DNA of 61,197 nucleotides. It comes from a virus. Of the stretch, positions 1-61,197 are shown in pieces; the first letter of the stretch is position 1, and every line of letters starts with the position of its first letter. A model generated the notes under the pieces. The model was not told the origin of the DNA. It did not search any database and was given only the letters and a program-made list of their open reading frames with translations. The DNA lies in IMG/VR virus record IMGVR_UViG_3300012344_000003, positions 1 to 61,197 of that record. The stretch is one strand, 5' to 3'. Made by a program: the position numbers and the translations under genes.

Positions 1-85
1 CGTGCTTTCTCAGTATCAATGTTCTGCTGCAAAGTAGTATCTGCTGCTTCTCTGCTCTGTGCCTCAGTATCAATGTTCTGCTGCA
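1..85. repeat. Terminal overlap: nt 1-85 are identical to nt 61113-61197 (closed circular or terminally redundant assembly)
   Basis: Both ends compared base by base, 85/85 identical; the overlap lies inside a coding tandem repeat. Confidence 0.9.
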
Positions 86-2525
86 AAGTAGTATCTGCTG
101 CTTCTCTGCTCTGTGCCTCAGTATCAATGTTCTGCTGAAGGGTCTCTTCAGCTCCTGTAGCTCTCGCCTCTTCAGCAGTGATTTTTCCTGCAAGCTCGGT
201 CTCAGCTGTCTCAGCACGTGCTTTCTCAGTAGCTTCAGCTTCTGTGGCCCTGGTCTCTTCAGCAGTGATATTTTCCTGGAGAACTTTTTCAGCAGCTTCT
301 GCTCTTGCCTGTTCAGCATCAATATTGCCCTGGAGGCGTGACTCAAGCACTTCATACTTGTCCACACGCTCATTAAGTGTTGTCTCAGCTTCAATTGCAC
401 GGCTTGTCTCAGTTGCAAGGTCCTCAGCAATCTTGGCTTCTGCCTTTGTGGCACGGTCAGTCTCAGCAGTGAGTCCTGCCTGGAGGCCTGCCTCTGCTTC
501 TTCTGCACGTTTCTGCTCAGCAGCTGTGAGAGCGTCACTTGCCTCAATAGCAGCCTGAAGCTCAGCTTCACGTGTCTCAGCGCGCTGCTTCTCAGCTGTA
601 ATATTAGCAGTATTATCTGCTGTGTTACTAGATACTGTGTCAATTTCGCTCTTGAGGAGAGTCTCCTGAGCAGTTGCTCTATCTGCTTCTGCTGTGATTT
701 CTTCAGTGAGCTTGTCTTCAGCATCTGTTGCGCGCTTGATTTCTGTAGCAAGACCTGCTGTGAGGACTGCTTCAGCATCTGTTGCGCGCTTAGTTTCTGC
801 TACTTCTGCTGCCTCAGCACGTGCTTTCTCAGCAGCCTCAGCTTCTGTCGCACGGACTGTCTCAGCTTCAATAGCAGCAGCATTATTGTCAATACGGATA
901 GAGAGGCCTTTCTCTGCGTCTGTTGCGCGGGTAGTCTCTTTGTTGATTTTCTTGTTGAGTGTAGAGAAGTTGATAATCTCCTCAAAGTCCGGAGTGCTTG
1001 ACTTGTCAATCATATCGAAATAGTATGCCTTGATGATAGCGTGGTCTTCAACAGGAAGAGTGGCATTACCGAACTCATCTGCTCCACAAAGCTCAGCGAG
1101 CTCAGGGTAGTCAAGAGCATTAAACTGGCTGCCATCACATGCCATGAATCCTTTAGGCACTTTCACAAGTTTGCCTGTGCCCTCATCCACGAACGGCCAG
1201 CGGAATACAGTTCCAACTGGGATTGTGCAGTTCTTGATGTCCTGTGAGGTCACGAAATATGATTCATGCTGGTTGCCTTCCTGGTCGTTCACAATCATTG
1301 AAGGGCGCGTAGTGAATGTTATGTCATTCAGGTCCTTATTACCGATGAAGAGCTGCTCATAGTCCTTGCCAATTCCATCAGGGTCCTTGAGCACTTCAAT
1401 ATGCAAAAGGTTCTTCGCCTCAGCAGTAAGGTAATTGTCTGACATGACACTGTTAGCAGTAATATCATCAAAAGTAATAGCACTGTCAGCACCCATTCCA
1501 ATAGCAGCGTCTGTGATTCCATTGAGCAGGCCAGTAGGCACAACAAAGCCAATCTGCCCTGGAGCAAGAAAGTTTATTCCTGCTACATGGAAATTGACAT
1601 TTGAGTAGTCTGAGCCTGCAGAAGCAAGCTTGCTTGATGAGATGCCGAGATATACAGCCTCATTGCCCTTACTGTCTGTTCCGTGCACAAGGTGGAATTT
1701 CATGTTCTGCCATGTGCCTGCTTTCTTTGATATATGCACAGAAAGCGAGCCGCTGAACTTTCCTTCAGCCTTTGTCGCTGACATATCAATAATTGCGTCA
1801 AATGGGTTTGTGTTCACATACTTGATATAGGCACGTGCCGGCTTTGCTGCCTGCTCTTTGTCAGGAGCATTATCATCATCAGTCCAGTCCATTGAGAGGC
1901 ATCCAAGTATGAAGATGCCGTTAGTGTCAGAAGAGTCCTGTGTGCCAGTTCCTGCAAAAGGAGCAGTGAAATGGCTCCACTTGGTGAAGTCAATGACATA
2001 GTGTGCATGCAGCTTGCCAATGAAGTATTCAGCTGTCTTGATGATAGTACTGAATGCAAGCTCTGCTGCCTCATCTTTATAGTGGGCAGCAAACTTGTCC
2101 CATTCAGCCTGCAGTTTGTCAAGCATTTCTGTAATAGTGTCAATGCTCTTCTGCATTGCCTCAGTAGTAGCAGTGTCTGCCTTTGCTGAAAGCGCTTTTT
2201 CATCTGCCTTTGCAGCAATAAGTTGCTCCATGTTCTGGACAGCATCAAGAAGCGCCTGCTTAGTAGCAGCAGCATCTGCTGTATCTTTGACTGCCGCGAG
2301 AGCAGTATTTTCTGCTTTTGCTCCAAGTAGTGCCTGGAGTTCTGCTTTTACTGAGTTTACGTAGCTTACAATGCCATGCACAGAGCTGTCTGTCGGAGCT
2401 ACAGCTGCAAGGTGTGCCTGCAGTGCAGATGACATATTATTGTAAGCATCGATAAGAGCAGTAATATCTTTTGCAGAGGGCCCAGAGGCACCCTGCGGTC
2501 CGTTCCACTGTGTAAATGTGCTCAT
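1..2525 (-). CDS. Tail fibre protein, first 841 codons. The gene crosses the window edge and continues at 61112 down to 60995, about 880 aa in the circular genome
   Basis: Manual translation from ATG 2525-2523 (GGAGG 7 nt upstream) stays open to nt 1; absent from the ORF track because it has no stop in the window. Tail-collar-like motif PKGFMACDGSQFNALDYPELAELCG..GNATLP, then ExxRAxxAE coiled-coil repeats. Confidence 0.8.
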   Translation of the reverse strand, partial: MSTFTQWNGPQGASGPSAKDITALIDAYNNMSSALQAHLAAVAPTDSSVHGIVSYVNSVKAELQALLGAKAENTALAAVKDTADAAATKQALLDAVQNMEQLIAAKADEKALSAKADTATTEAMQKSIDTITEMLDKLQAEWDKFAAHYKDEAAELAFSTIIKTAEYFIGKLHAHYVIDFTKWSHFTAPFAGTGTQDSSDTNGIFILGCLSMDWTDDDNAPDKEQAAKPARAYIKYVNTNPFDAIIDMSATKAEGKFSGSLSVHISKKAGTWQNMKFHLVHGTDSKGNEAVYLGISSSKLASAGSDYSNVNFHVAGINFLAPGQIGFVVPTGLLNGITDAAIGMGADSAITFDDITANSVMSDNYLTAEAKNLLHIEVLKDPDGIGKDYEQLFIGNKDLNDITFTTRPSMIVNDQEGNQHESYFVTSQDIKNCTIPVGTVFRWPFVDEGTGKLVKVPKGFMACDGSQFNALDYPELAELCGADEFGNATLPVEDHAIIKAYYFDMIDKSSTPDFEEIINFSTLNKKINKETTRATDAEKGLSIRIDNNAAAIEAETVRATEAEAAEKARAEAAEVAETKRATDAEAVLTAGLATEIKRATDAEDKLTEEITAEADRATAQETLLKSEIDTVSSNTADNTANITAEKQRAETREAELQAAIEASDALTAAEQKRAEEAEAGLQAGLTAETDRATKAEAKIAEDLATETSRAIEAETTLNERVDKYEVLESRLQGNIDAEQARAEAAEKVLQENITAEETRATEAEATEKARAETAETELAGKITAEEARATGAEETLQQNIDTEAQSREAADTTLQQNIDTEAQSREAADTTLQQNIDTEKA
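11..137 (-). repeat. 54-bp in-frame tandem repeat: full copies at 11-64 and 65-118, 19-nt partial copy at 119-137
   Basis: The full copies are identical; on the minus strand each encodes QQNIDTEAQSREAADTTL inside the fibre gene. Confidence 0.9.
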
Positions 2526-2540
2526 TCAAGGCCCTCCGGC

Positions 2541-2861
2541 TTATTCATCAGCTTCTTCGTCGTCTGAATCTTCGTCGTCTGAATCTTCGTCTTCACTATC
2601 AGCTTCATCTGCAGCGTCTACAAGCGGGACATCCTCATCGTCCTCGTCATCTTCTACTACCGGGTCTTCAGGCTCATCTTCAAATGACTGCCCGTCAGGA
2701 GTATGAAGGAAAGCAGGAATCTTGTAGCCAAGGAGCATCTCTGCGTCTTCCCTGTCCATGTTTCCTGTAATCGCCAAGTCAGTGATGATTGTCTGGTAAA
2801 GCGGGTTTTTGCGCTGGTTGTCCATCATCATGTTATTAAGGATGTTTCTGCTAATTCTCAT
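2541..2861 (-). CDS. Hypothetical late protein with a hyper-acidic C-terminal tail
   Basis: 106 aa; the last ~50 residues are almost only D/E (EDEPEDPVVEDDEDDEDVPLVDAADEADSEDEDSDDEDSDDEEADE); tightly packed in the late operon. Confidence 0.6.
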   Translation of the reverse strand: MRISRNILNNMMMDNQRKNPLYQTIITDLAITGNMDREDAEMLLGYKIPAFLHTPDGQSFEDEPEDPVVEDDEDDEDVPLVDAADEADSEDEDSDDEDSDDEEADE

Positions 2862-2876
2862 AATAAGCTCCTTGCT

Positions 2877-4487
2877 TTATATACTGGCTCCGGCGTTGCG
2901 GAGCATTCTTCCAATCTGCTCAGGGTCAATGTCTTTCGACATATCATTATACTCGCTGTATGCCTGCTGAAGGCGTGCCCTGTTCACACCCTTAGCAGCA
3001 AGGTCATTATTAAACCTCTCATCAAAGTAGCTGTCAAGGTCATCTATGGTTATATTACCCATATCTTTGCCAGCATGAATCCTCGTTGTCTGGACATCAC
3101 CAAGCAGTGGAGGCTTGTACACATGGCGGTCTCCTATGCTCCTCTTGCTTGAGAGCTCAGCAGTCTTGTCTTTGTACTCATTCGGAGTAGGGCGCCTGCC
3201 ATGCTCCTTCTCAAAGTCCTGCATCCACTGCCTGAGCTCATTGATGTCATATCCCTCACTTTCATGGCCCTGCATCTTTGGCACATCAAAGTACTCACCA
3301 CTTGATGGCCGTCCAACAGGTCCGCCTGTCCCTTCATTCTTGTTCCAGTACTCGAACCGGAACTGTGAGCAGTCCTTAGTTCCCCTAATCCTTATCAGGT
3401 CCCAGAAGCGTATTCCAAGTACATGCCGCTGGCTGCCGTCAAAAGTATTTGTGGACTCCTGCTTTGTCTCAGCAAAGTGGAGCAGCTCAAAAGCAACAGT
3501 GTCTGGTATACGATAGTAAATCACTATATCACCATTAGCAAATATCACTTTAAGCAGCTTGTAGTAGTTAGAGTACTCGAGCCCTGATATGTGCCCACAC
3601 TCTCCGTCCCATTTATATGTCTTATGCTTACCGTCAAATGCTTTGACAGCATATTCATATGAAGATGTCCCGTCAGCCATTACTTCGACTTCTGAGGCAC
3701 CTTTATACCCATGCTGGTTTCCGAATCCAAGCGGAACACCCAGCTCTGAATCAATCACCTGAGCAGTACGTCCGTCAGCAAGGTGTATTGTCTTCTTTGG
3801 CGGCTTCTTGACCTTATTATAGTCAATACCTATGTCAGCCATCTGCTTCTTGGTAAGCTTCTTGAAGCTGCCATATTTGTTGTTCCATGGTGAGAGCCCT
3901 GCATATGCTTCTGGGCTAATACGCCCATGGAAAGTACGCTCAAGCTCAGCCTTTTTCTGCTTATGAGCAACACGCTGAGCAGTCTTCATCTGCTTTTCAG
4001 CAGACCTCTGAGCAAGTGTATTATCACGCTTGTCAATCCTATGCTGATAGGCATTCAGCTTGCCAAGATAGTCCTCATACTTTTTACGGTATGTCTCCCA
4101 CTGTGGGCCTGTGCCTTTGTCATAGTCTTCCTGGGCCTTCTTATATGCAGCATACTCCTGCATATACTTTGTAGCCTCACTTTTTTTGAGCGGACGGCCA
4201 CGGAACTGTTCTGTAATCAGCTCGCCATTATTAGCAAGTGCTGGCACTCCATACAACTTATGGAGCTTGCCATTGATAATGACTGGAGTAACCCTTTTCT
4301 CTCCTGGGCGGAGAGGGAGCATACTCCAGTCTTTAGGCTCGACATAAGGGCCATGTGGCACGCCAGACAGGGCCTTTGAAAGCCTTTCAGATTTCAAGGC
4401 CCTCTCATTCTGAAGGAGTTTGTTACGCTTCACAAACTGCTGGTTTGCCTCTTCAAATGAAAGGTCTGTCGGCAAGCTGTAGGCCAT
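2877..4487 (-). CDS. KTSC-domain-like protein in the virion module
   Basis: 536 aa; GLEYSNYYKLLKVIFANGDIVIYYRIPDTVAFELLHFAETKQ resembles the remembered KTSC consensus; lies directly downstream of the capsid gene. Confidence 0.55.
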   Translation of the reverse strand: MAYSLPTDLSFEEANQQFVKRNKLLQNERALKSERLSKALSGVPHGPYVEPKDWSMLPLRPGEKRVTPVIINGKLHKLYGVPALANNGELITEQFRGRPLKKSEATKYMQEYAAYKKAQEDYDKGTGPQWETYRKKYEDYLGKLNAYQHRIDKRDNTLAQRSAEKQMKTAQRVAHKQKKAELERTFHGRISPEAYAGLSPWNNKYGSFKKLTKKQMADIGIDYNKVKKPPKKTIHLADGRTAQVIDSELGVPLGFGNQHGYKGASEVEVMADGTSSYEYAVKAFDGKHKTYKWDGECGHISGLEYSNYYKLLKVIFANGDIVIYYRIPDTVAFELLHFAETKQESTNTFDGSQRHVLGIRFWDLIRIRGTKDCSQFRFEYWNKNEGTGGPVGRPSSGEYFDVPKMQGHESEGYDINELRQWMQDFEKEHGRRPTPNEYKDKTAELSSKRSIGDRHVYKPPLLGDVQTTRIHAGKDMGNITIDDLDSYFDERFNNDLAAKGVNRARLQQAYSEYNDMSKDIDPEQIGRMLRNAGASI

Positions 4488-4497
4488 CTGTCAGTCC

Positions 4498-6144
4498 TTA
4501 TACAGTCATCAAGTCAGTGATTGGCTCACGGAGCTTAACAACAGTATATGTATATGGGTACTCTGTGAAGAGTGCTCCCATTTCATGCATAGCAACAGGC
4601 ACAACATTCTTAGGATGGCGGATGTTGTTTCCATTGCTGAATGAAGCAAGGCGTCCGTCAGTAAGAGTTGGTGAACCATAAGTGATACGCTGTGAAATGT
4701 CAAGCTTTGTGATAAGCTCATTCGGAATCTGGAGCTCTTCAATCTTCGGAGGAGTTGACTTGCCCCATGTCTCCTGGATGTACTTGTCAATTTCAAATGT
4801 CGCATTGTCCCAGCAGTTGTAGCTGAGGTCATTCTTAGGACCGATGACAATGACATCTGTCGGCATGTTGAGGTCTTCAACAACTTCCTTGACAACCTGA
4901 TTTCCAATCTGGTAATCAGTTGACTTGACACCACGCTGGTAAACAATAGGACCAGCAACAAAGTTGTCGCGGAGTACCTGAACAGAGTTGCCTTCTTCAT
5001 AGCCAAGTGCTACGCGGGTAACAGGGTTCATCCAGATGCCAATATCAGCATAAGGAACTGTTGCTTTTGTCAAGAACGCACCACGCATGATAGCATCGAT
5101 GATGTGCTCACCATCTTTCTGGAGGATATAACCACCAGCCTGTTCTGTAGAATAAGCAAGGCGGTTGCTCTGTCCACGATATGGCATATCAAGGCCGAGA
5201 CGTGTCTCCATGTCTGCTGGGTCTGTATACCATGGGAAGAGGTCAGCAATACCTTCCATAGCACCTGTTACAGCGTTTGCACCTTCAGTGTATTTGCCTG
5301 TTCCTGTGAACTGGTCATAAACACCCTGGAATGGGCCATTATTTACTGTAATAGCAGCATTGTCCCACTGGCTGAATGCATCAGCAGGCATACCAACAAT
5401 TTCGCGGTTCTGAGCAACTTCAAGGAACTGTCCGTCTGCCCAAGCAGATACTTTTGTACCAATTGGCAAGAGTGAGAGTTCATTTGGCTGATTGTCAAGC
5501 ACCATGTAGAGTTCTTCTACATCTGCTGCACCCCAAGGCTTTGCTTCTTTTGTCTTGATAAGCATCTTGCCGCGCTTAAAGTTGCTGTTGAAAACGTTTA
5601 CAGGCACTTTGATTGTGAACGGAGTTCCGAGCACAGGTGTGAATACGTTGGCAACTGGGTTTTTCGAAGCGCCAGTAGAAGGAGCCTTGATAGAAGCACG
5701 AATCTGATGAACAACACCAAAGCGGCCATGGATTGCGAAGTTCTTAAAGAGAGCAGCAACGTTGTTACGGAGTGAGTGCATGCGTGTAGCATAGTCAGAG
5801 TTGAATGCGGCTCTTTTTTCTTTTGTTTCAAGGTTGACCATCATGTCAACATCAAAGCCATCAGTAACAGTACCATAAGTTGCATGGTATGTTCCATATT
5901 CCAAATCACCAGGCTTGCGGAGGCCTACAGTATCTTTGTAAACCTGAGAGTTCAAAGAACCACCAGTATTTGTGTTTGCCAAGAGCATGCGGTATTCGAA
6001 CTTGTCATTGAAGTCCCAAGCACGCTTTTTGCTGCGGATTAATCTTACGATGTCTGACTGACATGGAAAAAGTCCATTGAGCAAGTAGTCAGTAATGAAT
6101 ACCTGCTTACTGAGCGCTTCCAACTGGTCTGTTGTAATTGCCAT
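4498..6144 (-). CDS. Major capsid protein (candidate, HK97-fold class)
   Basis: 548 aa, follows the scaffold-like and acidic genes, best SD in the arm. Start moved to ATG 6144 (GGAGG 5 nt upstream) from ORF-track start 6156. Call based on position and size only. Confidence 0.65.
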   Translation of the reverse strand: MAITTDQLEALSKQVFITDYLLNGLFPCQSDIVRLIRSKKRAWDFNDKFEYRMLLANTNTGGSLNSQVYKDTVGLRKPGDLEYGTYHATYGTVTDGFDVDMMVNLETKEKRAAFNSDYATRMHSLRNNVAALFKNFAIHGRFGVVHQIRASIKAPSTGASKNPVANVFTPVLGTPFTIKVPVNVFNSNFKRGKMLIKTKEAKPWGAADVEELYMVLDNQPNELSLLPIGTKVSAWADGQFLEVAQNREIVGMPADAFSQWDNAAITVNNGPFQGVYDQFTGTGKYTEGANAVTGAMEGIADLFPWYTDPADMETRLGLDMPYRGQSNRLAYSTEQAGGYILQKDGEHIIDAIMRGAFLTKATVPYADIGIWMNPVTRVALGYEEGNSVQVLRDNFVAGPIVYQRGVKSTDYQIGNQVVKEVVEDLNMPTDVIVIGPKNDLSYNCWDNATFEIDKYIQETWGKSTPPKIEELQIPNELITKLDISQRITYGSPTLTDGRLASFSNGNNIRHPKNVVPVAMHEMGALFTEYPYTYTVVKLREPITDLMTV

Positions 6145-6204
6145 ATTTACCTCCATATAGCATTAAAAAGAAAATATAAAGTCTGCTTTTTGAGCAGGTA
6201 CTTA

Positions 6205-6804
6205 CTAGTAGCGTCTTTCTGTAAGAGCACCTATGATGTCATTCCAAGAGCTGTCATCACTACTCTTATCTTCTACAGTGCCTGTAGAGTCAATGTCAGC
6301 TATAGCATGTTCTTCTGGTGTTTCAGGCTTGAACTTACCGCCAACGCCAAGCTCCTTGCGGATTTCTACCTCTTCTGGTGTCTCCGCCTTGTAGTCGTCA
6401 TCAGTGATTGCCTTCTTTACAGCATTGGCCTTTATCTTGCCCTTGCCGTCTTTCACTTCGACTTCCTCAGGCTTGCCGTTGCTGTCCTTGTCTATAGCAG
6501 TCATATCAATATTGCCATCACCATCTACATCCATAGCCATTTTTGTTTCCTGTTCAGTAGTAATAGGCTTGAAGTCATCAGGAAGACGGAACTCACCATC
6601 ACCATTGAGGTAGTCCTCATAGAGCTTGACAAGCTCATCCTCATCATAGTCATAGACATCCTTGAGGTAATCTACAAGGTCGCGTGAAGTGAGGCCGTCG
6701 AAATTCACCTCTTCATCATCGCCATCTGCTCGTGACTCTTCAGCCACAAAGTCCTTAAGGAAAGACTGGAGCTCTGGCATTTCAAGTGCTTCTGGCTTGA
6801 ACAT
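6205..6804 (-). CDS. Acidic protein with an EF-hand/dockerin-like Ca-binding loop
   Basis: 199 aa, very D/E-rich; loop DVDGDGNIDMTAIDKDSNG fits the DxDxDGxID pattern; lies between the scaffold-like and capsid genes. Confidence 0.55.
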   Translation of the reverse strand: MFKPEALEMPELQSFLKDFVAEESRADGDDEEVNFDGLTSRDLVDYLKDVYDYDEDELVKLYEDYLNGDGEFRLPDDFKPITTEQETKMAMDVDGDGNIDMTAIDKDSNGKPEEVEVKDGKGKIKANAVKKAITDDDYKAETPEEVEIRKELGVGGKFKPETPEEHAIADIDSTGTVEDKSSDDSSWNDIIGALTERRY

Positions 6805-6805
6805 A

Positions 6806-7645
6806 TTAATATCCTCCCAGACAGGCTGAAATAATATTGCTGCTCAAACGCTGCTGGTTAGCAGGCTGTACAGAAACATTCTTCTTTACTGCCTTCATTC
6901 TTCTGTCAGAGACAATTCCACGTATGAACTTTGCCCGCTGTTCTTTTTTGTTGCCATCTTTGGCAGCAGGCTTGGTGTCCTTTGCCTGCTTTGACTCTTC
7001 TTCGCGCTTCTTCATTTCTGATGTCTTCCCCCAGTTATCCTGCATATTCTTAATGCGTTTCATGCGTGCATCAGAAACTACATCACCTTCAGGAAGTGGC
7101 TCCTGCATCTGTTCAGGAGGAACTTCCGCTGGAGGCTCACCTGCACCTGCTGGCATTTCTTCTTCAGGCATTGGAGCTCCCTCCATCCCTGCTTCTGCTG
7201 GCATTTCTTCAGGAGCACCTTCCATAGGAAGCTGTTCTTCTGGTATCATGCCTGCTTCTGCCTCAGAAAGCTCAGCTGGCATTTCTTCAGAAGCTACTGA
7301 CATATCTGCGCCAGTAGCTGCTGCTGCCGCTTCAACAGATTCCTGCATGTTATCTATCTTGTCAAGGAGCTCACTTCCCTGCTCCATAGTATCCTTAATC
7401 GTATCAAGGAGCATTGTAGCTTCCATTCTGAGCTGGTCAAGGATTTCCTGTACTGCCTCATCAGCAGCAGATGTATCCACACCACGGCGGTTCAGCTCAT
7501 TGAGGATAATAAGCCCAAGGCTTGAGTTATTTGAAATGCGGCTGCCATACTTGTCCATAAAGGCCTGCTGAGCAGCTTTTTGCATATCAGTGGCCCGTGC
7601 ACGCTCCAAGCTGCCAAGCCTCATTGAAAGTTCTTCCAAATCCAT
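6806..7645 (-). CDS. Scaffolding-like protein
   Basis: 279 aa with a helical N-terminus and E/P/A/M-rich acidic repeats (EEMPAE, PEEMPAEAGMEGAP), upstream of the capsid block. Start set to ATG 7645 (GGAGG 5 nt upstream). Confidence 0.5.
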   Translation of the reverse strand: MDLEELSMRLGSLERARATDMQKAAQQAFMDKYGSRISNNSSLGLIILNELNRRGVDTSAADEAVQEILDQLRMEATMLLDTIKDTMEQGSELLDKIDNMQESVEAAAAATGADMSVASEEMPAELSEAEAGMIPEEQLPMEGAPEEMPAEAGMEGAPMPEEEMPAGAGEPPAEVPPEQMQEPLPEGDVVSDARMKRIKNMQDNWGKTSEMKKREEESKQAKDTKPAAKDGNKKEQRAKFIRGIVSDRRMKAVKKNVSVQPANQQRLSSNIISACLGGY

Positions 7646-7664
7646 TGGAACCTCCATTATAAGA

Positions 7665-7693
7665 AATATACTCTATAAAATGCTCCATGTAAA
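7665..7693 (-). promoter_or_regulatory. Sigma70-like promoter candidate for the scaffold-capsid block
   Basis: Minus strand reads TTTACA (7693-7688), 17-nt spacer, TATATT (7670-7665), in the 40-nt gap upstream of the scaffold-like gene. Confidence 0.4.
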
Positions 7694-7697
7694 TATG

Positions 7698-8015
7698 TTA
7701 AAAAGGAGCAAAACTGCTTTTACCTAGACGGTGCCCACGGTCATCCTCACCCTGCTTCTTGCCCTGCCAGTTATTCATATAACGGCGGATTGCCTCCTGT
7801 GCAAGAGCAGTGCAGTCATTATCTGAAAGGGACTTGTCCCCATGCTGCAGGGCAAAGTCCCTTGCCTTCATGGTAAGCCGCTTCTCCATGCCTTCTGCTA
7901 CACTTGACTGACGCATAGCATCATAGCTTGCCTCCTGGCGGAGATAGCTCTGCAGGGCCTGAATAACTTCCTCTTGGTCTGTTTTCTCTGCCTGCTCTCT
8001 GTTCTCTGCAATCAT
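7698..8015 (-). CDS. Hypothetical protein (late arm)
   Basis: 105-aa ORF whose start overlaps the upstream stop by 4 nt; no motif recognised. Confidence 0.55.
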   Translation of the reverse strand: MIAENREQAEKTDQEEVIQALQSYLRQEASYDAMRQSSVAEGMEKRLTMKARDFALQHGDKSLSDNDCTALAQEAIRRYMNNWQGKKQGEDDRGHRLGKSSFAPF

Positions 8016-9157
8016 AGCCAGTCTCCTATAGTAGCAGGGTTGGCATTATTTATACGTCTGAATGCTGACTTATCCTTAGCAATAAAGGCCTCGAAAGCAT
8101 AGTGTGCCTCGACAAGCTCTTTCTGCACTCCCATGACATTCGACTCATTCAGCGCTGAGAACTTGTCAGCGAGCCTTGCTACAAGGTAGCGGTACATCTC
8201 AGGAGCGGGGTAGTCAAGCCTTGTGTCGGGTGTCCAGCCTAGCTTCTTGGCCTTCGGCTTGCTATCGCTGCCAATATCATTATAGTCAAGTACTGTTACA
8301 CCCATGCCTGTCTTATCATTCCACAACTCACTTATATACTCAATATCTGAGTTGCGTCCAGTATAATCAAACGGGTTATACCTCGTGAACTCCCTGTCTG
8401 AGCCAAAGAAGCCAGATATATGCTCTTTTGTTACAGAGTGCTCATAGCTGACAAAGACATACGGAAAGTCACAGGATATATATACAATCTGCCAGTAGCC
8501 GTCATCCTCGTCATCAAGAGGAGCCGCTGTATAGATGTCAGTAACATCCTCACTAACAAGGGTATGCCTGTGCTTCATATAGAGTTTGTCAATGCTCTTA
8601 ATCTCATCACGGGTAGCAGTCTTTATGTCCACAGGCTTCTTGTCCTTAGTCATACCTATAAGTTGGAACAGGCCATAAATGTCCTGCCGCTTTGTCTCTG
8701 GTATACCCTCAAAAACCTCAGGGTCCCTGTTATGATGTGTAAAGAACACCTGTGGGCATGCAGGTACAAAATACATCCATACTTTCTTGCGCTCAGCATC
8801 AGGGCAGTATAAATCAGTACCACTCAGACGGTATACGCCAGAAGCAGTCATATCAGCAGTGCCTGCATCACGGAAAATATACCGGTCATAGCCAACAGGA
8901 GACTGAGCAGCATAAATCTGTAATGTATTCTTGACAAAAGGCGGAAGCTTTGTGAGCTTCTGTGTGAGCTGCACATTCTGGCCATAATAGCCATCATCAA
9001 TGCACGCCATACGGTCATAGATGTCCCGCCATGTATAGTTCAAGAATGCTAAACAATCAGAGAATGTATAGCTGTTAAGCGCCTTTGTCTGAGCAAGCCT
9101 CATTGCATCTTCAAGTGCATCTGAGGCAAAGTTATTAGTATTAATCTGCAGCATCAA
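8012..9157 (-). CDS. Hypothetical virion-module protein
   Basis: 381-aa ORF, translationally coupled on both sides; no motif recognised. Confidence 0.6.
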   Translation of the reverse strand: MMLQINTNNFASDALEDAMRLAQTKALNSYTFSDCLAFLNYTWRDIYDRMACIDDGYYGQNVQLTQKLTKLPPFVKNTLQIYAAQSPVGYDRYIFRDAGTADMTASGVYRLSGTDLYCPDAERKKVWMYFVPACPQVFFTHHNRDPEVFEGIPETKRQDIYGLFQLIGMTKDKKPVDIKTATRDEIKSIDKLYMKHRHTLVSEDVTDIYTAAPLDDEDDGYWQIVYISCDFPYVFVSYEHSVTKEHISGFFGSDREFTRYNPFDYTGRNSDIEYISELWNDKTGMGVTVLDYNDIGSDSKPKAKKLGWTPDTRLDYPAPEMYRYLVARLADKFSALNESNVMGVQKELVEAHYAFEAFIAKDKSAFRRINNANPATIGDWL

Positions 9158-10179
9158 TAACCTCTGCTTCCATTAAGAGCATACTGCCATTGCAATTCAG
9201 CACCTACAGCACCTGCTATGCTTCTAGTAGCAGCCATTATATAAGGGTCCCCGCCACATGCCTGATAAATAAGGTTCTGAAATTCAGTATTAGCAATATC
9301 ACGCTGACCAGGTGTAGCAGTGCCTGTAAAGAATAAAGAGACAAATTTTGACACAGCATCTGGGTTCTTCTGCATATTCTCAGCAACAGCCTGCAGCAGC
9401 CTATTCTTAGTACGTAGGGCAATATCACTGACAATCTCAGATGTAGCAAAGCCAAGCTGTGTAGCACTGAGAGTATTAATATTAAGGCCAACAACACCAT
9501 TCCTGATAGCATTATTAATGTTTACATCACTTGTGCCAAGCAGGTTAGCAATTGTATAAATACTATCGTCTGCCTTACGGCGGAGTTCCTGAGCATAGTC
9601 CTGCACATTTGCCTGTCGGTTAGCATCACGCTGTCGTACATAGGCCTCAACACCCTCATTCTGACGCATCTGGCGCATTTCCTGTGTCTCGATAGGCTCC
9701 CATCTCTCAGAGCTACCTATCTCACCGCGGTCGACACCATACTTCTTAGTAAATAGTCCTGCGCGCCCCGGCTTCCACCAGCGCCTGTTATTGAGGGCAT
9801 CAGCAGCGCGCGAAAGGTTCATTGTGCTTTCATAAGTAAGGCCGTTCAAGTTGCCACGATAATTCCCTCTACCAATATTTTCCTTATAATGTGGGTCCAT
9901 AGCAAGCCTGTTCTTCTCAGAGTTAAGCTCACCAAAAATGCCATTCGCTCTTGATTTAGTATCAAGAAGCGGCTGCTCCCACTGTTCTCTTGAGAGAGCC
10001 TCCTGCTGCCTCTTGTTGGCAAGAGGACCTTTATCTGCTACTATTTTATCTGCCTTAGAGTAGTAAGAGTCTACATCCTCCTTAGCTCCAGACACATTCT
10101 TGAATGTGCCATTATTACCTGTATCTGTTCCAGCACTTGTCAGTGAGAATACAGCTTCTGCGCTAGGCTTTATCTTCAT
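9154..10179 (-). CDS. Hypothetical virion-module protein
   Basis: 341-aa ORF with 4-nt overlaps with both neighbours; no motif recognised. Confidence 0.6.
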   Translation of the reverse strand: MKIKPSAEAVFSLTSAGTDTGNNGTFKNVSGAKEDVDSYYSKADKIVADKGPLANKRQQEALSREQWEQPLLDTKSRANGIFGELNSEKNRLAMDPHYKENIGRGNYRGNLNGLTYESTMNLSRAADALNNRRWWKPGRAGLFTKKYGVDRGEIGSSERWEPIETQEMRQMRQNEGVEAYVRQRDANRQANVQDYAQELRRKADDSIYTIANLLGTSDVNINNAIRNGVVGLNINTLSATQLGFATSEIVSDIALRTKNRLLQAVAENMQKNPDAVSKFVSLFFTGTATPGQRDIANTEFQNLIYQACGGDPYIMAATRSIAGAVGAELQWQYALNGSRGY

Positions 10180-11345
10180 TTAGAGCCTCCTTTTACTTTT
10201 ATATCTTTAAGCGCCTTATTGAAGTTAGTAAAGTCATGGCTTTCCTTGTCCTTGTTGATATAGCCCTTGGCAACAGCACTCATAGCAGAATAGTCAATCT
10301 TTGAGATATAGGCCTGCGCCTGCTGAAGCTGCTCTAGCCATTCTGGGCTCTTCACACCCTTATTTGTGCTCAGGTTGTTAAGCGCATTATAAAATGACAC
10401 TGTGAATACACTATTAAATGCAGGGTCCTTTTTCTTAGCAAACCTGCTTATGTAGTCGTAGCACTTGTCATATAGCAGCTGTGCCTGCTCATTACTATTA
10501 TCCTGGCAGTACATGTAGAGTGCACCTGCTATGTCATTAGCAACAGCCTGTGCAATCCTTGTTGAAGAGCCCTTATTGCTTATGTAGCTGTCATAATTAA
10601 TTAGCTTCCTCTGCATGTCATCATCTGTAACACCGAACAGCTTCTTCTGCTCAAACTCATTATTCTGGCTGTTAATCACAGACTTTGAAATAGCAGATTT
10701 ATTCACTGCTGCTGAGAAAGGATTTGAGCCTCCTTTGAGGATTACCTGCAGTGCTTTATACTCTGGAAGATTCTTTGAGAAGCTACTGACAAACGACAGG
10801 AACTGCGGGTCAATAATATTCTGTTTTTCAATGCTAGTATCAGCAAACGGGTCCCTACCGTCAATAGTAAACTGCACTTTACTGTCTTTTATAAAGAACT
10901 TCACTCGTCCCTTGAATGCAGGTACACTATCCATTTTCTGTAGGAGCATATGCGCCATATCATGGATAGAGTTAAAATCACCTGCATCTGTAAGACTATT
11001 AATCTGCTGCCGGTACTTCTTATAAAGGACGTCACCCTGTGCACCACCAAAAAGAGCATTGAAACTGCTTTTAATCCCGTTATTACCAGTCTTAAACTGA
11101 TAGCTATCAGAACCAGCATCACCAAAATCATAATTGTAAGCATCAGCATAGCCACCTACAGACTGGGACCTGTTCCTATTTAGCTTGTCAGCAAAGCCTG
11201 CGCCAAACTGTACAATGCTCTGCCCAACTGTCTTTTTTGGCTTCTCTTTTTTAGTATTATCTATTATGCTGTCATCAATATCAGCAATACCTGCTTCATC
11301 ATAGACAGGCAGCTGCTTTCCATTCCATGCATATTTCTTATCCAT
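10176..11345 (-). CDS. Hypothetical virion-module protein
   Basis: 389 aa; start moved to ATG 11345 (MDKKYAWNG, GGAGG 6 nt upstream) from ORF-track start 11399. Confidence 0.6.
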   Translation of the reverse strand: MDKKYAWNGKQLPVYDEAGIADIDDSIIDNTKKEKPKKTVGQSIVQFGAGFADKLNRNRSQSVGGYADAYNYDFGDAGSDSYQFKTGNNGIKSSFNALFGGAQGDVLYKKYRQQINSLTDAGDFNSIHDMAHMLLQKMDSVPAFKGRVKFFIKDSKVQFTIDGRDPFADTSIEKQNIIDPQFLSFVSSFSKNLPEYKALQVILKGGSNPFSAAVNKSAISKSVINSQNNEFEQKKLFGVTDDDMQRKLINYDSYISNKGSSTRIAQAVANDIAGALYMYCQDNSNEQAQLLYDKCYDYISRFAKKKDPAFNSVFTVSFYNALNNLSTNKGVKSPEWLEQLQQAQAYISKIDYSAMSAVAKGYINKDKESHDFTNFNKALKDIKVKGGSK

Positions 11346-11346
11346 G

Positions 11347-11871
11347 CTATCCTCCAATCTTGTCAAGGCGCCGTGCAAGGTCAGCGATAGCACCAGCATT
11401 CATAAGTGCAAGCCGTCCTGTGTCAACTGTCTTCACACCATTTGGAAGAGTATTGATACATGCAGGGTTAACCTTCTCAAGGTCCTGTGCCATGATTCCA
11501 ATCTGGTCCTGCTTAGGGTCAATTGAACTGTCAATCTTTGCAGCCTCATCCTTATAATTATATAGGTAGTTATGCAGATATTTTGCATAGCCATCAATAA
11601 CAGACTCATCAGCAGTATCATCTTCATTAAGAGCATAGCCATCAGAATCTGCACCAGCAGCCATAGAGAGCAGTGCCACCTCATCCATGGAGAATGGAGC
11701 TCCCCTGTCCCTGAGTGCCTTGATATCTTTCATGTCTTCATCTGAAATCTTGAACTTCCCGCTCAGTTCAGGCACCTTTTCAAGCGCTTTGCCAGCAGCA
11801 TACATTATTATGCGCCGGCCTGCAGATGTATTGGCAAAGGCCATGATAGCCCTTATAATTGCATAAGGCAT
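11347..11871 (-). CDS. Small protein with a peptidase-S74 / intramolecular-chaperone-like domain
   Basis: 174 aa; ISDEDMKDIK resembles the S74 SDxRxKxNI start, and QIGIMAQDLEKVNPACINT..VDTGRLALMNAGAIADLARRL resembles the S74 C-terminal core. Confidence 0.5.
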   Translation of the reverse strand: MPYAIIRAIMAFANTSAGRRIIMYAAGKALEKVPELSGKFKISDEDMKDIKALRDRGAPFSMDEVALLSMAAGADSDGYALNEDDTADESVIDGYAKYLHNYLYNYKDEAAKIDSSIDPKQDQIGIMAQDLEKVNPACINTLPNGVKTVDTGRLALMNAGAIADLARRLDKIGG

Positions 11872-11880
11872 AAAGTCCTC

Positions 11881-12543
11881 CTATTTTGTAGACTTATTTA
11901 TGTTCTGTGCATTCTTGCGCAGCTGCATAGTATCACGGTAAAAGTCACCGACTGGATGCTCATTCATCATAAGAGCAGCCTCACGTGCCTTGTCATTCCT
12001 TGCCTCAAGCTCAGCACCAATAGAGCGTGCTGTATTTCCTACAAAATCACCAGCAATCTTTCCAACTGCACCTACACCAACCTTGTTAGCTGCTTTAGTA
12101 AGGAATCGCATTCTTGCTGCATCATCATATCCTGTAGTATCATAGTCACTATTTCTCTTAATATTACCAGCCATCGCACCAAGAGCAGTGCCAAGAATAG
12201 AGTTATATGCACCTACAGAATTACCAGTAGCCTCAGCAAAGCCTCCAGCAACAGGTAGCACAATTTTATTAAGAGCAAAGTCCGTAGGTTTAGCATTCTT
12301 GCCATACATTTGCTTAAAGTACCGCTGCCAGCCAGAATAGCCTGACTTACCTTTAGCTGGAGCCTTCTGGCTAGCATATACATTCATTATGTCATCAACA
12401 CCTACTGTCTGTATAATCTGGTCCCAGTCCTTTGCAATCTGGGACTGCGGCTGGTCAGCAGCAAGCCCTGAAATCATGTCAAAGAGCTGCATAGCCTTAT
12501 CTGGGTTCTTTGTAAGCACGTTCTGCAAAGTGCTAAGGTCCAT
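11881..12543 (-). CDS. Hypothetical internal/virion protein with a Gly/Ala-rich hydrophobic core
   Basis: 220 aa; contains VLPVAGGFAEATGNSVGAYNSILGTALGAMAGNI and VGVGAVGKIAGDFVG. Confidence 0.55.
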   Translation of the reverse strand: MDLSTLQNVLTKNPDKAMQLFDMISGLAADQPQSQIAKDWDQIIQTVGVDDIMNVYASQKAPAKGKSGYSGWQRYFKQMYGKNAKPTDFALNKIVLPVAGGFAEATGNSVGAYNSILGTALGAMAGNIKRNSDYDTTGYDDAARMRFLTKAANKVGVGAVGKIAGDFVGNTARSIGAELEARNDKAREAALMMNEHPVGDFYRDTMQLRKNAQNINKSTK

Positions 12544-12555
12544 AATGTCCTCCTG

Positions 12556-14058
12556 TTATCTGCCAAATGCAGCATTACTGCCACTTAGTGCTTTATTAAT
12601 TGTTATCTGGTCTTCATTCATCTTCTCGCCAGTACCCTCAGCATAATACTTGCCATCCTTGCCTTTGACATAGTTCTTAGTAGGATTTCCACCAGAGCGC
12701 ATATTAAGCATTGCCTGCATTGCCTGCCCGTTTATGTCATTCATCTCACTGAACACATCTGCAGACACTTCTGACTGGGGTACCTGTACACCATTATCAA
12801 TAAGATATTTATAATACTGCTGCTGGGCAGTAGTACCTCCACCATTTCTAATATCAGCACCATTCTTATTGTTAAGAACTGCATTGATTACTCCCTGCAC
12901 CTCATTTGCAGGAATCTGGAAACTAAAGTCCTTGGCGCCTGTTGACTCTTCCTCAGCAGTCTGGGTACTTGAAGGGTTCTGAGCTGTCTGCTGTGCTGCT
13001 TCCTGCTGACCATTAGCAGCATTTGAAAGGTCATTGCTCTGGTTGTTATAATCTGCTGCCTGCATAGCATTATAATCAGCAACTGTAGCATCCTGCCTAA
13101 GCACATCTGCTACATTCTGCTCATCATTTGCTTCTTGTTGCCAGTCATATGCCTGCTGTGCTTGTTGTGTCTTAAAGTTTCTGTCAGCATTAATATCACC
13201 CATTACTGTATGGTCTTGCATTATATATGCAGCACCACCATCTGCAGCGGCCTGTTTTGCTTGCTCACCAGCATTTATTTTTGTGAGATGTCGTGTAGTC
13301 TCACCTGTAATTGACCCTAAAGGACGGCTAGCATTCTGTTTTGCCCTGTCAGCAAACACCTGGCTAGTCGCCTGCTGCATATTCAAATGGTTATTTGCTA
13401 TCTGGCGGTTTGCTTCAGAATTGCCTGTAGGGTCTTTCCCTGCCTGCTGCATCTGCCATTTATTACCAATGGCTTTTCCAACAGCTTGTACTGCTGAGCC
13501 TGCAGCTTTGGCAGCTTTCTGGCCGAAGCTTGTGCCCTTCTGCTCAGCTGTCTGCTCCTGCCTACTGCCTGACTGTCCTACTATGTCTTTTGCCTGTGTA
13601 GAAGCAGCATTATCTTGACTCTGAGTGCTACTTGACTGATTGTTCTTATTTCCTGGAAGCTGCTGCTTGACACCTGAGACAAATGACTTTCCTGCTGCCT
13701 TTGCAGCCTGCCCAACACTATATAGGTCTTTTCCTGTATTAGAAAGCCTACTGGTATATTCTGTCTCAGCCTGTTTTTGTGCCTGCTGTGCATTCTGCAG
13801 GTTTACCTGAGCAGCCTGTCTATTTTCAGGAGTAGCCTCCTGGTATGCCTTCTGTGCCTGCATAAGGGCTTTGTTTTTTTCCTGCAAATTCATTTTATGT
13901 TGATTCTTAAGTTCTTTTGCTTTGAGCTTCTCTTCCCTAAGTTTCTTAGGGTCAAGCCTGAAGAGGCTATTCAAACTGCTATGCAAACCACTGTCATACT
14001 GGTTTCTATAATCTTCAACTGTCATAAGAGCAATACTCCATTCTAAAAGATTATACAC
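12556..14058 (-). CDS. Q/A/N-rich low-complexity protein (candidate internal or ejection protein)
   Basis: 500 aa with long Q/A/N/G-rich stretches, downstream of the giant gene. Confidence 0.55.
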   Translation of the reverse strand: MYNLLEWSIALMTVEDYRNQYDSGLHSSLNSLFRLDPKKLREEKLKAKELKNQHKMNLQEKNKALMQAQKAYQEATPENRQAAQVNLQNAQQAQKQAETEYTSRLSNTGKDLYSVGQAAKAAGKSFVSGVKQQLPGNKNNQSSSTQSQDNAASTQAKDIVGQSGSRQEQTAEQKGTSFGQKAAKAAGSAVQAVGKAIGNKWQMQQAGKDPTGNSEANRQIANNHLNMQQATSQVFADRAKQNASRPLGSITGETTRHLTKINAGEQAKQAAADGGAAYIMQDHTVMGDINADRNFKTQQAQQAYDWQQEANDEQNVADVLRQDATVADYNAMQAADYNNQSNDLSNAANGQQEAAQQTAQNPSSTQTAEEESTGAKDFSFQIPANEVQGVINAVLNNKNGADIRNGGGTTAQQQYYKYLIDNGVQVPQSEVSADVFSEMNDINGQAMQAMLNMRSGGNPTKNYVKGKDGKYYAEGTGEKMNEDQITINKALSGSNAAFGR

Positions 14059-14088
14059 TGCCTTTACAGCAGTGTAAATGCCATATTT

Positions 14089-17000
14089 TTATATTTCCTC
14101 CATTCCCTGTACATCAGCCTGTATAGTAAGGATTTCTGTGCGCCGCTCAGTCATAGGCTTATACTCACACTGGAGGCCTGACACACATATATACTGGTCA
14201 GACCAGATATGGAGCCGTTCCCTGTTGCCTGCGCCACACTTTCCCTGGTACCTGAAAGAATAGTAGCCATAGTTCCCGGTCCTTGTGAAAAGGTCCTTCT
14301 TAAGGAAGATATGCACAGGGCGGTCAGCAACAACCTTTCCGCCAGGTGTCATGCACTCTGCCTGCATATTAACCACTGCATAGTTATCAGGGCCATACAG
14401 CTTGTCCATCTCAACTGGCCAGCAGAAAGTAATCTCCCACTCAAAGAAACAGTCAACATTCTCAGAAATGCCAAGTGGAGCCGTCACGAGCAGGAACGGG
14501 TTATGTGTCCAGCCCCTGACATTGCTCTCGACAGAAATGTCAACCTGTGAATACTTGTCCTTATATATACGGAACGGATGGTACTTCTCACGCGGCACAC
14601 GCTTCCACTTACCATAGTTGTCCTTCACCTGCTGCAACATATAATCCTGGAAACAGAACCTGTTTATGATACAACGGTTAGGGCCCTGGTAAGTGATACC
14701 ACAAGGAAGTGATACAGTCCTAAAGCCGCTACGTGTATTGAATATAGTCTCAAGCGGAGGGCTCACCTCACCAGCAAAATCACCTCCCTTCAGGCGTGGC
14801 ACAATAATATTGTCCGTCTCATCATTGTCATCAAGGACATCCTTGTCAAGCCTCAGGAACGTGGCAACACAAGGCATAAGCACCTCCTGGTTGACAAAGT
14901 CATAGCGTCCATGGAGCACATCCCTGAACCTCTCAACCATGTTAACAAGCTGCAGTGAGCTTCCGCCGCTAAAAATGTAGTACTGCTTTGTATTATGTGA
15001 GTATAGGTAAGCCTCATAAGGAGTAGAGCCAATAAAATCAAGGCCGAGACATGGTACAATGACCTGCAAGTCAACTGCACCACTTGTAACAGCTTTCTTA
15101 ACCTCACAGATATACTCCTGAGTATACCTATATACTGTCTTGCCAATTGTAAAGTCAACTGATACTGGCATCTTATAGGCAGACTGCAGGTCCCTTACAT
15201 TTGAAACAAGCCCTGTTATGCCCTGTATTACAGCAAGAGGGACAGAGTCTGTAGTCTTGACAGCAGCTGGCAGAGTATTTACAAACTCAGAGAACACAGG
15301 AATAGCTACACGTACTATACCAAGCACCTCACCAATGATAGCCCTGTCAATTGAATTCCTGCTACTCTCTGTGTCAGTAGTGTCAAAGTTCACATATAGC
15401 GTGTTAGTCATATCACCAGGCATAGCCATTGATGGCTCACTCTGGAAGTTGCCAGTGTAATGTGAAGCAGCAACCATATTACTGCGCTTGAACCTGTCAT
15501 TGACAAAGAAAGAATGGAGCCTTACAAAGAACTCCTTATTAAGCCCAGGAGAACCAAGCCAGTTCACAATGCGCTGGCTATAGCCATCAAAAGCATGATA
15601 GGCCTTCTCCTCAAAGCAGCAGTTTATGCCAGAATTATTAAGGGCGATAGCATTGGAAGTGATTGCCCATGGACGCAGATACTGCTTCTGTATTCCTGTC
15701 TTGACCTCAATAGCAGTATAAGGGCTTGCAACACCACAGAACTGGCTATTAACAACTATATTACTGAAAGCACCATCTATGAGCTTGGTATCTTTACAAC
15801 TTACCCACATCTGATAGCCACCACCAGCTGCAACAGAAAGCTGCCAAGTCTGGTCAAGCATATAGTCATGCAGATTAGGCTTATTGAAAGAAGGCTCAGG
15901 CAGCCCGATATTTTGGTTCTTGAAGTCATTAGCCGGTAATATTGACTCAGCACCAATGACATAGGACATGTTATTAGGCAAAGTAACCTTACTCTGCTTG
16001 CCCTTGACCATGGCAATATGATAAGGCACCTGACCAACAAAATTCTTCTGCAGGCTTGAAGACACAGAGTCTGTGACAAAATCTGGCTGCCCAGAGTCCA
16101 TCTGGTTAACAGGAGAACCTACATCAGTATTAAGAGCCCACGCTTTGTTCTGTGTCACGACCTCAACAGACTCATCTGTGATACTCTGTGCAGAAGATAC
16201 GCCGAAGCAAGGCCAGCGGAAGCACTCACTTTTTGCTCCATACTTGTGTTTGCCTTCAACGTCATAAATATGTTTTGGCAGATGCATTGTGACAGTGGAA
16301 TTGAGCTTACCTCCACTAAGTGCTTCAAGCACTGGAGGAAGCAAGTCAAGAGCAATATCTGTAGCCTGCTTCAATGTGATAGCAGCAAGATATGCTACTT
16401 GTGCAGCCATAGCACCTATTGAAGAAATAGTTCCACCACCACCTGCTGGGCCACCGAATACCCATCCAGCACCACCAAGTGCACTTACAAGAACCTTGGC
16501 AGCCTCTGCTGTAATCTCTGCTGCCTTATTTGTTATCTTAATCTGGTAGAAAGTAAGAGCAGTTATTAGGTACATCATACGCTGCTGTAAGAACTCAGCT
16601 TGCATAGACGTAACTGACTGTGCAATACACATCGCAACAAAGTTATGCTCAGTATAACCAGGGCCTGCATTAATCTCCTGCTTGTCAGAAGTTGAGTAGA
16701 ACATATCAAGTGTCTTCAGTGCAGTAACCTCAGAAGTCTCAGACGGGTTGAGCGCATTAATAAGCATGTCAGAAGCAGCCATACTGTTCACATTCTGAAG
16801 GAACATCTGTGAGTATTTATTGCCAGTATCACTTGTAGCGGACTGGTTCTGATTCTTGTTAACCTGCAGCTTGTCCTGGCCCCAGTCAAGCGCTGACACT
16901 AAAGCAGCAGCAAACAGTGTAAAGACAGTACTATAAGGGCTCTTTGTATTTTGCGTCTGCTTGACAGACTGCCTGTCAAATGAGACCTCATCACTGAGAA

Positions 17001-20000
17001 TTGCTGCCTTCTGCAGTGTCTCTTTTGACTGTTCTAGTGCACTTTCTGCAGAGAAGTTCTTAGCAGTGCTTTCTTCTGCAGGGTCTTCATTCCTACTTAT
17101 AGAAGTAGAATTATAGTGCACATAAGCTGCCTGTCCAAGTGTCTGCTGTAGGTAATTTGCAATAGTAATCTTAGGTTCAAGGAAGTATATCTGCGGGCGG
17201 CCCATGAAAGAAAGAGCAGTGTTCCACACAGAATTTGAATCTGGCAGTATATTCTTCATGTCCTTGACATTGAGCTTGTAGTTTGAGAAGTTAACAGCCT
17301 TATATGAAGATGATGCATACTTCACAGCATAATTGTTGTTGAGCTTTATCTCCCTGGCAGTGAAGATGCCCCTATTATACTCGATATGAGAGACAATGGA
17401 AGGTATGTTCTTGCTGATATACCATTGCTGTGAGTCTGTGCCGACAACCATGTCTGTGAGCTGGTAGAGCTCCTCAAGCCTTGAGATATTATAGCTCCTG
17501 TCAGAGAGCTTGCTCAGTGGCTGTACAACACCACTGAAGCCCGCCTGTACAGAGAAGTACTTGGCAGGTATCTCACCTCCAGTCAATGAGCCATTAAGAC
17601 CAACATAGCCATAGCCCTGCATAACACGGACATAACTGCCTATAATAAGTGCCCACTGGTTAAAGTTATTATCAACGTGCACACCAAGTATAAGATTGCC
17701 ATCAACACATGTCGCACTTATCTGTGCCTTGGAGACAGCACTCTCATAGTCCAGGTCAGAGTAAGTATATATCTTGTCAGAGCTGGTATTAAGTGCAGTA
17801 CCAAGCTCACGCTTAGAGAACTGCACATCATACTCTACCATTGACATGTCCTTGAGCGGGTCATACACTTTTATATTAAGGGTGCTGCCAGATACAGACA
17901 GAGTCACAAACTTCGCACTATCCCCTCTGTATGCACATGTGCCTATATACTTGATGACAGATGACGGGAGGTAATCAAACCTGCGCCACTTCTTGACATC
18001 AACAAAAATGTCCCCGTTCCAGTCATCAATGAGCACACCATCATAGCCGCTTATAGCAGATGCCTTGCAGCGCAGGACAAAATGGCTCTTTGTGAGCACA
18101 AGCACATTATCCTTGTCAATCCACCAAAAGTTCTCAGTCTCATTGGTAGTGTCCCACTGCTGCTTAAGGAACTGGAACTCACTCTCAGACTCCAAGTTGG
18201 CAAATGGAATATCCTCAAGCACAGGGCTGTTGACACGTGTATAGCAGAACTGCACATCTGACTTGATATTCTTATTGAACAGGCCCTTGGATGAGATGTC
18301 AATAGCAATCTCCTCACCATTGACAACAGCCTTTATGACAGAAGGCGTGATACTCACAACCTCCATATTGTCAGGGTCATAAATGCCAAGCAGCACAGCC
18401 TGTATTGTCCTTATATCTGAAGATGACAGTGTGAATGAATAATTGTCCCCAAACACCTCATCGGCATCCTGTGCCGGCCCCCACTTCTCCTCAGTGCTGT
18501 CCCATATATAAAGGCCACATTCTGAAGAGCTATAGTTCACCTCAATTTTATATCTGCCTGGCTGCACAAGCACGGCAATGTTATTCTGGAAAGACTCAAG
18601 CTGCAGATAACTGTCAAGAGACTTGGTGCCCTTGAAATGCAGGTCGTAGTCAGCAGAAGTAGTATACTTAACATGGAAAGCATTCACAGGCAGCATAATA
18701 TCTGGGTCATAGCTGTCTATATACTCAAGCTGCATACCTATACTATAGCCAGACTTAAGATAATTTGTAATGACACCTGTACCATCAGGTATGGAACTTG
18801 CTAAGTCATAGTTATACTTAGCGACCTGCTTATCATCAGCAGTAACAATAATCTCCTGGCCCGTAACCTGAATCTGGTCAATATCCCTGCCTGAATCTGG
18901 GTTCAACACTACCTTGAACTTAGGCAAACCTGAGAAATCCCATAAAATGTCAGACTGCAGCTGGTCAGCATACTCCTCAGTAAACTTGTTACCTGAAAGC
19001 AACTCTCCTGCATAGATATTATCAGCAGTCTGTATATAGTTGAACAGAGTCTCACTACTTGTCTGAGCAGCAGCAGCACTTATATTTATAGTAAGGCCAT
19101 ACTCAATATTAATTACACCTATGTAGCTCTTGGCAATAGACAAGGCGCTTATATTACCTGCCTCATAGTCCGTCACTTTCTTTATGTCATTATATAATAT
19201 ATGCCCAGGGCAGACACTGATACTATTATCTGTTGACCTGTTGTCTGTATAGAACAGATAAGTGCTGTTCTCCTTTGCACACAAGTTTATAGTCAAGCTC
19301 AAGTTGCCCTGTGACATGAAAGCACTATTAATCTTATGCCTAAACAGCTCTGAGTAGTACAAAGTATTGGAGCTTGCTGATGGCTCTATCTCGTTAAGCT
19401 GGAAGACAGTAGCATCTAGTGAAGGTGTGAGCAGGCTCTCAGACTTGATGAACAGTTCAGACAGGACATGTGCCATGCAGCACCTGATAAAGCGTGCGGA
19501 GCCAGTAGAACTTGTCCAGTCTTCTATCTTTATGTTATGATTATTATATGATATATTAGGCCCGAGGCTTGAAAGCTGCCCTTTCAGCACAAGGCTGTCA
19601 TCCCGTATAGAGCAGCCTTTCTGTGAGTTTATCACAATTGTAAGGCCACCGCTCTGCCAGAACTTGCTTCCAGAGATGTCAAGCGTCACACCCTGCCATG
19701 TCATTACAGAACCTACAGGATGGTCATCGTCAACTGACCACACAACCTCATTATCCACTGTGATATAGTAGAGATAAATATCTGTCCTGTCATCATGCTG
19801 GTCGAAGAACATGTCACGTATATTGCCCCAGTCATTATATGAGTATGTGCTGTCAAGTGTGACAGAAATCTCTTTTGTAGTGATATGCTCCCTGTGATGA
19901 TTAGTATGGTCCCCTGTATAAGGGTCTGTAGTAATATAGTCATAGTTCTCATATATGCCGAATACAAACTTGACAGTGAAGCCGTTATTGTGGTAGCTTA

Positions 20001-21318
20001 TCTTCGCCTTGTCAGTAGCATCGACTGTATGCTCCCACATAGTGAAGTGGCACTTGTGTGTCACCCCGTCATATTTCTGTATTGAGTCAGTGCACTTAAT
20101 CTGCACCCTCTGGAAGTATATATGCTCATCATCGTAGCCAAAATAATGGTCAACATCGTAGTCCCATGAGCCAGAAGCAAGTACTGTGCCACTAGGCTTT
20201 GTGACCGTAAGCCCATCAGTATTAAGCCAGTCTGCATAGGCATTCACACCAAACCACATAGGCACAGCCTGGTCAAGCAGCTGCCTGTTCCTGTCAGACG
20301 CTCCACCTGAGTACTCCGGAAGGTTCCTGTACAGCTTGTCAGATACAGCAGGAGCAGTGTTCTCAGGGTCATACATGCTGAAAGACCACTTATTTATATT
20401 GTAGCTCTCTGATGACTGTGTATTGACAACCTTTGAGCTGTTACTATTTGTCATGCCTGAGAAGAATGGCACAAAGTCCTGTGTATATACGACCATATTA
20501 TCATAGAACACAAGTGGCACTGTAAAAGACAAATGCACCTCACCGTCCCCACCAGGAACAGCTGCATAGTAGTCAGTCATCCTTGTACCATTACTGTCCT
20601 CAATCCAGAACTGACTGCCATTATAATAGCAGTTGAACTGTGAGTCAGTCCATAGTGTCCTGTAGTCCGGAGTATCTGCTTTTCCAAAGTTCTTATACAA
20701 GCTGAACGAGCCTAGCAGGTACTCACCATTATACAAGTCCCCAGGAACGCCAAGCCCTGCAAAGCCAATCTGTATCTGCGAGGCTTTGTCCTGCAGCTTT
20801 ATCTCAATAGAGTAGTCAGTATTCTGCACAGAAGAAACAAGGACAATATCCGCGCTCCCGTCCTTCTTTGATACTGTCCCCTTAACTGAGTCATACTCAA
20901 GGACAAAGGGTTTTCCAGATATACTGCCACTTACCTCTGGGTTGACACCTGTGCTGACATCCACATCTGATGCAGTTGAGCTCTTTATGCTGCTCTTATT
21001 ATTATAGAAAACAGATGATACAAGGTACATGTCCTTGTCACGGATACCCAGCTTATATGTCGGGTTACCATTCACATAGCTCTTTGTGACTATATATGAG
21101 CCTGCTTCTACCTGTGCCTCGTTAACCTTGAACTGGTAAACATCGTTTCCTGCAGCCCAGCCGTCATGCTCAAAGCGCATTGATGTCGGGAGATACTTAC
21201 CCTGGTATTTCTGCCTGTTATGCTGGAACTTAGGCTGCTGCACACTGACAAGCATGTCTGATGAATGTACGTCAAGCCCTGAGTCCAATGGTATATTTGT
21301 CTTCTGTCCGCCTTCCAT
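14089..21318 (-). CDS. Giant virion-associated protein, 2409 aa, function unknown
   Basis: Uninterrupted 7.2-kb ORF immediately after the portal gene. N-terminal ~1300 aa look beta-rich (Y/N/S/T/D). Hydrophobic Gly-rich cluster at nt ~16370-16960 (ALGGAGWVFGGPAGGGGTISSIGAMAAQVAYLAAITL). Confidence 0.85.
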   Translation of the reverse strand: MEGGQKTNIPLDSGLDVHSSDMLVSVQQPKFQHNRQKYQGKYLPTSMRFEHDGWAAGNDVYQFKVNEAQVEAGSYIVTKSYVNGNPTYKLGIRDKDMYLVSSVFYNNKSSIKSSTASDVDVSTGVNPEVSGSISGKPFVLEYDSVKGTVSKKDGSADIVLVSSVQNTDYSIEIKLQDKASQIQIGFAGLGVPGDLYNGEYLLGSFSLYKNFGKADTPDYRTLWTDSQFNCYYNGSQFWIEDSNGTRMTDYYAAVPGGDGEVHLSFTVPLVFYDNMVVYTQDFVPFFSGMTNSNSSKVVNTQSSESYNINKWSFSMYDPENTAPAVSDKLYRNLPEYSGGASDRNRQLLDQAVPMWFGVNAYADWLNTDGLTVTKPSGTVLASGSWDYDVDHYFGYDDEHIYFQRVQIKCTDSIQKYDGVTHKCHFTMWEHTVDATDKAKISYHNNGFTVKFVFGIYENYDYITTDPYTGDHTNHHREHITTKEISVTLDSTYSYNDWGNIRDMFFDQHDDRTDIYLYYITVDNEVVWSVDDDHPVGSVMTWQGVTLDISGSKFWQSGGLTIVINSQKGCSIRDDSLVLKGQLSSLGPNISYNNHNIKIEDWTSSTGSARFIRCCMAHVLSELFIKSESLLTPSLDATVFQLNEIEPSASSNTLYYSELFRHKINSAFMSQGNLSLTINLCAKENSTYLFYTDNRSTDNSISVCPGHILYNDIKKVTDYEAGNISALSIAKSYIGVINIEYGLTINISAAAAQTSSETLFNYIQTADNIYAGELLSGNKFTEEYADQLQSDILWDFSGLPKFKVVLNPDSGRDIDQIQVTGQEIIVTADDKQVAKYNYDLASSIPDGTGVITNYLKSGYSIGMQLEYIDSYDPDIMLPVNAFHVKYTTSADYDLHFKGTKSLDSYLQLESFQNNIAVLVQPGRYKIEVNYSSSECGLYIWDSTEEKWGPAQDADEVFGDNYSFTLSSSDIRTIQAVLLGIYDPDNMEVVSITPSVIKAVVNGEEIAIDISSKGLFNKNIKSDVQFCYTRVNSPVLEDIPFANLESESEFQFLKQQWDTTNETENFWWIDKDNVLVLTKSHFVLRCKASAISGYDGVLIDDWNGDIFVDVKKWRRFDYLPSSVIKYIGTCAYRGDSAKFVTLSVSGSTLNIKVYDPLKDMSMVEYDVQFSKRELGTALNTSSDKIYTYSDLDYESAVSKAQISATCVDGNLILGVHVDNNFNQWALIIGSYVRVMQGYGYVGLNGSLTGGEIPAKYFSVQAGFSGVVQPLSKLSDRSYNISRLEELYQLTDMVVGTDSQQWYISKNIPSIVSHIEYNRGIFTAREIKLNNNYAVKYASSSYKAVNFSNYKLNVKDMKNILPDSNSVWNTALSFMGRPQIYFLEPKITIANYLQQTLGQAAYVHYNSTSISRNEDPAEESTAKNFSAESALEQSKETLQKAAILSDEVSFDRQSVKQTQNTKSPYSTVFTLFAAALVSALDWGQDKLQVNKNQNQSATSDTGNKYSQMFLQNVNSMAASDMLINALNPSETSEVTALKTLDMFYSTSDKQEINAGPGYTEHNFVAMCIAQSVTSMQAEFLQQRMMYLITALTFYQIKITNKAAEITAEAAKVLVSALGGAGWVFGGPAGGGGTISSIGAMAAQVAYLAAITLKQATDIALDLLPPVLEALSGGKLNSTVTMHLPKHIYDVEGKHKYGAKSECFRWPCFGVSSAQSITDESVEVVTQNKAWALNTDVGSPVNQMDSGQPDFVTDSVSSSLQKNFVGQVPYHIAMVKGKQSKVTLPNNMSYVIGAESILPANDFKNQNIGLPEPSFNKPNLHDYMLDQTWQLSVAAGGGYQMWVSCKDTKLIDGAFSNIVVNSQFCGVASPYTAIEVKTGIQKQYLRPWAITSNAIALNNSGINCCFEEKAYHAFDGYSQRIVNWLGSPGLNKEFFVRLHSFFVNDRFKRSNMVAASHYTGNFQSEPSMAMPGDMTNTLYVNFDTTDTESSRNSIDRAIIGEVLGIVRVAIPVFSEFVNTLPAAVKTTDSVPLAVIQGITGLVSNVRDLQSAYKMPVSVDFTIGKTVYRYTQEYICEVKKAVTSGAVDLQVIVPCLGLDFIGSTPYEAYLYSHNTKQYYIFSGGSSLQLVNMVERFRDVLHGRYDFVNQEVLMPCVATFLRLDKDVLDDNDETDNIIVPRLKGGDFAGEVSPPLETIFNTRSGFRTVSLPCGITYQGPNRCIINRFCFQDYMLQQVKDNYGKWKRVPREKYHPFRIYKDKYSQVDISVESNVRGWTHNPFLLVTAPLGISENVDCFFEWEITFCWPVEMDKLYGPDNYAVVNMQAECMTPGGKVVADRPVHIFLKKDLFTRTGNYGYYSFRYQGKCGAGNRERLHIWSDQYICVSGLQCEYKPMTERRTEILTIQADVQGMEEI

Positions 21319-21326
21319 AATGTCTC

Positions 21327-22988
21327 CTATAGATTCGCCTCACCATGAGCAACTGTGTCAATATAAGCGCTCACAAGGAACATGTGCACAGTATAAGGCA
21401 CCTCGATTCCAAGTGCCTCAAACTTGATGAGAGTAGCAGCTATTGTAAGCACTATCTCATGCGGGTCAATATAATATGGAAGTGTTTCCCACGTTATGCG
21501 GCCCTTGATTATGTCAAGTGTTGTCCTTGCAGTGGCAAGCCTCATATAGTCAATCTGATGCTGTTTGGCCTGCTCCTCATCACTCAGAGGGTCATTAACA
21601 TGTACAGGCTGCAGATTAATATAAGAACGCTCAGCGAGCGAAAGCATCGCCTCCCAGTCCACAGCCCTTCTGTCCGTAGTGAACTGTGGATACTTTGCAA
21701 AGAACTTAAAGTACAGCATAAGCGCATTCTTTATGAACTGTGCCATTCCTGACAGCTGCGCCTGGAACACACTGTCCCGTGTCTGGTCAAGAGCAATAAC
21801 TGCTGCAGCAGAGCGCATATTCTCCATATCAAATGAGGCATTCTGAATGCCAGCAAGCTCATACATAGCAGTCTTATAGTTTGTAATCTCTGCAGAAAGC
21901 TGTGGGTCAAGAGGCGTCGGATTAATTACTGTCATCAAGTCAGCAGTGCTGCGTGAAGAGTCAATATAAAGGCACTCACCAGCGCCATTTGTGATATTTT
22001 TCATGGCAATATCAACATCAGAATTGAACACAGGTACAGGTCCCTTGTACATGCGCACCATCTGCTGCAATTTAGCAGCAATCTTGTTCACTTCCCTCTG
22101 CAATGGGTAAAGCAGGTCAAACTCAGATGATGTAGTAACCTTAGAGAAGCCCGTATCCCACTGGAATGTAGTCAGCAGCACCTCATCAAAGTCATACTCA
22201 TGTGGAGGCAGTGTCCTGTTGTCAATAGTAACATACACCTTGTGCTCAGGACAGTTGAAATACATCTTGAAGTCAACACATGTCTTGCCATGCAGATGCT
22301 CAATAATCTCCTCTTTCTGCCCGTCATCACAATCAATAAGGTACTTAAGCGCCTCAGAAGAAGGGAAGCAGTAGTCCCGGTAAAGCATCTGCACTACCTG
22401 GTTCTTATTAAACTGGCTCTCAAACACACCTAACTCATAGTCATTCGCCTTTGTCAGCTTGCCAGTATACGGGTCAATAAATACATGTGAATAGCCAAGC
22501 ACAGCAGCATTATGGAACGCCTCGAGGCTTGTCCTGTTGAAGTCATCATTCCTTATGTACATACGGAGCACACGCTCGACCTCATCCTTGTACACAATGA
22601 ACTCAAAGCTCTGGTCCTCAGATATAATCATAGGCACAAATGTGATAGTGCCGAGCCTAGATGTAATCTGGTCAATAATCTGCTTCAGATAATTGAACTG
22701 CATACCAGTACCTGTGTCAGACCTCTCCTGGTCCAACGCAGTGAATGGCTGCACATTATATGAGGCATTCGCCCAGTCAGAAGCCTTGAGCGACGGGAAC
22801 ATCTTGTTATAGAAGGCGCAGACCTTGAGGAACTCCCTTGAGTACTTGCCCTCTATTATACTATTAAGCCTGTGGAAGTCTGAGCTTATCTCTTCTGGAA
22901 TCTCCCAGTCATCGGACTTCTCGCCGGGATAAAGTGTAGGGCGGAACTCCCTGTTGACCTTGTCCTGCGCCCAGTTTATTAAATCCAT
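21327..22988 (-). CDS. Portal protein (candidate)
   Basis: 553 aa, position between the terminase block and the virion proteins; call based on size and position only. Confidence 0.6.
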   Translation of the reverse strand: MDLINWAQDKVNREFRPTLYPGEKSDDWEIPEEISSDFHRLNSIIEGKYSREFLKVCAFYNKMFPSLKASDWANASYNVQPFTALDQERSDTGTGMQFNYLKQIIDQITSRLGTITFVPMIISEDQSFEFIVYKDEVERVLRMYIRNDDFNRTSLEAFHNAAVLGYSHVFIDPYTGKLTKANDYELGVFESQFNKNQVVQMLYRDYCFPSSEALKYLIDCDDGQKEEIIEHLHGKTCVDFKMYFNCPEHKVYVTIDNRTLPPHEYDFDEVLLTTFQWDTGFSKVTTSSEFDLLYPLQREVNKIAAKLQQMVRMYKGPVPVFNSDVDIAMKNITNGAGECLYIDSSRSTADLMTVINPTPLDPQLSAEITNYKTAMYELAGIQNASFDMENMRSAAAVIALDQTRDSVFQAQLSGMAQFIKNALMLYFKFFAKYPQFTTDRRAVDWEAMLSLAERSYINLQPVHVNDPLSDEEQAKQHQIDYMRLATARTTLDIIKGRITWETLPYYIDPHEIVLTIAATLIKFEALGIEVPYTVHMFLVSAYIDTVAHGEANL

Positions 22989-22990
22989 AG

Positions 22991-23329
22991 CTACCTCGTG
23001 TTATGGCGCATGATGAAGTCCTCCACAGCAGCAGAGTCATCAAGCCTGTTAAAAATATCTGTGTCAGCAGACAGCTGCACATTTGAATCAGCCCTAGCTG
23101 CCTGGTCATAGGTCAGCCGGAGCTTCACACCATTCTTATCTGTTATCTCGAGCTGCACTCCATGCCCAAGGCTCTTGCCAGCCTTGACAAGGAGCATGGA
23201 CAGGAAGTCAATGCTCCATGACTGCTTCTCAAGAAGGCGGAGCGCCTTGCGGCGCCTAGCCTGCTCATAGTGTATATCTATGAGCTTCCTGAGCAGTGTG
23301 GGCTCCTTCTCTTTCCGGGCCTTACTCAT
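22991..23329 (-). CDS. Hypothetical protein
   Basis: 112 aa from ATG 23329 (MSKARKEKE), overlapping the upstream stop by 8 nt; the ORF track starts it at 23371. Confidence 0.5.
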   Translation of the reverse strand: MSKARKEKEPTLLRKLIDIHYEQARRRKALRLLEKQSWSIDFLSMLLVKAGKSLGHGVQLEITDKNGVKLRLTYDQAARADSNVQLSADTDIFNRLDDSAAVEDFIMRHNTR

Positions 23330-26207
23330 CTTCGTCCGTCCTTTCAAAGTCGCTAACCTCAGGCAGCACATCTATATCATACGTCTCAGGGTTTGACAGG
23401 CCAATCTTGTCAAGGAGCAGCTTCAGGAACGCCTCCTTCCTCTCCTTTGCGTCTTTTCCTGCACGTATATACTTTGAGCGGCTCATGAGACTTGTCAAGT
23501 CTTCCTTGGACATCGGATAGTCCCTGTCAAGGCCAAGGTGCTCAGCTGCCTTAGCCGGGTCTTTGAGGTCAGCATATACAGATTTGATAAGGTTCTGGTA
23601 GCTCTTGTAAAGCGCCTTGTTATCTGCAAGGGCAGCAGCGGCGTCCTCAGCGCGCTTCCTGTCCTCCTCATTGCCACCATACTTGTTGAAGCTGTCCACA
23701 ATCTTGTTATAAATCTTTGCATTGTCAGCCATCTGCTGGTTGGACAAGCCTCCCCTTTCCTGGAAGTCATTTATAGCCATAATGCGGTCAGATGCAAGTG
23801 CCTGTTTCTGTGCCTCAATTGCACGTGCAAGTATAGCCATTCTATATGCATTGAAGCTTTCAGTGTCAATTGAGCCGTCCTCACGGCGGAACCTGCTAAG
23901 CCTGTCTCTTCTAGGCACCTGCAGGCCCTCTTCTGCATATGCTTTAGGCAGGTAGCTTGTATCAATGACAAGGCGCGGCACCATTACAGGGTTGCCATCC
24001 TTGTCAAGTACAGGCTGCTTTGTTACAGGGTCATATTTAGGGCGCTTTACGAAGTCAGTCATGACAGTGCCGAGCCTGTTCCTTCCGATTATGTCGTCAA
24101 GCTCCTTGAGGCCGAACTCAGACAGAGCGTCATATACCTCATCACCGCCAGCATTCTCATAAAGCTGCCTGAACCTGTCAGCCATATTCTTTCCAGGCTT
24201 AGGCAGATAACTAAAGATACTCTTATTACCATACTCAGTACTAGGGTCAACATTGGCAGAAGTACCAAGGACAAGGCCCTCACCTACACCTGTCTGTGGA
24301 TGAGGCGGGCGGCGGTACACATCAAGCTCCTGCTTGTCCTTACCAAACAGCTCACTAAGCAGGCCCTTCATATCATCTTCCTTGAAGATGTCATTCACAT
24401 TGCCAAGAGGGTTGACCTCCATGTCATCACCCTCACCTGTAATAGTATACAGGTTGCCTTCCCGGTCCATCTTGAAGTCCTGCGGCAAAGTATTATACAA
24501 ATCAAAACGGTTCTGAGCATCATCAAACAGCGCAGCCTTGTCCAGGTAGCCCTTCATTTTCTCATGCTTCTCAATCATGTCACGGAGCCGCTGCGCAGTG
24601 AAAGCATTATTATAGCGCACATCATCACGTATCTCACTGCGACGCTCACCTATGAGTTTCTTCTTGGCCCATTCAACCGCCTCAGCTTGGTTCATAGGAT
24701 TATCACTGCGAAGGTTCTCAAGCTGCCGGCCGACAGCCTCCTTTGTCATCCTGTTCTCAGACTTGGAAGCCGCCTCTTCAAGATATTTCTCAACAGCAGC
24801 CCTCATCGCCTTTGAATCTTTATTCTTATACGCCTCAAGGAACTCCTTCTTGGCGTCAAGAATATCCTGGCGGTTGTCCCTGAGCAAATTGTCCTGCATC
24901 ATCTGCATATACTCAGGATAGCGCATGTTCATATCATGTGCAGCCATTACAAACTCATTATGGTTCTTCTTGTACAGAAGAGGGTTGTTATGGTAGACTG
25001 AGTTCAGGTCATAATAGTCCTTGGCATAATTACCACCAGGGCCCTCAAAGTCCTTCACATCCATGCCTGACATGAGCTTAGGAAGTGGAGTGTCAGAAAA
25101 GTCCAGCGAGCCCCAAGCCTTAGGGTATCTGTTCTGCAGGTCATTAGCAGAGATACTTTCACCAGTAGCACGGTTAGTGCCAGTGTATGTCATGCTGACA
25201 GGCTCATCACCAGCCCAGTCCTTGATAGCATGTTTAACTTCACCAAGCTGGTCGAACGGCACAAGCAGCGCCTGCGACTGTCCATTCGAAGAAATGAGCA
25301 CTGGGAACACACCCTTGCCCGCTGTGTCTGTCGAGAAGTCAACAATCACATTGGCATTACCCTCAAATGGCACAGTTATGCCGTCCCTTGAGAACGCAGC
25401 CTTTTTCTCGTTGAACTCCTTCTCTTTCTGGGCATGTTTCTCGCCGTACTCCATTGCACGCGCGTTTTTCTCGGACTCTACCTCCTCATCAGTAGGTATA
25501 TACCAGAAAGCGCCAGTATCACGGTCATAGAGCTGCTTCTTGAGGTCCGCCATCTGCTCAAGCTCATCAGCAGTCATCTGTGGACCCGGGTTCACCTTAT
25601 ATTTGCTCTTGCGTTGCTTCTTGTCAAGTGGCTTGTACTTGTCAAGCAGGCCTTTCACTTTCAAAGCCTGCTGCTGTCCAGTTGTGAGTTTGTCGCCTTC
25701 CTTGGCCTTATATTCATCAGCCCACTGCAGGTCAATAGGGCTTACCTTTCTTCTCTTCTTCTCAGTATAGCCTGACGGAGCGCTCTCATCCTTGACAAGC
25801 ACACGGCGGCCAGTCTTACCGGTAGCAATCATTCCGCCATTATCGAGCTTCTCTTTTATGCCAGTATTACGCTCCTCATCTTCTGGCTTCTCCTCTTTAC
25901 CAGATACAAGGCCTGTAACACCATTTGCATCTGTCTCCCCATCATATTTCTTCCCCTGCACTTCATTCAGCACATCCTCAGCCTCAGCAGTACGCTCACC
26001 GCCCTTCTTGGCCTTGTCCATGGCAGCGTTCACTGTCCTTGTCTTCTTGTTGACAGGCAGGTTCTTCTGCATAGCAGAGAGACCTCCGTTCTGCTCAGCC
26101 TCAAGCTGCGCCTGAAGGTTCTCACGTGTCTGCTTCAGTACCTCTGAAGAGACACCTGCCATCTGCATCATGCTCAGGGTGTTGTCAATCTGTTCCTGTG
26201 TAAGCAT
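23322..26207 (-). CDS. Large hypothetical protein between terminase and portal
   Basis: 961 aa; start moved to ATG 26207 (GGAGG 5 nt upstream) because the ORF-track start 26219 is a TTG inside the SD; no motif recognised. Confidence 0.7.
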   Translation of the reverse strand: MLTQEQIDNTLSMMQMAGVSSEVLKQTRENLQAQLEAEQNGGLSAMQKNLPVNKKTRTVNAAMDKAKKGGERTAEAEDVLNEVQGKKYDGETDANGVTGLVSGKEEKPEDEERNTGIKEKLDNGGMIATGKTGRRVLVKDESAPSGYTEKKRRKVSPIDLQWADEYKAKEGDKLTTGQQQALKVKGLLDKYKPLDKKQRKSKYKVNPGPQMTADELEQMADLKKQLYDRDTGAFWYIPTDEEVESEKNARAMEYGEKHAQKEKEFNEKKAAFSRDGITVPFEGNANVIVDFSTDTAGKGVFPVLISSNGQSQALLVPFDQLGEVKHAIKDWAGDEPVSMTYTGTNRATGESISANDLQNRYPKAWGSLDFSDTPLPKLMSGMDVKDFEGPGGNYAKDYYDLNSVYHNNPLLYKKNHNEFVMAAHDMNMRYPEYMQMMQDNLLRDNRQDILDAKKEFLEAYKNKDSKAMRAAVEKYLEEAASKSENRMTKEAVGRQLENLRSDNPMNQAEAVEWAKKKLIGERRSEIRDDVRYNNAFTAQRLRDMIEKHEKMKGYLDKAALFDDAQNRFDLYNTLPQDFKMDREGNLYTITGEGDDMEVNPLGNVNDIFKEDDMKGLLSELFGKDKQELDVYRRPPHPQTGVGEGLVLGTSANVDPSTEYGNKSIFSYLPKPGKNMADRFRQLYENAGGDEVYDALSEFGLKELDDIIGRNRLGTVMTDFVKRPKYDPVTKQPVLDKDGNPVMVPRLVIDTSYLPKAYAEEGLQVPRRDRLSRFRREDGSIDTESFNAYRMAILARAIEAQKQALASDRIMAINDFQERGGLSNQQMADNAKIYNKIVDSFNKYGGNEEDRKRAEDAAAALADNKALYKSYQNLIKSVYADLKDPAKAAEHLGLDRDYPMSKEDLTSLMSRSKYIRAGKDAKERKEAFLKLLLDKIGLSNPETYDIDVLPEVSDFERTDEDE

Positions 26208-26255
26208 CTTGTCCTCCAATCTCTATTATCAGACTGCTTAGAGCAATCTATATTG

Positions 26256-28247
26256 CTAAATTCCTATTGCATTCCACAATGCATATCGCATAGCAGGCAG
26301 CAAGTCAGGATGGTAGGCCTTCATGTCTACCTCTGCGTATACCTCACCATTAGGCCCACGCTTCATGATAGTTGACAAAGCCTCATGCTCTGTCTTGCCA
26401 TCGGCAATGAGCAGTAGTCCGCCAGTACGTAGCAAGTCACGTATCTTGTCAAACATAATCACCTTGTCAGTCTTATGTGCATTGGCAATGTTCAGGTCAA
26501 GCTCCTTCTTGCTGCCTGTCTGCTCATCTACATAAGGCATCTTCACATTGATATTCATATAATCTGTGAGGTGCTGGTCATTGTCATCAGCATCCCAGAA
26601 AATGTGCTTGTTTGCCTCTTTCTTGGTCATTGATGGGAAGTAGTCTAGTGCATATTCCCATGCTTTCTTTACCTGCTGCGAGAGGTACTCAAGCTGGGAC
26701 ACTGTCCTGTCCTTTATGTCCAGGCGGTTGAACTTGTCCTCCCAGAACACATATCCACGCTTCTCATCGTCATTCCATGCGATACCGATAAGTGTGTCAT
26801 TATCACCGACACCATAGTCAATGCCGAAGAACACACGCGTAACAGGTATATTTGGAAGTGCCTCACGCGGATTGTAAGTATGAAACTCCGGATAAAGGAG
26901 CAGGTCATCATCATATGCCCATTCACCATTGTACTCACGGCGGGCAAAGCTACTCGACCAGTCAAGGCCCTTGTCAGCAAGCACCTTGTCAACGAACTCC
27001 TTTCTCTTGTCCAAATCAACAGGATGAGGATTGTCCCTCCATGTCCATGAGAAGTGCGGCACGTCCCAGCTCTTCCATACCTGCTCGCCATAAGTGCCTT
27101 TTACCTTTGGTGGTGTACCAGCGCAGACGAACATATAGTCATCTGCATAGTCCATCTGCATAGGCTCAAGAACCTCACGCTGCATGTACTCAAGCAGCTC
27201 ACTCTTCAAGTGGAAGAACTCGTCTATTACAATTACCTTCGCAGCCTTACCACGAATCTGGTCCGGGTCCTTTGTGTTCGACAGGCCTCTTATCAATATG
27301 TTTGAGCCATTGTCAAAATGCTTCCAGTCAAAGCGCATGCCCCTCTTGTTCTTGAGCTGGCACACATCGATGATGTCCTGCGCCGCCTTGTTGACGAGCG
27401 CCTCAGAGAGCTCCATAGTCTCTCCGATATACATTACCTGCGTGCGCGGCTTGCGCAGACACTCAATCATAAGAAGCGCAACAAGCAAATGTGTCTTTCC
27501 AGCACGGCGAGAGCAGCAGATGAGCTTTGTTCCATTTCCAGAGTTCAATACTTCAAGCTGCTTGTCGAACAGCGTCTTTATAATGGCATAGATATTATAT
27601 GCATTGTCATAGTCATACTCAACCTGCTTTGTCTCAGCCGGACGGCCGTCAACACGGTCATGCAGGTAAATGGCAAGGCGTGTGCCGCCCTTCAGTGCGC
27701 GTGCATACATAGCACGCTCGAGTGTGTCCTTGCGGTTCTCACCATCCTTCCTGTATGTGATTGCAAGGTCAGACACCTTCTCAAGCTGCTCCTTTGCCTC
27801 CCTCACCCTTACTTCTATGAGCTTTGTCTGGTTCTTTGACACAGCGTAGCGCTCAACCTCACCGTCCTCACCAGGCATCTCCAAGCCACCTGTAATTGAG
27901 GCACTTGTCAGTAGGTTGTTCCAGTTCGCATAGCTGTTCTCTGCCACACGCAAAGCATATTGCGGGTCATCCTGTACGAATTCCTGCAGTGTCATATTCT
28001 TTGAGCGAGCCACTTCATATACTGAGTCAAACTGTGGCAGAAGCTCAAAGTGCTTGCTATTCTTTACTGGCAGCCTATCATCTGCAGACGGAGAAAAGAG
28101 CATCTTGCGGATGCCAGCTGAAAGTGTCTCTGTCTTGCGGAGGTCATCCTGCTGCTTTGCAACATCCCTGTTGTCCTCTGAGAACTTCCCCCATCCGTCA
28201 TCATCATTTATAATCAAGCTATCTGCGCTCTGAATGTCCTGCATCAC
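26256..28247 (-). CDS. terL: Terminase large subunit
   Basis: 663 aa; Walker A CSRRAGKT, Walker B KVIVIDEF, RNaseH-like nuclease start FFGIDYGVGDNDT. Confidence 0.9.
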   Translation of the reverse strand: MMQDIQSADSLIINDDDGWGKFSEDNRDVAKQQDDLRKTETLSAGIRKMLFSPSADDRLPVKNSKHFELLPQFDSVYEVARSKNMTLQEFVQDDPQYALRVAENSYANWNNLLTSASITGGLEMPGEDGEVERYAVSKNQTKLIEVRVREAKEQLEKVSDLAITYRKDGENRKDTLERAMYARALKGGTRLAIYLHDRVDGRPAETKQVEYDYDNAYNIYAIIKTLFDKQLEVLNSGNGTKLICCSRRAGKTHLLVALLMIECLRKPRTQVMYIGETMELSEALVNKAAQDIIDVCQLKNKRGMRFDWKHFDNGSNILIRGLSNTKDPDQIRGKAAKVIVIDEFFHLKSELLEYMQREVLEPMQMDYADDYMFVCAGTPPKVKGTYGEQVWKSWDVPHFSWTWRDNPHPVDLDKRKEFVDKVLADKGLDWSSSFARREYNGEWAYDDDLLLYPEFHTYNPREALPNIPVTRVFFGIDYGVGDNDTLIGIAWNDDEKRGYVFWEDKFNRLDIKDRTVSQLEYLSQQVKKAWEYALDYFPSMTKKEANKHIFWDADDNDQHLTDYMNINVKMPYVDEQTGSKKELDLNIANAHKTDKVIMFDKIRDLLRTGGLLLIADGKTEHEALSTIMKRGPNGEVYAEVDMKAYHPDLLPAMRYALWNAIGI

Positions 28248-28783
28248 TCAACCACCTCTATATAGCCAACCTGCTTCAGGAGGTCTCTTACAGCCTCCGA
28301 TTTGTCAACAGGCACTTTTATCTTGATAAGCTCATAGCTCTTCGGCTTAGGCATCCTGTTCTGCTTTGGCTTTGTGTACAGGAACTTGATAGCTGGCGCC
28401 TTGTACTCAGGAATCTTCTGGCAGAACCTCACAGCACCTTCCTTGTTTATCTTTCCATAGGAAGATGTAATCTGCAGCAAAGACTTCCTAGCCTGCGCCT
28501 CGTCCTCTGCCTTGATATAAAGGACTGGAAGCGGCTGCTCAGCTACTGTTTTATCCTGCAAAGCTATTTCTGTTAATGCTGCAAGCCGTCCATGGCCGTC
28601 CAAAAGTACATTAAGACCATCTGGGTTATGCCATACAGCGAAAGGCATAATCAGGCCATCAGACAAAATACTGTCTGCAAGCGCCTTGATGTCTTTAGGA
28701 GTGCGCTTCTTAAGGTCACCCTGGAACTCAGTCATTCCGCCCAAAGTAAGAGTGTCCGGTGTCTCACATAAGATTTTAACCAT
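28244..28783 (-). CDS. ParB-like nuclease-domain protein occupying the small-terminase position
   Basis: 179 aa from ATG 28783 (GGAGG 7 nt upstream); ParB N-terminal-like motif VLLDGHGRLAAL; overlaps the terL start by 4 nt; first gene of the minus arm. Confidence 0.55.
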   Translation of the reverse strand: MVKILCETPDTLTLGGMTEFQGDLKKRTPKDIKALADSILSDGLIMPFAVWHNPDGLNVLLDGHGRLAALTEIALQDKTVAEQPLPVLYIKAEDEAQARKSLLQITSSYGKINKEGAVRFCQKIPEYKAPAIKFLYTKPKQNRMPKPKSYELIKIKVPVDKSEAVRDLLKQVGYIEVVE

Positions 28784-28789
28784 TTTCAA

Positions 28790-29470
28790 GCCTCCATCAG
28801 CATTTTACTGTAATTCTACCACAAAGTGCATACCTCTGTAAATAGCCTGAAAACAGACACACCCGCAGCGCCCCGGGAAAACAGAAAAAGGAGCGTTAAT
28901 AGAAGGAAAATGAAAAGTTAACATAGCGTAACCAGATATAACAGAATTATAACAAAATTTTATATTTAACATACCCATTGGGGTATTTGACGAAAAGCCC
29001 CCCTGAAAATAGCCTGTGCCCGTATCGAAATACTACATTCACAGGGCCACTTAAGCCCCCCTTATTTTGAGTTTTTTGAAAAAATGCACATAGTTATAAA
29101 ATCTTGTTATATTTAGGGTGTTTTTATGAAAAATGCTGCTGGGTAATGAGGCCTTTACTTGTCTCTCAAAAACAGCAAACTGAGGCGTAAAAATCAGCAA
29201 ATTTGACTGCAAAAACAGCAGATTTTGGGCAAAAATCATGCAACTAGGGTATAAGAGCAGGTTGATTTCGGGCAGGAACAGCCCTCATAGCTACTGTGAA
29301 TGTTATAAAAATGGCCTTTGAAAGTCCTCCGGGCTACTCCCCTACAAAAAACTTAATATTACCCCCTTTGAAAATTCACTTTTCCTAGGACCTCCAAAGT
29401 GTCATTTTTTATGTGTTTTTATAACATTCATACTGGGGGGGTAAAATGAAAATTCATAAAACTTGTTCTG
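28790..29470. promoter_or_regulatory. Divergent control region: non-coding and repeat-rich
   Basis: No credible ORF. AAATAGCCTG twice (28840, 29007). C5-6 followed by T-GAAAA boxes (28996, 29054, 29361). ACATTCACAG at 29035. 15-bp inverted repeat TGAATGTTATAAAAA 29297-29311 / 29416-29430. Confidence 0.6.
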
Positions 29471-29799
29471 ATGTTACAAGTAGCATGCAAGACGTGCGTG
29501 AACCAAGAGGAAGCGGCTCCTGTTGCAAGTACACGCTGAGCATTCCTGTTGGCTTGTAGTCTGCATCCCGGGCCACGCTCCGTTCGTGTTATCCCACTGC
29601 TCCTTATTCCCGAATCCTGCTACAAGTGATATTATTATAGCAGCATAGGATAGACATGACCACCTACTCTTGCTTCTGCTGTCAATGGGACGGAACTCGT
29701 TTGTCAACGGGCTTATTGCAAGTTCACGGGATAAAAAATCTGTGGGCGTTTTGCTATCATATTAAAACTTTAACTTTTAATATATTATAATATAATTTA

Positions 29800-29825
29800 T
29801 AATAAATAATAATTATTATTTATTA
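29800..29825. repeat. Perfect 26-bp A/T-only palindrome inside a ~70-bp nearly pure A/T tract (29761-29830)
   Basis: TAATAAATAATAA|TTATTATTTATTA checked base by base; lies at the arm divergence point. Confidence 0.85.
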
Positions 29826-30066
29826 AGAATAACTCTCGAGCTCCGCGGCCCCAGTTGTCCAGAATTCAGAGTCGCACACCTGTGCACCCAGATTTGGCAT
29901 CCAATGCTGCGTCCGAGAGTTAAGACCGTGCGTGACCACTCCGCTGGGATTGTTTTCGGTGTCGTGGGCCTTGAATCTGGAGGCTTTCGACACAACTCAA
30001 AGTTCGTTGAACGAGGAAAATACTACACAGCTCAAGAGTACCGATGCATGGCACAGGAGGCCGATT

Positions 30067-30687
30067 ATGGCATTCCCAATGTATAGTCTCTCTCTGTCGA
30101 GAGACACAAAACCAGTAGCCGAGAAATCTCGGCGTAAGTTGGACGCTAGATACAAGAATCTGGCAGAGATGATTGAGGCCGGCTGGACCCAGGCGGAGCT
30201 CGAGGCGCTTATCCAGGCGCCTCGTACAAAAGAGGCTACTGGCGGCAACATGCCGTGCGTAGACGGGTTCCCGATTTGCGGGACGTCATTGATGAACCAG
30301 GTAGAGCATGATGCCTACCTGGCTTATAAGAAAGGCCTTAGGAGCGGCCAGTCGTCTGCTCCTAAGGCGTCGCCTGAACAGGCAGCTTTATGGGCAAAGC
30401 TCACTGAGGCCTGCCGGGACTCACCAGAGGCCCTTGCGCTCGTGGCCCAGCTCATGCCAAGGGCCAGAGGTCCAGTCGAGACCCTTTTCGGTGGAGAACC
30501 AGTCGAGCCATGCTCAATAGCGTGGCTCATGTACCGCCATGCAGACGGCACAAGATTCGAGAACAAACTGGGCACACTCGCCCAGTTTGCGGCCGAGGAC
30601 GAGGGCACAGAGTGTGCTCTAACCAAGAAGCAGGTCGAGGACCTGCTTAAGAAATGCGGCGAGAAGTACGCTGCATTGGTAAAATAA
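30067..30687 (+). CDS. Hypothetical early protein, compositionally G+C-rich
   Basis: 206 aa from ATG 30067 (AGGAGG 6 nt upstream); the ORF track extends it to 29932 without an SD; no motif recognised. Confidence 0.55.
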   Translation: MAFPMYSLSLSRDTKPVAEKSRRKLDARYKNLAEMIEAGWTQAELEALIQAPRTKEATGGNMPCVDGFPICGTSLMNQVEHDAYLAYKKGLRSGQSSAPKASPEQAALWAKLTEACRDSPEALALVAQLMPRARGPVETLFGGEPVEPCSIAWLMYRHADGTRFENKLGTLAQFAAEDEGTECALTKKQVEDLLKKCGEKYAALVK

Positions 30688-30700
30688 AAATAAAAAAATA

Positions 30701-30719
30701 GCCTCCTGATAAAGGAGGC
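30701..30719. terminator. Hairpin GCCTCCT-GATAA-AGGAGGC, preceded by an A-run
   Basis: 7-bp stem. The A-run on the plus strand is a T-run after the stem on the minus strand. The 3' arm is also the SD for the next mini-ORF. Confidence 0.4.
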
Positions 30720-30924
30720 AAGGAGAACATTATGCTTTCAGGGCAGAGGAACCACTCTGCTGGAGAGAGCAACTTCTTGAGGGCCTTGACGTAAAGGTCC
30801 TCAATGACAGAGACAAGCTGGCACTTGTCTGGGTAGACGTCAAGACTGGGAAAGAACTCCTAGTCTTGACAAGAGAGCAACTTCGAGTTGCTTTCGAAGA
30901 CTTCGAAGAACAGGATGGTGAATA

Positions 30925-31014
30925 ATGAATAGCAAAGAATTAAGAATGTTGTTAAAGAACACAGGGACATCCCGCGAAAAATGGCGTGAGATGAACAAGT
31001 CATTTGACACATGA
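30925..31014 (+). CDS. Mini-ORF, 29 aa (MNSKELRMLLKNTGTSREKWREMNKSFDT)
   Basis: Its ATG overlaps the TAA of the upstream start-less ORF (TAATG); below the ORF-track size cutoff. Confidence 0.3.
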   Translation: MNSKELRMLLKNTGTSREKWREMNKSFDT

Positions 31015-31077
31015 AGGCAGACTAAGGAGCTTCCATGGCTCGAAGGACTCACGGCGAACCAATGGTTCACTGACAGC

Positions 31078-31263
31078 ATGCTTATTTCAGCATGCATCTC
31101 GGGCCAGTGGCATGAGCCCGGTGAGTGGGACTCATTATGTGAGGAGTTCTACATGGACATAGGGCATGCTGTTGGTTATCCTGACAGCATGCATGAGCGC
31201 TTGTCTTTTGATGACTTCGCGAGGTACTGTTACCTCTGCGGAGTCAGAGATGCTCTAAAATAG
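31078..31263 (+). CDS. Hypothetical small protein
   Basis: 61 aa; the ATG lies 4 nt after the stop of a 12-codon leader ORF (31035-31073) that has a good SD, so termination-reinitiation is plausible. Confidence 0.4.
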   Translation: MLISACISGQWHEPGEWDSLCEEFYMDIGHAVGYPDSMHERLSFDDFARYCYLCGVRDALK

Positions 31264-31336
31264 AGTTATCTTACAGTGGGTTCCTCTGATATGAGCAGAG
31301 GGACTACACGGTCAGATGACCGGAGGAGGCACAGAG

Positions 31337-31489
31337 ATGCCAGAACTGAATGAGGCATGCTTAAAGTTAAGTATGCTTATAAGGAATCCTTATGCTGTTC
31401 AGCGTTATGAGCAGCATAAGAAGTCAGTGCAGGATGCGTGGACCAAGATGTCCACGCAGACAACGTCAAAGAACGGAGGCAGAAAATGA
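31337..31489 (+). CDS. Hypothetical small protein, 50 aa
   Basis: GGAGGAGG SD upstream; its stop overlaps the next start (ATGA); below the ORF-track cutoff. Confidence 0.45.
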   Translation: MPELNEACLKLSMLIRNPYAVQRYEQHKKSVQDAWTKMSTQTTSKNGGRK

Positions 31490-31872
31490 AGCTTAGAGAG
31501 AACGCAAGAATGCTTGTCCTCGAGGCGCTTGGAAAGCGCATGGCTGAGGTCCTTACTGCTCTTGATGAGCATAGGGACGTAGACGTTGTGGAGCTTATGC
31601 AGAATGGGCTCCTCACATATGAAGAACTGGTTGAGCCAAGCAAGCTCAGCCTAGTAAATGAGTTCTGGGCGTGCTGCTATCCAGAAGAAATGAAAAACTG
31701 TCAGCATGACTTAAGAGAGATACTAGAATATCTCTTAGCAGACAAAATGTCTAATGCAATGGAAAGTGCTGCAGCTGCCCTTGCTACATGCAAGATAAGC
31801 CAGACAACTGCCAAGGCAATCTTCGAGCTCATCGAGGACTACATGAATAACAGAAAGGAGTATGACGAATGA
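31486..31872 (+). CDS. Hypothetical protein
   Basis: 128 aa from ATG 31486 (MKLRENARM, GGAGG upstream); the ORF-track start 31438 is a GTG without an SD. Confidence 0.6.
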   Translation: MKLRENARMLVLEALGKRMAEVLTALDEHRDVDVVELMQNGLLTYEELVEPSKLSLVNEFWACCYPEEMKNCQHDLREILEYLLADKMSNAMESAAAALATCKISQTTAKAIFELIEDYMNNRKEYDE

Positions 31873-32399
31873 ACAGGCAGGTACTGAGGACAAGGTATGA
31901 AAATGGCACTCTCCATAGGGAGTGCATAACAATTGAAAAGGATGAGAACTACTGGACAGAGAAGCTCTCACCTAGAAAAGGATATGTCCGCCGTATATGG
32001 ATAATAGGTAATGTGGCAGACCCTGATTACTTTGACTACTTCCCGCAAGACAAGCTGCCAGTGAAGTATGACTGGGGCCTGTCGCAGGGCCCACTGCCAG
32101 CAGATATAAAACGCAGCAAGAACTGCTCACCATTCAACATCTGCTCACGGTGCAAGACCAGCTCTGTCTACTACAGGACAGCTGAGTTCGTGTCCCGCTA
32201 TCCTGTTAATGGGGTGAATATACACTCCATTATGGAGAACAATGGGTGGAAGCAGCACAAGACAGGACATAACTCATCTACAGTGATGAGCATGCTCCGC
32301 TTTGTTGGTGCTATCCGCTATGACAAGAGTACCAAGCGCTGGTATCCAGGGCCCAACTCAGACAGGTTTCTGAAGGTTATCAGGAGCCGTAGCAATTAG
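31869..32399 (+). CDS. Hypothetical protein
   Basis: 176 aa, ATGA overlap with the upstream gene; contains Cys pair CSPFNICSRC; no family recognised. Confidence 0.6.
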   Translation: MNRQVLRTRYENGTLHRECITIEKDENYWTEKLSPRKGYVRRIWIIGNVADPDYFDYFPQDKLPVKYDWGLSQGPLPADIKRSKNCSPFNICSRCKTSSVYYRTAEFVSRYPVNGVNIHSIMENNGWKQHKTGHNSSTVMSMLRFVGAIRYDKSTKRWYPGPNSDRFLKVIRSRSN

Positions 32400-32422
32400 C
32401 TCATAAGAGCAAGGAGGCTTAT

Positions 32423-32533
32423 ATGGAGATAAGGCATGACGGGAAATACTGGTATGTGCTCAGGAACGGTGTGGTCATTGCATCGTTCAAGAGCCTTAGG
32501 ATGCTCAACATGTACCTTGAGGTGGTGAGATGA
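32423..32533 (+). CDS. Mini-protein, 36 aa
   Basis: AAGGAGG SD; MEIRHDGKYWYVLRNGVVIASFKSLRMLNMYLEVVR; ATGA-coupled to the next ORF. Confidence 0.45.
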   Translation: MEIRHDGKYWYVLRNGVVIASFKSLRMLNMYLEVVR

Positions 32534-32628
32534 TTCTGATGATAGCAGAAGTAAAGATATGCATATTCTTTCTGGTGATAGGTATATGCATGTGCTTGAT
32601 AGCATTTCTTATAGACACATTCCGCTGA
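32530..32628 (+). CDS. Single-pass membrane micro-protein, 32 aa
   Basis: MILMIAEVKICIFFLVIGICMCLIAFLIDTFR; start coupled to the upstream stop. Confidence 0.4.
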   Translation: MILMIAEVKICIFFLVIGICMCLIAFLIDTFR

Positions 32629-32643
32629 TTAAGGAGGATAGAT

Positions 32644-32721
32644 ATGGACGGATTTGGACTACTGCTCATAGCGCTGGGCCTTGTGGCAGTGGTAATAGCA
32701 ATAAGGAGTATGAACAGATGA
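32644..32721 (+). CDS. Single-pass membrane micro-protein, 25 aa
   Basis: AAGGAGG SD; MDGFGLLLIALGLVAVVIAIRSMNR; ATGA-coupled to the next ORF. Confidence 0.4.
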   Translation: MDGFGLLLIALGLVAVVIAIRSMNR

Positions 32722-32999
32722 ACTGGAAAAAAGCGGGGCGGAAGCGCAAAGACGCCCCGCTCGTAGTGAACATTGACTGCTCTACACATATAGACATCAA
32801 AGTTGTAGTCAACAGTGCATCACAGCAGGAGCAAGTGAAGCCATGGACACGTGAAGAGCTCCGCGTCTACAAGAACGGACCTGCTGCTCTTGCACGGGCT
32901 GTGGTAGAGCAGTGGAAAGCAGATGGTATGCCTGATGAACCAGGTATAAAGCCATGGATTGCTCTTGTAGAGCAGTTCGAGACGGAGGACAATGGATAA
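32718..32999 (+). CDS. Hypothetical protein
   Basis: 93 aa from ATG 32718 (MNWKKAGRKRKD); the ORF track extends it to 32559 across the micro-ORFs. Confidence 0.55.
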   Translation: MNWKKAGRKRKDAPLVVNIDCSTHIDIKVVVNSASQQEQVKPWTREELRVYKNGPAALARAVVEQWKADGMPDEPGIKPWIALVEQFETEDNG

Positions 33000-33282
33000 A
33001 GAGTACATGCTGCTGTCGCTCAGGCGGCGGCGCAAAGTCCTCGAGCACAGGTACACGAACGCATGCAGGAACCTTGATGACGAAGGTAATACTATCACAT
33101 ACTCATGTGCCTGTGCAGTGAGGACTAAGACCAAGTACGACTTGCAGCTACTTAATCTGATTGAGCAGCTGCTTATGACTTGTAGAGCAATATTCATAGA
33201 AGATGAAGATGCTATAGACGGCTTCCATAAACTGGTCGAGCCGCAGGAGCGCTTCAGGAACAAGAGAGGTAAAACAGAATGA
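32992..33282 (+). CDS. Hypothetical protein
   Basis: 96 aa, GGAGG SD, overlaps both neighbours. Confidence 0.55.
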   Translation: MDKEYMLLSLRRRRKVLEHRYTNACRNLDDEGNTITYSCACAVRTKTKYDLQLLNLIEQLLMTCRAIFIEDEDAIDGFHKLVEPQERFRNKRGKTE

Positions 33283-33692
33283 AGTATACAATAACTCTGC
33301 ACTTCGACTCTTATGAAGAGGTCGAAGCTGCACGTGACTTGCTGAATAGCATCATCACAGAGCCTTATATGAAGGAGCATATGTCTGCTTGTGATAAGAC
33401 AAGGCTAGGTAACTTGCGCAATCAAATAAGTGTGCTCCCTAGGCTGGACAGACATAGTGTGTTCCATTATAAAGGCTACGAATTTGAGCTCGATGACTGC
33501 CGCTTTGACGGAAGCTACACTGACAAAGTGGTATGCTTTGAGCATAACTATGACGAAAATGGGGACCAGCATGATACACTTATTAACTGGTATTCTTATG
33601 GAGCAGATGAGATTATCAACGGGAATGCAGGGGTTCCGTACTCACTTATACAGGCTATAAATAAAGCCAAGGGATTTGAAAATGAAGAATAA
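33279..33692 (+). CDS. Hypothetical protein
   Basis: 137-aa ORF, ATGA overlap with the upstream gene. Confidence 0.6.
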   Translation: MKYTITLHFDSYEEVEAARDLLNSIITEPYMKEHMSACDKTRLGNLRNQISVLPRLDRHSVFHYKGYEFELDDCRFDGSYTDKVVCFEHNYDENGDQHDTLINWYSYGADEIINGNAGVPYSLIQAINKAKGFENEE

Positions 33693-34083
33693 GGATTTCA
33701 AGAAAATGGTCAAGGACCATATCATCAAGCAGCAGTTCATACTGCTTTGTGGGGCTAAAACACTGCAGCGCTACTACAAGACAGTAGAGAAACCATACAA
33801 GTATTATATCTCTGAATGGAGCATCAAGGACGGGCAGCTTGTCCGCAATAACTTTGAGACTGTGGAAAGCACAGTGATTACTGGCCGCATAGAATTCCTT
33901 GAACAGGTCAAGCAGGTGCAGGAACGTCTTGATGAAAGCAAGCAGGAAATTAATGACTGCCGTATCAAGCAGTCAGGCTACCCTGATGAAGATGTCCCGA
34001 TGGAGCAGCGCAAATACTGGAAGTTAAGAGCAGGAGCAATTGAGTTCATGCTCAAATACAGAGAGGATAAAGAGCAGGGATAA
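33682..34083 (+). CDS. Hypothetical protein
   Basis: 133 aa from ATG 33682; the ORF-track start 33676 is a TTG. Confidence 0.55.
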   Translation: MKNKDFKKMVKDHIIKQQFILLCGAKTLQRYYKTVEKPYKYYISEWSIKDGQLVRNNFETVESTVITGRIEFLEQVKQVQERLDESKQEINDCRIKQSGYPDEDVPMEQRKYWKLRAGAIEFMLKYREDKEQG

Positions 34084-34124
34084 CAGGAACAACAGGAATG
34101 CTTGTTAGATGCTCCTGAAGGCTG

Positions 34125-34239
34125 CTGTGAATGTTATAATTACATATGTTATAAATGAATTTTCAACATTGAAGGGAAAATTTTTCTTTTTTCTAAGTTG
34201 GAAATGATATATAAAACGTGTTATTTATTACATTCACAG
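34125..34239. promoter_or_regulatory. Second copy of the CTGTGAATGT inverted-repeat control element
   Basis: CTGTGAATGTTATAA at 34125-34139 and TTATTACATTCACAG at 34225-34239 (14/15 complementary) flank an A/T-rich spacer in the 230-nt gap upstream of the nuclease gene. Confidence 0.55.
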
Positions 34240-34313
34240 CTCCGAAATGGAAAGTTTTATGTTGCATTTTCTCCTGCTCATGTTGCAGAATAAAGTTTAC
34301 GGAGGTAAAAGAT

Positions 34314-35012
34314 ATGTGGGAAAATGAGCAGAAGTTCAGCCACTATTTGATTGACAGGCTGAAGAAAGAGGGTTTCGTGTGTAACCGCATAGAGACACAC
34401 GGGACATTGAACGGTATGCCCGACCTGTTCGTGCAGGGAAATGGAATGGATACTTTCATTGAGCTCAAGAACATGAAGAAAGCTTCAGTCAATGACAAAC
34501 AGTGGAAGATTCCATGGCGGCCGGGCCAGGTTGCATGGGCAGCTGTCTACCGTAACAACCACCTTAACGTCTATAAAGACGTTAACATGTACAAAGTGTC
34601 CTGGACACTCATTGGGTGCAGTGACGGGATTCTAGCTATCCCTATGTGCAGCAATTACCTGCTTAATACTGTCACGGAAAAGGACACTGCCTATGTAATA
34701 GGGAAAGAGGACAGGATAAGGGATATACTGGGAGCTCACTCTCAACTGGCTATGCCTGCACTGTGCCCCGGTGAGCGGAGGATGTATGATTTTCTTGAAG
34801 ATATTGCTAGGGCTTATTGCTGTGCTATTGCTGGTCCAGCTGAAGCTAATGTGGACTGGCCTGACAGAGAGGTGCTCGCTCAGTCAGTAGGAATCAGCAG
34901 CAAAGAGCTCAGTGGCTTTGCTCCTGCTGACTATGACAGGTGCAGAACTATCTCTGCAAAAATAGCATCTGTTATATATTCATGTTATGATAGCTACCTG
35001 CTTAATAAATAA
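34314..35012 (+). CDS. VRR-NUC / PD-(D/E)xK-type nuclease, N-terminal domain
   Basis: 232 aa from ATG 34314 (GGAGG upstream); GMPDLFV..(11)..FIELK..(18)..PGQ fits the PD-ExK plus Q pattern of VRR-NUC. Confidence 0.55.
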   Translation: MWENEQKFSHYLIDRLKKEGFVCNRIETHGTLNGMPDLFVQGNGMDTFIELKNMKKASVNDKQWKIPWRPGQVAWAAVYRNNHLNVYKDVNMYKVSWTLIGCSDGILAIPMCSNYLLNTVTEKDTAYVIGKEDRIRDILGAHSQLAMPALCPGERRMYDFLEDIARAYCCAIAGPAEANVDWPDREVLAQSVGISSKELSGFAPADYDRCRTISAKIASVIYSCYDSYLLNK

Positions 35013-35037
35013 CAGCTGCTATACTTTAGGAGGTTAT

Positions 35038-35280
35038 ATGAGACAGCTTAATCAGATTCTTATTGAAGGCTTGATAACTAGGAATAAGCCTGACGTTTAT
35101 CAGGTTACTAATGATGAATGCCTTTCTCTGCCAGTTTATCCTGTGAGTGATAGGCTAAGAGATAAGCTGCGTGAAGAAATCAAGGACAACGTTAAAAGAG
35201 TAAGGATTGTTGGCTCTCTTAAATCTTTTGACAGTGTTTACTATATAAATGCTGACGCTGTGGAGGTGAAGCCAGAGTGA
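35038..35280 (+). CDS. Hypothetical protein
   Basis: 80 aa from ATG 35038 (TAGGAGG upstream). Confidence 0.5.
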   Translation: MRQLNQILIEGLITRNKPDVYQVTNDECLSLPVYPVSDRLRDKLREEIKDNVKRVRIVGSLKSFDSVYYINADAVEVKPE

Positions 35281-35765
35281 AATATATAAGGGATAAAAAT
35301 GAGGCAGCCAGATACCTTGGCTCAGTTGTAGGTATAAGGGACCTGGTATATGCTGTTGTGTTTCTGCGTATCTACGAGAACGGGTTCCTTACTTCAGCAG
35401 GATTCTTTGATGAGCTACTCGTTCCTGACGAGCCAGTTGAGCCATCTGATTCTGAAGACTGTATTCTGTATCATGCTGTAGGTGCTATGCACTTGCCAAA
35501 GGACATGCATAAACGTAAGTGTGTATTTGCCAATGAGATGGATATTCTGCTTGATGCAGACCAGTATCTCATGGCTGCTGCTCTTACAAAGGAAGATGTA
35601 TCAGAAGTAGTGAGCTCACTCTCAACTGTAGACCTGCATAAGGCCGCAGCAATTGCTGAGCGTAATATGCCGGAAGTGAACTCACCCGAAACACGGGAAG
35701 AGTTTGCTGTGTTCACTGATATTCAGGGCAGGTGCTATTCATGGTGCCTAATGCTTCCTGAATAA
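35277..35765 (+). CDS. Hypothetical protein
   Basis: 162 aa, GTG start overlapping the upstream stop (GTGA), GGAGG 10 nt upstream. Confidence 0.5.
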   Translation: MKYIRDKNEAARYLGSVVGIRDLVYAVVFLRIYENGFLTSAGFFDELLVPDEPVEPSDSEDCILYHAVGAMHLPKDMHKRKCVFANEMDILLDADQYLMAAALTKEDVSEVVSSLSTVDLHKAAAIAERNMPEVNSPETREEFAVFTDIQGRCYSWCLMLPE

Positions 35766-35802
35766 TTATTTTTATAAAAAATAATAAATTATATATTTTC
35801 AA

Positions 35803-35810
35803 TGTATAAT
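35803..35810 (+). promoter_or_regulatory. Extended -10 promoter element TGTATAAT
   Basis: Lies in an A/T-rich 146-nt gap, ~100 nt upstream of the 35912 gene. Confidence 0.4.
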
Positions 35811-35911
35811 TTATTACATAGTCAAAGCGAAGTGCCGAGCAAAATAATCATTATTGCCATTGTTAATGGCAGGATTATGGGACGGAGCGCCAAGCTAAGG
35901 AGACTAACACT

Positions 35912-36406
35912 ATGTCTAAGAAAGACAAATCACAGGTTGTAGAACCACAGGTAGCAGGAACAGAAAAAGCAGGACTCTCGGAAGCAGAAAAGCTTGAAAA
36001 ATTCAAGGCGTCAAAGAAAGCTGCCGCGAAACGTTTCAAAGAGCGCAAAGCACAGGAAAAAGTTGACCGCATTGAAGGCGCAAAGAAACTCATTGAAGTC
36101 ATGAAACGCGACGGAATCTGGGACAAACTTGATGACGAATGCAAAGGCTTTGTTAACGGCCTCGCAAACCCTGTTTCAGCTGCAGGAAACGGAACTGAAT
36201 CTGTGTTCACAAAGCTCTTCGGAGTTAATCCTGCCGTTGGTGCGACATTCACTTTGTCTGACGCATTCAACAAGACTCTCAAAGGAAAAGCCAACATTGA
36301 CCACTTGGTCAAGAAATGGGCTGAAAAGGGGATTGTTGTTTCGTTCAAAAAGAACGACGCAAATATCCTTGATTCTGTCTACACACTTGAAGCAACTGGC
36401 AACTAA
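35912..36406 (+). CDS. Lys/Ala-rich protein in its own promoter-terminator unit (candidate abundant nucleic-acid-binding protein)
   Basis: 164 aa, AAGGAG SD. The basic N-terminal half (KFKASKKAAAKRFKERKAQEK) is the only support for the binding role. Flanked by the TGTATAAT element and a terminator. Confidence 0.6.
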   Translation: MSKKDKSQVVEPQVAGTEKAGLSEAEKLEKFKASKKAAAKRFKERKAQEKVDRIEGAKKLIEVMKRDGIWDKLDDECKGFVNGLANPVSAAGNGTESVFTKLFGVNPAVGATFTLSDAFNKTLKGKANIDHLVKKWAEKGIVVSFKKNDANILDSVYTLEATGN

Positions 36407-36436
36407 GTTTACGCGTAGATAATCCTGGAAAGCTTG

Positions 36437-36476
36437 AAGCCGCATAGAGTTAACTACTTTGTGCGGCTTGTTTTGT
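36437..36476 (+). terminator. Rho-independent terminator
   Basis: AAGCCGCA (36437-36444) pairs with TGCGGCTT (36462-36469), followed by GTTTTGT. Confidence 0.6.
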
Positions 36477-36492
36477 ATAGGGAGGAAAATGA

Positions 36493-37266
36493 ATGGAGAC
36501 AAAGACAACACGCATAGGGATGGAGACAGAGATTGACAAGAACCTGCAGGCCCTTGCGGAGACGAAGGCAACCTGCTACTGCCTGCGTGAGACAGGTCAG
36601 TGTGACCCTGATGAATGCTTGCAGTGTAGTAAGTTTACTTTATATCAGCAGGGAGTCAGGAACCTGCTGCCTGTTGACCTGCTGCGCATTGACAATCTTG
36701 CTACCAAGATGATACAGAAGAGGCTTAGTCCTGACTTCTCTTATAGGAAGAGCATGCCGTCTAGGCTCATGTATTTCTTGAACTGTGTTAAGTGGATGGT
36801 GATTGTGTTCTCACTGTCTTTTGTTATTCCGCTTGTGGTTGCTTATTTCCTCTGCATGGTAGCAGGGGACACACAGGGGACTGTCTACCCAGTCATTGAT
36901 GAGCAGACAGAGAGCAAGGTGTTCCGTGTGCTTGATGAGACACACAGGAATGTATATGATATGAATGATGACCATGAGGTGAACTGCCAGGATTTTACGG
37001 TTATGTTCGTGTACCTATGGGGCAAGATATATCCTTCTGATGCTGATGCTGCTCAGATTGTTTTCAACAGGAACTTTGACACTGGCATGAACCATTTGTT
37101 TGTGTCTGTCAGGTCAGGTAGGAAGGTCTTCTATATTGAGCCACAAGGTAATTCTAGGTGTTACCGCATGGAGCATTTCTGGGGAAGTCGCTATGACCCT
37201 AGTTTCAACAGGGAGATTAGCAAGGCTTTCTGGTATAAGCAGATGGGTATTACTGATGCACTATGA
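36493..37266 (+). CDS. Membrane-anchored papain-fold (transglutaminase / NlpC-P60-like) protein
   Basis: 257 aa; TM helix MVIVFSLSFVIPLVVAYFLCMV; candidate triad NCQDFTVMF ... NHLFVSV ... YIEPQ with Cys-His-acidic spacing. Confidence 0.45.
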   Translation: METKTTRIGMETEIDKNLQALAETKATCYCLRETGQCDPDECLQCSKFTLYQQGVRNLLPVDLLRIDNLATKMIQKRLSPDFSYRKSMPSRLMYFLNCVKWMVIVFSLSFVIPLVVAYFLCMVAGDTQGTVYPVIDEQTESKVFRVLDETHRNVYDMNDDHEVNCQDFTVMFVYLWGKIYPSDADAAQIVFNRNFDTGMNHLFVSVRSGRKVFYIEPQGNSRCYRMEHFWGSRYDPSFNREISKAFWYKQMGITDAL

Positions 37267-37456
37267 GAAGGGACAATTGAGTGGATTTATTAGGCTCGCC
37301 GCTGCTATCGTGAACTCAGGGATAGCAGACCAGGATGAGCGGTTTCTCAAATCAGAATGGTGCCAGGAGCTTGCTGATGCTGTTATCAGTTACCATAACA
37401 TGGACAGCACAGCAGGGCTCAAGGCTTTCAACCTACAAAATAGGGTAGTATACTGA
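37256..37456 (+). CDS. Hypothetical small protein
   Basis: 66 aa from ATG 37256, weak SD, overlaps the upstream gene by 11 nt; the start is uncertain. Confidence 0.35.
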   Translation: MHYEKGQLSGFIRLAAAIVNSGIADQDERFLKSEWCQELADAVISYHNMDSTAGLKAFNLQNRVVY

Positions 37457-37755
37457 TGCAGATGAATTTTAAGACTAAGAAGATGCAGCGCTTATATGAG
37501 AAATATAAAGCTGCACTGGAACGTGGAGACTGGTCTATTGAGAATGTCTATAAGGACCCGTCTACTAAGAAGATAAAGGCTTGGCAGGAAGTATGCAGGA
37601 TATACACAAACCTTGGAGGCAGGAAAATTGCTGTCATATCACATTCAGCGAAGTACTTTACTGCAGCGTTCATGTTTAAGGAAGACAGGAAGGATTTCTT
37701 CCTGGTTGAGACTCCTTTCGGCCAGTATATTTCGGAGGTGCAAGATGAAGTTTGA
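37456..37755 (+). CDS. Hypothetical protein
   Basis: 99 aa, TGATG overlap with the upstream gene. Confidence 0.55.
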   Translation: MQMNFKTKKMQRLYEKYKAALERGDWSIENVYKDPSTKKIKAWQEVCRIYTNLGGRKIAVISHSAKYFTAAFMFKEDRKDFFLVETPFGQYISEVQDEV

Positions 37756-38266
37756 CAAGACAAAGGTCTACACAGCGCTGAGCGCTGATGAGGTGAAGAT
37801 AGGTAGCATAGGCTTTGTAGGGGACACGATGTTCGGCCTCAGGGAGAAGGTAGCAGGAGGCCCTGAAAAATATAGCCTAGTTGAGATAGTAGGCATAAAT
37901 GATGACAATCTGTCAAGCAGGTTTATTGTGCAGAATGACGGCTACCAGACATGGCAGCTGTTCTATTTTGTTGAGGAACCGGAAGAAAAGAAGCCCCGGC
38001 CTTACAAGGACACTGCTGAGATGCTACGTGACTTCAAGGACAGGTTTGACTTGCTTAGTCATGATGACAGGCTTCCGTCTATCTGGATAAAGAACAAGAT
38101 AACTGGTGTGTGCAATATGGTTGTCCGCGTAGCAGATAATACTGCTACTATTGTCAGCGATATAGATGTGATTTCATTTTCAATGGAGAGCCTGTTTGAG
38201 AGCTACACTTACCTTGACGGCTCGATAATTGGAATAATTGAAACAATTGAAATAATAGAGGAATAG
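37745..38266 (+). CDS. Hypothetical protein, paralogue A of 41410-41862
   Basis: 173 aa from ATG 37745 (GGAGG upstream). Shares the blocks SxGFxxDT, FYxVxxPxEKKxRxYKxTAEM, NKITG and M(D/E)SLF(D/E)xY with the 150-aa protein. Confidence 0.6.
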   Translation: MKFDKTKVYTALSADEVKIGSIGFVGDTMFGLREKVAGGPEKYSLVEIVGINDDNLSSRFIVQNDGYQTWQLFYFVEEPEEKKPRPYKDTAEMLRDFKDRFDLLSHDDRLPSIWIKNKITGVCNMVVRVADNTATIVSDIDVISFSMESLFESYTYLDGSIIGIIETIEIIEE

Positions 38267-38268
38267 CT

Positions 38269-38616
38269 ATGGAGCAGGCAGTATTTGTTACAATGGAGAA
38301 AGAGGTTGACGAGCCTTTCATCGTCAGGCGTGATGATAAGGAAATCTGTATATATATCAATGTCGAGGCGGAGTACAGGGTTGTGCTTGACGAGGATATA
38401 GAAACAGGCCAACAGTATGCTGACAATATCACAGAGCAAGGTGTGGCATATTGTATCTCTGGCTGCTGTGATAATGACTCTGGTATTGAGCTTCCTATAG
38501 AAAATGTATCTGATGACCTCACTCTTGATGAGCTTTACGAGCTGCAGGCATTTGCTGAGATGAACTCAGGCTTTGACGATGAGGAGATAGTATTCAAAGC
38601 TATGCAGGAGGTATAA
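38269..38616 (+). CDS. Acidic hypothetical protein
   Basis: 115-aa ORF, D/E-rich. Confidence 0.55.
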   Translation: MEQAVFVTMEKEVDEPFIVRRDDKEICIYINVEAEYRVVLDEDIETGQQYADNITEQGVAYCISGCCDNDSGIELPIENVSDDLTLDELYELQAFAEMNSGFDDEEIVFKAMQEV

Positions 38617-38870
38617 TGGACAGGAAGACTCTGCACAAGGCAAGTAGGCTGTCTGCAGAAATAGATGCCTATGAAGAGTATATCAGTGATATTGATTACT
38701 CTATAAAAGATGCAAAGGACATAGTGATAACTGTGCATATGCCTGGCTCAATGCTTAACAAAGAGATAGGCATTACTGACAAGAAGCAGGTGTCATCTGT
38801 TCTGCAGCTGCTAAGGAATATCCTTGCAAGAGATGCTGCTGACAAGAAGAAAGAACTGGAGGAAATGTAA
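38616..38870 (+). CDS. Hypothetical protein
   Basis: 84 aa, TAATG overlap with the upstream gene. Confidence 0.55.
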   Translation: MDRKTLHKASRLSAEIDAYEEYISDIDYSIKDAKDIVITVHMPGSMLNKEIGITDKKQVSSVLQLLRNILARDAADKKKELEEM

Positions 38871-38871
38871 T

Positions 38872-40872
38872 ATGGAGCGAATATGCAGCAACTGCCTCAA
38901 GTGGGACAGGTCATCTGTGCAGAATGATGAGAAGTCCTATAAGTGCTCTGTGCTTGGAGTGTATACAAGGCCAAAAGGTACATGTCCGATGTGCAAGCCT
39001 GTAGGCATGACAGACTCTGAGTATAAGGAAGTAAAGAAAGAGGCAGAGCAGCTGAAGCAGGAGGCTCTTGCAAAGCTGAAGGATAGCACTGCTACTATGC
39101 CCCAGAAGAAGGGAGCCCACTCTCATGTAGAGGGGGTTCAGGCTAAGGTAGCAGTGCAGAAGCATAAGCGTAAGGCAGCTGCTGAGCTTGTTATAGTCTA
39201 TCATGACCCAACTAGGCCGGACTTAGTTCCATTTGGGCACCAGCAGGTAGCTATTGAGCGATACACTCCTATGGCTGATATTGCTTTGTTCTTTGAGATG
39301 GGCTGCGGAAAGTCATTCACTACTCTTCAGATAGCACAGGAGAAGTTCAGGCAGGGACAGATAAAAGGTCTGCTTGTTGTTGCTCCTAATGATGTCCACC
39401 GGCAATGGTTTGATGAGCTCGTCTATGGTGTAAACAAGGATGGTGACGGAGTCATGTGGCAGGAGCTGCAGATAGATTTTGAAGCGCAGTGTGTCGGCGG
39501 ACGTGGAGGGCAGAAAGAGCTCTACCCGTTCGAGAGGGAAGACCTGTTCCATTTTGTCTCTGTGAATGTAGACACATTCAGCCAGCCACATAAATGGGAG
39601 GAGATAGTATTCTGGGCTAACTCTGGACAATATATGGTTGCTATTGATGAGGCGACAGTCATCAAGAACCCGTCAAGCAAGCGCAGCCAGCGCCTCCTGT
39701 ACGAGTTCAATGACATAAAGAAGAAAGGCAAGGCTATAGTCTCTTCTGTAAAGAAGTGCCCTTACCGTGCTGTGCTTACTGGTACTCCTGTTACAAACGG
39801 CCCTATGGACTTGTGGGCTATCATGGAGTTTGTGCACCCGAACTATTTCGGCAGGAACTACTACTCATTCAGAGCTTACTATGGTATGTTCACAAAGCTG
39901 AGCGTTGATACTGCTCATGGAGCTAGGGATGTTGATGTGCTGCTCACTGAGCATACATGGGAGGCAATCCATAGGTGTGCTACTTATCAGGAGGCTTATA
40001 TACTTATGGGCTGCTCTGAGGATACTTACATGACTATAAGACATCAGGACAGGTTCCTTGGCCCTTATAAGCATGCTGATGAGCTGAAGAAACTGCTTGA
40101 GCCTGTTGCTACATTCATGAAGCTTACTGACTGTGTGGATATGCCTGCAGTACAGTATATGGAGCGCAAGGTTGGTATGTCCGATGCCCAGAAGGCTGTA
40201 TATAATTCCATGAAGAAGGATATGCTTGCACAGTACGGAGGATATACTGCTACTGCTCTTAACAAACTGGTTGTAAACCTGCGCCTGCAGCAGATAAGTT
40301 CTGGCTTTATCATGGGTCAGAAAGCCATTGATGACTGGGACCTGTCTGCTTATGCCGATAGCCTTGATTCACTGGACAATAAGGACCTTGCTCCAAACGA
40401 GGTTGTATGGCTTGGTGAATCAAATCCTAAGCTGGATGCACTTATGCGTGACGTCGCTGAGTGTGACAAGCCGCTCTTGATTCTTACACGTTATTCTGCT
40501 GAGGCTGCGAAGATATATGAGCTGTGTGAGAAGGCAGGATATAGGACAGGTATGTTCACAGGTTGGAAAGTAGTCGGAGGCATTGATGCCTTTAAGAATG
40601 GGGAGCTTGATATTCTTGTTGCTAACAGCTCTAAGATTTCAAGGGGATTCAACTTGCAGGTTGCGCATACAACTCTGTTCTACTCTAATACATTCAGCAT
40701 GGAGACAAGGCAGCAGGCTGAGTTCCGTACATTCCGTATGGGCCAGAAGCATCCGTGCCTCTATATAGACTATTCTGCGGCTGATGTAGATGAGACAATC
40801 AACAGGGCTCTTAAGATGAAGAAGAACCTGCTTGAGTATATCAGGGAGAAAGACCTTGAGGAGGTTATCTAG
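38872..40872 (+). CDS. SNF2-family helicase with an N-terminal zinc ribbon
   Basis: 666 aa from ATG 38872. CSNC..CPMC ribbon. Motif I GCGKSFT, motif II AIDEATVIKN, motif III LTGTPVTNGPMDLW, motif VI QQAEFRTFRMGQ. Confidence 0.85.
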   Translation: MERICSNCLKWDRSSVQNDEKSYKCSVLGVYTRPKGTCPMCKPVGMTDSEYKEVKKEAEQLKQEALAKLKDSTATMPQKKGAHSHVEGVQAKVAVQKHKRKAAAELVIVYHDPTRPDLVPFGHQQVAIERYTPMADIALFFEMGCGKSFTTLQIAQEKFRQGQIKGLLVVAPNDVHRQWFDELVYGVNKDGDGVMWQELQIDFEAQCVGGRGGQKELYPFEREDLFHFVSVNVDTFSQPHKWEEIVFWANSGQYMVAIDEATVIKNPSSKRSQRLLYEFNDIKKKGKAIVSSVKKCPYRAVLTGTPVTNGPMDLWAIMEFVHPNYFGRNYYSFRAYYGMFTKLSVDTAHGARDVDVLLTEHTWEAIHRCATYQEAYILMGCSEDTYMTIRHQDRFLGPYKHADELKKLLEPVATFMKLTDCVDMPAVQYMERKVGMSDAQKAVYNSMKKDMLAQYGGYTATALNKLVVNLRLQQISSGFIMGQKAIDDWDLSAYADSLDSLDNKDLAPNEVVWLGESNPKLDALMRDVAECDKPLLILTRYSAEAAKIYELCEKAGYRTGMFTGWKVVGGIDAFKNGELDILVANSSKISRGFNLQVAHTTLFYSNTFSMETRQQAEFRTFRMGQKHPCLYIDYSAADVDETINRALKMKKNLLEYIREKDLEEVI

Positions 40873-41408
40873 TGGCAAAGGTATTTGACCCGCGCTGGCA
40901 GACCAGTGAGGGCACTTACTTCAAGGACCCAGGCTCAGGAGCAGATTTATCACCTGCTACTGAGCGTGTGAAGAAATGTGAGCTTACCAGTGAAGGCAAG
41001 TTCATCTGGCCAAGGGTAATAGTGAATGGCGGAGAGGAGGTGAAGATAGCATTCCGCCTGTTTACTGATGGAGAGAAGCAGATTTATAAGCAGTATAGGA
41101 ACAGGGGCAAAGCCCAGGTTTCTAAGCAGGAGGAAAACAGGGAAATACAGGGAGCCCACTCTCATGTAGAGAGTGCTCATTTTAATGTAGAGGCTACTAA
41201 TGTAAGCATGCCGGTCCTTGGCTCTGCTCCTGCTGGCTCGACACTTGCCTGGATTCGCAACTGCGATAAGGTATATGGTGTCTGGCTGTTTGACAATGTA
41301 ATCTATGACCTTCTTGGAATGGAAGGCTACTCAGGTTACCAGCCAATTGCACGCTCGCTCATTCCACGTGAAGACCGTGAGCGCTTGAACATACCATTAG
41401 GAGCATGA
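40872..41408 (+). CDS. Hypothetical protein carrying the second GAHSHVE repeat
   Basis: 178 aa, GTG start overlapping the SNF2 stop (TAGTG), GAGGAGG SD. Confidence 0.5.
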   Translation: MAKVFDPRWQTSEGTYFKDPGSGADLSPATERVKKCELTSEGKFIWPRVIVNGGEEVKIAFRLFTDGEKQIYKQYRNRGKAQVSKQEENREIQGAHSHVESAHFNVEATNVSMPVLGSAPAGSTLAWIRNCDKVYGVWLFDNVIYDLLGMEGYSGYQPIARSLIPREDRERLNIPLGA

Positions 41409-41409
41409 T

Positions 41410-41862
41410 ATGGAATTTAATATTAACCAGTTATACACATCACCTTACGCACAGGATATGGAGATTGGAAGCAAAGGTTTCTTTGCGGACACACTTACTG
41501 AGCTCAAGAGGAAAGTCAGGGAAGGCAAGGAGCTCGCCACACTCGCCGCTGTAAATGGTGAGGAGGCTGCCACACGTTTCTGTGTCTCATCTGTATCTAG
41601 CTACTTCCTGTTCTACCTTGTTGACAGGCCGAAAGAAAAGAAGTTACGTGCATATAAGAATACTGCTGAAATGGAGCCTCATAGAGTCGCAGACTGTGTA
41701 ATAAATAAAATTACTGGAGACAGGCTTATGGTACTAGGCGTAAATGAGTGCAAGGTATATATTGCGTCTAAAAAATGGGTAGACATGGACTCTTTGTTTG
41801 ACTATTATGTATGGTCTGATGGCACACCTTGTGGTATGGAGGTAACTGATGAAGAGGATTAA
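41410..41862 (+). CDS. Hypothetical protein, paralogue B of 37745-38266
   Basis: 150 aa; see the shared blocks listed for 37745-38266. Confidence 0.6.
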   Translation: MEFNINQLYTSPYAQDMEIGSKGFFADTLTELKRKVREGKELATLAAVNGEEAATRFCVSSVSSYFLFYLVDRPKEKKLRAYKNTAEMEPHRVADCVINKITGDRLMVLGVNECKVYIASKKWVDMDSLFDYYVWSDGTPCGMEVTDEED

Positions 41863-41971
41863 GTACTATGCCTACTGCTCATTCTGCCACAGGGGCCTGT
41901 CAAAGGCAGATACTAAGCTGCGTCTTGGTAAGAAGTGCCCATGGTGCTGCTGGGGAACTATAGAAAGATGA
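41849..41971 (+). CDS. Zinc-ribbon mini-protein, 40 aa
   Basis: GGAGG SD; MKRIKYYAYCSFCHRG..KKCPWCCWGTIER (CxxC ... CxxCC); ATGA-coupled to the next ORF. Confidence 0.4.
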   Translation: MKRIKYYAYCSFCHRGLSKADTKLRLGKKCPWCCWGTIER

Positions 41972-42156
41972 CACTCCACAAGTACTATGAGATTATGAGA
42001 AAATATGGTCTGTCAAATTCACACTTGCCTAGTAATAAGCAGCTTGCCAGAATGACTGAAGATGAACTGGAAAAGAGCTGTGCTGCTATGGTTAAGCTCT
42101 TTGATGAGGTATTCAAAGAAAAAAAGGGAACCAAGGAGGAAATACATGAAATTTGA
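41968..42156 (+). CDS. Hypothetical small protein
   Basis: 62 aa from ATG 41968 (MTLHKYYEIM). Confidence 0.45.
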   Translation: MTLHKYYEIMRKYGLSNSHLPSNKQLARMTEDELEKSCAAMVKLFDEVFKEKKGTKEEIHEI

Positions 42157-42817
42157 GAAAGTAGAAGTGTGGGGCTTTGAGCATGCTATACGCGGAATGC
42201 GCAACCCCATGGACAGCTGGGAGAGGTCTGACTCAGGCTATGTTGACAAGAGGTTCAACAACCAGTTCCATATAGGCAAGAACGACCTAGACCTTGCACA
42301 ACGGCTGATAAAAGCAGGGCCTGAACACAGGAAGTTTTTGAGGCAGATATTTATCAGCGTAGACATTACTGCTCCGTTATACTGGTGGAAGGAGTTTGAC
42401 ACATATAAGGTTGGCACAGTTGCAAACTCATGCTCAACTATGCACAAGCTCAAGGACACTCCGATTACAATGGAATGCTTTGAGATGGGCGACTATGACA
42501 ATTGTTCAGGTAGCCAGCTAGGTTATCTGAATAATAATCCATGTCCTGATTTGGATATGTATTGGTACCATACAACAAGATATATGGAGAGGCTCCGTAA
42601 GAAGTATCTCGAGACAAAGGACAAGAAGTATTGGAAAGAACTTATCCGCATGCTCCCTGAATCATGGTTACAGAAGCGTACTGTCACGATGAACTATGAG
42701 AATGCTTATAGTATGTGGCAGCAGCGTAAATGTCATAAGCTAGATGAATGGTCTGATGTATTCTGCGATGATTTTATTGAGGAGCTTCCATGCTTCAAGG
42801 AGCTCTTCATTGAATAA
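42146..42817 (+). CDS. ThyX-fold protein lacking the canonical RHRxxS/SxRY motif
   Basis: 223 aa from ATG 42146 (AAGGAGG upstream). ITAPLYWWKEFDTYKVGTVANSCSTMHKL aligns with the remembered ThyX [29 protein letters not shown], but RHR becomes TYK and SGRY becomes CSTM. Confidence 0.5.
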   Translation: MKFEKVEVWGFEHAIRGMRNPMDSWERSDSGYVDKRFNNQFHIGKNDLDLAQRLIKAGPEHRKFLRQIFISVDITAPLYWWKEFDTYKVGTVANSCSTMHKLKDTPITMECFEMGDYDNCSGSQLGYLNNNPCPDLDMYWYHTTRYMERLRKKYLETKDKKYWKELIRMLPESWLQKRTVTMNYENAYSMWQQRKCHKLDEWSDVFCDDFIEELPCFKELFIE

Positions 42818-42818
42818 G

Positions 42819-43145
42819 ATGACAAAGACACAGAAGGCAAACTTCAGGATGTCAAGCGCCTGGAAGGTGTTCCGCTCTAATATGAAGAAGAAGGCAAGCT
42901 GTATTGACTGGGTGACTAAGAAGCCACTGTCAAAGACATGGAACCTGCATCATTTGGACCTGCGCTCTGAGCACTATAAGGATATATCTGACCCTGAGAG
43001 GTTCATGCCGCTTAATGAGGATACACATGAGTTTGTGCACTGGCTGTACAGGCACTGGCTCAAGGACAAGGGGATTCTTGACAGGCTTAATTTGGTCTGT
43101 ATTGGGATGTTCGCGAAAACACATGACAAACAGGAGGAAAAATAG
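42819..43145 (+). CDS. HNH-like nuclease (small)
   Basis: 108 aa from ATG 42819; WNLHHLD ... PLNEDTHEFVH fits the HH-N-H spacing. Confidence 0.5.
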   Translation: MTKTQKANFRMSSAWKVFRSNMKKKASCIDWVTKKPLSKTWNLHHLDLRSEHYKDISDPERFMPLNEDTHEFVHWLYRHWLKDKGILDRLNLVCIGMFAKTHDKQEEK

Positions 43146-43325
43146 TGGAACTGAAGATTAAGACTGCTACACACAAGAAGACTGGTAATAAGTACCAGGT
43201 CATTTCTGATGAGGCGATTGACTGCACTAATGAGCGTGATGGGACTCTGGCAGTCATCTATTACAGGGATGGGCTCTTCTTTGTCCGTGAAAAGGCCGAG
43301 TTCCTTGAGAAGTTCGAAATGTGAT
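43146..43325 (+). CDS. DUF1653-like mini-protein, 59 aa
   Basis: GTG start with AGGAGG 6 nt upstream; HKKTGNKYQVISDEAIDCTNERDGTLAVIYYRDGLFFVREKAEFLEKFE resembles the remembered DUF1653 pattern. Confidence 0.35.
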
Positions 43326-43387
43326 TTTTAATGAAAAATTAAAATCCTTACGAAAATGTAGTAAAATTATAAACACTAGAGGTTGAT

Positions 43388-43642
43388 ATGACAGATGAAG
43401 AGAAGCAGGCGCTGCGCCAGCAGTTTCATGATGTTGCTGACAAGCAGGCTGATATTCTGATAAAGACTATCAGCTCAATTGATAAGCAGCTTCCAAAGGA
43501 AGTAACAAAGGAGCAGCGTGAAGAATACCTGCAGCAGATTATACAAGCTTCAACAAACAGCCTGCATGAGTCAACAAAGGCTATGGGTAAGGAGATGCTC
43601 AAGCAGGCAAAGGACCTGAAAATGGAGGATATACATGTCTGA
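43388..43642 (+). CDS. Hypothetical protein
   Basis: 84 aa, helical and charged. Confidence 0.55.
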   Translation: MTDEEKQALRQQFHDVADKQADILIKTISSIDKQLPKEVTKEQREEYLQQIIQASTNSLHESTKAMGKEMLKQAKDLKMEDIHV

Positions 43643-44183
43643 CGAATATTCATATATGAACGTCCAGAATGAGGATAAGCAGGTCTTGAAACACCTTGCT
43701 GATATGGGTGAGCAGTTGAAGAAGCTCAAGGAGAAGCAGCTAGCAGCTGAGGCTGCTGCAGAAGCAGCTAAGAAAGAGTTTGAGCATTATGCAAATGTTG
43801 TAATTCCTAGTGAGATGCATTCTTGTGGAATTAACTCTATATCCCTTGCTTCTGGTGGCTCACTCTCAATTAAGCACAATTTTTATTGTCAGCCGAATAA
43901 AAATCCGACTGATAGGGCCACTATTGCTAAGTGGCTCCGTGAGCATGGAGGTGGACATATTATTGAGCATGACGCTACTGTGTCTGCTGCTGATATGGAG
44001 CGCTTAGAAAAACAGGGTATTCCTTATATTGAGAATACTTCTGTTAATACACAGAAGCTCAAATCATTCTTGAAGGATGGGATTGGTGCCACAACAGGTG
44101 TTCAGCAGTTCACTATTGATGATATTCCGCAGTGTATGCACTTCCAGGAAGTAACTACTGTAGAAATAAATATGGAGAAATAA
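43635..44183 (+). CDS. Hypothetical protein with an N-terminal coiled coil
   Basis: 182-aa ORF overlapping the upstream gene by 8 nt. Confidence 0.6.
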   Translation: MSDEYSYMNVQNEDKQVLKHLADMGEQLKKLKEKQLAAEAAAEAAKKEFEHYANVVIPSEMHSCGINSISLASGGSLSIKHNFYCQPNKNPTDRATIAKWLREHGGGHIIEHDATVSAADMERLEKQGIPYIENTSVNTQKLKSFLKDGIGATTGVQQFTIDDIPQCMHFQEVTTVEINMEK

Positions 44184-44184
44184 T

Positions 44185-44466
44185 ATGGAGAAACAAGACC
44201 TTACAAAAGTTGAGCCGCTCAGGGACTATATAATCGCTGAGCTTGAAGTCAAGGCATCAAAAGCTGGTATTATCCTTTCAGAGACAGCAAAGGAGAATGC
44301 TGAGCATACACTGAAGGCAGTTAAATGTGGGCCGGATGTAAAGGGAGTTGAATCGGGGGACACTTTGCTTGTAAACCCTTTTGATTTTGTCCCACAGAAG
44401 GTTAAGCTTGATGAGGAGCACTACCTTTTCCCTGAATCAGTGGTCATTGCCGTAAGGCGCAACTGA
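44185..44466 (+). CDS. GroES-like co-chaperonin
   Basis: 93 aa; VEPLRDYIIAEL..KAGIILSET..VKCGPDV..GDTLLV..HYLFPESVVIAV follows the Cpn10 pattern (PL.DRV, GGI.L, G.G, GD.V, I.A). Confidence 0.55.
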   Translation: MEKQDLTKVEPLRDYIIAELEVKASKAGIILSETAKENAEHTLKAVKCGPDVKGVESGDTLLVNPFDFVPQKVKLDEEHYLFPESVVIAVRRN

Positions 44467-44494
44467 CATTACTTTCTCCTTATTAGCGGCTTCC

Positions 44495-44530
44495 GCCAGT
44501 CTTCACGTCAGCAAGGCTGGCATTCTTTAT
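44495..44530 (+). terminator. Rho-independent terminator
   Basis: GCCAGTCTT (44495-44503) pairs with AAGGCTGGC (44513-44521) with one G-U pair, followed by ATTCTTTAT. Confidence 0.5.
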
Positions 44531-44542
44531 CTAGGGGAAACT

Positions 44543-47152
44543 ATGTCATTATATGATGAAGTATATGGGCTTAAGTATAAAGCTGCTGAAGATGCAGCTA
44601 GCCTTCTGCAAGCTGCTATGAAGAACCAGCTGAATGTTGGGTTCAACAGCAAAGAGGAGCTTGAGCAGTGGGCACATGACCATCACCTTGATAAAGTCCT
44701 GTTCAGCAATATGTCTCATCAGTTTATGTGCATAAGCCATAAAGGTGAGATTATGCTTCCCAAGCAGTTTGAGAACTATTATAAGAACCTCCTCTTTTAT
44801 GAGGAGAAGCATGGCAGTAAGGTGTCCAGTGTCGGCTGGCATCCTGACGGCTTTGAGTTCTTTGATAATGCTTATATTGCTGGTGAGCAGTCTGACGGGG
44901 TACATAAGCCTCTGTACTACAGAGACTATACTGTACCGACAGGATTCTATTCTGAGTCAAGGGATGCATTCAACGTGGCCAAGCCTTTTCCAGTCTTTGC
45001 TCAAGAAACTGGCAGGGACACTACTCATATATACCAGTATATAGAGCATATTGCAGGGGACTGTGCTTACCACTTGCTTGCATGGCTGCGTGCAAAGCTG
45101 CTCTATCCTACAACAAAAACACAAGTAGTGCCTATTATAGTATCACGTACTCAGGGCTCTGGTAAGACGACATTTGCTGAGGTTATATGCAAAGGCCTAT
45201 TTGGCAAGGACAATGTCCTTGTATCTGACCAGTATGATTCTTCTGCAAGGTTTAATGCTGATTATGCTGACAGCTTGATAGTGTGCCTTGAGGAAAAAGA
45301 AGAAACTGATAAGCGTAATACTGCAGGTGCTTTGAAGAGCCGTGCTACTGCTACTACTATACGTAAGGAGCAGAAAGGTATCGACCCTATCTACCAGGAT
45401 TCTTATACAGATTTTATCATGACCACAAACAAGGATGTCCCTATCAAGTTTGACGGCCGTGAGGACCAGCGGAGGTTCATGATTATGGAGTCAGACCCAA
45501 ACTTCACACGCAAGACCTCAGCGCTTGCTGATGAAGTGTTCACTAAGCTCTATGGATATGACACCAATTATAACAGGAGAGGTGTCCCGTTTGTAGAGGA
45601 CCGAGAGCTCATTGCCCAGTTTAAGCATGAGCTCTTCTCAAGGGCAGACATTGCTGATGTTGAGCTCAGGAATTTTCCTAAGACAGCTGCTTATAAGAAG
45701 TGCTTCACACTTCCACGCACATCTGAGGCTACAGAGATTGAGAGCATACTCCGTGCTCTTGCTCCGTTCATCAAGGCCTCGCTTGAGCAGAAGAAGGCTG
45801 TTACGGAGATTGGGGACAGCAAGCTCACAGATATTATCCAGTACCCAGGAGCTATGCAGTATATGCCTGCTTTCAAGGAGCATGTAGCATATGTTGCTCT
45901 CTGCCGTCCACTGGTATTCTATGAGATGCAGAGCATGAAGCCTATGCCTCATTCTACAGTAGAACGCGGGATATATGATTGTGCCATGTGGCTTGCTGAA
46001 GAGTATAATATACATTTAATACCGGATATGGACCCGCTTCCAGGAGGCTTCACGAATGTTGCTGGCCGCTATAAGGTAGCAGCATGCGCCAAGTTCTCTA
46101 TTGATGACCCAAGCCTCATGGAGTATAATAATAAGGTAAAGAAGCCTAGCATGTCAGGAATGTTCAAGCAGCAATTTACTGCTCCCCGCCAGGGAAAATG
46201 CCTGCGTGTGAACAAGTATTTCAAGCCTGACGAGCATGGCTGCTTTGAGACAGTCAATGAGATGCGTCCGGGAGTAGATACACTTCAGGGTAACAAGACA
46301 GCTAATGTGCTTTATATGGACACATTCCTGCTAGAGTCTGACACTCCGACAGGGCAGCAGCTTGCTGTTGAGAAGAAGCGTGCACAGGACATTATTGACA
46401 AGTTCGGTGAGGGATATGAAGTGCAGGCCAGTGAGCTTTATAAAGAGCGCCTTGAGTATGCACTTGAAGAGAGTAAGAAACTCTTTAATGAGGGCAAAGT
46501 GCTTCGTGTTGTATACTCCGGTGCAAAGTCATATCATCTACTTGTACGTGTTGAGGATGCTCCGAAGAATATTGAAGAGTATAGGTGGCTGCATGCTTAC
46601 TTGAGTACTACTATTTCTGACAAGCTTATATTTGATGACAGCACTTCTGACCCTGCACGTCTGACACGTAGTCCAATTACTCTGGACAGGGTCTCGTCTG
46701 CGTATAACTTGCTTGTCATGGGTGAGCAGAAGCTAATATGCGGAAACCCTACCCATATTTACAAGATTGACTGGCGGCCAATCTATGAGCAGTGGCTTGG
46801 GCGGCCGTTGAAAAAGTATGAGCAGAAGCAAGGAAAGCCTCTGTATCCGACAAGGCCTGAGTACAAGGAGGCTCTTGAAGCTATTATCTCTGGTGAGTTC
46901 TGGTCAAGCAGCAAGTTTGATGGACAGCGCCAGCAGCTTTTCTTTCCTGCCTATAGGCTACTGAGAGTACTGGGCTACTCTCATACTGAGGCATGGGAAA
47001 ATGTTATTGAGCCTCATCTGTCAGACTACAAGAAGCAGAATGAGATTGTGTATTGGAAGAGCAGAAAGGACTCTGCTATCATTACGAAGATAGATAGGGA
47101 GATAGACGAGTATAATGAGCAGTGGGAGGAAAAACAAGATGCCAATGCCTGA
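44543..47152 (+). CDS. Primase/helicase-like replication protein (D5/VirE-type P-loop NTPase)
   Basis: 869 aa; Walker A SRTQGSGKTT, Walker B LIVCLEE, RRFMIME arginine motif; the C-terminal RVVYSGAKSYHLLVRVED is reminiscent of a prim-pol SGxGxH motif. Confidence 0.7.
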   Translation: MSLYDEVYGLKYKAAEDAASLLQAAMKNQLNVGFNSKEELEQWAHDHHLDKVLFSNMSHQFMCISHKGEIMLPKQFENYYKNLLFYEEKHGSKVSSVGWHPDGFEFFDNAYIAGEQSDGVHKPLYYRDYTVPTGFYSESRDAFNVAKPFPVFAQETGRDTTHIYQYIEHIAGDCAYHLLAWLRAKLLYPTTKTQVVPIIVSRTQGSGKTTFAEVICKGLFGKDNVLVSDQYDSSARFNADYADSLIVCLEEKEETDKRNTAGALKSRATATTIRKEQKGIDPIYQDSYTDFIMTTNKDVPIKFDGREDQRRFMIMESDPNFTRKTSALADEVFTKLYGYDTNYNRRGVPFVEDRELIAQFKHELFSRADIADVELRNFPKTAAYKKCFTLPRTSEATEIESILRALAPFIKASLEQKKAVTEIGDSKLTDIIQYPGAMQYMPAFKEHVAYVALCRPLVFYEMQSMKPMPHSTVERGIYDCAMWLAEEYNIHLIPDMDPLPGGFTNVAGRYKVAACAKFSIDDPSLMEYNNKVKKPSMSGMFKQQFTAPRQGKCLRVNKYFKPDEHGCFETVNEMRPGVDTLQGNKTANVLYMDTFLLESDTPTGQQLAVEKKRAQDIIDKFGEGYEVQASELYKERLEYALEESKKLFNEGKVLRVVYSGAKSYHLLVRVEDAPKNIEEYRWLHAYLSTTISDKLIFDDSTSDPARLTRSPITLDRVSSAYNLLVMGEQKLICGNPTHIYKIDWRPIYEQWLGRPLKKYEQKQGKPLYPTRPEYKEALEAIISGEFWSSSKFDGQRQQLFFPAYRLLRVLGYSHTEAWENVIEPHLSDYKKQNEIVYWKSRKDSAIITKIDREIDEYNEQWEEKQDANA

Positions 47153-47663
47153 GAAGCTGGATGACCCTTTATGGGAGTATATTATCAATTCGAAGCTTGC
47201 TCCGTATGTCCCGTATATGAGGGAGTTTTGGAGCAATATTGAGGAGATTCCAGTATGCTCTACTGGTGTCTTTCCGTTCCCGGAGGTTGAGGGTGCTCCT
47301 CCTGGCATGATGTACCGCGTGACAAACACACCTGTGCGCTCTCCTATTAAAAATATACAGGTGTTCCCGTTTGTGCCGACTGCTTACCTGCAGATTACAA
47401 ACGTAGCAGGGGGAGCACATAAAATGGTGCAACGTGTCCTTGGAAGGCGTGACTTTACTATTGAGGAGTTTACTCTGATAGAGAAGTCGAACCTGCCTTC
47501 CACGTATAACCAGGGACAGTTCGTGGCGTTCGTTCCGACAGAAATGCTGCATAATACTTCTGTACTCGGAAAATGGTGCTACCTGACACATGATGAGATG
47601 GTAGCACTATGCCAGGGCTTTGTCCATTCACGTGTCAAAGAGAAGCTGATAAAATATATTTAA
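47139..47663 (+). CDS. Hypothetical protein
   Basis: 174 aa from ATG 47139 (GGGAGG upstream), overlapping the end of the primase gene. Confidence 0.55.
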   Translation: MPMPEKLDDPLWEYIINSKLAPYVPYMREFWSNIEEIPVCSTGVFPFPEVEGAPPGMMYRVTNTPVRSPIKNIQVFPFVPTAYLQITNVAGGAHKMVQRVLGRRDFTIEEFTLIEKSNLPSTYNQGQFVAFVPTEMLHNTSVLGKWCYLTHDEMVALCQGFVHSRVKEKLIKYI

Positions 47664-47761
47664 TAAAAAATTAAAAAACAACGTAAAACGTTGTACTATT
47701 AATATGTCAACGCAGCTGCAAAGCTGCTTGATATAAATACATTTATTTATGGAGGCAGTAT

Positions 47762-48517
47762 ATGAACACTGCAAAAACACCTACTGCAGGTGCACAGGAA
47801 ATTGAGACAGAAGACTTGAGCTTCTTGGACGGAATGGCTGGTCAGGGCTTTGAAGAGATGGGAGCAAACACGACAAGCATTGCTTACTTGTCTTTGGTGC
47901 AGCCTGATTCAGGAGCAGAAGATGCTGACAACCCAGCTGGTACTTGGCGCAATTCTGCGACAGGACGTAATTATGGAAATGATGTCAAAGTCATTGTCCT
48001 TGGCTTCCGCACTATCTGGTCAGAACGTGAGGCAGACCCTCCTTTCCGCACAGTAGGACGCTATCCAGTTAATGGTATCCAGGTTGAGCTCAGACAGCCT
48101 CCGAAAGGAAAAAGAGGCTACCCAAAGATGATTAACCCAGAATCAGGTAATGAAGTACAGGAGCTCTTTGTTTATGCTGTTACTCTGCCTGACTTCCCTG
48201 AAGATGGAATACTCTACTTAAACCCAACTGTTGGAAGCATGAAGACTGCAAAATCATGGAATAGCCAGCTTAAAGGCCAGCTTCTTCCTAATGGTGTGCA
48301 GGCTCCTATTTTCGCGTTCCAGTGGGTGCTTATTGCTGGACTTGTTCCAAATCCTCAGCAGCCAAGCAAAGAAGTTGCAAAATTCACAAAGGTCATGCGT
48401 GATGCTATTGTAAACAAAGAGCTCTTTACTGAGCATGTGCAGCCAGTGCTCTCTGTAACAAAGCAGGACCTCCTCATGATTACTCAGAACCTTGATTCTG
48501 ATGACGATGAAGAATAG
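47762..48517 (+). CDS. Hypothetical protein with an acidic C-terminal tail (possible ssDNA-binding or annealing protein)
   Basis: 251 aa, GGAGG SD, ends DSDDDEE; sits next to the SSB; the function is a guess. Confidence 0.5.
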   Translation: MNTAKTPTAGAQEIETEDLSFLDGMAGQGFEEMGANTTSIAYLSLVQPDSGAEDADNPAGTWRNSATGRNYGNDVKVIVLGFRTIWSEREADPPFRTVGRYPVNGIQVELRQPPKGKRGYPKMINPESGNEVQELFVYAVTLPDFPEDGILYLNPTVGSMKTAKSWNSQLKGQLLPNGVQAPIFAFQWVLIAGLVPNPQQPSKEVAKFTKVMRDAIVNKELFTEHVQPVLSVTKQDLLMITQNLDSDDDEE

Positions 48518-48544
48518 TCCCGCGGATTTGTGAACAAACTATCA

Positions 48545-48568
48545 GCACTCTGGAGCTTTCCAGAGTGC
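48545..48568 (+). terminator. Strong 10-bp hairpin GCACTCTGGA-GCTT-TCCAGAGTGC
   Basis: Perfect stem checked by hand; the downstream T-run is poor, so it may act in RNA processing or stability rather than termination. Confidence 0.4.
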
Positions 48569-48587
48569 ATACTTATTAGAGGTGAAT

Positions 48588-48935
48588 ATGAATGTACCTG
48601 TTAGCCAGAATAACTTTAAGCAGTATCATACTGAAGAGAAAGCTAAAGTTGAAATTGGAAGAAAAGATGATAAAGGCAAGGCGCGCTTTGACCTTGTTGA
48701 GCCGGAGTTTGAAGAGGTAGTAGCAGAAGTGCTTACTTATGGAGCAGACAAATATGCTCCTAACTCATGGCAGCATGTTGAAGACGCTAAGAACCGTTAT
48801 TATGCTTCTTTACGCCGGCATATAAATGCTTACCGTAAAGGTGAGAAGATTGACCCAGAATCTGGCCTCCCTCATCTCGCGCATGCTGCCTGCAATATAA
48901 TGTTCCTGATGCATTTTGAACAGGAGGAAGAATAA
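48588..48935 (+). CDS. Small all-alpha NTP-pyrophosphohydrolase-like protein (DUF5664 / dATP-dGTP diphosphohydrolase N-terminal-like)
   Basis: 115 aa from ATG 48588; KDDKGKARFDLVEP, GADKYAPNSW and RRHINAYRKGEKIDPESGLPHLAHAACNIMFL match my memory of this phage family. Confidence 0.45.
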   Translation: MNVPVSQNNFKQYHTEEKAKVEIGRKDDKGKARFDLVEPEFEEVVAEVLTYGADKYAPNSWQHVEDAKNRYYASLRRHINAYRKGEKIDPESGLPHLAHAACNIMFLMHFEQEEE

Positions 48936-49324
48936 TGGCAGACTTGAATAGCTTTGCTTTTACAGGCCGCTGTACTCAGGATGCTACTATCCGTGAGATT
49001 GCTTCAGGCAAAAAAATACTTACAGTAAATGTTGCTGTAAACACAGGTTTCGGCGACTATAAGAAGACCCTGTTTATCAAGGCCCAGATGTGGGGTGAGC
49101 GCGGCGAGAAAATTGTCAGCTACCTTAAGAAAGGCCAGATGATAGCAGGGCAGGGTGAAATGTGCCGGTCTGAATGGACAAGTAAAGAGGGCAAGCAGTA
49201 TGTTGACTTTGTAGTAGATGTCAATAATATACAACTGCTCTCTTCAGGCTGCAGCTGCAAGAAAGATGAGCCTCCGCCTTCGGACAGTGAGCTCGACCCT
49301 GAAAGTGGCTGCCCTACGTTCTAG
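48935..49324 (+). CDS. ssb: Single-stranded DNA-binding protein (OB fold)
   Basis: 129 aa; N-terminus of FTGRCTQDATIRE type, VDFVVDVNNIQLL, acidic tail ending PTF. Confidence 0.8.
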   Translation: MADLNSFAFTGRCTQDATIREIASGKKILTVNVAVNTGFGDYKKTLFIKAQMWGERGEKIVSYLKKGQMIAGQGEMCRSEWTSKEGKQYVDFVVDVNNIQLLSSGCSCKKDEPPPSDSELDPESGCPTF

Positions 49325-49357
49325 TGCTTTAAGCCATTATATATCCTCAGCTGGCTA

Positions 49358-49385
49358 GCCCCTCCAGTATCAGGGGCCTTTTCTG
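49358..49385 (+). terminator. Rho-independent terminator
   Basis: GCCCCT (49358-49363) pairs with AGGGGC (49372-49377), followed by CTTTTCTG. Confidence 0.55.
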
Positions 49386-49398
49386 TATAGGAGCAGTT

Positions 49399-49695
49399 AT
49401 GAGTGAGAAGAAGAATGAGATTGCTGAGGCAATTCTTGAGAAGGGGCAGGAGCCAATTGGTGACGGGCATGACTCTGAGCGCATCTGGCATAATGGCCGG
49501 TACATTGAGTACTACCGCAAGGTCATGGCTGATGCCATAGGAATTGACCCGGATGACATTCCTGATGATATGTATATACACCATATTGATGGGGACCGCA
49601 TGAACAATGATATTGACAACCTCATGCTCTGCACAAAAAAGGCACATGAGAACCTTGAGATGATTCTTGACCCACACCACTATGACCCGGAGTAA
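49399..49695 (+). CDS. HNH endonuclease
   Basis: 98 aa; IHHIDGDRMNNDIDNLMLCTKKAHENLE. Confidence 0.75.
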   Translation: MSEKKNEIAEAILEKGQEPIGDGHDSERIWHNGRYIEYYRKVMADAIGIDPDDIPDDMYIHHIDGDRMNNDIDNLMLCTKKAHENLEMILDPHHYDPE

Positions 49696-49698
49696 GAT

Positions 49699-50016
49699 AT
49701 GAAAATTAAATGCTTTAAGCAGTCAAGTACTTCTGTCTATGAGCAGGAGTATGATATTGACCTATGTAACCTGGACCTCTGCTACATCAGGGATTCACAT
49801 ATGTCCTTGTTCTACAAGGACTGTCTCAATAAGAATGTCAGGCTGGAAGTGCTGTCATCAGATACCAGGGACGCTATAAAAGCTATTGGCACTAACAGGA
49901 TAACAGGCCTGTACGATGCTGCATTTACTGTAGTACATTCAAATTCTATATTTGAGATTGGGCAAATCTTCTATCCTCCAAGGGAGAAGCTTTTGAAAGA
50001 ATTCGGTATGGAGTAA
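49699..50016 (+). CDS. Hypothetical protein
   Basis: 105-aa ORF with a GGAG SD. Confidence 0.55.
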   Translation: MKIKCFKQSSTSVYEQEYDIDLCNLDLCYIRDSHMSLFYKDCLNKNVRLEVLSSDTRDAIKAIGTNRITGLYDAAFTVVHSNSIFEIGQIFYPPREKLLKEFGME

Positions 50017-50019
50017 CAC

Positions 50020-51966
50020 ATGAGGCTTGTAGCAGTAGACGTTGAGACATATGACCCGAACCTCAAGACACTTGGTGACGGGTCATGCCGCGATTCAGAT
50101 TCTCCTGATGATGATGGGTCATGCCTGCTCTGTGTAGGTACTTATGACGGGCAGCGGGCCAAGGCCTACTTCCCATTCACGAGTGAATGGCAGGAGTTCC
50201 TCGATATGATGTCCGATGAGAACATTGACAAAGTGTACCATAATGGTATATATGACCTTGCATGGCTCCATTGTGGCTATGATGTTGAGATTAAGGGGCT
50301 CCAGCATGACACTATGACACGCATGACATACATAGATGAGTATGCTGACCTTGACCTTGACTCATGCTGCCGTTATTTCAGGCTACCTGGTAAGAACAAG
50401 GCTGAGACTATCGAAGCATGGTATGAGCAGCATAAGGAAGACTTCATGAAAGCAGCTGCTATCATGGGCAGCAAGGTGAAGAAGACAGATGACTTATGGA
50501 AGCACTCTAAGTTCTTGTGGGATAATTTTAAAGAGTTCCGTGACAAGATGGTTGAGTATAACCTACAGGACTGCCGGGCTACGTGGAACCTGTACCAGGC
50601 GCAGGAACCTAAGATAAAAGGTGTCTATGAACCTTATATGGTAGATGTCAGGCTTACTCCGCTTATCATTGAGATGAAGAAGCGGGGAGTGCTCATTGAC
50701 CGCAAAACCATGTCTGAGCTGACAGCTACAATCGAGCGTGACCTGCTGGAGAAGGAGACAATCCTCACTGACCAGTATGGCATAACACTTGAGATGGTCA
50801 ACTCATCAAAGCAGCTGGGAAAACGCCTAAATGAGATGGGTATACACTCACCTGTCCTCAATAAGACAGGTGCTGAGTCATGGGGAGCAGATGCACTTGC
50901 ACGTCTCATACACCATCCGATGATTCCACTCATTGAGGAGGTCAAGGGCTACAAGAAGCTTCTGGATACGTACATGAAGGGAGGTATGGCTGATGCTATC
51001 CTTTCAGATGGGCGCATACACTGCACATTCTCTCCGAACAAGCGTGAGGACGGAGGTACTGTCACGGGGCGCTTTGCATGCTCAAAGCCTAACCTGCAAC
51101 AGATTCCCGCACGTGATAAGCAGGTCGGACATTCATATGGGCAGGCTATGCGTGCCCTATTCATACCTGAAGAAGGCTGCATGATGTCTGCTCTGGACTA
51201 CTCTCAGATTGAATACCTGCTTCTTGCACACTTTGCTGTAGGCCCGCAGGCTGAGTGGTTCCGTGGGCAGGCTAATGCAGGTGTAGATTTCCATACTGTT
51301 GCTATGGCTGCGACTGGCATCACTACGAGGTCGGTTGTCAAGACATTCAATTATGGTGTTATCTATGGAATGGGCTGGAAGACTGCTATGGAGAAGAATT
51401 ATATGCTCTTCGAGAAGCTTGCCCAGGAGCACGGTGTCTCAATTGAGCAGTATACACAGGATGTATATAATAACTACCATGCAAAGCTGCCTGTCATACG
51501 TGAGACAATGAAAGTTGTGCAGAATATCTCTAAGATGCAGGGATTTGTCAAGACAATAGGCGGGCGCTATCAGCATAAGCCTAAAGCTGTCTATGACCCT
51601 GCTACAGGGAAGATGAATGACTTTATTTACAAGATGCTCAACAAGCTTATACAGGGCTCAGCAGCAGACATACTTAAGTTTGCACTACTCAAGGCATACC
51701 AGTCGGGTGTCTTTGACGTGCTGAAGATGCACCTGACAGTCCATGATGAAAATGTTGTATCTGTGCCTTATAACAGGCTCGGCGCTGAGGCTAATGGTGA
51801 GCTCAAGAGGATTATGGATATGTCATTCCATGAGAAGCTCCGTGTCCCGATGAAGGCTGCCTGTGAGCTGGGGCCTAACTGGGGTTACTGGGACCATGAT
51901 ATATGGGACGATATGCAGAAAGGTATTTTTAACCGTGCTGATGAATGCTGGTGGTATAAAAAATGA
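50020..51966 (+). CDS. Family-A DNA polymerase with a 3'-5' exonuclease domain
   Basis: 648 aa. Exo motifs VDVET, HNGIYDL, YNLQDC. Pol motif A DYSQIEYLL, motif B KTFNYGVIYGMG, motif C VHDENV. Confidence 0.9.
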   Translation: MRLVAVDVETYDPNLKTLGDGSCRDSDSPDDDGSCLLCVGTYDGQRAKAYFPFTSEWQEFLDMMSDENIDKVYHNGIYDLAWLHCGYDVEIKGLQHDTMTRMTYIDEYADLDLDSCCRYFRLPGKNKAETIEAWYEQHKEDFMKAAAIMGSKVKKTDDLWKHSKFLWDNFKEFRDKMVEYNLQDCRATWNLYQAQEPKIKGVYEPYMVDVRLTPLIIEMKKRGVLIDRKTMSELTATIERDLLEKETILTDQYGITLEMVNSSKQLGKRLNEMGIHSPVLNKTGAESWGADALARLIHHPMIPLIEEVKGYKKLLDTYMKGGMADAILSDGRIHCTFSPNKREDGGTVTGRFACSKPNLQQIPARDKQVGHSYGQAMRALFIPEEGCMMSALDYSQIEYLLLAHFAVGPQAEWFRGQANAGVDFHTVAMAATGITTRSVVKTFNYGVIYGMGWKTAMEKNYMLFEKLAQEHGVSIEQYTQDVYNNYHAKLPVIRETMKVVQNISKMQGFVKTIGGRYQHKPKAVYDPATGKMNDFIYKMLNKLIQGSAADILKFALLKAYQSGVFDVLKMHLTVHDENVVSVPYNRLGAEANGELKRIMDMSFHEKLRVPMKAACELGPNWGYWDHDIWDDMQKGIFNRADECWWYKK

Positions 51967-52055
51967 AAGATGATTTTTATTATATGCTACTTATGCTCCT
52001 GCTTTATATAATAGCAGGTGTCAATATATTTTTAGCTTTTATATAGGAGTAAAAG

Positions 52056-52526
52056 ATGAAGAAAACTAAAGAATGTGAGGTGTATCTTTTTGGCCAGGAG
52101 CAGAAAGATACATTTGGACAGGGAAAAGTAAGACATATTGGCATAAAGCCAGTGTATAAGACAAAAGGAGCTGCAGCAGCAGATATAGCAACACCACTTG
52201 AAGTACATGTACCTCCACATAAGACAGTCAATATTGACCTTTATGTGGGCTTTGACATCCCTGCTGGCTACTGCATAAAGCTCTATCCACGGTCCTCACT
52301 ACTTGTGAAGCGCGGCCTGATACAGCCGGTGTCAATTATTGACCAGGATTTCTCTGGCAACAAGATTCATGCCCCTGTGCATAACCTTACTGATGAAGAG
52401 GTTGTCCTTGAGGCTGGTGAGCGTATCTGCCAGGCAATGCTTGAGCCTGTTATTGACTGCTCTGACTGGGACCATGAGAACAATACACGTGGAGCTGCCG
52501 GCTTTGGCACTACAGGAACATGCTGA
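52056..52526 (+). CDS. dut: dUTPase (trimeric type)
   Basis: 156 aa with all five motifs: GAAAADI, PRSS, IIDQDFSG, GERICQ, RGAAGFGTTG. Confidence 0.85.
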   Translation: MKKTKECEVYLFGQEQKDTFGQGKVRHIGIKPVYKTKGAAAADIATPLEVHVPPHKTVNIDLYVGFDIPAGYCIKLYPRSSLLVKRGLIQPVSIIDQDFSGNKIHAPVHNLTDEEVVLEAGERICQAMLEPVIDCSDWDHENNTRGAAGFGTTGTC

Positions 52527-53263
52527 TGAACTTAAATACTAGGATTTACAGGCAGGCACTGCAGAAGATAGCAGACTATCCATGCAAAAAGAACCCGCAC
52601 GGCATTACTTTCGAGTATCTGGCATTCAGGACAGAGTTTGAGCCGGAGGGCCATATTGCAGGGAGCTCTGAGAAGTACATAAAGAACGAACTAGACTGGT
52701 ACCTGTCGCAGGACAGGAACATCAAGGGGCACCCAGGGATTGAGAGCAACAAAGTATGGCAGTCATGTGCTGCTGCTGATGGCTCAGTGAACAGCAATTA
52801 TGGCTGGTGTATCTTCAGCAAGGAGAACTATGAGCAATTTGAGATGGCCTGCAGGAGTATTGAGAAAGACCCAAGCACGAAGCAGGCTGTCATGGTATAC
52901 ACGAGACCAGCTATAAATATAGAATGGAATGACGGTGAGCATGCTGAGCATGATATGGTCTGTACAATCTATGTAAACCTGCTGCTCCGTGAAGGCAAGC
53001 TCATATATATCGTGCACATGCGGAGTAATGATATATGGTATGGTCTACGCAATGACCTTGCATGGCACCAGTTTGTAATGAAGCGGGTAGTTGAATGGTT
53101 GAATGGGCATGATATAAAGTGCACCCCGCTCAAGATAATATGGAATGCTGACTCAATGCACCTGTATGAGAGGAACATTGAGGACGTGAAGAAGTGGCTT
53201 GAGGCGAACGACGGCTTTGATGAGCCTTTTGAAGACACTCTGCTGTCAAGCATGCTAAAATAA
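52520..53263 (+). CDS. Deoxycytidylate (dCMP) hydroxymethylase-like enzyme (ThyA superfamily, T4 gp42-like)
   Basis: 247 aa; NELDWY, VNSNYGWCIF, catalytic Cys in DMVCT, HMRSNDIWYGLRNDLAWHQF (Asp after RN), IIWNADSMHLYERN; compared with T4 gp42 from memory. Confidence 0.75.
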   Translation: MLMNLNTRIYRQALQKIADYPCKKNPHGITFEYLAFRTEFEPEGHIAGSSEKYIKNELDWYLSQDRNIKGHPGIESNKVWQSCAAADGSVNSNYGWCIFSKENYEQFEMACRSIEKDPSTKQAVMVYTRPAINIEWNDGEHAEHDMVCTIYVNLLLREGKLIYIVHMRSNDIWYGLRNDLAWHQFVMKRVVEWLNGHDIKCTPLKIIWNADSMHLYERNIEDVKKWLEANDGFDEPFEDTLLSSMLK

Positions 53264-53268
53264 AAACA

Positions 53269-53290
53269 GGGCCTCCATTGCTGGAGGCCC
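53269..53290. terminator. Shared convergent terminator hairpin GGGCCTCCA-TTGC-TGGAGGCCC
   Basis: 9-bp perfect stem in the 37-nt gap where the two arms meet (stops at 53263 and 53301). Confidence 0.7.
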
Positions 53291-53300
53291 TTCACTATGC

Positions 53301-53765
53301 CTAGAAATTCTTTTTGGCTATCCGTAAAACGAGGTCCTGCCACCTCTCACGGTCTACATAATACTCAGGGCACTTTTTTCCTGTCCAGTCATAATGCCTT
53401 ATAACTGGGAGGGCAGGGAGTGTAGCAATCAGCTCCTTGAGGGTATCAATGCTCTTCTCACTGAACTGTCCTTCCTTGTTATATGGGATAACTTCAATAC
53501 CAATGCTTGACTCGTTGCCTGCCTTGTTCCCGCAGTGCCATGCTACCTTGTTCAGTGGCCAGCATTGCAAGACCTCATCATCTTTTACAATGAAATGTGC
53601 AGACGCTTCACCTGGTGATACACACCAGTAGTCACGCACATCAGCAGGTGTCTGTCCTGGGAAAGGCCCTGTCCAGTGCACTGTTATAGTGTCTGGCCAT
53701 TTCTTGAACCATAGCTTTGTGTCGCAGCTGTTCCCATCTGGTATATAGTTAATCCTTAGCTTCAT
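53301..53765 (-). CDS. N-acetylmuramoyl-L-alanine amidase endolysin (Amidase_2/PGRP type)
   Basis: 154 aa; TVHWTG, SAHFIV, WHCGNKAGNESSIGIEV, RHYDWTGKKCP. Confidence 0.85.
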   Translation of the reverse strand: MKLRINYIPDGNSCDTKLWFKKWPDTITVHWTGPFPGQTPADVRDYWCVSPGEASAHFIVKDDEVLQCWPLNKVAWHCGNKAGNESSIGIEVIPYNKEGQFSEKSIDTLKELIATLPALPVIRHYDWTGKKCPEYYVDRERWQDLVLRIAKKNF

Positions 53766-54433
53766 ATTCCTGCGGCCTCCAGCCGCTGTTTGATAGCAGC
53801 AATCTCACTTTTGTTCTGGCAAGGCTGTCCGCTACTTCCATGTTCAAGTGCATCAAGCCTTGAGAAGATTTCTGCAAATGGACCTGACTTATTATTCCAC
53901 TGCTCAGTAATACTGATAAGCTGCTGGTTTATGGTAACTTCACCACTTTCAGGAAGCTCTTTGACAATATCTTTTATCTTCTCTTCAAGCTCCTTGGTAT
54001 CATAGCCAAGTGCTTTGAGCTTGTCAATCTCAGCATAGAGAGTGCTCTCATCAGCCTTTGTTCCTGCAAGAGCAGTAACATCTGCACGTAAGTTGAGCAT
54101 ATCTGCTTTTATTGAAGCCACATCTGTAGAAGCAATGACTTCAAGCATCTTATTCTCAAGGTTAGTACAGCGCTTTTTGAGGTTCACAATAGCCTGCTGC
54201 ACTTCCGTGTCGTCATAGTCTGTTCCGGGGTAAGTGATTCCCTGCAAATCTTTGACACTCTGCTTGAGGTCATTGATATTGCTCCTGATTTCTGTCAGGT
54301 CAGCTTCAGGAACGCCACCATTCTCAAGAATAGTTATGCGTTCTATGAGCTGCTTGACGTCTGTCTGTTTTTTTTTGTAGTAGGCTTTCCAGTCCCCATC
54401 GCCACCTGCTGCTGAATACTGCGGATATGCCAT
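53762..54433 (-). CDS. Coiled-coil hypothetical protein (lysis/late cassette)
   Basis: 223-aa ORF with a 4-nt overlap with the amidase start. Confidence 0.55.
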   Translation of the reverse strand: MAYPQYSAAGGDGDWKAYYKKKQTDVKQLIERITILENGGVPEADLTEIRSNINDLKQSVKDLQGITYPGTDYDDTEVQQAIVNLKKRCTNLENKMLEVIASTDVASIKADMLNLRADVTALAGTKADESTLYAEIDKLKALGYDTKELEEKIKDIVKELPESGEVTINQQLISITEQWNNKSGPFAEIFSRLDALEHGSSGQPCQNKSEIAAIKQRLEAAGI

Positions 54434-54434
54434 G

Positions 54435-55067
54435 TTATTTGTCCTTTAGCAGTCCAAGTGCGTCACCTTTTACAAGCCATGAGATGCCGAATGCTACAAG
54501 CATGATGAGCTCAGCGACAAATGTCTTTGAAGGTGACTTGACTGGGAGCACCATCCAGAGCATAGGTACAAGCATAGCTATTGCACACGCTACATAAATC
54601 TTGTTGCGCATTTTCTTCTGCTTTGTCATCTCGCCATTATGTTGTGTAAACAGGAAAGCGCTGTTGAATGCTAGTAATATAAAGAAGCAGCAGGCACTTA
54701 TATTATGTATAACTGCTGATACTTTAGCAGGCAGCATGAAGAAGCCTACATAGTCCCTCGCTAGTACACAGTTACATGGGAATAGCACAATAAGCAGGCC
54801 GAACACACCAGAAATAGTAGTAACCAGGTTGTCAACCTTTCCATATCCATCATAGGTCATGAGCACAATTGATGCTGCAGTGAGCACAGCAGCAAGAGCA
54901 GGTGTCATGTAGTATGTCGCACTGATTGACAATTTGCTCCAGAATCCTTCTGGAACTGGGTAATGGAGCCGGTACAGGCCCGCGCCAACTGCTGCCAGGA
55001 TAGGGAGCAGCATTCCAAGCAGTCCGCAGATATTGCGGATTCTCTTGTACATCTTCTTTTCGTTCAT
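54435..55067 (-). CDS. Polytopic membrane protein (about 6 TM)
   Basis: 210 aa made of successive hydrophobic helices; lies inside the lysis cassette. Confidence 0.6.
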   Translation of the reverse strand: MNEKKMYKRIRNICGLLGMLLPILAAVGAGLYRLHYPVPEGFWSKLSISATYYMTPALAAVLTAASIVLMTYDGYGKVDNLVTTISGVFGLLIVLFPCNCVLARDYVGFFMLPAKVSAVIHNISACCFFILLAFNSAFLFTQHNGEMTKQKKMRNKIYVACAIAMLVPMLWMVLPVKSPSKTFVAELIMLVAFGISWLVKGDALGLLKDK

Positions 55068-55282
55068 CTTGATTCCTCCGTCTTGTTTCTTGTTATGAAC
55101 TTGTCGAGCATGATGTTCATGTCGATTGTCCCCGCTACGATGCCATAAGCTGTGAGGTAGCAGATTATTATTCCGCTTGTCTCAGCACCTGGCAGAAGTC
55201 CTTTCCACTTATAATAGAAAGTCACAACGAGTGCAGCGCTAAGTAGCACTTTGCTCAGTTTTGAAATAATCTTTGCTGTCAT
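55064..55282 (-). CDS. Holin-like protein (2 TM, charged C-terminus)
   Basis: 72 aa; VLLSAALVVTFYY and GIIICYLTAYGIVAG helices with tail RNKTEESR; ATGA overlap with the upstream ORF. Confidence 0.5.
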   Translation of the reverse strand: MTAKIISKLSKVLLSAALVVTFYYKWKGLLPGAETSGIIICYLTAYGIVAGTIDMNIMLDKFITRNKTEESR

Positions 55283-55740
55283 AGTAGTATATCAAGCCAC
55301 CGTGGCAGCCTGATTCCTTTAAGGTAGAATGCATATCCGACAACTGTTGTGCAGATGCGGATAATCACGATACATAGTAGTATGTTAAGGGTCCTGTTCT
55401 TGTCCTTCAGTTTCTGCTCGTATTTGCTTATAGTCAGATATGAACTGTTCAACGACTCGTTGATACTCGTCAAAGAGATTGATAACATCTTCGACTGTTG
55501 TTTCAGTTTTTGCTGCTCTAAGTCTGAGGTCTTCAAGCTGGCTGATAGTTCTATCAGCTGTTGCTTCATAAATTCGGACTCTGTCTTCAAGTCTTGTAAT
55601 TTGCTCTTGATGAGCGAGGATGTCTGATTGAGCACCTGCTCCCTGTCTTGGCATGCTTGAGCATCCTGTGCAAATACAGGCACTAGCAAGCAGAAAGACA
55701 AAAAAAGCAGGGCACTTTGTAATACTAGCTTTTTGCACAT
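55279..55740 (-). CDS. Membrane/coiled-coil protein (N-terminal signal-like helix plus C-terminal TM), frame A of a dual-frame region
   Basis: 153 aa; AGGAGG 4 nt upstream of the ATG; its stop is coupled (ATGA) to the holin-like gene. Confidence 0.5.
   Translation of the reverse strand: MCKKLVLQSALLFLSFCLLVPVFAQDAQACQDREQVLNQTSSLIKSKLQDLKTESEFMKQQLIELSASLKTSDLEQQKLKQQSKMLSISLTSINESLNSSYLTISKYEQKLKDKNRTLNILLCIVIIRICTTVVGYAFYLKGIRLPRWLDILL
55385..55738 (-). CDS. Alternative-frame ORF: lipoprotein-like coiled-coil protein (frame B), embedded in 55279-55740
   Basis: 117 aa from GTG 55738 (same AGGAGG, 6 nt upstream). KCPAFFVFLLASACICTGCSS looks like a signal/lipobox, followed by a varied, charge-rich (E/D/R/T) helical sequence. 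The ORF track starts it at ATG 55774. Confidence 0.35.
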   Translation of the reverse strand: MQKASITKCPAFFVFLLASACICTGCSSMPRQGAGAQSDILAHQEQITRLEDRVRIYEATADRTISQLEDLRLRAAKTETTVEDVINLFDEYQRVVEQFISDYKQIRAETEGQEQDP

Positions 55741-56114
55741 AGTGCCTCCTTTTTAATCTGCTGGATATATACATCTATATATGAGTTGCCGCCTTTGGCT
55801 TTATACTCATCATACAGTTTCAGCTTTGCATGGAAATCTGTCTTGTCAGACATAATCTGCAGGCGTATAGTTGCGAGCTCAATAGCATGTATAGTGTCCA
55901 GCATTATTTTTGTACTGACCTGCAGCTCAGCGACATCCTTCTTGAGGCTGTCAATCTGTGCTGAGTCAATAAAGCTGCGGTTGAACTTAATCCCATCCTT
56001 GCCTATGCTTCCAATCTCACCACGCCGCATCATAGCAGTTATGGTGTAGATTACAAGGAGCAGGCATATAAGCAGGACAGGACTGCTATTAAGTTGTGTT
56101 AATATATCATTCAT
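55725..56114 (-). CDS. N-terminally anchored membrane protein
   Basis: 129 aa; TM helix PVLLICLLLVIYTITAMM; first gene of the lysis cassette. Confidence 0.55.
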   Translation of the reverse strand: MNDILTQLNSSPVLLICLLLVIYTITAMMRRGEIGSIGKDGIKFNRSFIDSAQIDSLKKDVAELQVSTKIMLDTIHAIELATIRLQIMSDKTDFHAKLKLYDEYKAKGGNSYIDVYIQQIKKEALCAKS

Positions 56115-58506
56115 AATCTTCTACATAGTTGCTTAATGTGAGACATTTTTCACATGCTTCTGCTTTGTAATATTTTGCAGGGTTGCTGAAGTCAAATTCA
56201 TTTATGTCAACTTCTGTTCCTGCAAAGTAGTTACAGCATGGAAGGACCTTGCCTGTTATGCAGTCAATCTGTATTGCGCCAAATTTTTTAGGGCACTGAC
56301 TACGTGCTGCAATAAAAGCTTTTTGTTGTATAATATTAATAAGCTTTGGTGAAGTCCAGTCTATAAGCGCATATTCTCTTACAAACTGTGCCAACTTTAC
56401 AAGCTCCTCTTCACCAAGGTCAAAATCAGCATTTCCTGTATTCATGCACGGGATAAGCTGGAAGCTGTTTTTAACAAGTTTTTTATTGCTCTCAAGCCAC
56501 TGCTCTATTTCTGGCAGCTGGTTTTTAGTAGCAACATATACTGTGAGGTCTGGCTTTTTGAGCTCCTTTATGAGCTCTGCTGCCTGCTCCAGTGTCATGG
56601 CATGCACATTCTTTACAATATTAGGATATGTATAAAGAGGAGCTTCTTTGTCATAACCATTTGTAAATAGCATAATCATCGGGTACTCTTTAAGGCGCTT
56701 GATAATCTTAATCTGTGTCTCATATGAGAGCAGTGTAGGCTCACCGCCAAGGAGCTGTGGGAACACTTTTACTCCGTAGGCTTCTTCAGCTTTTGTGAGG
56801 TACCTGTCAAAGTTCTCATAGATAGTATCTTCATCAATATTCTCAGCCTTAAGCTGGTTGCAGTAGGCACAGTTCTTGTTGCATGTCCTGTTGAGTGAGA
56901 ATGTAACATATCTTGTAGATTTTTGTGTATATTTTGATATTATTGGTTTATTGATATTCACTACGATGTCTTTCAACGTATCTTGCAGTCTGTGTATAAA
57001 TACTTCTTTAATTTTATATATAGTAGTATATCTTTTAGTATCTAAAAGAAGCATATCTTCTGTCCCAGGATTATTGCCTAGTGTTAATATACAGTACTTA
57101 TCAAGCATATATATCAAGCGCTCGAGCCATGTCTTGTCAAGCGCCATTATCTCATCAAGGATTTTGTTGTTTATAATCAGGTTGCCTTGTCGCTCAAAAA
57201 TGTCGCAGGGGCTTGTCTCAGAGATGTCATTGAACATGAGCACATCAAACTCAGTGCCCTCAAGGTCAAGCCCTTCTGGGACTTTGCCTATTACTGTGAA
57301 TCTGTCTTTTGAATACTGCTCAAGCGGCTTGCGTATGCGGGACTCTTTGAACATGTCTGTTACTATGTTGTATATACTGTTATTAAAAGTCTCTATGATT
57401 GTGTCTACAGCTGAGCAGCTATTAAGCATGTGTATATAAGCATTGTCATAGCTATTATCTAGTAGTATTTCCTGCATAAGTATATCTAAAGTCTTATTTG
57501 AATAGTAATTAGGAAGTCCCTGTATATATCTATAGAGCTTAGGCAGTACATATTTTGTAATAGTATATTTCCAATTTTCACTGGCATATATCTCATGGCT
57601 GAGCGAGTTCTCAGTGCTCAAGAAATATTTGAACTTAGGCTCATTATGAAAATAGAAACTATATTTTGCGTCACAAGCTACATCTGTCAAGAAAGCAGTG
57701 TCCTCGCCAGAAGAATTACAGTCAGGATTGAACTGATAATCCTTCATCACGTCACTATGACAGATGAAAGAGCCAGTGCCAGATATACGTGAACCAAATT
57801 TGATAAATATAGGATTATTAAACTGTGCATATAGCTTATTATTATTAGTAAGATTTATTACATCCATTTTACAGCGCCGTATAGCAGCATTAACTTTATT
57901 AGGCTCATCACCTTTAAGGAGCACTTCGAAATAATCAGGATAAAGCTGGTCATCAGCATCAAGGAACATAAGCCACTCACTGTCAGCAAGAGTAGCAAGG
58001 TAGTTACGTGCTTCTTCAACGCAGAGGCGTTCATGCTCTCTGCAGTCAATAATACTGCTCATTGATGAGAGCTCATCTTTAAGTGCAATTGAGTCTTCAT
58101 CCATGAGTAGTATTATAATCTTGTCTGGGAGCAGAGTATTTGCAAGGACACTTTCTACAGTGTCCTTTATATATTTAGCCTTTCCATAGCATGGGACAAG
58201 CACAGTAAGCTTCTGGCCTTCCTTATACTTATATCTATCTCCGTATATACAGGTTCCTGTTGGTAAATATACATAAGAAATAATAGAATCTAAAAGAAAC
58301 TTGACTATATTATAGCGCTCTAAATTTTTTGAAATATCAGCTACTTCTTTTTTAGGGTAGTCTCTGAACTGATATTCCCATTCAGAGCCATTCCACCGAC
58401 AGCTCTCACCTTCTCTAAGAGGCTTATGGGGAGCCTCAATGCCTGCTATCTCTTCACAGAAGCTTCTGCCTGTGATATTACCGTCTTTGTCTATAATATA
58501 TTTCAT
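56107..58506 (-). CDS. Fusion protein: GT2-type glycosyltransferase plus radical-SAM/SPASM domain
   Basis: 799 aa. GT-A core LTVLVPCYGKAKYIKDTVESVLANT..LLMDEDS..FLDADDQLYP. Radical-SAM motif CNKNCAYC (nt ~56860-56885) plus GGEPTLL. Cys-rich tail CPKKFGAIQIDCITGKVLPCCNYF..ACEKC. Confidence 0.75.
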   Translation of the reverse strand: MKYIIDKDGNITGRSFCEEIAGIEAPHKPLREGESCRWNGSEWEYQFRDYPKKEVADISKNLERYNIVKFLLDSIISYVYLPTGTCIYGDRYKYKEGQKLTVLVPCYGKAKYIKDTVESVLANTLLPDKIIILLMDEDSIALKDELSSMSSIIDCREHERLCVEEARNYLATLADSEWLMFLDADDQLYPDYFEVLLKGDEPNKVNAAIRRCKMDVINLTNNNKLYAQFNNPIFIKFGSRISGTGSFICHSDVMKDYQFNPDCNSSGEDTAFLTDVACDAKYSFYFHNEPKFKYFLSTENSLSHEIYASENWKYTITKYVLPKLYRYIQGLPNYYSNKTLDILMQEILLDNSYDNAYIHMLNSCSAVDTIIETFNNSIYNIVTDMFKESRIRKPLEQYSKDRFTVIGKVPEGLDLEGTEFDVLMFNDISETSPCDIFERQGNLIINNKILDEIMALDKTWLERLIYMLDKYCILTLGNNPGTEDMLLLDTKRYTTIYKIKEVFIHRLQDTLKDIVVNINKPIISKYTQKSTRYVTFSLNRTCNKNCAYCNQLKAENIDEDTIYENFDRYLTKAEEAYGVKVFPQLLGGEPTLLSYETQIKIIKRLKEYPMIMLFTNGYDKEAPLYTYPNIVKNVHAMTLEQAAELIKELKKPDLTVYVATKNQLPEIEQWLESNKKLVKNSFQLIPCMNTGNADFDLGEEELVKLAQFVREYALIDWTSPKLINIIQQKAFIAARSQCPKKFGAIQIDCITGKVLPCCNYFAGTEVDINEFDFSNPAKYYKAEACEKCLTLSNYVEDYE

Positions 58507-58523
58507 ACTTTGCTCCTATTATA

Positions 58524-59363
58524 TTATTCTGTGAATGCAAATACCCTGACCACAGCACCTGTATCACTACCTGCTGAGCCGCCATTTACTCCTGAACCAG
58601 CTGCACCATTGCCAGCAGCTCCGCCAGAGCCAAAAGAGCCATAGGCAGTTTCTAAATATACTGACATATCACCACAACCATTATGCATTCCTGCTCCAGG
58701 ACCAGGACAGCTTCTATAATAAGACAAAGAACCTCTGCCTCCGCCTCCGCCACCGCCACCATAGGCATTAATAGTCTGCCCTGTAAGGTCAAGCTTTGCC
58801 CTTGTCCCTCTTCCACCAGCTCCACCAGCAGTAGCATTAGTAGATGTAGGGTCATATTGATAACATGTATGGTATGGACTAGTACTTTGAGAACTACATC
58901 TAAAAGAACGATGTGTAGTATTAGTGCCGGCAGTACCAGCAGAACCATTGTTCACACCAATAGTAACATGGAGCACCGTGTCACTTAGCAATGCTCCAAA
59001 GTACATGCTATCACTGGAGCCTCTTCCGCCAGCACCATAGGAACTTACACCTGGCTCTCCATAGCAGGTTACTTTTCCTCCAAGAGGAAACAGGTCCTTG
59101 CTGAGTGTTACATCCTGTGTTGTAGAGTACTCAGCAATCAGCTTTAGATTAGGAATATCATCAGCATACTCACAGACGTCCTGTGCACCTGCTGCTGTCT
59201 GCACTTTCATGACAGCAGGGCCAGATATACTTGTTCCTGAGCCTGCATAAAGAATTTCATTTTCAGTAGTCTTTACTGCTACCACGTTCTTTGACCGCTT
59301 CGTGGAGTAGAGCCTCACAAAGCGGTTATTGCCTTTGCTGTCCCTTATCTTGATGTATTTCAT
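58524..59363 (-). CDS. Glycine-rich, Cys-containing tail/fibre-associated protein
   Basis: 279 aa; runs AGGRGSSD, AGGAGGRGT, YGGGGGGGGRGS, SGGAAGNGAAGSGVNGGSAGSD; 7 Cys; lies between the fibre gene and the GT2-rSAM gene. Confidence 0.6.
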   Translation of the reverse strand: MKYIKIRDSKGNNRFVRLYSTKRSKNVVAVKTTENEILYAGSGTSISGPAVMKVQTAAGAQDVCEYADDIPNLKLIAEYSTTQDVTLSKDLFPLGGKVTCYGEPGVSSYGAGGRGSSDSMYFGALLSDTVLHVTIGVNNGSAGTAGTNTTHRSFRCSSQSTSPYHTCYQYDPTSTNATAGGAGGRGTRAKLDLTGQTINAYGGGGGGGGRGSLSYYRSCPGPGAGMHNGCGDMSVYLETAYGSFGSGGAAGNGAAGSGVNGGSAGSDTGAVVRVFAFTE

Positions 59364-59366
59364 GTC

Positions 59367-60740
59367 TTATCCCTCAATCCATGCTGAGCCGACCTGAATA
59401 TCTGCCGGAGCCCCGACAGGAAGGACCATGAAGATAGAATCTGAGATAGACACTTCCTGCCAGGTAACTGCACCATCTGTAACTGTAGCAGAATAGTAGC
59501 GCTTTGTGCCTCTTACATAGGCAAGCTGGCCAGTATATATTGTGACACTTATATTAGGGTCTTTCTGCACAGAAGGGAGCTCATCCTGTGTGTCATATAC
59601 AAGGAACACATGTCGTGTGATATTTGACTCAGCCTTTGTGGCACGTGTAGTCTCTTTCAAGATGGCATTGCTTATCTTGCCCTCTTCCTGCGAGGCACGT
59701 GTAGTCTCAGCCTGTATAGCATCTGCATTTGCCTCTTCAGCAGCCGATGCGCGGCCAGTCTCTGTTGAGAGGGCAGCCTTTATCTCGTCTTCTTCTGCTA
59801 TTGCGCGTGCCTGCTCTTTGTCAATGTTCTGCTGGAGCAGCATCTCAGCATCAGTTGCGCGTATTGTTTCTTTTCCGAGCAGCTCCTCAAGCTGGGCTTC
59901 TGCTGCCTCAGCGCGTGCCTTCTCAGTGTCCTCTGCTCCTGTTGCGCGTGCTACTTCTGCCTCAAGGTCAGAAGTAAGCTTGTCTTCAGCAGCTGTGGCG
60001 CGCTCTTCTTCAGCAGTGTCAGCGTCCCCGCGTGCCTGGGCTTCTTTATCAATGTTCTGCTGGAGTAGTGCCTCAGCGTCCTTTGCGCGTGTGCTCTCTT
60101 CTGTAAGAGCAGCATTTATTTCATTTTCTTTACTTTCAGCACGCTCACTCTCACTGAGCACAGCATTACTGATGTCATGCTCAGTCTCCTGTGCACGGAG
60201 CACTTCCTTGTCAAGGTTCGCCTGAACAAGCTGCTCAGCGTCAGTAGCACGCTTCACTTCTGCTGCAAGGTCAGCAGTGAGCTTTTCCTCTGCAGCTGTG
60301 GCACGTGCCTCTTCACCTTCAATGTTATTCTGAAGAGCAGCATCACCTGCCTCACGGAGCGGAGGCTCCTTGTCAATCTCTTCCTTAAGCTTTGCTTCTA
60401 CTTCTTCTGCACGCTTCTGCTCATCAGCAACAGCAGTGCTGTAAGAGTCAATGCGTCCGCTGAGGTTGCTTTCTGCCTCTTCAGCACGCGCCTGTTCTTT
60501 GTCAATGTTCTGCTGCAGCTTCTCGTCAGCTGCCTCACGGAGCGGAGGCTCAAGTGCAATCTCATCACTGAGAGCAGTATCTGCTGCATCACGTTCCTGC
60601 GCTTCTTTATCTATGTTTTCCTGGAGTACTTTCTCAGCTGCAAGTGCGCGCTCTTTTTCAGCGACTGCACTCTCATTGCTGAAGCGCTCTTCCACTTCCT
60701 CAGCGGAATAAAAATTCACATTATCTAAAAGCTTGTACAT
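59367..60740 (-). CDS. Coiled-coil tail fibre protein
   Basis: 457 aa; at least 8 repeats of the LQQNIDKEAQAR / ExxRAxxAE type, then a short beta-like C-terminus (VFLVYDTQDELP..). Confidence 0.7.
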   Translation of the reverse strand: MYKLLDNVNFYSAEEVEERFSNESAVAEKERALAAEKVLQENIDKEAQERDAADTALSDEIALEPPLREAADEKLQQNIDKEQARAEEAESNLSGRIDSYSTAVADEQKRAEEVEAKLKEEIDKEPPLREAGDAALQNNIEGEEARATAAEEKLTADLAAEVKRATDAEQLVQANLDKEVLRAQETEHDISNAVLSESERAESKENEINAALTEESTRAKDAEALLQQNIDKEAQARGDADTAEEERATAAEDKLTSDLEAEVARATGAEDTEKARAEAAEAQLEELLGKETIRATDAEMLLQQNIDKEQARAIAEEDEIKAALSTETGRASAAEEANADAIQAETTRASQEEGKISNAILKETTRATKAESNITRHVFLVYDTQDELPSVQKDPNISVTIYTGQLAYVRGTKRYYSATVTDGAVTWQEVSISDSIFMVLPVGAPADIQVGSAWIEG

Positions 60741-60750
60741 CTAGTGCTCC

Positions 60751-60984
60751 TTATGCTGGCTGCTGCTCAGCCTGTTCTTGTGGTTGCTCTTGTTCCTGGC
60801 CCTGTCCGTCCTGCTGTACAGCCTCAGAAGTGTTACCTACTGTAAGCTGTCCAGCAGCTTGCTTGATTATGCTACGGAGCCAGATTGAGTAATTGTCAGC
60901 GAGTGATTCCGGGATGTCATCCTTTCTTTGCAGGTGCTCTTCCCACACCCGTTTTATTATGTCATTCTGCTCCTGCTTAGTCAT
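60751..60984 (-). CDS. Small protein between the two fibre genes (candidate fibre assembly factor)
   Basis: 77 aa, GGAG SD, Q/E-rich tail; the role is inferred from position only. Confidence 0.45.
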   Translation of the reverse strand: MTKQEQNDIIKRVWEEHLQRKDDIPESLADNYSIWLRSIIKQAAGQLTVGNTSEAVQQDGQGQEQEQPQEQAEQQPA

Positions 60985-60994
60985 AGCATGCTCC

Positions 60995-61197
60995 TTAGTT
61001 TCCGTCAGGGTGAATATCAGTTATGCGGTCAGAGAGAGCCTGTTCAGCTTCTGTCGCACGGCTTGTCTCCTTGACAATGTCTGCAGCATTCTTGTCCTCA
61101 GCAGCCTCAGCACGTGCTTTCTCAGTATCAATGTTCTGCTGCAAAGTAGTATCTGCTGCTTCTCTGCTCTGTGCCTCAGTATCAATGTTCTGCTGCA
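60995..61197 (-). CDS. 3' end of the wrapped fibre gene (same gene as 1-2525)
   Basis: Frame continuity checked across the overlap (nt 1 = 61113); ends ...ALSDRITDIHPDGN then TAA at 60997-60995, followed by the SD of the next gene. Confidence 0.8.
   Translation of the reverse strand, partial: QQNIDTEAQSREAADTTLQQNIDTEKARAEAAEDKNAADIVKETSRATEAEQALSDRITDIHPDGN
61113..61197. repeat. Right copy of the 85-nt terminal overlap
   Basis: Identical to nt 1-85. Confidence 0.9.

Follow-up and report, generated by a model that had tools for sequence, protein, structure and literature searches.

The window analysed here, a stretch of 61,197 nucleotides, is the complete genome of an uncultured phage (its ends overlap by 85 nt) whose hosts are probably gut bacteria. 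At the end of its plus (replication) arm, the gene for a family A DNA polymerase is followed by an AT-rich intergenic region and a two-gene unit, in which an ORF of the trimeric Dut family overlaps one predicted to encode a dCMP hydroxymethylase; a GC-rich hairpin, which has the form of a terminator on the minus strand, closes the arm (Table 1). The intergenic region holds an inverted repeat (CCTGCT...AGCAGG), an AGGAG ribosome binding site 8 nt before ATG 52056, and a promoter-like site at 52003-52030, the latter a weak 9/12 consensus match that is not above shuffled expectation. A second small pyrophosphohydrolase gene, of the DUF5664 family, lies 3.6 kb upstream of the pair. No tRNAs were found in the genome.

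Table 1. Features of the predicted cytosine hydroxymethylation locus and its surroundings.
Feature	Coordinates	Strand	Basis or context
DUF5664 (PF18909) MazG-like dNTP pyrophosphohydrolase, 117 aa	48582..48935	+	Pfam, PHROGs
Family A DNA polymerase with 3'-5' exonuclease domain	50020..51966	+	PF00476 1.5e-58, PF01612 2.1e-5
Intergenic region of 89 nt, AT-rich, preceding the gene pair	51967..52055	+	Read from the sequence
Trimeric Dut-family dNTP pyrophosphatase, 156 aa, five motifs	52056..52526	+	PF00692, phrog_135
Predicted dCMP hydroxymethylase (5hm-dCMP synthase), 247 aa	52520..53263	+	PDB phmmer, Pfam, PHROGs, alignment, AF2 model
GC-rich hairpin, 10-bp stem	53268..53291		Separates the hydroxymethylase gene from the convergent endolysin gene

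Megablast of positions 44000-56000 against deposited phages found no close DNA relatives, and the phage collection searched contains no cultured representative of the group. One conserved ORF (42146-42817) matches Clostridium phage phiCTP1, Enterocloster phages and a rodent-gut virus, and the Dut/TS-like module is absent from phiCTP1 and the rodent-gut virus. The abundant, uncultured ~60-kb PolA phages of this lineage probably infect gut Firmicutes. Metagenomic relatives of 58-62 kb retain the Dut/TS-like pair together with DUF5664: the two genes of the pair are adjacent or overlapping in L001, L003, L005, L012 and L013, and every relative examined has its DUF5664 gene at the corresponding place. 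Samples such as ERZ27287290 and ERZ28615214 contain this contig or relatives of it.

The comparisons of sequence and of the predicted structure confirmed that the product of the second gene is a TS-fold protein nearer to the T4 dCMP hydroxymethylase than to ThyA. Its best match in the PDB is T4 gp42 (1b49, E 2.6e-43 over residues 46-229 by phmmer), far ahead of MilA (E 2e-4) and the best ThyA (E 1.3e-4), and it matches PF00303 above the Pfam cut-off (1.3e-10) and phrog_160 (2.7e-34). Its identity to gp42 is 31-40% (31% to T2 gp42), compared with 17% to RB69 gp48. None of the NCBIfam ThyA equivalog models gives it more than 36 bits, where their cut-offs run from 174.55 to 405 bits, and the C-terminal extension of ThyA is missing, as it is in gp42. 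An AF2 model of good quality (pLDDT 92.8, pTM 0.89) retrieved the T4 enzyme first in Foldseek (E 6e-22, TM 0.77-0.80), followed by MilA (PDB 5B6D, E 3.5e-14, TM 0.75) and then ThyA. The resemblance to gp42 had originally been drawn motif by motif; all the motifs are present in the HMMER alignment to 1b49, in which NELDWY pairs with RELEWY, VNSNYGWCIFSKENYEQFEMAC with INSNYGWAIWSEDNYAQYDMC, DMVCT with DFMCT, HMRSNDIWYGLRNDLAWHQF with NMRSNDVVFGFRNDYAWQKY and IIWNADSMHLYERN with IIWNVGSLHVYSRH.

The substrate and the product of this enzyme can be predicted from a small number of positions, which we compared in an alignment of the query, T2 gp42, RB69 gp48 and E. coli ThyA, with residue counts taken over 120 retrieved homologs. 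The residue that follows the conserved RN, the position that discriminates cytosine from uracil substrates (gp42 Asp179, ThyA Asn177), is indeed an Asp, carries the number 179 as in gp42, and is Asp in 120/120 homologs. The catalytic nucleophile Cys148 (gp42 Cys148, ThyA Cys146) is likewise kept in 120/120. At the position of the hydrophobic Leu143 of ThyA, the query has Asp145 as gp42 does (Asp in 119/120), and at ThyA position 169 it has Asp171 (Asp in 120/120). The four positions thus read D145, C148, D171 and D179 in both the query and T2 gp42, E160, C163, N186 and D194 in RB69 gp48, a 5hoC synthase, and L143, C146, D169 and N177 in E. coli ThyA. Thr149, Arg168 and Ser169 are also shared with gp42 under the same numbers, and Glu57, Trp80, Tyr94, His214 and Tyr216 correspond to its Glu60, Trp82, Tyr96, His216 and Tyr218; E57, R168, S169, H214 and Y216 are invariant across the clade. 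The query departs from gp42 at the phosphate-binding pair contributed by the partner subunit, where Arg123/Arg124 of gp42 are replaced by Lys121/Gln122; the first position of the pair remains basic in the query. At position 126, 66 of the homologs have R and 54 have K, and position 127 is mostly Q. According to a recent study (PMC13326640), N177D denotes a cytosine substrate, an acidic residue at L143, which gives water access, denotes a non-methyl product, and D169N marks the flavin-dependent 5-hydroxy-dCMP synthases; for L143 and D169 these rules are empirical, correlations rather than proven determinants. Judged by its alignment, the predicted enzyme has every residue that the published code assigns to a 5hm-dCMP synthase, and the reading as a cytosine-specific dCMP hydroxymethylase is supported, as a prediction, by sequence and model.

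The hydroxymethylase ORF starts either at ATG 52520, which gives a 7-nt overlap with the Dut-family ORF, or at ATG 52526, which gives a 1-nt overlap (TGATG) and is the start in the 90%-identical relative P0001. The two plus-strand ORFs meet at ...ACATGCTGATGAAC... and are translationally coupled. The assignment of the upstream gene as a five-motif dUTPase held up at the level of the family: it matches PF00692 at 6.3e-18 (65.2 bits against a cut-off of 22) and phrog_135 at 5.1e-32, its motifs I-V all align with those of E. coli Dut, and its best PDB match is a chlorella virus dUTPase (8e-14). It falls under the NCBIfam dut cut-offs (82.2 against 102.55 bits and 62.6 against 103). Gln replaces Asn84 and the uracil hairpin contains a one-residue insertion, and these deviations of the base pocket are kept across the clade. 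The protein is a candidate dUTPase and/or dCTP-clearing enzyme. The small pyrophosphohydrolase-like gene further upstream, which had been proposed to supply dCMP or deplete dCTP, belongs to PF18909 (6.7e-35, 119.5 bits against a cut-off of 27) and phrog_801 (5.3e-45), and may alternatively start at ATG 48588 to give 115 aa; a search of solved structures by sequence returned no match. Experiments have shown that proteins of PF18909 and of the phage Dut family hydrolyse dNTPs to dNMPs, with substrate ranges that have been re-specialised, and the DUF5664 enzyme tested acts on dATP, dUTP and dGTP (PMC12884076). The enzyme of this phage is a candidate for converting a dNTP, perhaps dCTP, to its dNMP, and could plausibly feed or clear the dC pool.

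The genome encodes two non-orthologous dNTP pyrophosphatases, of the Dut family and of DUF5664. Pfam and PHROGs scans across the whole genome, on those ORFs of 90 aa or more that were taken to be genes, found no match to the gp56-family dCTPase, no GT-B or T4 glucosyltransferase family, no NDP-sugar biosynthesis or arabinose genes, and no recognisable ThyA, dCMP deaminase or td/frd/cd genes. No dNMP kinase was recognisable in the complete genome by Pfam, PHROGs, NCBIfam or two P-loop scans. In the six-frame P-loop scan, Walker A motifs in plausible genes were confined to an SNF2 helicase and a primase-helicase on the plus strand and an unannotated 965-aa ORF on the minus strand (23322-26219); a stricter scan added another large, unannotated minus-strand ORF (12556-14058). 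None of these four resembles an NMP kinase. A ThyX-like ORF (42062/42146-42817) matches Thy1 of Pfam in 16/22 members, always below threshold; the ORF has no RHR motif, gave no PDB match in a profile search, and yielded an AF2 model too poor for use (pLDDT 53.7). The original prediction had recorded no dNMP kinase, no T4-type glucosyltransferase and a single glycosyltransferase, the GT2-radical SAM fusion at 56107-58506, and all three statements stand.

Taken together, the sequence and model comparisons and the conserved gene context make it likely that the product is a dCMP hydroxymethylase that depends on folate, as T4 gp42 does, and that the virion DNA would contain 5hmC in place of much or all of its cytosine. 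Early in infection, the Dut-family enzyme, the DUF5664 enzyme or both would convert dCTP to dCMP, some of which might also come from the breakdown of host DNA. The hydroxymethylase would then use methylene-tetrahydrofolate to convert dCMP to 5hm-dCMP, which would be raised to 5hm-dCTP by host kinases and incorporated by the phage PolA, yielding virion DNA that would resist most type II restriction enzymes. Host kinases are invoked since no phage dNMP kinase could be recognised in the complete genome. Several points count against this reading: the missing kinase, the want of a proven dCTPase (the Dut-family gene may encode an ordinary dUTPase), the correlative nature of the L143 and D169 rules, and the changed phosphate-binding pair. 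It is even conceivable, if somewhat unlikely, that the Dut-family protein has been re-specialised as a dCTP pyrophosphatase that hands dCMP to the hydroxymethylase, at the heart of a minimal, kinase-less hmC pathway with a swappable decoration slot that is empty here and holds a carbamoyltransferase in some relatives or a Hen1-like O-methyltransferase in others (L001 and L003). Such a dCTPase would be the cytosine counterpart of DutZ of the Z-genome phages and a new specificity of the trimeric dUTPase fold, and the Hen1-like enzyme of some relatives could generate 5-methoxymethylcytosine, a base that would be undescribed.

We consider it unlikely, but more probable than the other alternatives, that 5hm-dCMP is made and that the DNA is either partly substituted or decorated by an unrecognised enzyme, such as the GT2-radical SAM fusion. 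T4 and RB69 need a dNMP kinase for efficient incorporation, and no more than trace product is reported in its absence (PMC13326640); the lack of a kinase and of a proven dCTPase would favour incomplete replacement here. Undecorated 5hmC is also a target of type IV enzymes, McrBC and MspJI among them (PMC7653180), many early genes have no assignable function, the GT2 domain of the fusion has an intact DAD motif, and candidate decorating enzymes do occur in the relatives, where a carbamoyltransferase or a methyltransferase-like gene occupies a variable slot. In L005 a carbamoyltransferase (PF02543 and PF16861) directly follows the DUF5664 gene, a pairing also found on C-modified metagenomic contigs, where this enzyme makes 5-carbamoyloxymethylcytosine from 5hmC and where a MazG-like pyrophosphohydrolase co-occurs (MetaGPA; PMC8670742). 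In the phage studied here, the slot is empty, the DUF5664 stop and the SSB start sharing base 48935, and the slot genes of the relatives have no tblastn match in the window. The fusion, for its part, is confined to this phage and its nearest relatives: L001, L003 and L005 have the hydroxymethylase but lack the fusion, and this absence from the wider clade suggests that it probably lies outside the pathway. Its location in the late/lysis arm likewise makes a decorating role unlikely, and among solved structures it is nearest to GT2 enzymes of the polysaccharide type. Since the variable slot holds no gene here, the modified base is most likely undecorated 5hmC.

The remaining alternatives concern the reaction itself. 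The enzyme might be a dCMP methyltransferase like that of Xanthomonas phage Xp12, having kept the reductive half-reaction, so that the DNA would contain 5-methylcytosine. The rule that ties position 143 to the product is correlative, which leaves this reading some room. In the alignment with T2 gp42, RB69 gp48 and E. coli ThyA, however, position 143 of the query is Asp (D145), as in T4 gp42 and MilA, rather than a bulky hydrophobic residue. The similarity to gp42 (E 1e-43) and the pairing of a relative's ortholog with a carbamoyltransferase, an enzyme that needs a hydroxyl acceptor (PMC8670742), both argue against it, and we regard it as very unlikely. A flavin-dependent 5-hydroxy-dCMP synthase of the RB69 gp48 / DLP3 gp80 type, giving DNA with 5-hydroxycytosine, possibly glycosylated, is less probable still. 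These synthases are TS homologs with N177D and L143D/E that were mis-annotated as dCMP hydroxymethylases until 2026 (PMC13326640), and the phage does encode one glycosyltransferase; against this, the diagnostic D169N is absent from the query and from all 120 homologs, Glu57 and Trp80 are kept where RB69 gp48 has Phe75 and Tyr93, the enzyme is closer to T2 gp42 than to RB69 gp48, and the scans described above found neither NDP-sugar biosynthesis genes nor GT-B DNA glycosyltransferases. Finally, although the coupled upstream gene belongs to the dUTPase family, whose canonical product is dUMP, and database annotators often name such genes thymidylate synthase, an ordinary thymidylate synthase or dUMP hydroxymethylase, running from dUTP to dUMP to dTMP or hm-dUMP and leaving cytosine unmodified, is scarcely credible for an enzyme with Asp rather than Asn at its specificity position, no ThyA C-terminal extension, a failure of the ThyA equivalog models by a very large margin, and cytosine hydroxymethylases ahead of every ThyA by sequence and by fold.

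The genome contains no GATC at all, compared with about 127 expected. This total avoidance shows that the phage also relies on evasion at the level of sequence, and it could be held to count against modification, since it would be needless if the modification protected GATC. We rejected this argument on comparison with two modified phages: RB69, which is fully C-modified, has 9 GATC in a control region where 58 are expected, and DpnII cuts the 5mC-substituted DNA of Xp12 completely (PMC7653180). With enzyme sensitivities taken from the same source, palindromes that are cut on 5hmC DNA are more depleted in the phage than those blocked by 5hmC, a borderline difference (Mann-Whitney p 0.03-0.05, n = 9 vs 51) that favours the 5hmC reading weakly and on which we place no reliance.

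Returning to the 5hmC reading, the predictions from sequence and structure suggest that the phage DNA probably holds modified cytosine, a known anti-restriction strategy that appears here in a new lineage, served by a reduced set of genes. If so, cytosine hydroxymethylation extends beyond the large T-even myoviruses of Proteobacteria to ~60-kb PolA phages, in a pathway reduced to the hydroxymethylase and two small pyrophosphatases. Such genomes would be vulnerable to 5hmC-dependent type IV systems while resisting most type II enzymes, and metagenomic libraries may mis-call or under-represent them. The clade would offer a natural series of base diversification, from undecorated to carbamoylated and possibly O-methylated, and a clean test of whether full replacement can run on host kinases. 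Neither the enzyme family nor its logic is new, and what is gained is a further member with some context rather than a new principle.

Among known systems, the closest is the gp42 of T4 and T2 (PDB 1B49, 1B5D, 6A9A), which shares its fold, its catalytic and specificity residues and almost its length (246 aa, against 247 in the query). The setting is different: a 61-kb PolA phage as opposed to a 169-kb T-even genome, a gene that overlaps one of the trimeric Dut family, and none of the gp1 kinase, gp56-type dCTPase, alpha/beta-glucosyltransferase or td/frd/cd genes of T4. The TS homologs of the MetaGPA study (eLife 2021, PMC8670742) also come from uncultured phages, have Asp177 and Thr147, and stand alongside a pyrophosphohydrolase of the MazG superfamily, and a carbamoyltransferase lies in the same module in the relative L005; the query differs in having PF18909 instead of PF01503 and no carbamoyltransferase in the window. 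RB69 gp48 and DLP3 gp80 (NAR 2026, PMC13326640) have the TS fold, the dCMP substrate, N177D and an acidic residue at 143 in common with the query, but have Asn where it has Asp at ThyA position 169, and the query keeps the equivalents of Glu58 and Trp80. The CMP hydroxymethylase MilA of Streptomyces (PDB 5B6D) is another cytosine-specific TS-fold hydroxymethylase, although its sequence similarity to the query is marginal, it prefers a ribonucleotide and it serves antibiotic biosynthesis. The Z-genome phages (DutZ, DUF5664; NAR 2026, PMC12884076) encode PurZ, which the query lacks, and rewrite A rather than C, but they share with it the combination of a trimeric Dut-family protein and a DUF5664 protein in a genome in which one DNA base is, or in our case is predicted to be, rewritten.

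Our analysis indicates that the final gene in the plus-strand arm encodes, by every testable criterion, a predicted T4-type 5hm-dCMP synthase. A search of every PDB sequence aligned residues 46-229 of the protein with three T4 dCMP hydroxymethylase entries (E 2.6e-43 to 3.1e-41), while the best thymidylate synthase (TS) and MilA scored E 1.3e-4 and 1.9e-4, respectively. Pfam assigns it to Thymidylat_synt (1.3e-10) and PHROGs to phrog_160 (2.7e-34), and no NCBIfam ThyA equivalog model scores it above 36 bits, where the cut-offs range from 174.55 to 405 bits. In deposited phage genomes it is matched best by the gp42 orthologs of T4-like phages of Aeromonas and Escherichia (38-42% identity), and all five motif matches to T4 gp42 that the original prediction had listed are seen in the HMMER alignment. 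An AlphaFold2 model built with 52 homologs as input is confident (pLDDT 92.8, pTM 0.89), and Foldseek, run with this model against the PDB, returns T4 dCH first (E 6e-22, TM 0.77-0.80), MilA next and ThyA enzymes third.

The RB69 gp42 ortholog and other phage TS homologs were described in 2026 as flavin-dependent 5-hydroxy-dCMP synthases, together with an active-site code in E. coli ThyA numbering in which C146 is the nucleophile, N177D denotes a cytosine substrate, L143D/E a non-methyl product, and D169N is diagnostic of 5-hydroxy-dCMP synthases (PMC13326640). We aligned the protein with T2 gp42, RB69 gp48 and E. coli ThyA, taken from annotated records. Its residues D145, C148, T149, D171 and D179 are identical, also in number, in T2 gp42, and fall in the columns of E160, C163, T164, N186 and D194 of RB69 gp48 and of L143, C146, H147, D169 and N177 of ThyA; the discriminator Asp on which a cytosine substrate had been predicted is thus D179, as in T2 gp42. 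Asp occupies ThyA positions 169 and 177 in 120 of 120 homologs and position 143 in 119 of them. E57, W80, Y94, R168, S169, H214 and Y216 are also retained, the Glu and the Trp having no equivalents in RB69 gp48 in this alignment. Where gp42 has the partner-subunit pair Arg123/Arg124, the protein has Lys121/Gln122; this is its sole departure from gp42, and a variation common to about half of the clade.

The alternative that the enzyme is a dCMP methylase is disfavoured, as Asp145 speaks against it by the position-143 rule, which is correlative. A 5-hydroxy-dCMP synthase of the RB69 gp48 type is rejected because D171 is kept and the D169N change is absent, a dUMP hydroxymethylase is rejected on the testable residues, and a ThyA is dismissed by Asp179 in place of Asn and by equivalog scores far under the cut-offs. 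The protein is very likely a cytosine-C5-modifying TS homolog using dCMP, and its product is likely 5hm-dCMP.

Both this gene and its dUTPase-family (Dut-like) partner were found as originally described. At their junction (...ACATGCTGATGAAC...), the hydroxymethylase has two candidate starts, ATG 52520, which gives a 7-nt overlap with the Dut-like gene, and ATG 52526, whose A is that of the Dut-like TGA stop and which corresponds to the start used in a 90%-identical relative (P0001). Since the genes overlap at either start, they appear from the sequence to be translationally coupled whichever applies. The Dut-like ATG is preceded by an AGGAG ribosome-binding site after an AT-rich 89-nt spacer, and a GC-rich hairpin (53268-53291) lies between the hydroxymethylase and the convergent endolysin gene.

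Nucleotides 1-85 of the window are identical to the last 85 (61113-61197), and databases list this same 61,197-bp contig. Hence the assembly, circular or terminally redundant and about 61.1 kb long, is complete, and statements of absence cover the whole genome. The end junction falls within a repetitive coiled-coil gene region. The prediction that dNMP kinase and T4-type glucosyltransferase are missing holds for the complete genome, in which we also found no thymidylate kinase, ThyA, true ThyX, dCMP deaminase, DHFR, PurZ or gp56-type dCTPase. Walker A motifs in plausible genes are limited to two plus-strand helicases and two large ORFs on the minus strand that carry no annotation (23322-26219 and 12556-14058). 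Structural-arm proteins are mostly without family assignment.

Features of the genome and of the variable slot in relatives (slot genes in coordinates of their own contigs)
Feature	Position	Strand	Description
Structural and packaging arm	1 to about 28.8 kb	-	terminase at 26256-28247
2,409-aa ORF	14089-21318	-	structural arm; zero Pfam matches
Early and replication arm	29.9 to 53.3 kb	+	SNF2 helicase, DUF5906/VapE primase-helicase, Pam3 gp33/gp34-like proteins, DUF5664 pyrophosphohydrolase, SSB, HNH endonuclease, PolA, Dut-like gene, hydroxymethylase
phrog_6721 ORF	42062-42817	+	function unassigned; probable true start 42146 (= P0121, 223 aa)
Cpn10 (GroES)-like gene	44185-44466	+	small co-chaperonin; Pfam 5.8e-5; just upstream of primase-helicase
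HNH endonuclease gene	49399-49695	+	PF13392; between SSB and PolA
Dut-like ORF	52056-52526	+	156 aa; partner of hydroxymethylase
Hydroxymethylase ORF	52520-53263	+	247 aa
Late arm	53.3 to 61.2 kb	-	endolysin, membrane proteins, GT2-radical SAM fusion, Gly-rich and coiled-coil proteins
GT2-radical SAM fusion	56107-58506	-	799 aa; late/lysis arm
Gly-rich, Cys-containing protein	58524-59363	-	279 aa; adjoins GT2-radical SAM fusion
L005 slot gene 1	3288-4970		560-aa carbamoyltransferase (PF02543 + PF16861)
L005 slot gene 2	4970-5293		Tad2-like
L001 slot gene	4827-5714		about 295 aa; class-I methyltransferase motifs
L003 slot gene	5207-6097		about 295 aa; class-I methyltransferase motifs

The genome carries two genes of dNTP-pyrophosphatase families, and in the pathway that we propose either or both of the Dut-like and DUF5664 enzymes would convert dCTP to dCMP, and the hydroxymethylase dCMP to 5hm-dCMP; host kinases would then make 5hm-dCTP, to be incorporated by PolA. 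The first step has precedents, since a stand-alone DUF5664 protein converts dATP, dUTP and dGTP to monophosphates, and phage Dut-family enzymes have undergone re-specialisation, as in DutZ, which uses dATP; partial hydrolysis of dCTP is reported for the Dut of Gordonia phage Ghobes (PMC12884076). The Dut-like proteins of the clade score under the NCBIfam dut thresholds, and conserved among them are a Gln for E. coli Dut Asn84 in the base pocket and, in the uracil-recognition hairpin, a His-Ala-Pro/Phe with one inserted residue. Their base specificity may be altered, a lead that falls short of establishing dCTP specificity. Of the steps in the pathway, that of the kinase is the weakest. In an E. 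coli assay, incorporation stayed at trace level when a TS homolog was not accompanied by its kinase (PMC13326640).

At E <=1e-10, databases contain 384 homologs of the hydroxymethylase, many of them 45-90% identical and on 56-64 kb contigs. Five such genomes (L001, L003, L005, L012 and L013) have a common module, consisting of primase, a 175-182-aa ORF, Pam3 gp34-like, DUF5664, a variable slot, SSB, PolA, Dut-like and TS-like genes, the last two adjacent or overlapping in all five. The slot, flanked by the DUF5664 and SSB genes, is empty in the window, L012 and L013, and its content otherwise differs by genome. The slot protein of L001 and L003 has the Hen1 2'-O-methyltransferase as its best solved relative (E 0.002) and a Methyltransf_23 match below threshold; it could act on 5hmC by O-methylation, yielding an undescribed base. 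In MetaGPA, a TS homolog with Asp177, a carbamoyltransferase and a MazG-like pyrophosphohydrolase were associated specifically on C-modified metagenomic contigs, and the carbamoyltransferase was shown to turn 5hmC into 5-carbamoyloxymethylcytosine (PMC8670742). These results lend independent support, backed by experiment, to the idea that orthologs of the window's enzyme put a hydroxymethyl group on cytosine. The HNH endonuclease gene, which L012 and L013 have between SSB and PolA and which L001 and L003 lack there, has probably been inserted as a mobile element of the homing type; the Cpn10-like gene is kept in L013.

The deposited phage collection yielded no cultured member of this lineage. 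Another hallmark gene of the genome is carried by cultured phages of Clostridium and Enterocloster, and the endolysins are of Amidase_2 or CHAP types, which together weakly suggest Gram-positive gut bacteria as hosts. The phrog_6721 ORF, also present in Clostridium phage phiCTP1 and Enterocloster phages, is very conserved (>8,000 database homologs, 64-80% identity) and has a weak, sub-threshold Thy1 (ThyX) Pfam match in 16 of 22 members. Its invariant block, EHRKFLRQIF..DITAP..WW.EFDTY...NS.STMH, resembles a ThyX core in which another sequence takes the place of the RHR motif, as far as the sequence can tell; the structure model is of poor quality. The GT2-radical SAM fusion combines a glycosyltransferase domain with a DAD motif, a radical SAM domain with a CNKNCAYC cluster motif and a Cys-rich C-terminus of SPASM-like appearance. 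It has almost no phage homologs; of the relatives, only the closest, L012, carries it, whereas L001, L003 and L005 do not. Given this distribution and its place in the late arm, we did not count it as a pathway member, and it may act on a virion protein or glycan rather than DNA.

The genome contains no GATC at all (0 vs 127 expected under a second-order Markov model, z = -11.3), and the site is depleted in relatives (0/19 in L001, 0/49 in L005, 9/56 in L003), which points to strong selection by a host GATC-targeting system, of DpnII/MboI type or Dam-dependent, beside the predicted base modification. This avoidance is no argument against C-modification: a control region of RB69 (20000-36000) is likewise strongly GATC-poor (9 vs 58), and DpnII cuts fully 5mC-substituted Xp12 DNA at GATC; for T4gt, Dam methylation confounds the result (PMC7653180, Tables S1 and S3). 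RB69 shows this depletion despite hypermodification of all its cytosines. Genome-wide depletion is seen at the sites of EcoRV, MluCI, NdeI and DraI, enzymes that cut 5hmC DNA completely in vitro (PMC7653180 Table S1): GATATC (1 vs about 18 expected), AATT (148 vs 220), CATATG (15 vs 27) and, non-significantly, TTTAAA (1 vs 5). C-containing palindromes blocked by 5hmC are mostly at expectation, and the contrast between the two groups is borderline overall (Mann-Whitney p 0.03-0.05). We think it reasonably likely that 5hmC or a derivative replaces most C in virion DNA and, if 5hmC is present, lean slightly towards an undecorated base.

All those defining features of the gp42 family that can be tested are present in the enzyme, whereas the pathway around it differs from that of T4, with no gp1, gp56, alpha/beta-GT, td or cd. 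That phage TS homologs with Asp177 occur beyond the T-evens and are linked to 5hmC derivatives has already been published; new here is the occurrence of such an enzyme in a lineage without a cultured representative in the phage collection.

Follow-up and report, generated by a model that had tools for sequence, protein, structure and literature searches.

What does a phage gain from an enzyme that joins a glycosyltransferase to a radical-SAM domain, and on what would such an enzyme act? The question is posed by a stretch of viral DNA of 61,197 nucleotides (hereafter, the window), in which a single 799-residue open reading frame (Table 1) had been read, in an initial annotation made from the letters alone, as a GT2 glycosyltransferase fused to a radical-SAM/SPASM enzyme. 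Its product was proposed, as two non-exclusive options, to crosslink and glycosylate the adjacent Cys-containing glycine-rich protein or another virion or host-surface target, or to take part in hypermodification of the phage DNA.

The reading frame stands as it was called: it opens with an ATG, an AGGAG lies 7 nt 5' of this start, and identical copies of the 799-residue protein occur on at least 23 independent contigs, many of ~61 kb. The motifs first quoted for it are likewise where they were said to be, namely LTVLVPCYGKAKYIKDTVESVLANT (residues 100–124), LLMDEDS (residues 133–139) and WLMFLDADD in the glycosyltransferase domain, CNKNCAYC and GGEPT further on, and the cysteines of the tail, an agreement well outside what chance would give. 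Glycos_transf_2 (PF00535) matches residues 101–247 at E = 7.1e-16, with 59 bits against a cut-off of 23.3. The AlphaFold2 model, with pLDDT values of 90–97 over residues 100–190, is matched by Foldseek at probability 1.00 to TarP, TarS, RmlT, SpsA and 5hea, the top matches for this domain being 5hea, TarP (6h2n), TarS (5tz8) and RmlT (8bz7), at 12–18% identity. Asp136, Asp183, Asp185, Asp186, Glu268 and Asp269 do not change across 19 fusion homologues; the three aspartates of the DxD motif are invariant in both homologue comparisons, with Ala184 invariant in the 19 and near-invariant in the other set. We regard it as confirmed, from sequence and model together, that the N-terminal half contains a GT2 domain with a GT-A Rossmann-like fold, for which glycosyl transfer is the predicted activity.

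For the C-terminal half, the Radical_SAM profile (PF04055) gives a marginal match, at E = 3.3e-7 and 31.1 bits against a cut-off of 29.5. Alignment by hhalign to bona fide radical-SAM proteins, however, has a probability of 98.8% over 81 columns, running from the CX3CX2C motif through GGEPT to TNG, and radical-SAM entries are the only ones reached by a PDB profile search with this half. Residues 533–686 are modeled as alternating β/α elements (pLDDT ~80–93), the Foldseek list for the whole model being dominated by the GT2 domain. The initial annotation had singled out superfamily membership and conservation of the Cys triad as points at which its reading could fail; the profile match lies above its cut-off, and Cys542, Cys546 and Cys549 are invariant in the 19 homologues. 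By these sequence criteria, membership of the radical-SAM superfamily is confirmed and SAM chemistry is predicted. The invariant set in the 19 homologues, whose identity falls as low as 23%, comprises D183/D185/D186, E268/D269, C542/C546/C549, G587–T591 and C738/C749/C757/C785/C788, and judged on these residues the two catalytic cores have been conserved in intact form. Neither a signal peptide nor a membrane segment is found in the sequence.

The remainder of the protein had been described as a single unassigned block of some 330 residues, but it divides into ~95 N-terminal and ~240 middle residues. The first of these begins with a clade-specific module with the consensus M.Y.I...G...G.S....KPL..E.A.WNG..WEY.F, an HMM of which matches 31 of 46 representatives of the fusion family; among loci, it is present in 9 of 10 that encode long forms of the enzyme and in none of three that encode short forms. 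The middle region, found in long forms only, is mainly helical with a small β sub-domain in the model's secondary structure and carries the conserved block KESR.RKPLE.YSKD.F..IG..PE.L.L.G.EFDVL. Searches of Pfam, PHROG and PDB found no relatives of either region, and no RiPP-recognition-type or other known substrate-binding domain in the enzyme; within the N-terminal and middle regions, no PqqD/RRE or other Pfam match appears at E ≤ 10, nor any PDB profile match. The N-terminal module is a candidate for docking the partner protein discussed below.

The tail (C-x10-C-x7-CC-x26-C-x2-C) is as Cys-rich as first described and is clade-specific, with C738, C749, C757, C785 and C788 invariant among fusions and C758 nearly so. 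Its description as SPASM/twitch-like is not supported: the profiles PF13186 and TIGR04085 give no match (thresholds of E ≤ 0.1 in Pfam and E ≤ 1 in NCBIfam), the tail lacks a CX2CX5CX3C motif, and SPASM-bearing proteins align with the core only in hhalign. With no profile match, no seven-Cys motif and no tail alignment, a canonical SPASM identity was dropped. From its conserved cysteines, the tail probably binds an auxiliary Fe-S cluster.

Table 1. Features of the enzyme–partner locus and its surroundings in the window
Feature	Coordinates	Strand	Basis
Intrinsic terminator ending the late transcription unit after the endolysin	53268..53291	-	predicted
Lysis region 3' of the cassette	53301..55740	-	Pfam/PHROG searches
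Amidase_2 endolysin in lysis region	53301-53765	-	
Membrane-protein ORFs of lysis region	54435-55067, 55064-55282, 55279-55740	-	
Fusion enzyme ORF, 799 aa, stop codon included	56107..58506	-	GT2 + radical-SAM
Cys-rich C-terminal tail (C738, C749, C757, C758, C785, C788)	56110..56316	-	conservation among fusions
Radical-SAM core, residues 531-730	56317..56916	-	Pfam PF04055, hhalign, PDB profile search
GGEPT, residues 587-591, 'GGE' SAM-binding motif	56734..56748	-	invariant in homologues
CX3CX2C motif CNKNCAYC (C542, C546, C549), predicted SAM-binding [4Fe-4S] cluster ligands	56860..56883	-	invariant in homologues
Middle region, residues 291-530	56917..57636	-	model secondary structure, homologue comparison
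GT2 (GT-A fold) glycosyltransferase domain, residues 95-290	57637..58224	-	Pfam PF00535, Foldseek
DxD metal/nucleotide-sugar motif DADD, residues 183-186	57949..57960	-	conservation across homologues
N-terminal module, residues 1-58	58333..58506	-	clade-specific, HMM only in long-form fusions
Gly-rich partner, 279 aa, putative fiber-tip adhesin and proposed substrate	58524..59363	-	synteny, fold-class matches
Partner hypervariable segment 2, residues 216-240, includes C219 and C230	58644..58718	-	column entropy ~1.9 bits
Partner hypervariable segment 1, residues 151-175, includes C156 and C167	58839..58913	-	column entropy ~2.0 bits
Coiled-coil fiber-like protein, 457 aa, 5' of partner	59367..60740	-	phrog_13589 E=2e-25

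The enzyme gene shares strand and transcription unit with the terminase-led arm and lies between the coiled-coil fiber-like ORF and the lysis genes, which also include a 223-residue coiled-coil ORF. The predicted terminator after the endolysin gene is the only minus-strand terminator-like site between 61197 and 53268, with none between the fiber, partner, enzyme and lysis genes. The late-arm location first claimed is borne out; membership of a virion module is something we infer from position, the large late ORFs having given no match to Pfam or PHROGs. Enzyme and partner stand apart in composition, with GC3 values of 0.37 and 0.32, respectively, as opposed to 0.43–0.58 in the other genes tabulated. 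The phage, of gut/rumen type, encodes its own DNA polymerase, helicase and primase-like proteins, has no integrase among the ORFs scanned, and looks virulent.

A search of relatives for the same fusion and for conserved neighbors, as the initial annotation had suggested, was productive on both counts. A tblastn search of 50,697 GenBank phages with the enzyme gives no match. The GT2-radical-SAM fusion forms ~46 clusters at 50% identity, and gene context was examined for a minority of their representatives. In seven lineages (the window; L001; L002/3/4 with L138; L005; L006/7/10 with L220/L221; L008; L141), whose enzymes are 25–41% identical to one another, a long-form enzyme lies directly 3' of a homologue of the Gly-rich protein. 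The partner is always 5' and on the same strand, with a few-base overlap in L002, L005, L008 and L138 and otherwise a gap of 17–18 nt, the widest being 66 nt at most by the called L001 start. In reverse, searches from distant partner homologues find the enzyme following wherever the contig continues, and the partner HMM has no other match in the cassette loci and none in loci of short or split forms. One of these genomes, L138, is a contractile-tail prophage in which the pair follows a sheath/tube initiator, Baseplate_J, a 359-residue ORF and a fiber-sized 594-residue ORF, and sits at the boundary of the tail and lysogeny modules, adjoining a CI-like repressor and an integrase. In an otherwise syntenic sister of the window phage, L228, enzyme and partner are both missing, and an 885-residue homologue of the 457-residue coiled-coil protein occupies the equivalent place. 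The linkage of enzyme to partner has held through deep divergence, and the two are acquired or lost as a pair.

Short-form fusions and split GT2/radical-SAM genes do exist without the partner, so that coupling of the two activities is not itself partner-dependent; short forms, too, adjoin fiber-like Tail Collar proteins. The N-terminal module, on the other hand, is confined to the long forms, that is, to those having the partner.

The partner ORF had been correctly picked out (279 residues, 18% Gly, six Cys). Its homologues span 279–346 residues, and their Cys positions and most non-Gly residues differ between lineages. Variation is concentrated in the two segments listed in Table 1, with column entropies of 0.3–0.6 bits in the flanking Gly motifs as opposed to 1.9–2.0 bits in the segments themselves. 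In the model, the Gly stretches at 102–116, 136–152 and 171–186 are confident but without α/β assignment, residues 242–270 are mostly of low confidence, and segment 2 is a low-pLDDT loop. Against viral models (BFVD), Foldseek returns phage glycine-rich-domain, virion-structural and tail proteins (E down to 6e-6, TM 0.2–0.3); the best PDB structure matches, all to the ALK/LTK glycine-rich domain, are weak (E = 0.03–0.3, TM ~0.2). Gly_rich_2 (PF21722) matches 3 of 65 homologues, at best with E = 0.0098, the window protein not among them. In phage L008, the partner forms residues 951–1129, the C-terminal tip, of a 1153-residue fiber-like repeat protein, and in L219, L220 and L222 phage Tail Collar proteins lie directly 5' of it. 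We take the partner to be fiber-associated and hypervariable. At 90% identity it falls into more than 110 clusters and the enzyme into ~15; a single conserved enzyme would then serve a large set of loop variants, which is what recognition of a constant scaffold predicts.

An architectural analog is Gp38 of T-even phages (S16/T2 type), a protein of ~260–280 residues whose gene adjoins the fiber gene. Its conserved glycine-rich motifs are interspersed with hypervariable segments, which set receptor specificity, and its N-terminal non-Gly part binds the fiber (PMC12032242). The partner has the same layout, and a 'Gp38' of Synechococcus phage syn9 is among its Foldseek matches to viral models (E = 4.8e-4), although no sequence homology to Gp38 was found, Pfam, PHROG, PDB sequence and GenBank phage searches giving no match. 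The partner has two hypervariable segments, each with a Cys pair, where Gp38 has four, and Gp38 is not known to have a dedicated modifying enzyme. Many phage glycine-rich-domain proteins apparently exist without one.

How might these pieces fit together? The explanation that we tentatively prefer, at slightly under an even chance, is a two-gene cassette whose enzyme post-translationally modifies a fiber-tip adhesin. Enzyme and Gly-rich protein would constitute a mobile cassette of the tail-fiber module, the latter being the distal receptor-binding tip, on which a conserved glycine-motif scaffold, probably a polyglycine-II one, presents two hypervariable loops bracketed by cysteines. The enzyme would be its cytoplasmic, late-expressed, bifunctional maturase, and would dock through its N-terminal module, perhaps aided by the middle region, where the partner is conserved. 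The GT-A/GT2 domain would move a sugar from a nucleotide-sugar with the help of DxD-bound metal. The radical-SAM domain, from its CX3CX2C-bound [4Fe-4S] cluster and SAM, would generate a 5'-deoxyadenosyl radical and, assisted by the auxiliary-cluster tail, start a reaction by H-abstraction. Its target would be either the sugar, attached or still on the donor, or the partner itself, at the glycine-rich backbone or the Cys side chains, where a crosslink could form, for instance. Once modified, the tip would be built onto the fiber. That the partner is the substrate, that the module docks onto it and how the chemistry runs are what we infer. Action on the Gly-rich neighbor, as first proposed, gains substantial comparative support from the cassette in seven lineages, the reverse search and the joint absence in L228. 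A thioether crosslink in particular finds no support, since the cysteines of the partner sit at different positions from one lineage to another. The broader version, in which phages of anaerobic gut and rumen bacteria carry a dedicated receptor-binding-protein maturase, a single polypeptide that docks on a polyglycine-type tip, glycosylates it and performs radical-SAM chemistry on it, we consider possible, if on balance doubtful; its radical step may be, for example, a Cα or thioether crosslink, placed within the glycine lattice or around the Cys-bracketed hypervariable loops, or the synthesis of an unusual sugar. The cassette suggests an enzyme, not described before, that matures a phage receptor-binding protein. 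If true, it would stand as the first case of radical-SAM chemistry modifying a virion protein post-translationally, and would represent a new class of GT2-radical-SAM enzyme whose substrate is a folded structural protein and not a peptide.

The synteny also fits a co-inherited pair of an adhesin plus a receptor-modifying enzyme, the main rival reading. Here, the enzyme would glycosylate and radically tailor the wall glycopolymer (teichoic acid, capsule or S-layer glycan) that is the adhesin's receptor, the altered polymer would block superinfection or loss of progeny on cell debris, and the two genes would travel as a specificity cassette. What the GT2 domain matches best in structure lends itself to this reading and weighs against a protein substrate, in that TarP, TarS and RmlT are wall-teichoic-acid glycosyltransferases rather than proven protein glycosyltransferases, although 5hea acts on a protein-linked glycan; TarP is prophage-encoded. 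The enzyme resembles TarS and TarP in lacking a signal peptide or membrane segment, the repressor/integrase side of the L138 prophage is a typical lysogenic-conversion position, and receptor-masking genes beside adhesin genes are known in phages, as with T5 llp, which adjoins the pb5 gene. We nonetheless find modification of the host envelope unlikely: the window phage looks virulent, its enzyme gene is predicted to be co-transcribed with late fiber and lysis genes, and the overlaps in four of the cassette loci suggest coupled late expression. A receptor-specific enzyme would also be expected to co-vary with its adhesin, yet it is conserved against >110 loop variants, and its N-terminal module correlates with the presence of the partner.

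Modification of the fiber tip also has to be set against two further readings. The radical-SAM domain could make an unusual donor from a nucleotide-sugar or nucleotide, which the GT2 domain would pass to another virion protein or a small molecule, linkage to the partner reflecting shared inheritance in the fiber module. Coupling of the two activities, fused or as neighbors, even where partner and N-terminal module are lacking suggests a shared metabolite, most simply a sugar; Tail Collar fiber-like proteins neighbor the short forms as well, and the weak nearest radical-SAM relatives include the nucleotide/sugar enzymes MoaA, viperin and BlsE. These relatives, however, are equally the protein or peptide maturases HxsC, YydG, SuiB, CteB and SkfB, and substrate class cannot be read from them because similarity stops at the cluster-binding N-terminus. 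Strict adjacency and the N-terminal-module correlation would be left without explanation, and we think this reading rather improbable. Far less credible still is the DNA hypermodification first put forward, in which the GT2 domain would glycosylate 5-hydroxymethylcytosine in phage DNA and the radical-SAM domain tailor the sugar or base. The ORF at 52520-53263 is, as annotated, a T4-type dCMP hydroxymethylase (PDB 1b49, E = 2.6e-43), and it overlaps a dUTPase/dCTP-deaminase-like gene, which makes 5-hydroxymethylcytosine a likely component of the DNA; the early and middle ORFs include no other recognizable glycosyltransferase and no T4-type α/β-glucosyltransferase, and the enzyme gene is only ~3 kb away. 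But this proximity looks incidental, the two genes being on opposite strands where the replication arm and the late arm run toward each other and share a terminator. L228 keeps the dUTPase-like and hydroxymethylase pair (69% and 59% identity), while GT2, radical-SAM and partner are absent from the syntenic region, and a viral scan gave no fusion match on that contig. The cassette is tied to fiber genes in unrelated phages, including the tail-fiber slot of a temperate prophage, and late co-transcription with fiber and lysis genes is atypical of DNA-modification genes. Known hydroxymethylcytosine glucosyltransferases are GT-B and not GT-A enzymes; kinship with those of T-even phages was rejected, the domain being GT-A/GT2 and no T4 glucosyltransferase appearing among its PDB matches.

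Several known systems share individual features with the cassette whose enzyme would modify the fiber tip. TarP, TarS, RmlT and 5hea (GalT1/CgT, which acts on SRR-adhesin glycan), the best Foldseek and PDB-sequence matches, have a GT-A GT2 domain with DxD but neither radical-SAM domain nor N-terminal module, and carry other C-terminal oligomerization or acceptor-binding domains. Virion glycosylation in mycobacteriophages, in work attributed to Freeman et al. in Cell Host Microbe in 2023, reportedly targets capsid and tail-tube proteins. Those systems, too, have their genes in or near the structural module, but their glycosyltransferases stand alone, with no radical-SAM partner and no Gly-rich adhesin, and the tblastn search of GenBank phages revealed no sequence relationship to the enzyme. 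The phage's own structural proteins are the proposed targets of these phage-encoded glycosyltransferases (PMC12801897; PMC11256854).

Among maturases, the gene of the radical-SAM enzyme in the HXS system (HxsB/HxsC) adjoins that of the protein or peptide being matured (PMC13128918). HxsB/HxsC, YydG, SuiB, CteB and SkfB, like the enzyme here, are encoded beside a repeat-containing protein or peptide, and they are the weak best matches of the radical-SAM half, with scores far below family cut-offs. Membership of the HXS defense system was rejected (HxsC TIGR03977, 21.9 bits against a cut-off of 267.9), as was a RiPP-type maturase system (partner of 279–346 residues, no PqqD/RRE match). Unlike such maturases, the enzyme has no detected SPASM motif or RRE-type domain, its putative substrate is a structural protein of 280–340 residues as opposed to a short leader-core peptide, and in the known systems the radical-SAM enzyme is not fused to a glycosyltransferase. 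GT2 and radical-SAM enzymes do act in one pathway in mycofactocin (MftC/MftF) and hopanoid (HpnI/HpnJ) biosynthesis, as separate proteins, bacterial and not phage, with cofactor or lipid substrates; a model of MftF matches the enzyme at E = 0.17.

The 799-aa enzyme ORF proposed in the initial annotation begins at an ATG with an AGGAG 7 nt 5' of it, and the identical protein, with the same neighbors, is found on at least 23 independent contigs, many of them ~61 kb long, so that the ORF is neither an assembly artefact nor a pseudogene. Its homologs fall at 96%, ~72–75% (members of its own ~61-kb phage family), 59%, 54% and 23–31% identity, and every motif quoted in that annotation is present at the residues assigned to it. 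The glycosyltransferase (GT2) core stands on a Pfam match well over the cut-off (residues 101–247, E=7.1e-16, 59 bits vs 23.3) and on Foldseek matches to GT-A enzymes in the PDB, 5hea first, followed by the teichoic-acid glycosyltransferases TarP, TarS and RmlT. The AlphaFold model (mean pLDDT 76, pTM 0.68) is confident in both catalytic domains; the whole-protein Foldseek list is filled by GT2 matches. NCBIfam matches stay below threshold throughout: the N-terminal half resembles various GT2 enzymes, the C-terminal half MoaA, HxsC, TrsS and viperin.

The radical-SAM core (residues 539–619, E=3.3e-7) barely clears the curated Pfam threshold, with 31.1 bits vs 29.5. A profile of the C-terminal half finds radical-SAM enzymes only among PDB entries (8vpo, GDGT/MAS synthase, YydG, viperin, LAM, SuiB, CteB, MoaA and SkfB), over its first ~100 positions only, and hhalign against SPASM-containing radical-SAM proteins returns a 98.8% probability across only 81 columns, from CX3CX2C to TNG. 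On the strength of these profiles, the earlier placement of the C-terminal half within the radical-SAM superfamily is accepted. The accompanying claim of a SPASM/twitch tail does not survive the same comparison: the alignment covers the core only, leaving the Cys-rich tail unaligned with the CX2CX5CX3C stretch of SPASM proteins, and a canonical SPASM assignment is rejected on profiles and motif alike. From these matches, the tail is probably a clade-specific auxiliary-cluster domain. Across 19 fusion proteins, the invariant residues of the GT2 domain are D136, the DADD-motif residues D183, D185 and D186, and E268/D269; elsewhere they are the Cys triad C542/C546/C549, G587–T591 (GGEPT), N616 and H635 in the radical-SAM core; and C738, C749, C757, C785 and C788 in the tail. 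This invariance argues that both catalytic centers are under selection.

Two other regions of the enzyme are conserved, an N-terminal module of ~58 residues (consensus M.Y.I...G...G.S....KPL..E.A.WNG..WEY.F) and residues 291–530. The latter matches nothing in Pfam, PHROGs or the PDB by profile; the former has no Pfam or PHROGs match at E<=10 for three diverse N-termini and no PDB match for a 22-sequence profile. A resemblance of the module to Tfa/DUF4376-like tail-fiber-assembly domains likewise finds no support in these three databases.

An exhaustive search of 1.84 billion representatives with the radical-SAM-half profile returns 101 proteins at E<=1e-10, 55 of them at E<=1e-30. Of the 74 representatives ranked highest, 31 carry both the N-terminal module and GT2 (660–834 aa), 15 have GT2 without the module, and the rest are stand-alone proteins of ~250–300 aa or have other architectures. 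Outside the GT2-radical-SAM clade, only generic radical-SAM proteins match, over the cluster-binding N-terminus only, and the stand-alone relatives have only sub-threshold NCBIfam matches, to HxsC, viperin and MoaA. We distinguish long-form fusions, the only ones in which the N-terminal module and middle region are detected, from short forms, and refer to GT2 and radical-SAM genes lying a few kb apart (loci L011, L013, L014 and L061) as split forms. Rumen and gut MAGs assigned to Clostridiales, Ruminococcus and Treponema contain related fusions, and a scan of JGI metagenomes adds one further fusion locus, L141.

The initial annotation had suggested searching related contigs for the same fusion and its conserved neighbors. 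That search finds, at every long-form locus, a Gly-rich ORF of 279–351 aa immediately upstream of the enzyme on the same strand; we call it the partner. Gene context here covers, out of ~46 fusion representatives, seven long-form lineages (the window, L001, L002/L003/L004, L005, L006/L007/L010, L008, L138, L141, L220 and L221), whose enzymes share only 25–41% pairwise identity. The two genes overlap by a few bases in L002, L005, L008 and L138; elsewhere the gap reaches 17–18 nt, or 66 nt at most if the called start of L001 is taken. Because BLASTP detects partner homology between lineages only in part (E=6e-9 to L005 and 0.002 to L001, with no match to the L002 partner), an HMM was built from five upstream Gly-rich proteins and run on every ORF in the window and in 61 loci. 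It matches the upstream Gly-rich ORFs and, in L008, the last 180 residues of the 1153-aa repeat protein encoded next to the enzyme on its upstream side, where the partner is fused as C-terminus; nothing else matches, and short- and split-form loci have no match. In the reverse direction, a search for distant partner homologs yields four contigs, with the enzyme next in both of those that continue (L220 and L221), the other two stopping at that point. Upstream fiber-like genes are only partly common to the lineages and downstream genes are not, so that the conserved unit is exactly partner plus enzyme. The N-terminal module occurs in nine of ten long-form enzymes and none of three short forms. 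As read from these comparisons, the two genes show a tight and ancient linkage, with joint gain or loss, and the clade-specific module is tied to the presence of the partner. Third-position GC in the window is 0.32 for the partner and 0.37 for the enzyme, vs 0.43–0.58 in the other genes tabulated (genome GC 0.455), a common compositional signature consistent with joint horizontal acquisition.

The partner itself has the character of a fiber-tip protein. The L138 prophage, carried on a 1.08-Mb bacterial scaffold, has the pair after the sheath/tube initiator, Baseplate_J and two ORFs of 359 and 594 aa, with genes for a membrane protein, a CI-like repressor and then an integrase beyond it; by gene order, this is the classical tail-fiber slot of phages with contractile tails. 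L219, L220 and L222 each encode a Phage Tail Collar protein just upstream. Within the ~61-kb phage family, partners form more than 110 clusters at 90% identity vs ~15 for the enzyme. Among 60 close homologs, column entropy is 0.3–0.6 bits in the Gly-rich motifs and 1.9–2.0 bits in two hypervariable segments, residues 151–175 and 216–240. Each segment of the window partner holds a Cys pair of equal spacing (C156-x10-C167 and C219-x10-C230); conservation within the family is 90% or higher at C156, C167 and C219, and the pairs are candidates for disulfides, metal sites or enzyme-made crosslinks. Glycine motifs with hypervariable segments are also the layout of T-even Gp38 adhesins (PMC12032242), and the likeness is one of layout only. 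Sequence profiles place the partner in no Pfam family and near no solved structure. Its model (mean pLDDT 71, core residues 70–220 mostly 75–95) finds as best PDB matches only ALK/LTK glycine-rich domains, weakly (E 0.03–0.3). Against viral predicted structures, its significant matches are phage "glycine-rich domain-containing" proteins with E down to 6e-6, several tail proteins, virion structural proteins of cyanophages and syn9 Gp38; TM-scores are low throughout. We conclude that the partner is a putative fiber-tip, receptor-binding-type protein of the phage glycine-rich-domain fold class, the fold being drawn from low-TM matches; it is not a demonstrable Gp38 homolog.

The genome is organized around two converging arms. 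The first 85 nt of the window (within 1–140) are identical to the last 85 nt (61113–61197), within a 54-nt tandem repeat, so that the assembly closes on itself, being circular or terminally redundant. Several independent ~61-kb assemblies break at this same junction position, probably owing to the tandem repeat, and a repeat-rich minus-strand ORF crosses it (its homolog in the sister phage L228 has 823 aa, 16755–19226). The late arm runs on the minus strand from the terminase to position 1 and on from 61197 to the terminator after the endolysin, its last genes being a 457-aa coiled-coil fiber-like ORF, the partner, the enzyme, small and membrane ORFs, and the endolysin. The endolysin gene and the convergent hydroxymethylase gene are separated by a perfect GC-rich hairpin, GGGCCTCCA-TTGC-TGGAGGCCC; it is the only minus-strand terminator-like site in 53000–61197 and, as a bidirectional terminator, probably ends both the replication arm and the late arm. 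By this layout, the enzyme is co-transcribed late with fiber and lysis genes. The plus-strand arm encodes a helicase, a primase-like protein, SSB, a family-A DNA polymerase, a dUTPase-like protein and a T4-type dCMP hydroxymethylase. No tRNA genes are found in the window.

Features of the window discussed in the text
Feature	Coordinates	Strand	Remarks
Ten large late-arm ORFs	2877–26219	-	no Pfam/PHROG match
2409-aa ORF, one of these ten	14089–21318	-
Large terminase	26256–28247	-	first gene of late arm
181-aa ORF	28244–28789	-	just upstream of terminase, at small-terminase-subunit position; weak partial PHROG match, DNA methyltransferase, E=9.7e-7
dUTPase/dCTP-deaminase-like ORF	52056–52526	+	overlaps hydroxymethylase ORF
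T4-type dCMP hydroxymethylase	52520–53263	+	PDB 1b49 E=2.6e-43 vs ~1e-4 for true thymidylate synthases
GC-rich hairpin	53264–53300
Amidase_2 endolysin	53301–53765	-
Enzyme, 799 aa	56107–58506	-
Partner, 279 aa	58524–59363	-
Partner residues 151–240	58644–58913	-	hypervariable segments with Cys pairs

The enzyme had been described as part of a virion module. The terminase alone is recognized in the structural arm and no large late ORF matches Pfam or PHROGs, so that "virion module" is a positional reading. The virion of this widespread ~61-kb phage family would appear to be built from unrecognized protein families; among GenBank phages there is no relative of the enzyme, the partner or 21 kb of the DNA.

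The enzyme sequence shows two intact catalytic centers. We propose that the enzyme would dock on the conserved scaffold of the partner and modify it: the GT2 domain would transfer a sugar, and this sugar, or else glycine Cα or Cys positions, would be the target of a radical-SAM step that starts by H abstraction. The main rival is a TarP-like modification of a host envelope glycopolymer by an enzyme co-inherited with the adhesin, supported by the GT2 structural neighbors TarP, TarS and RmlT and by the position of the L138 cassette at a prophage boundary; a single conserved enzyme for many loop variants fits recognition of a constant scaffold better than that of a variable host receptor. Short and split forms keep the GT2-radical-SAM coupling without a partner, which suggests that the two activities have a sugar intermediate in common and gives weight to sugar-directed radical chemistry, and to a separate rival in which the enzyme acts on an acceptor other than the partner. 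The short forms adjoin Tail Collar fiber-like proteins in terminase-portal regions, which again points to virion proteins.

The other role put forward in the initial annotation, DNA hypermodification downstream of the hydroxymethylase, we consider very unlikely. The hydroxymethylase is genuine, and together with the dUTPase/dCTP-deaminase-like gene it indicates that the phage probably replaces C by 5-hmC; moreover, the early ORFs, concatenated and compared with the PDB, contain no recognizable second glycosyltransferase, T4-type glucosyltransferase or dNMP kinase, only SSB being matched. However, L228 (IMGVR_UViG_3300029947_000005), a syntenic sister phage on a 58-kb viral contig (DNA polymerase 84% identical, primase-like protein 76%, dUTPase-like protein 69%, hydroxymethylase and endolysin 59% each), keeps the hydroxymethylase pathway without the enzyme. 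Between its lysis genes and an 885-aa homolog of the 457-aa fiber protein lie four small unrelated ORFs, these ORFs and the homolog together taking up 11972–16521; this locus has no partner, GT2 or N-module HMM match, and the viral scan gives no fusion match on the contig, so that enzyme and partner are jointly absent. The ~3-kb proximity of enzyme and hydroxymethylase in the window is incidental, as it arises because oppositely oriented arms converge on one terminator, and the cassette also occurs in the prophage tail-fiber context of L138. The longer fiber of L228 (885 vs 457 aa), without partner or enzyme, suggests a module swap and an alternative receptor-binding solution.

GT2 and radical-SAM domains are both known, and bacterial pathways that pair the two kinds of enzyme exist; what is new is the way the domains are fused, a tail that is not SPASM, and the association with a fiber-tip protein. 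In the searchable literature, no fusion of GT2 and radical SAM tied to a phage fiber protein is described. Besides these bacterial pathways and the Gp38 adhesins, the closest analogs are mycobacteriophage virion glycosylation, which employs glycosyltransferases only, and the bacterial HXS system, in which a repeat-containing effector undergoes radical-SAM maturation (PMC13128918). There is a substantial chance, though somewhat short of even, that the cassette represents a genuinely new class, the radical-SAM post-translational maturation of a virion receptor-binding protein.

Receptor-binding proteins set phage host range and are the main target in phage engineering. Were a fiber-tip adhesin to need a dedicated oxygen-sensitive enzyme, whether for glycosylation or radical crosslinking, its binding properties would not be predictable from sequence alone, aerobic or heterologous production of such fibers would fail, and anaerobe phages would possess a further layer of host specificity. 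For enzymology, the permanent coupling of a radical-SAM domain to a glycosyltransferase, combined with a Cys tail outside the SPASM type and a substrate that is a large protein, would define a new functional class; if the enzyme instead modifies the host envelope, the cassette would represent adhesin-linked receptor masking of a new type. Enzyme and partner constitute a directly testable pair of adjacent genes.

Several variant loci merit mention in their own right. In the split-form loci (L011 1278–6759; also L013, L014 and L061), the GT2 gene lies directly 3' of a reverse transcriptase gene (RVT_1, E=4.5e-15), and the stand-alone radical-SAM gene follows SSB and a 92-aa ORF with six Cys. In L059 (64–5715) and L058, from Ruminococcus/Clostridiales MAGs, a short-form fusion is followed by a second, paralogous radical-SAM gene of 294 aa and then by terminase, a Phage Tail Collar protein and, last, a Peptidase_C39-like protein, of a family otherwise tied to leader-peptide processing. 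Finally, L015 (5995–12801) encodes a 456-aa homolog with the N-terminal region and GT2 and without the radical-SAM domain; the next ORF is 1800 aa long or more, has 139 Cys and numerous GGxGG motifs, and may encode a further target protein rich in Gly and Cys.
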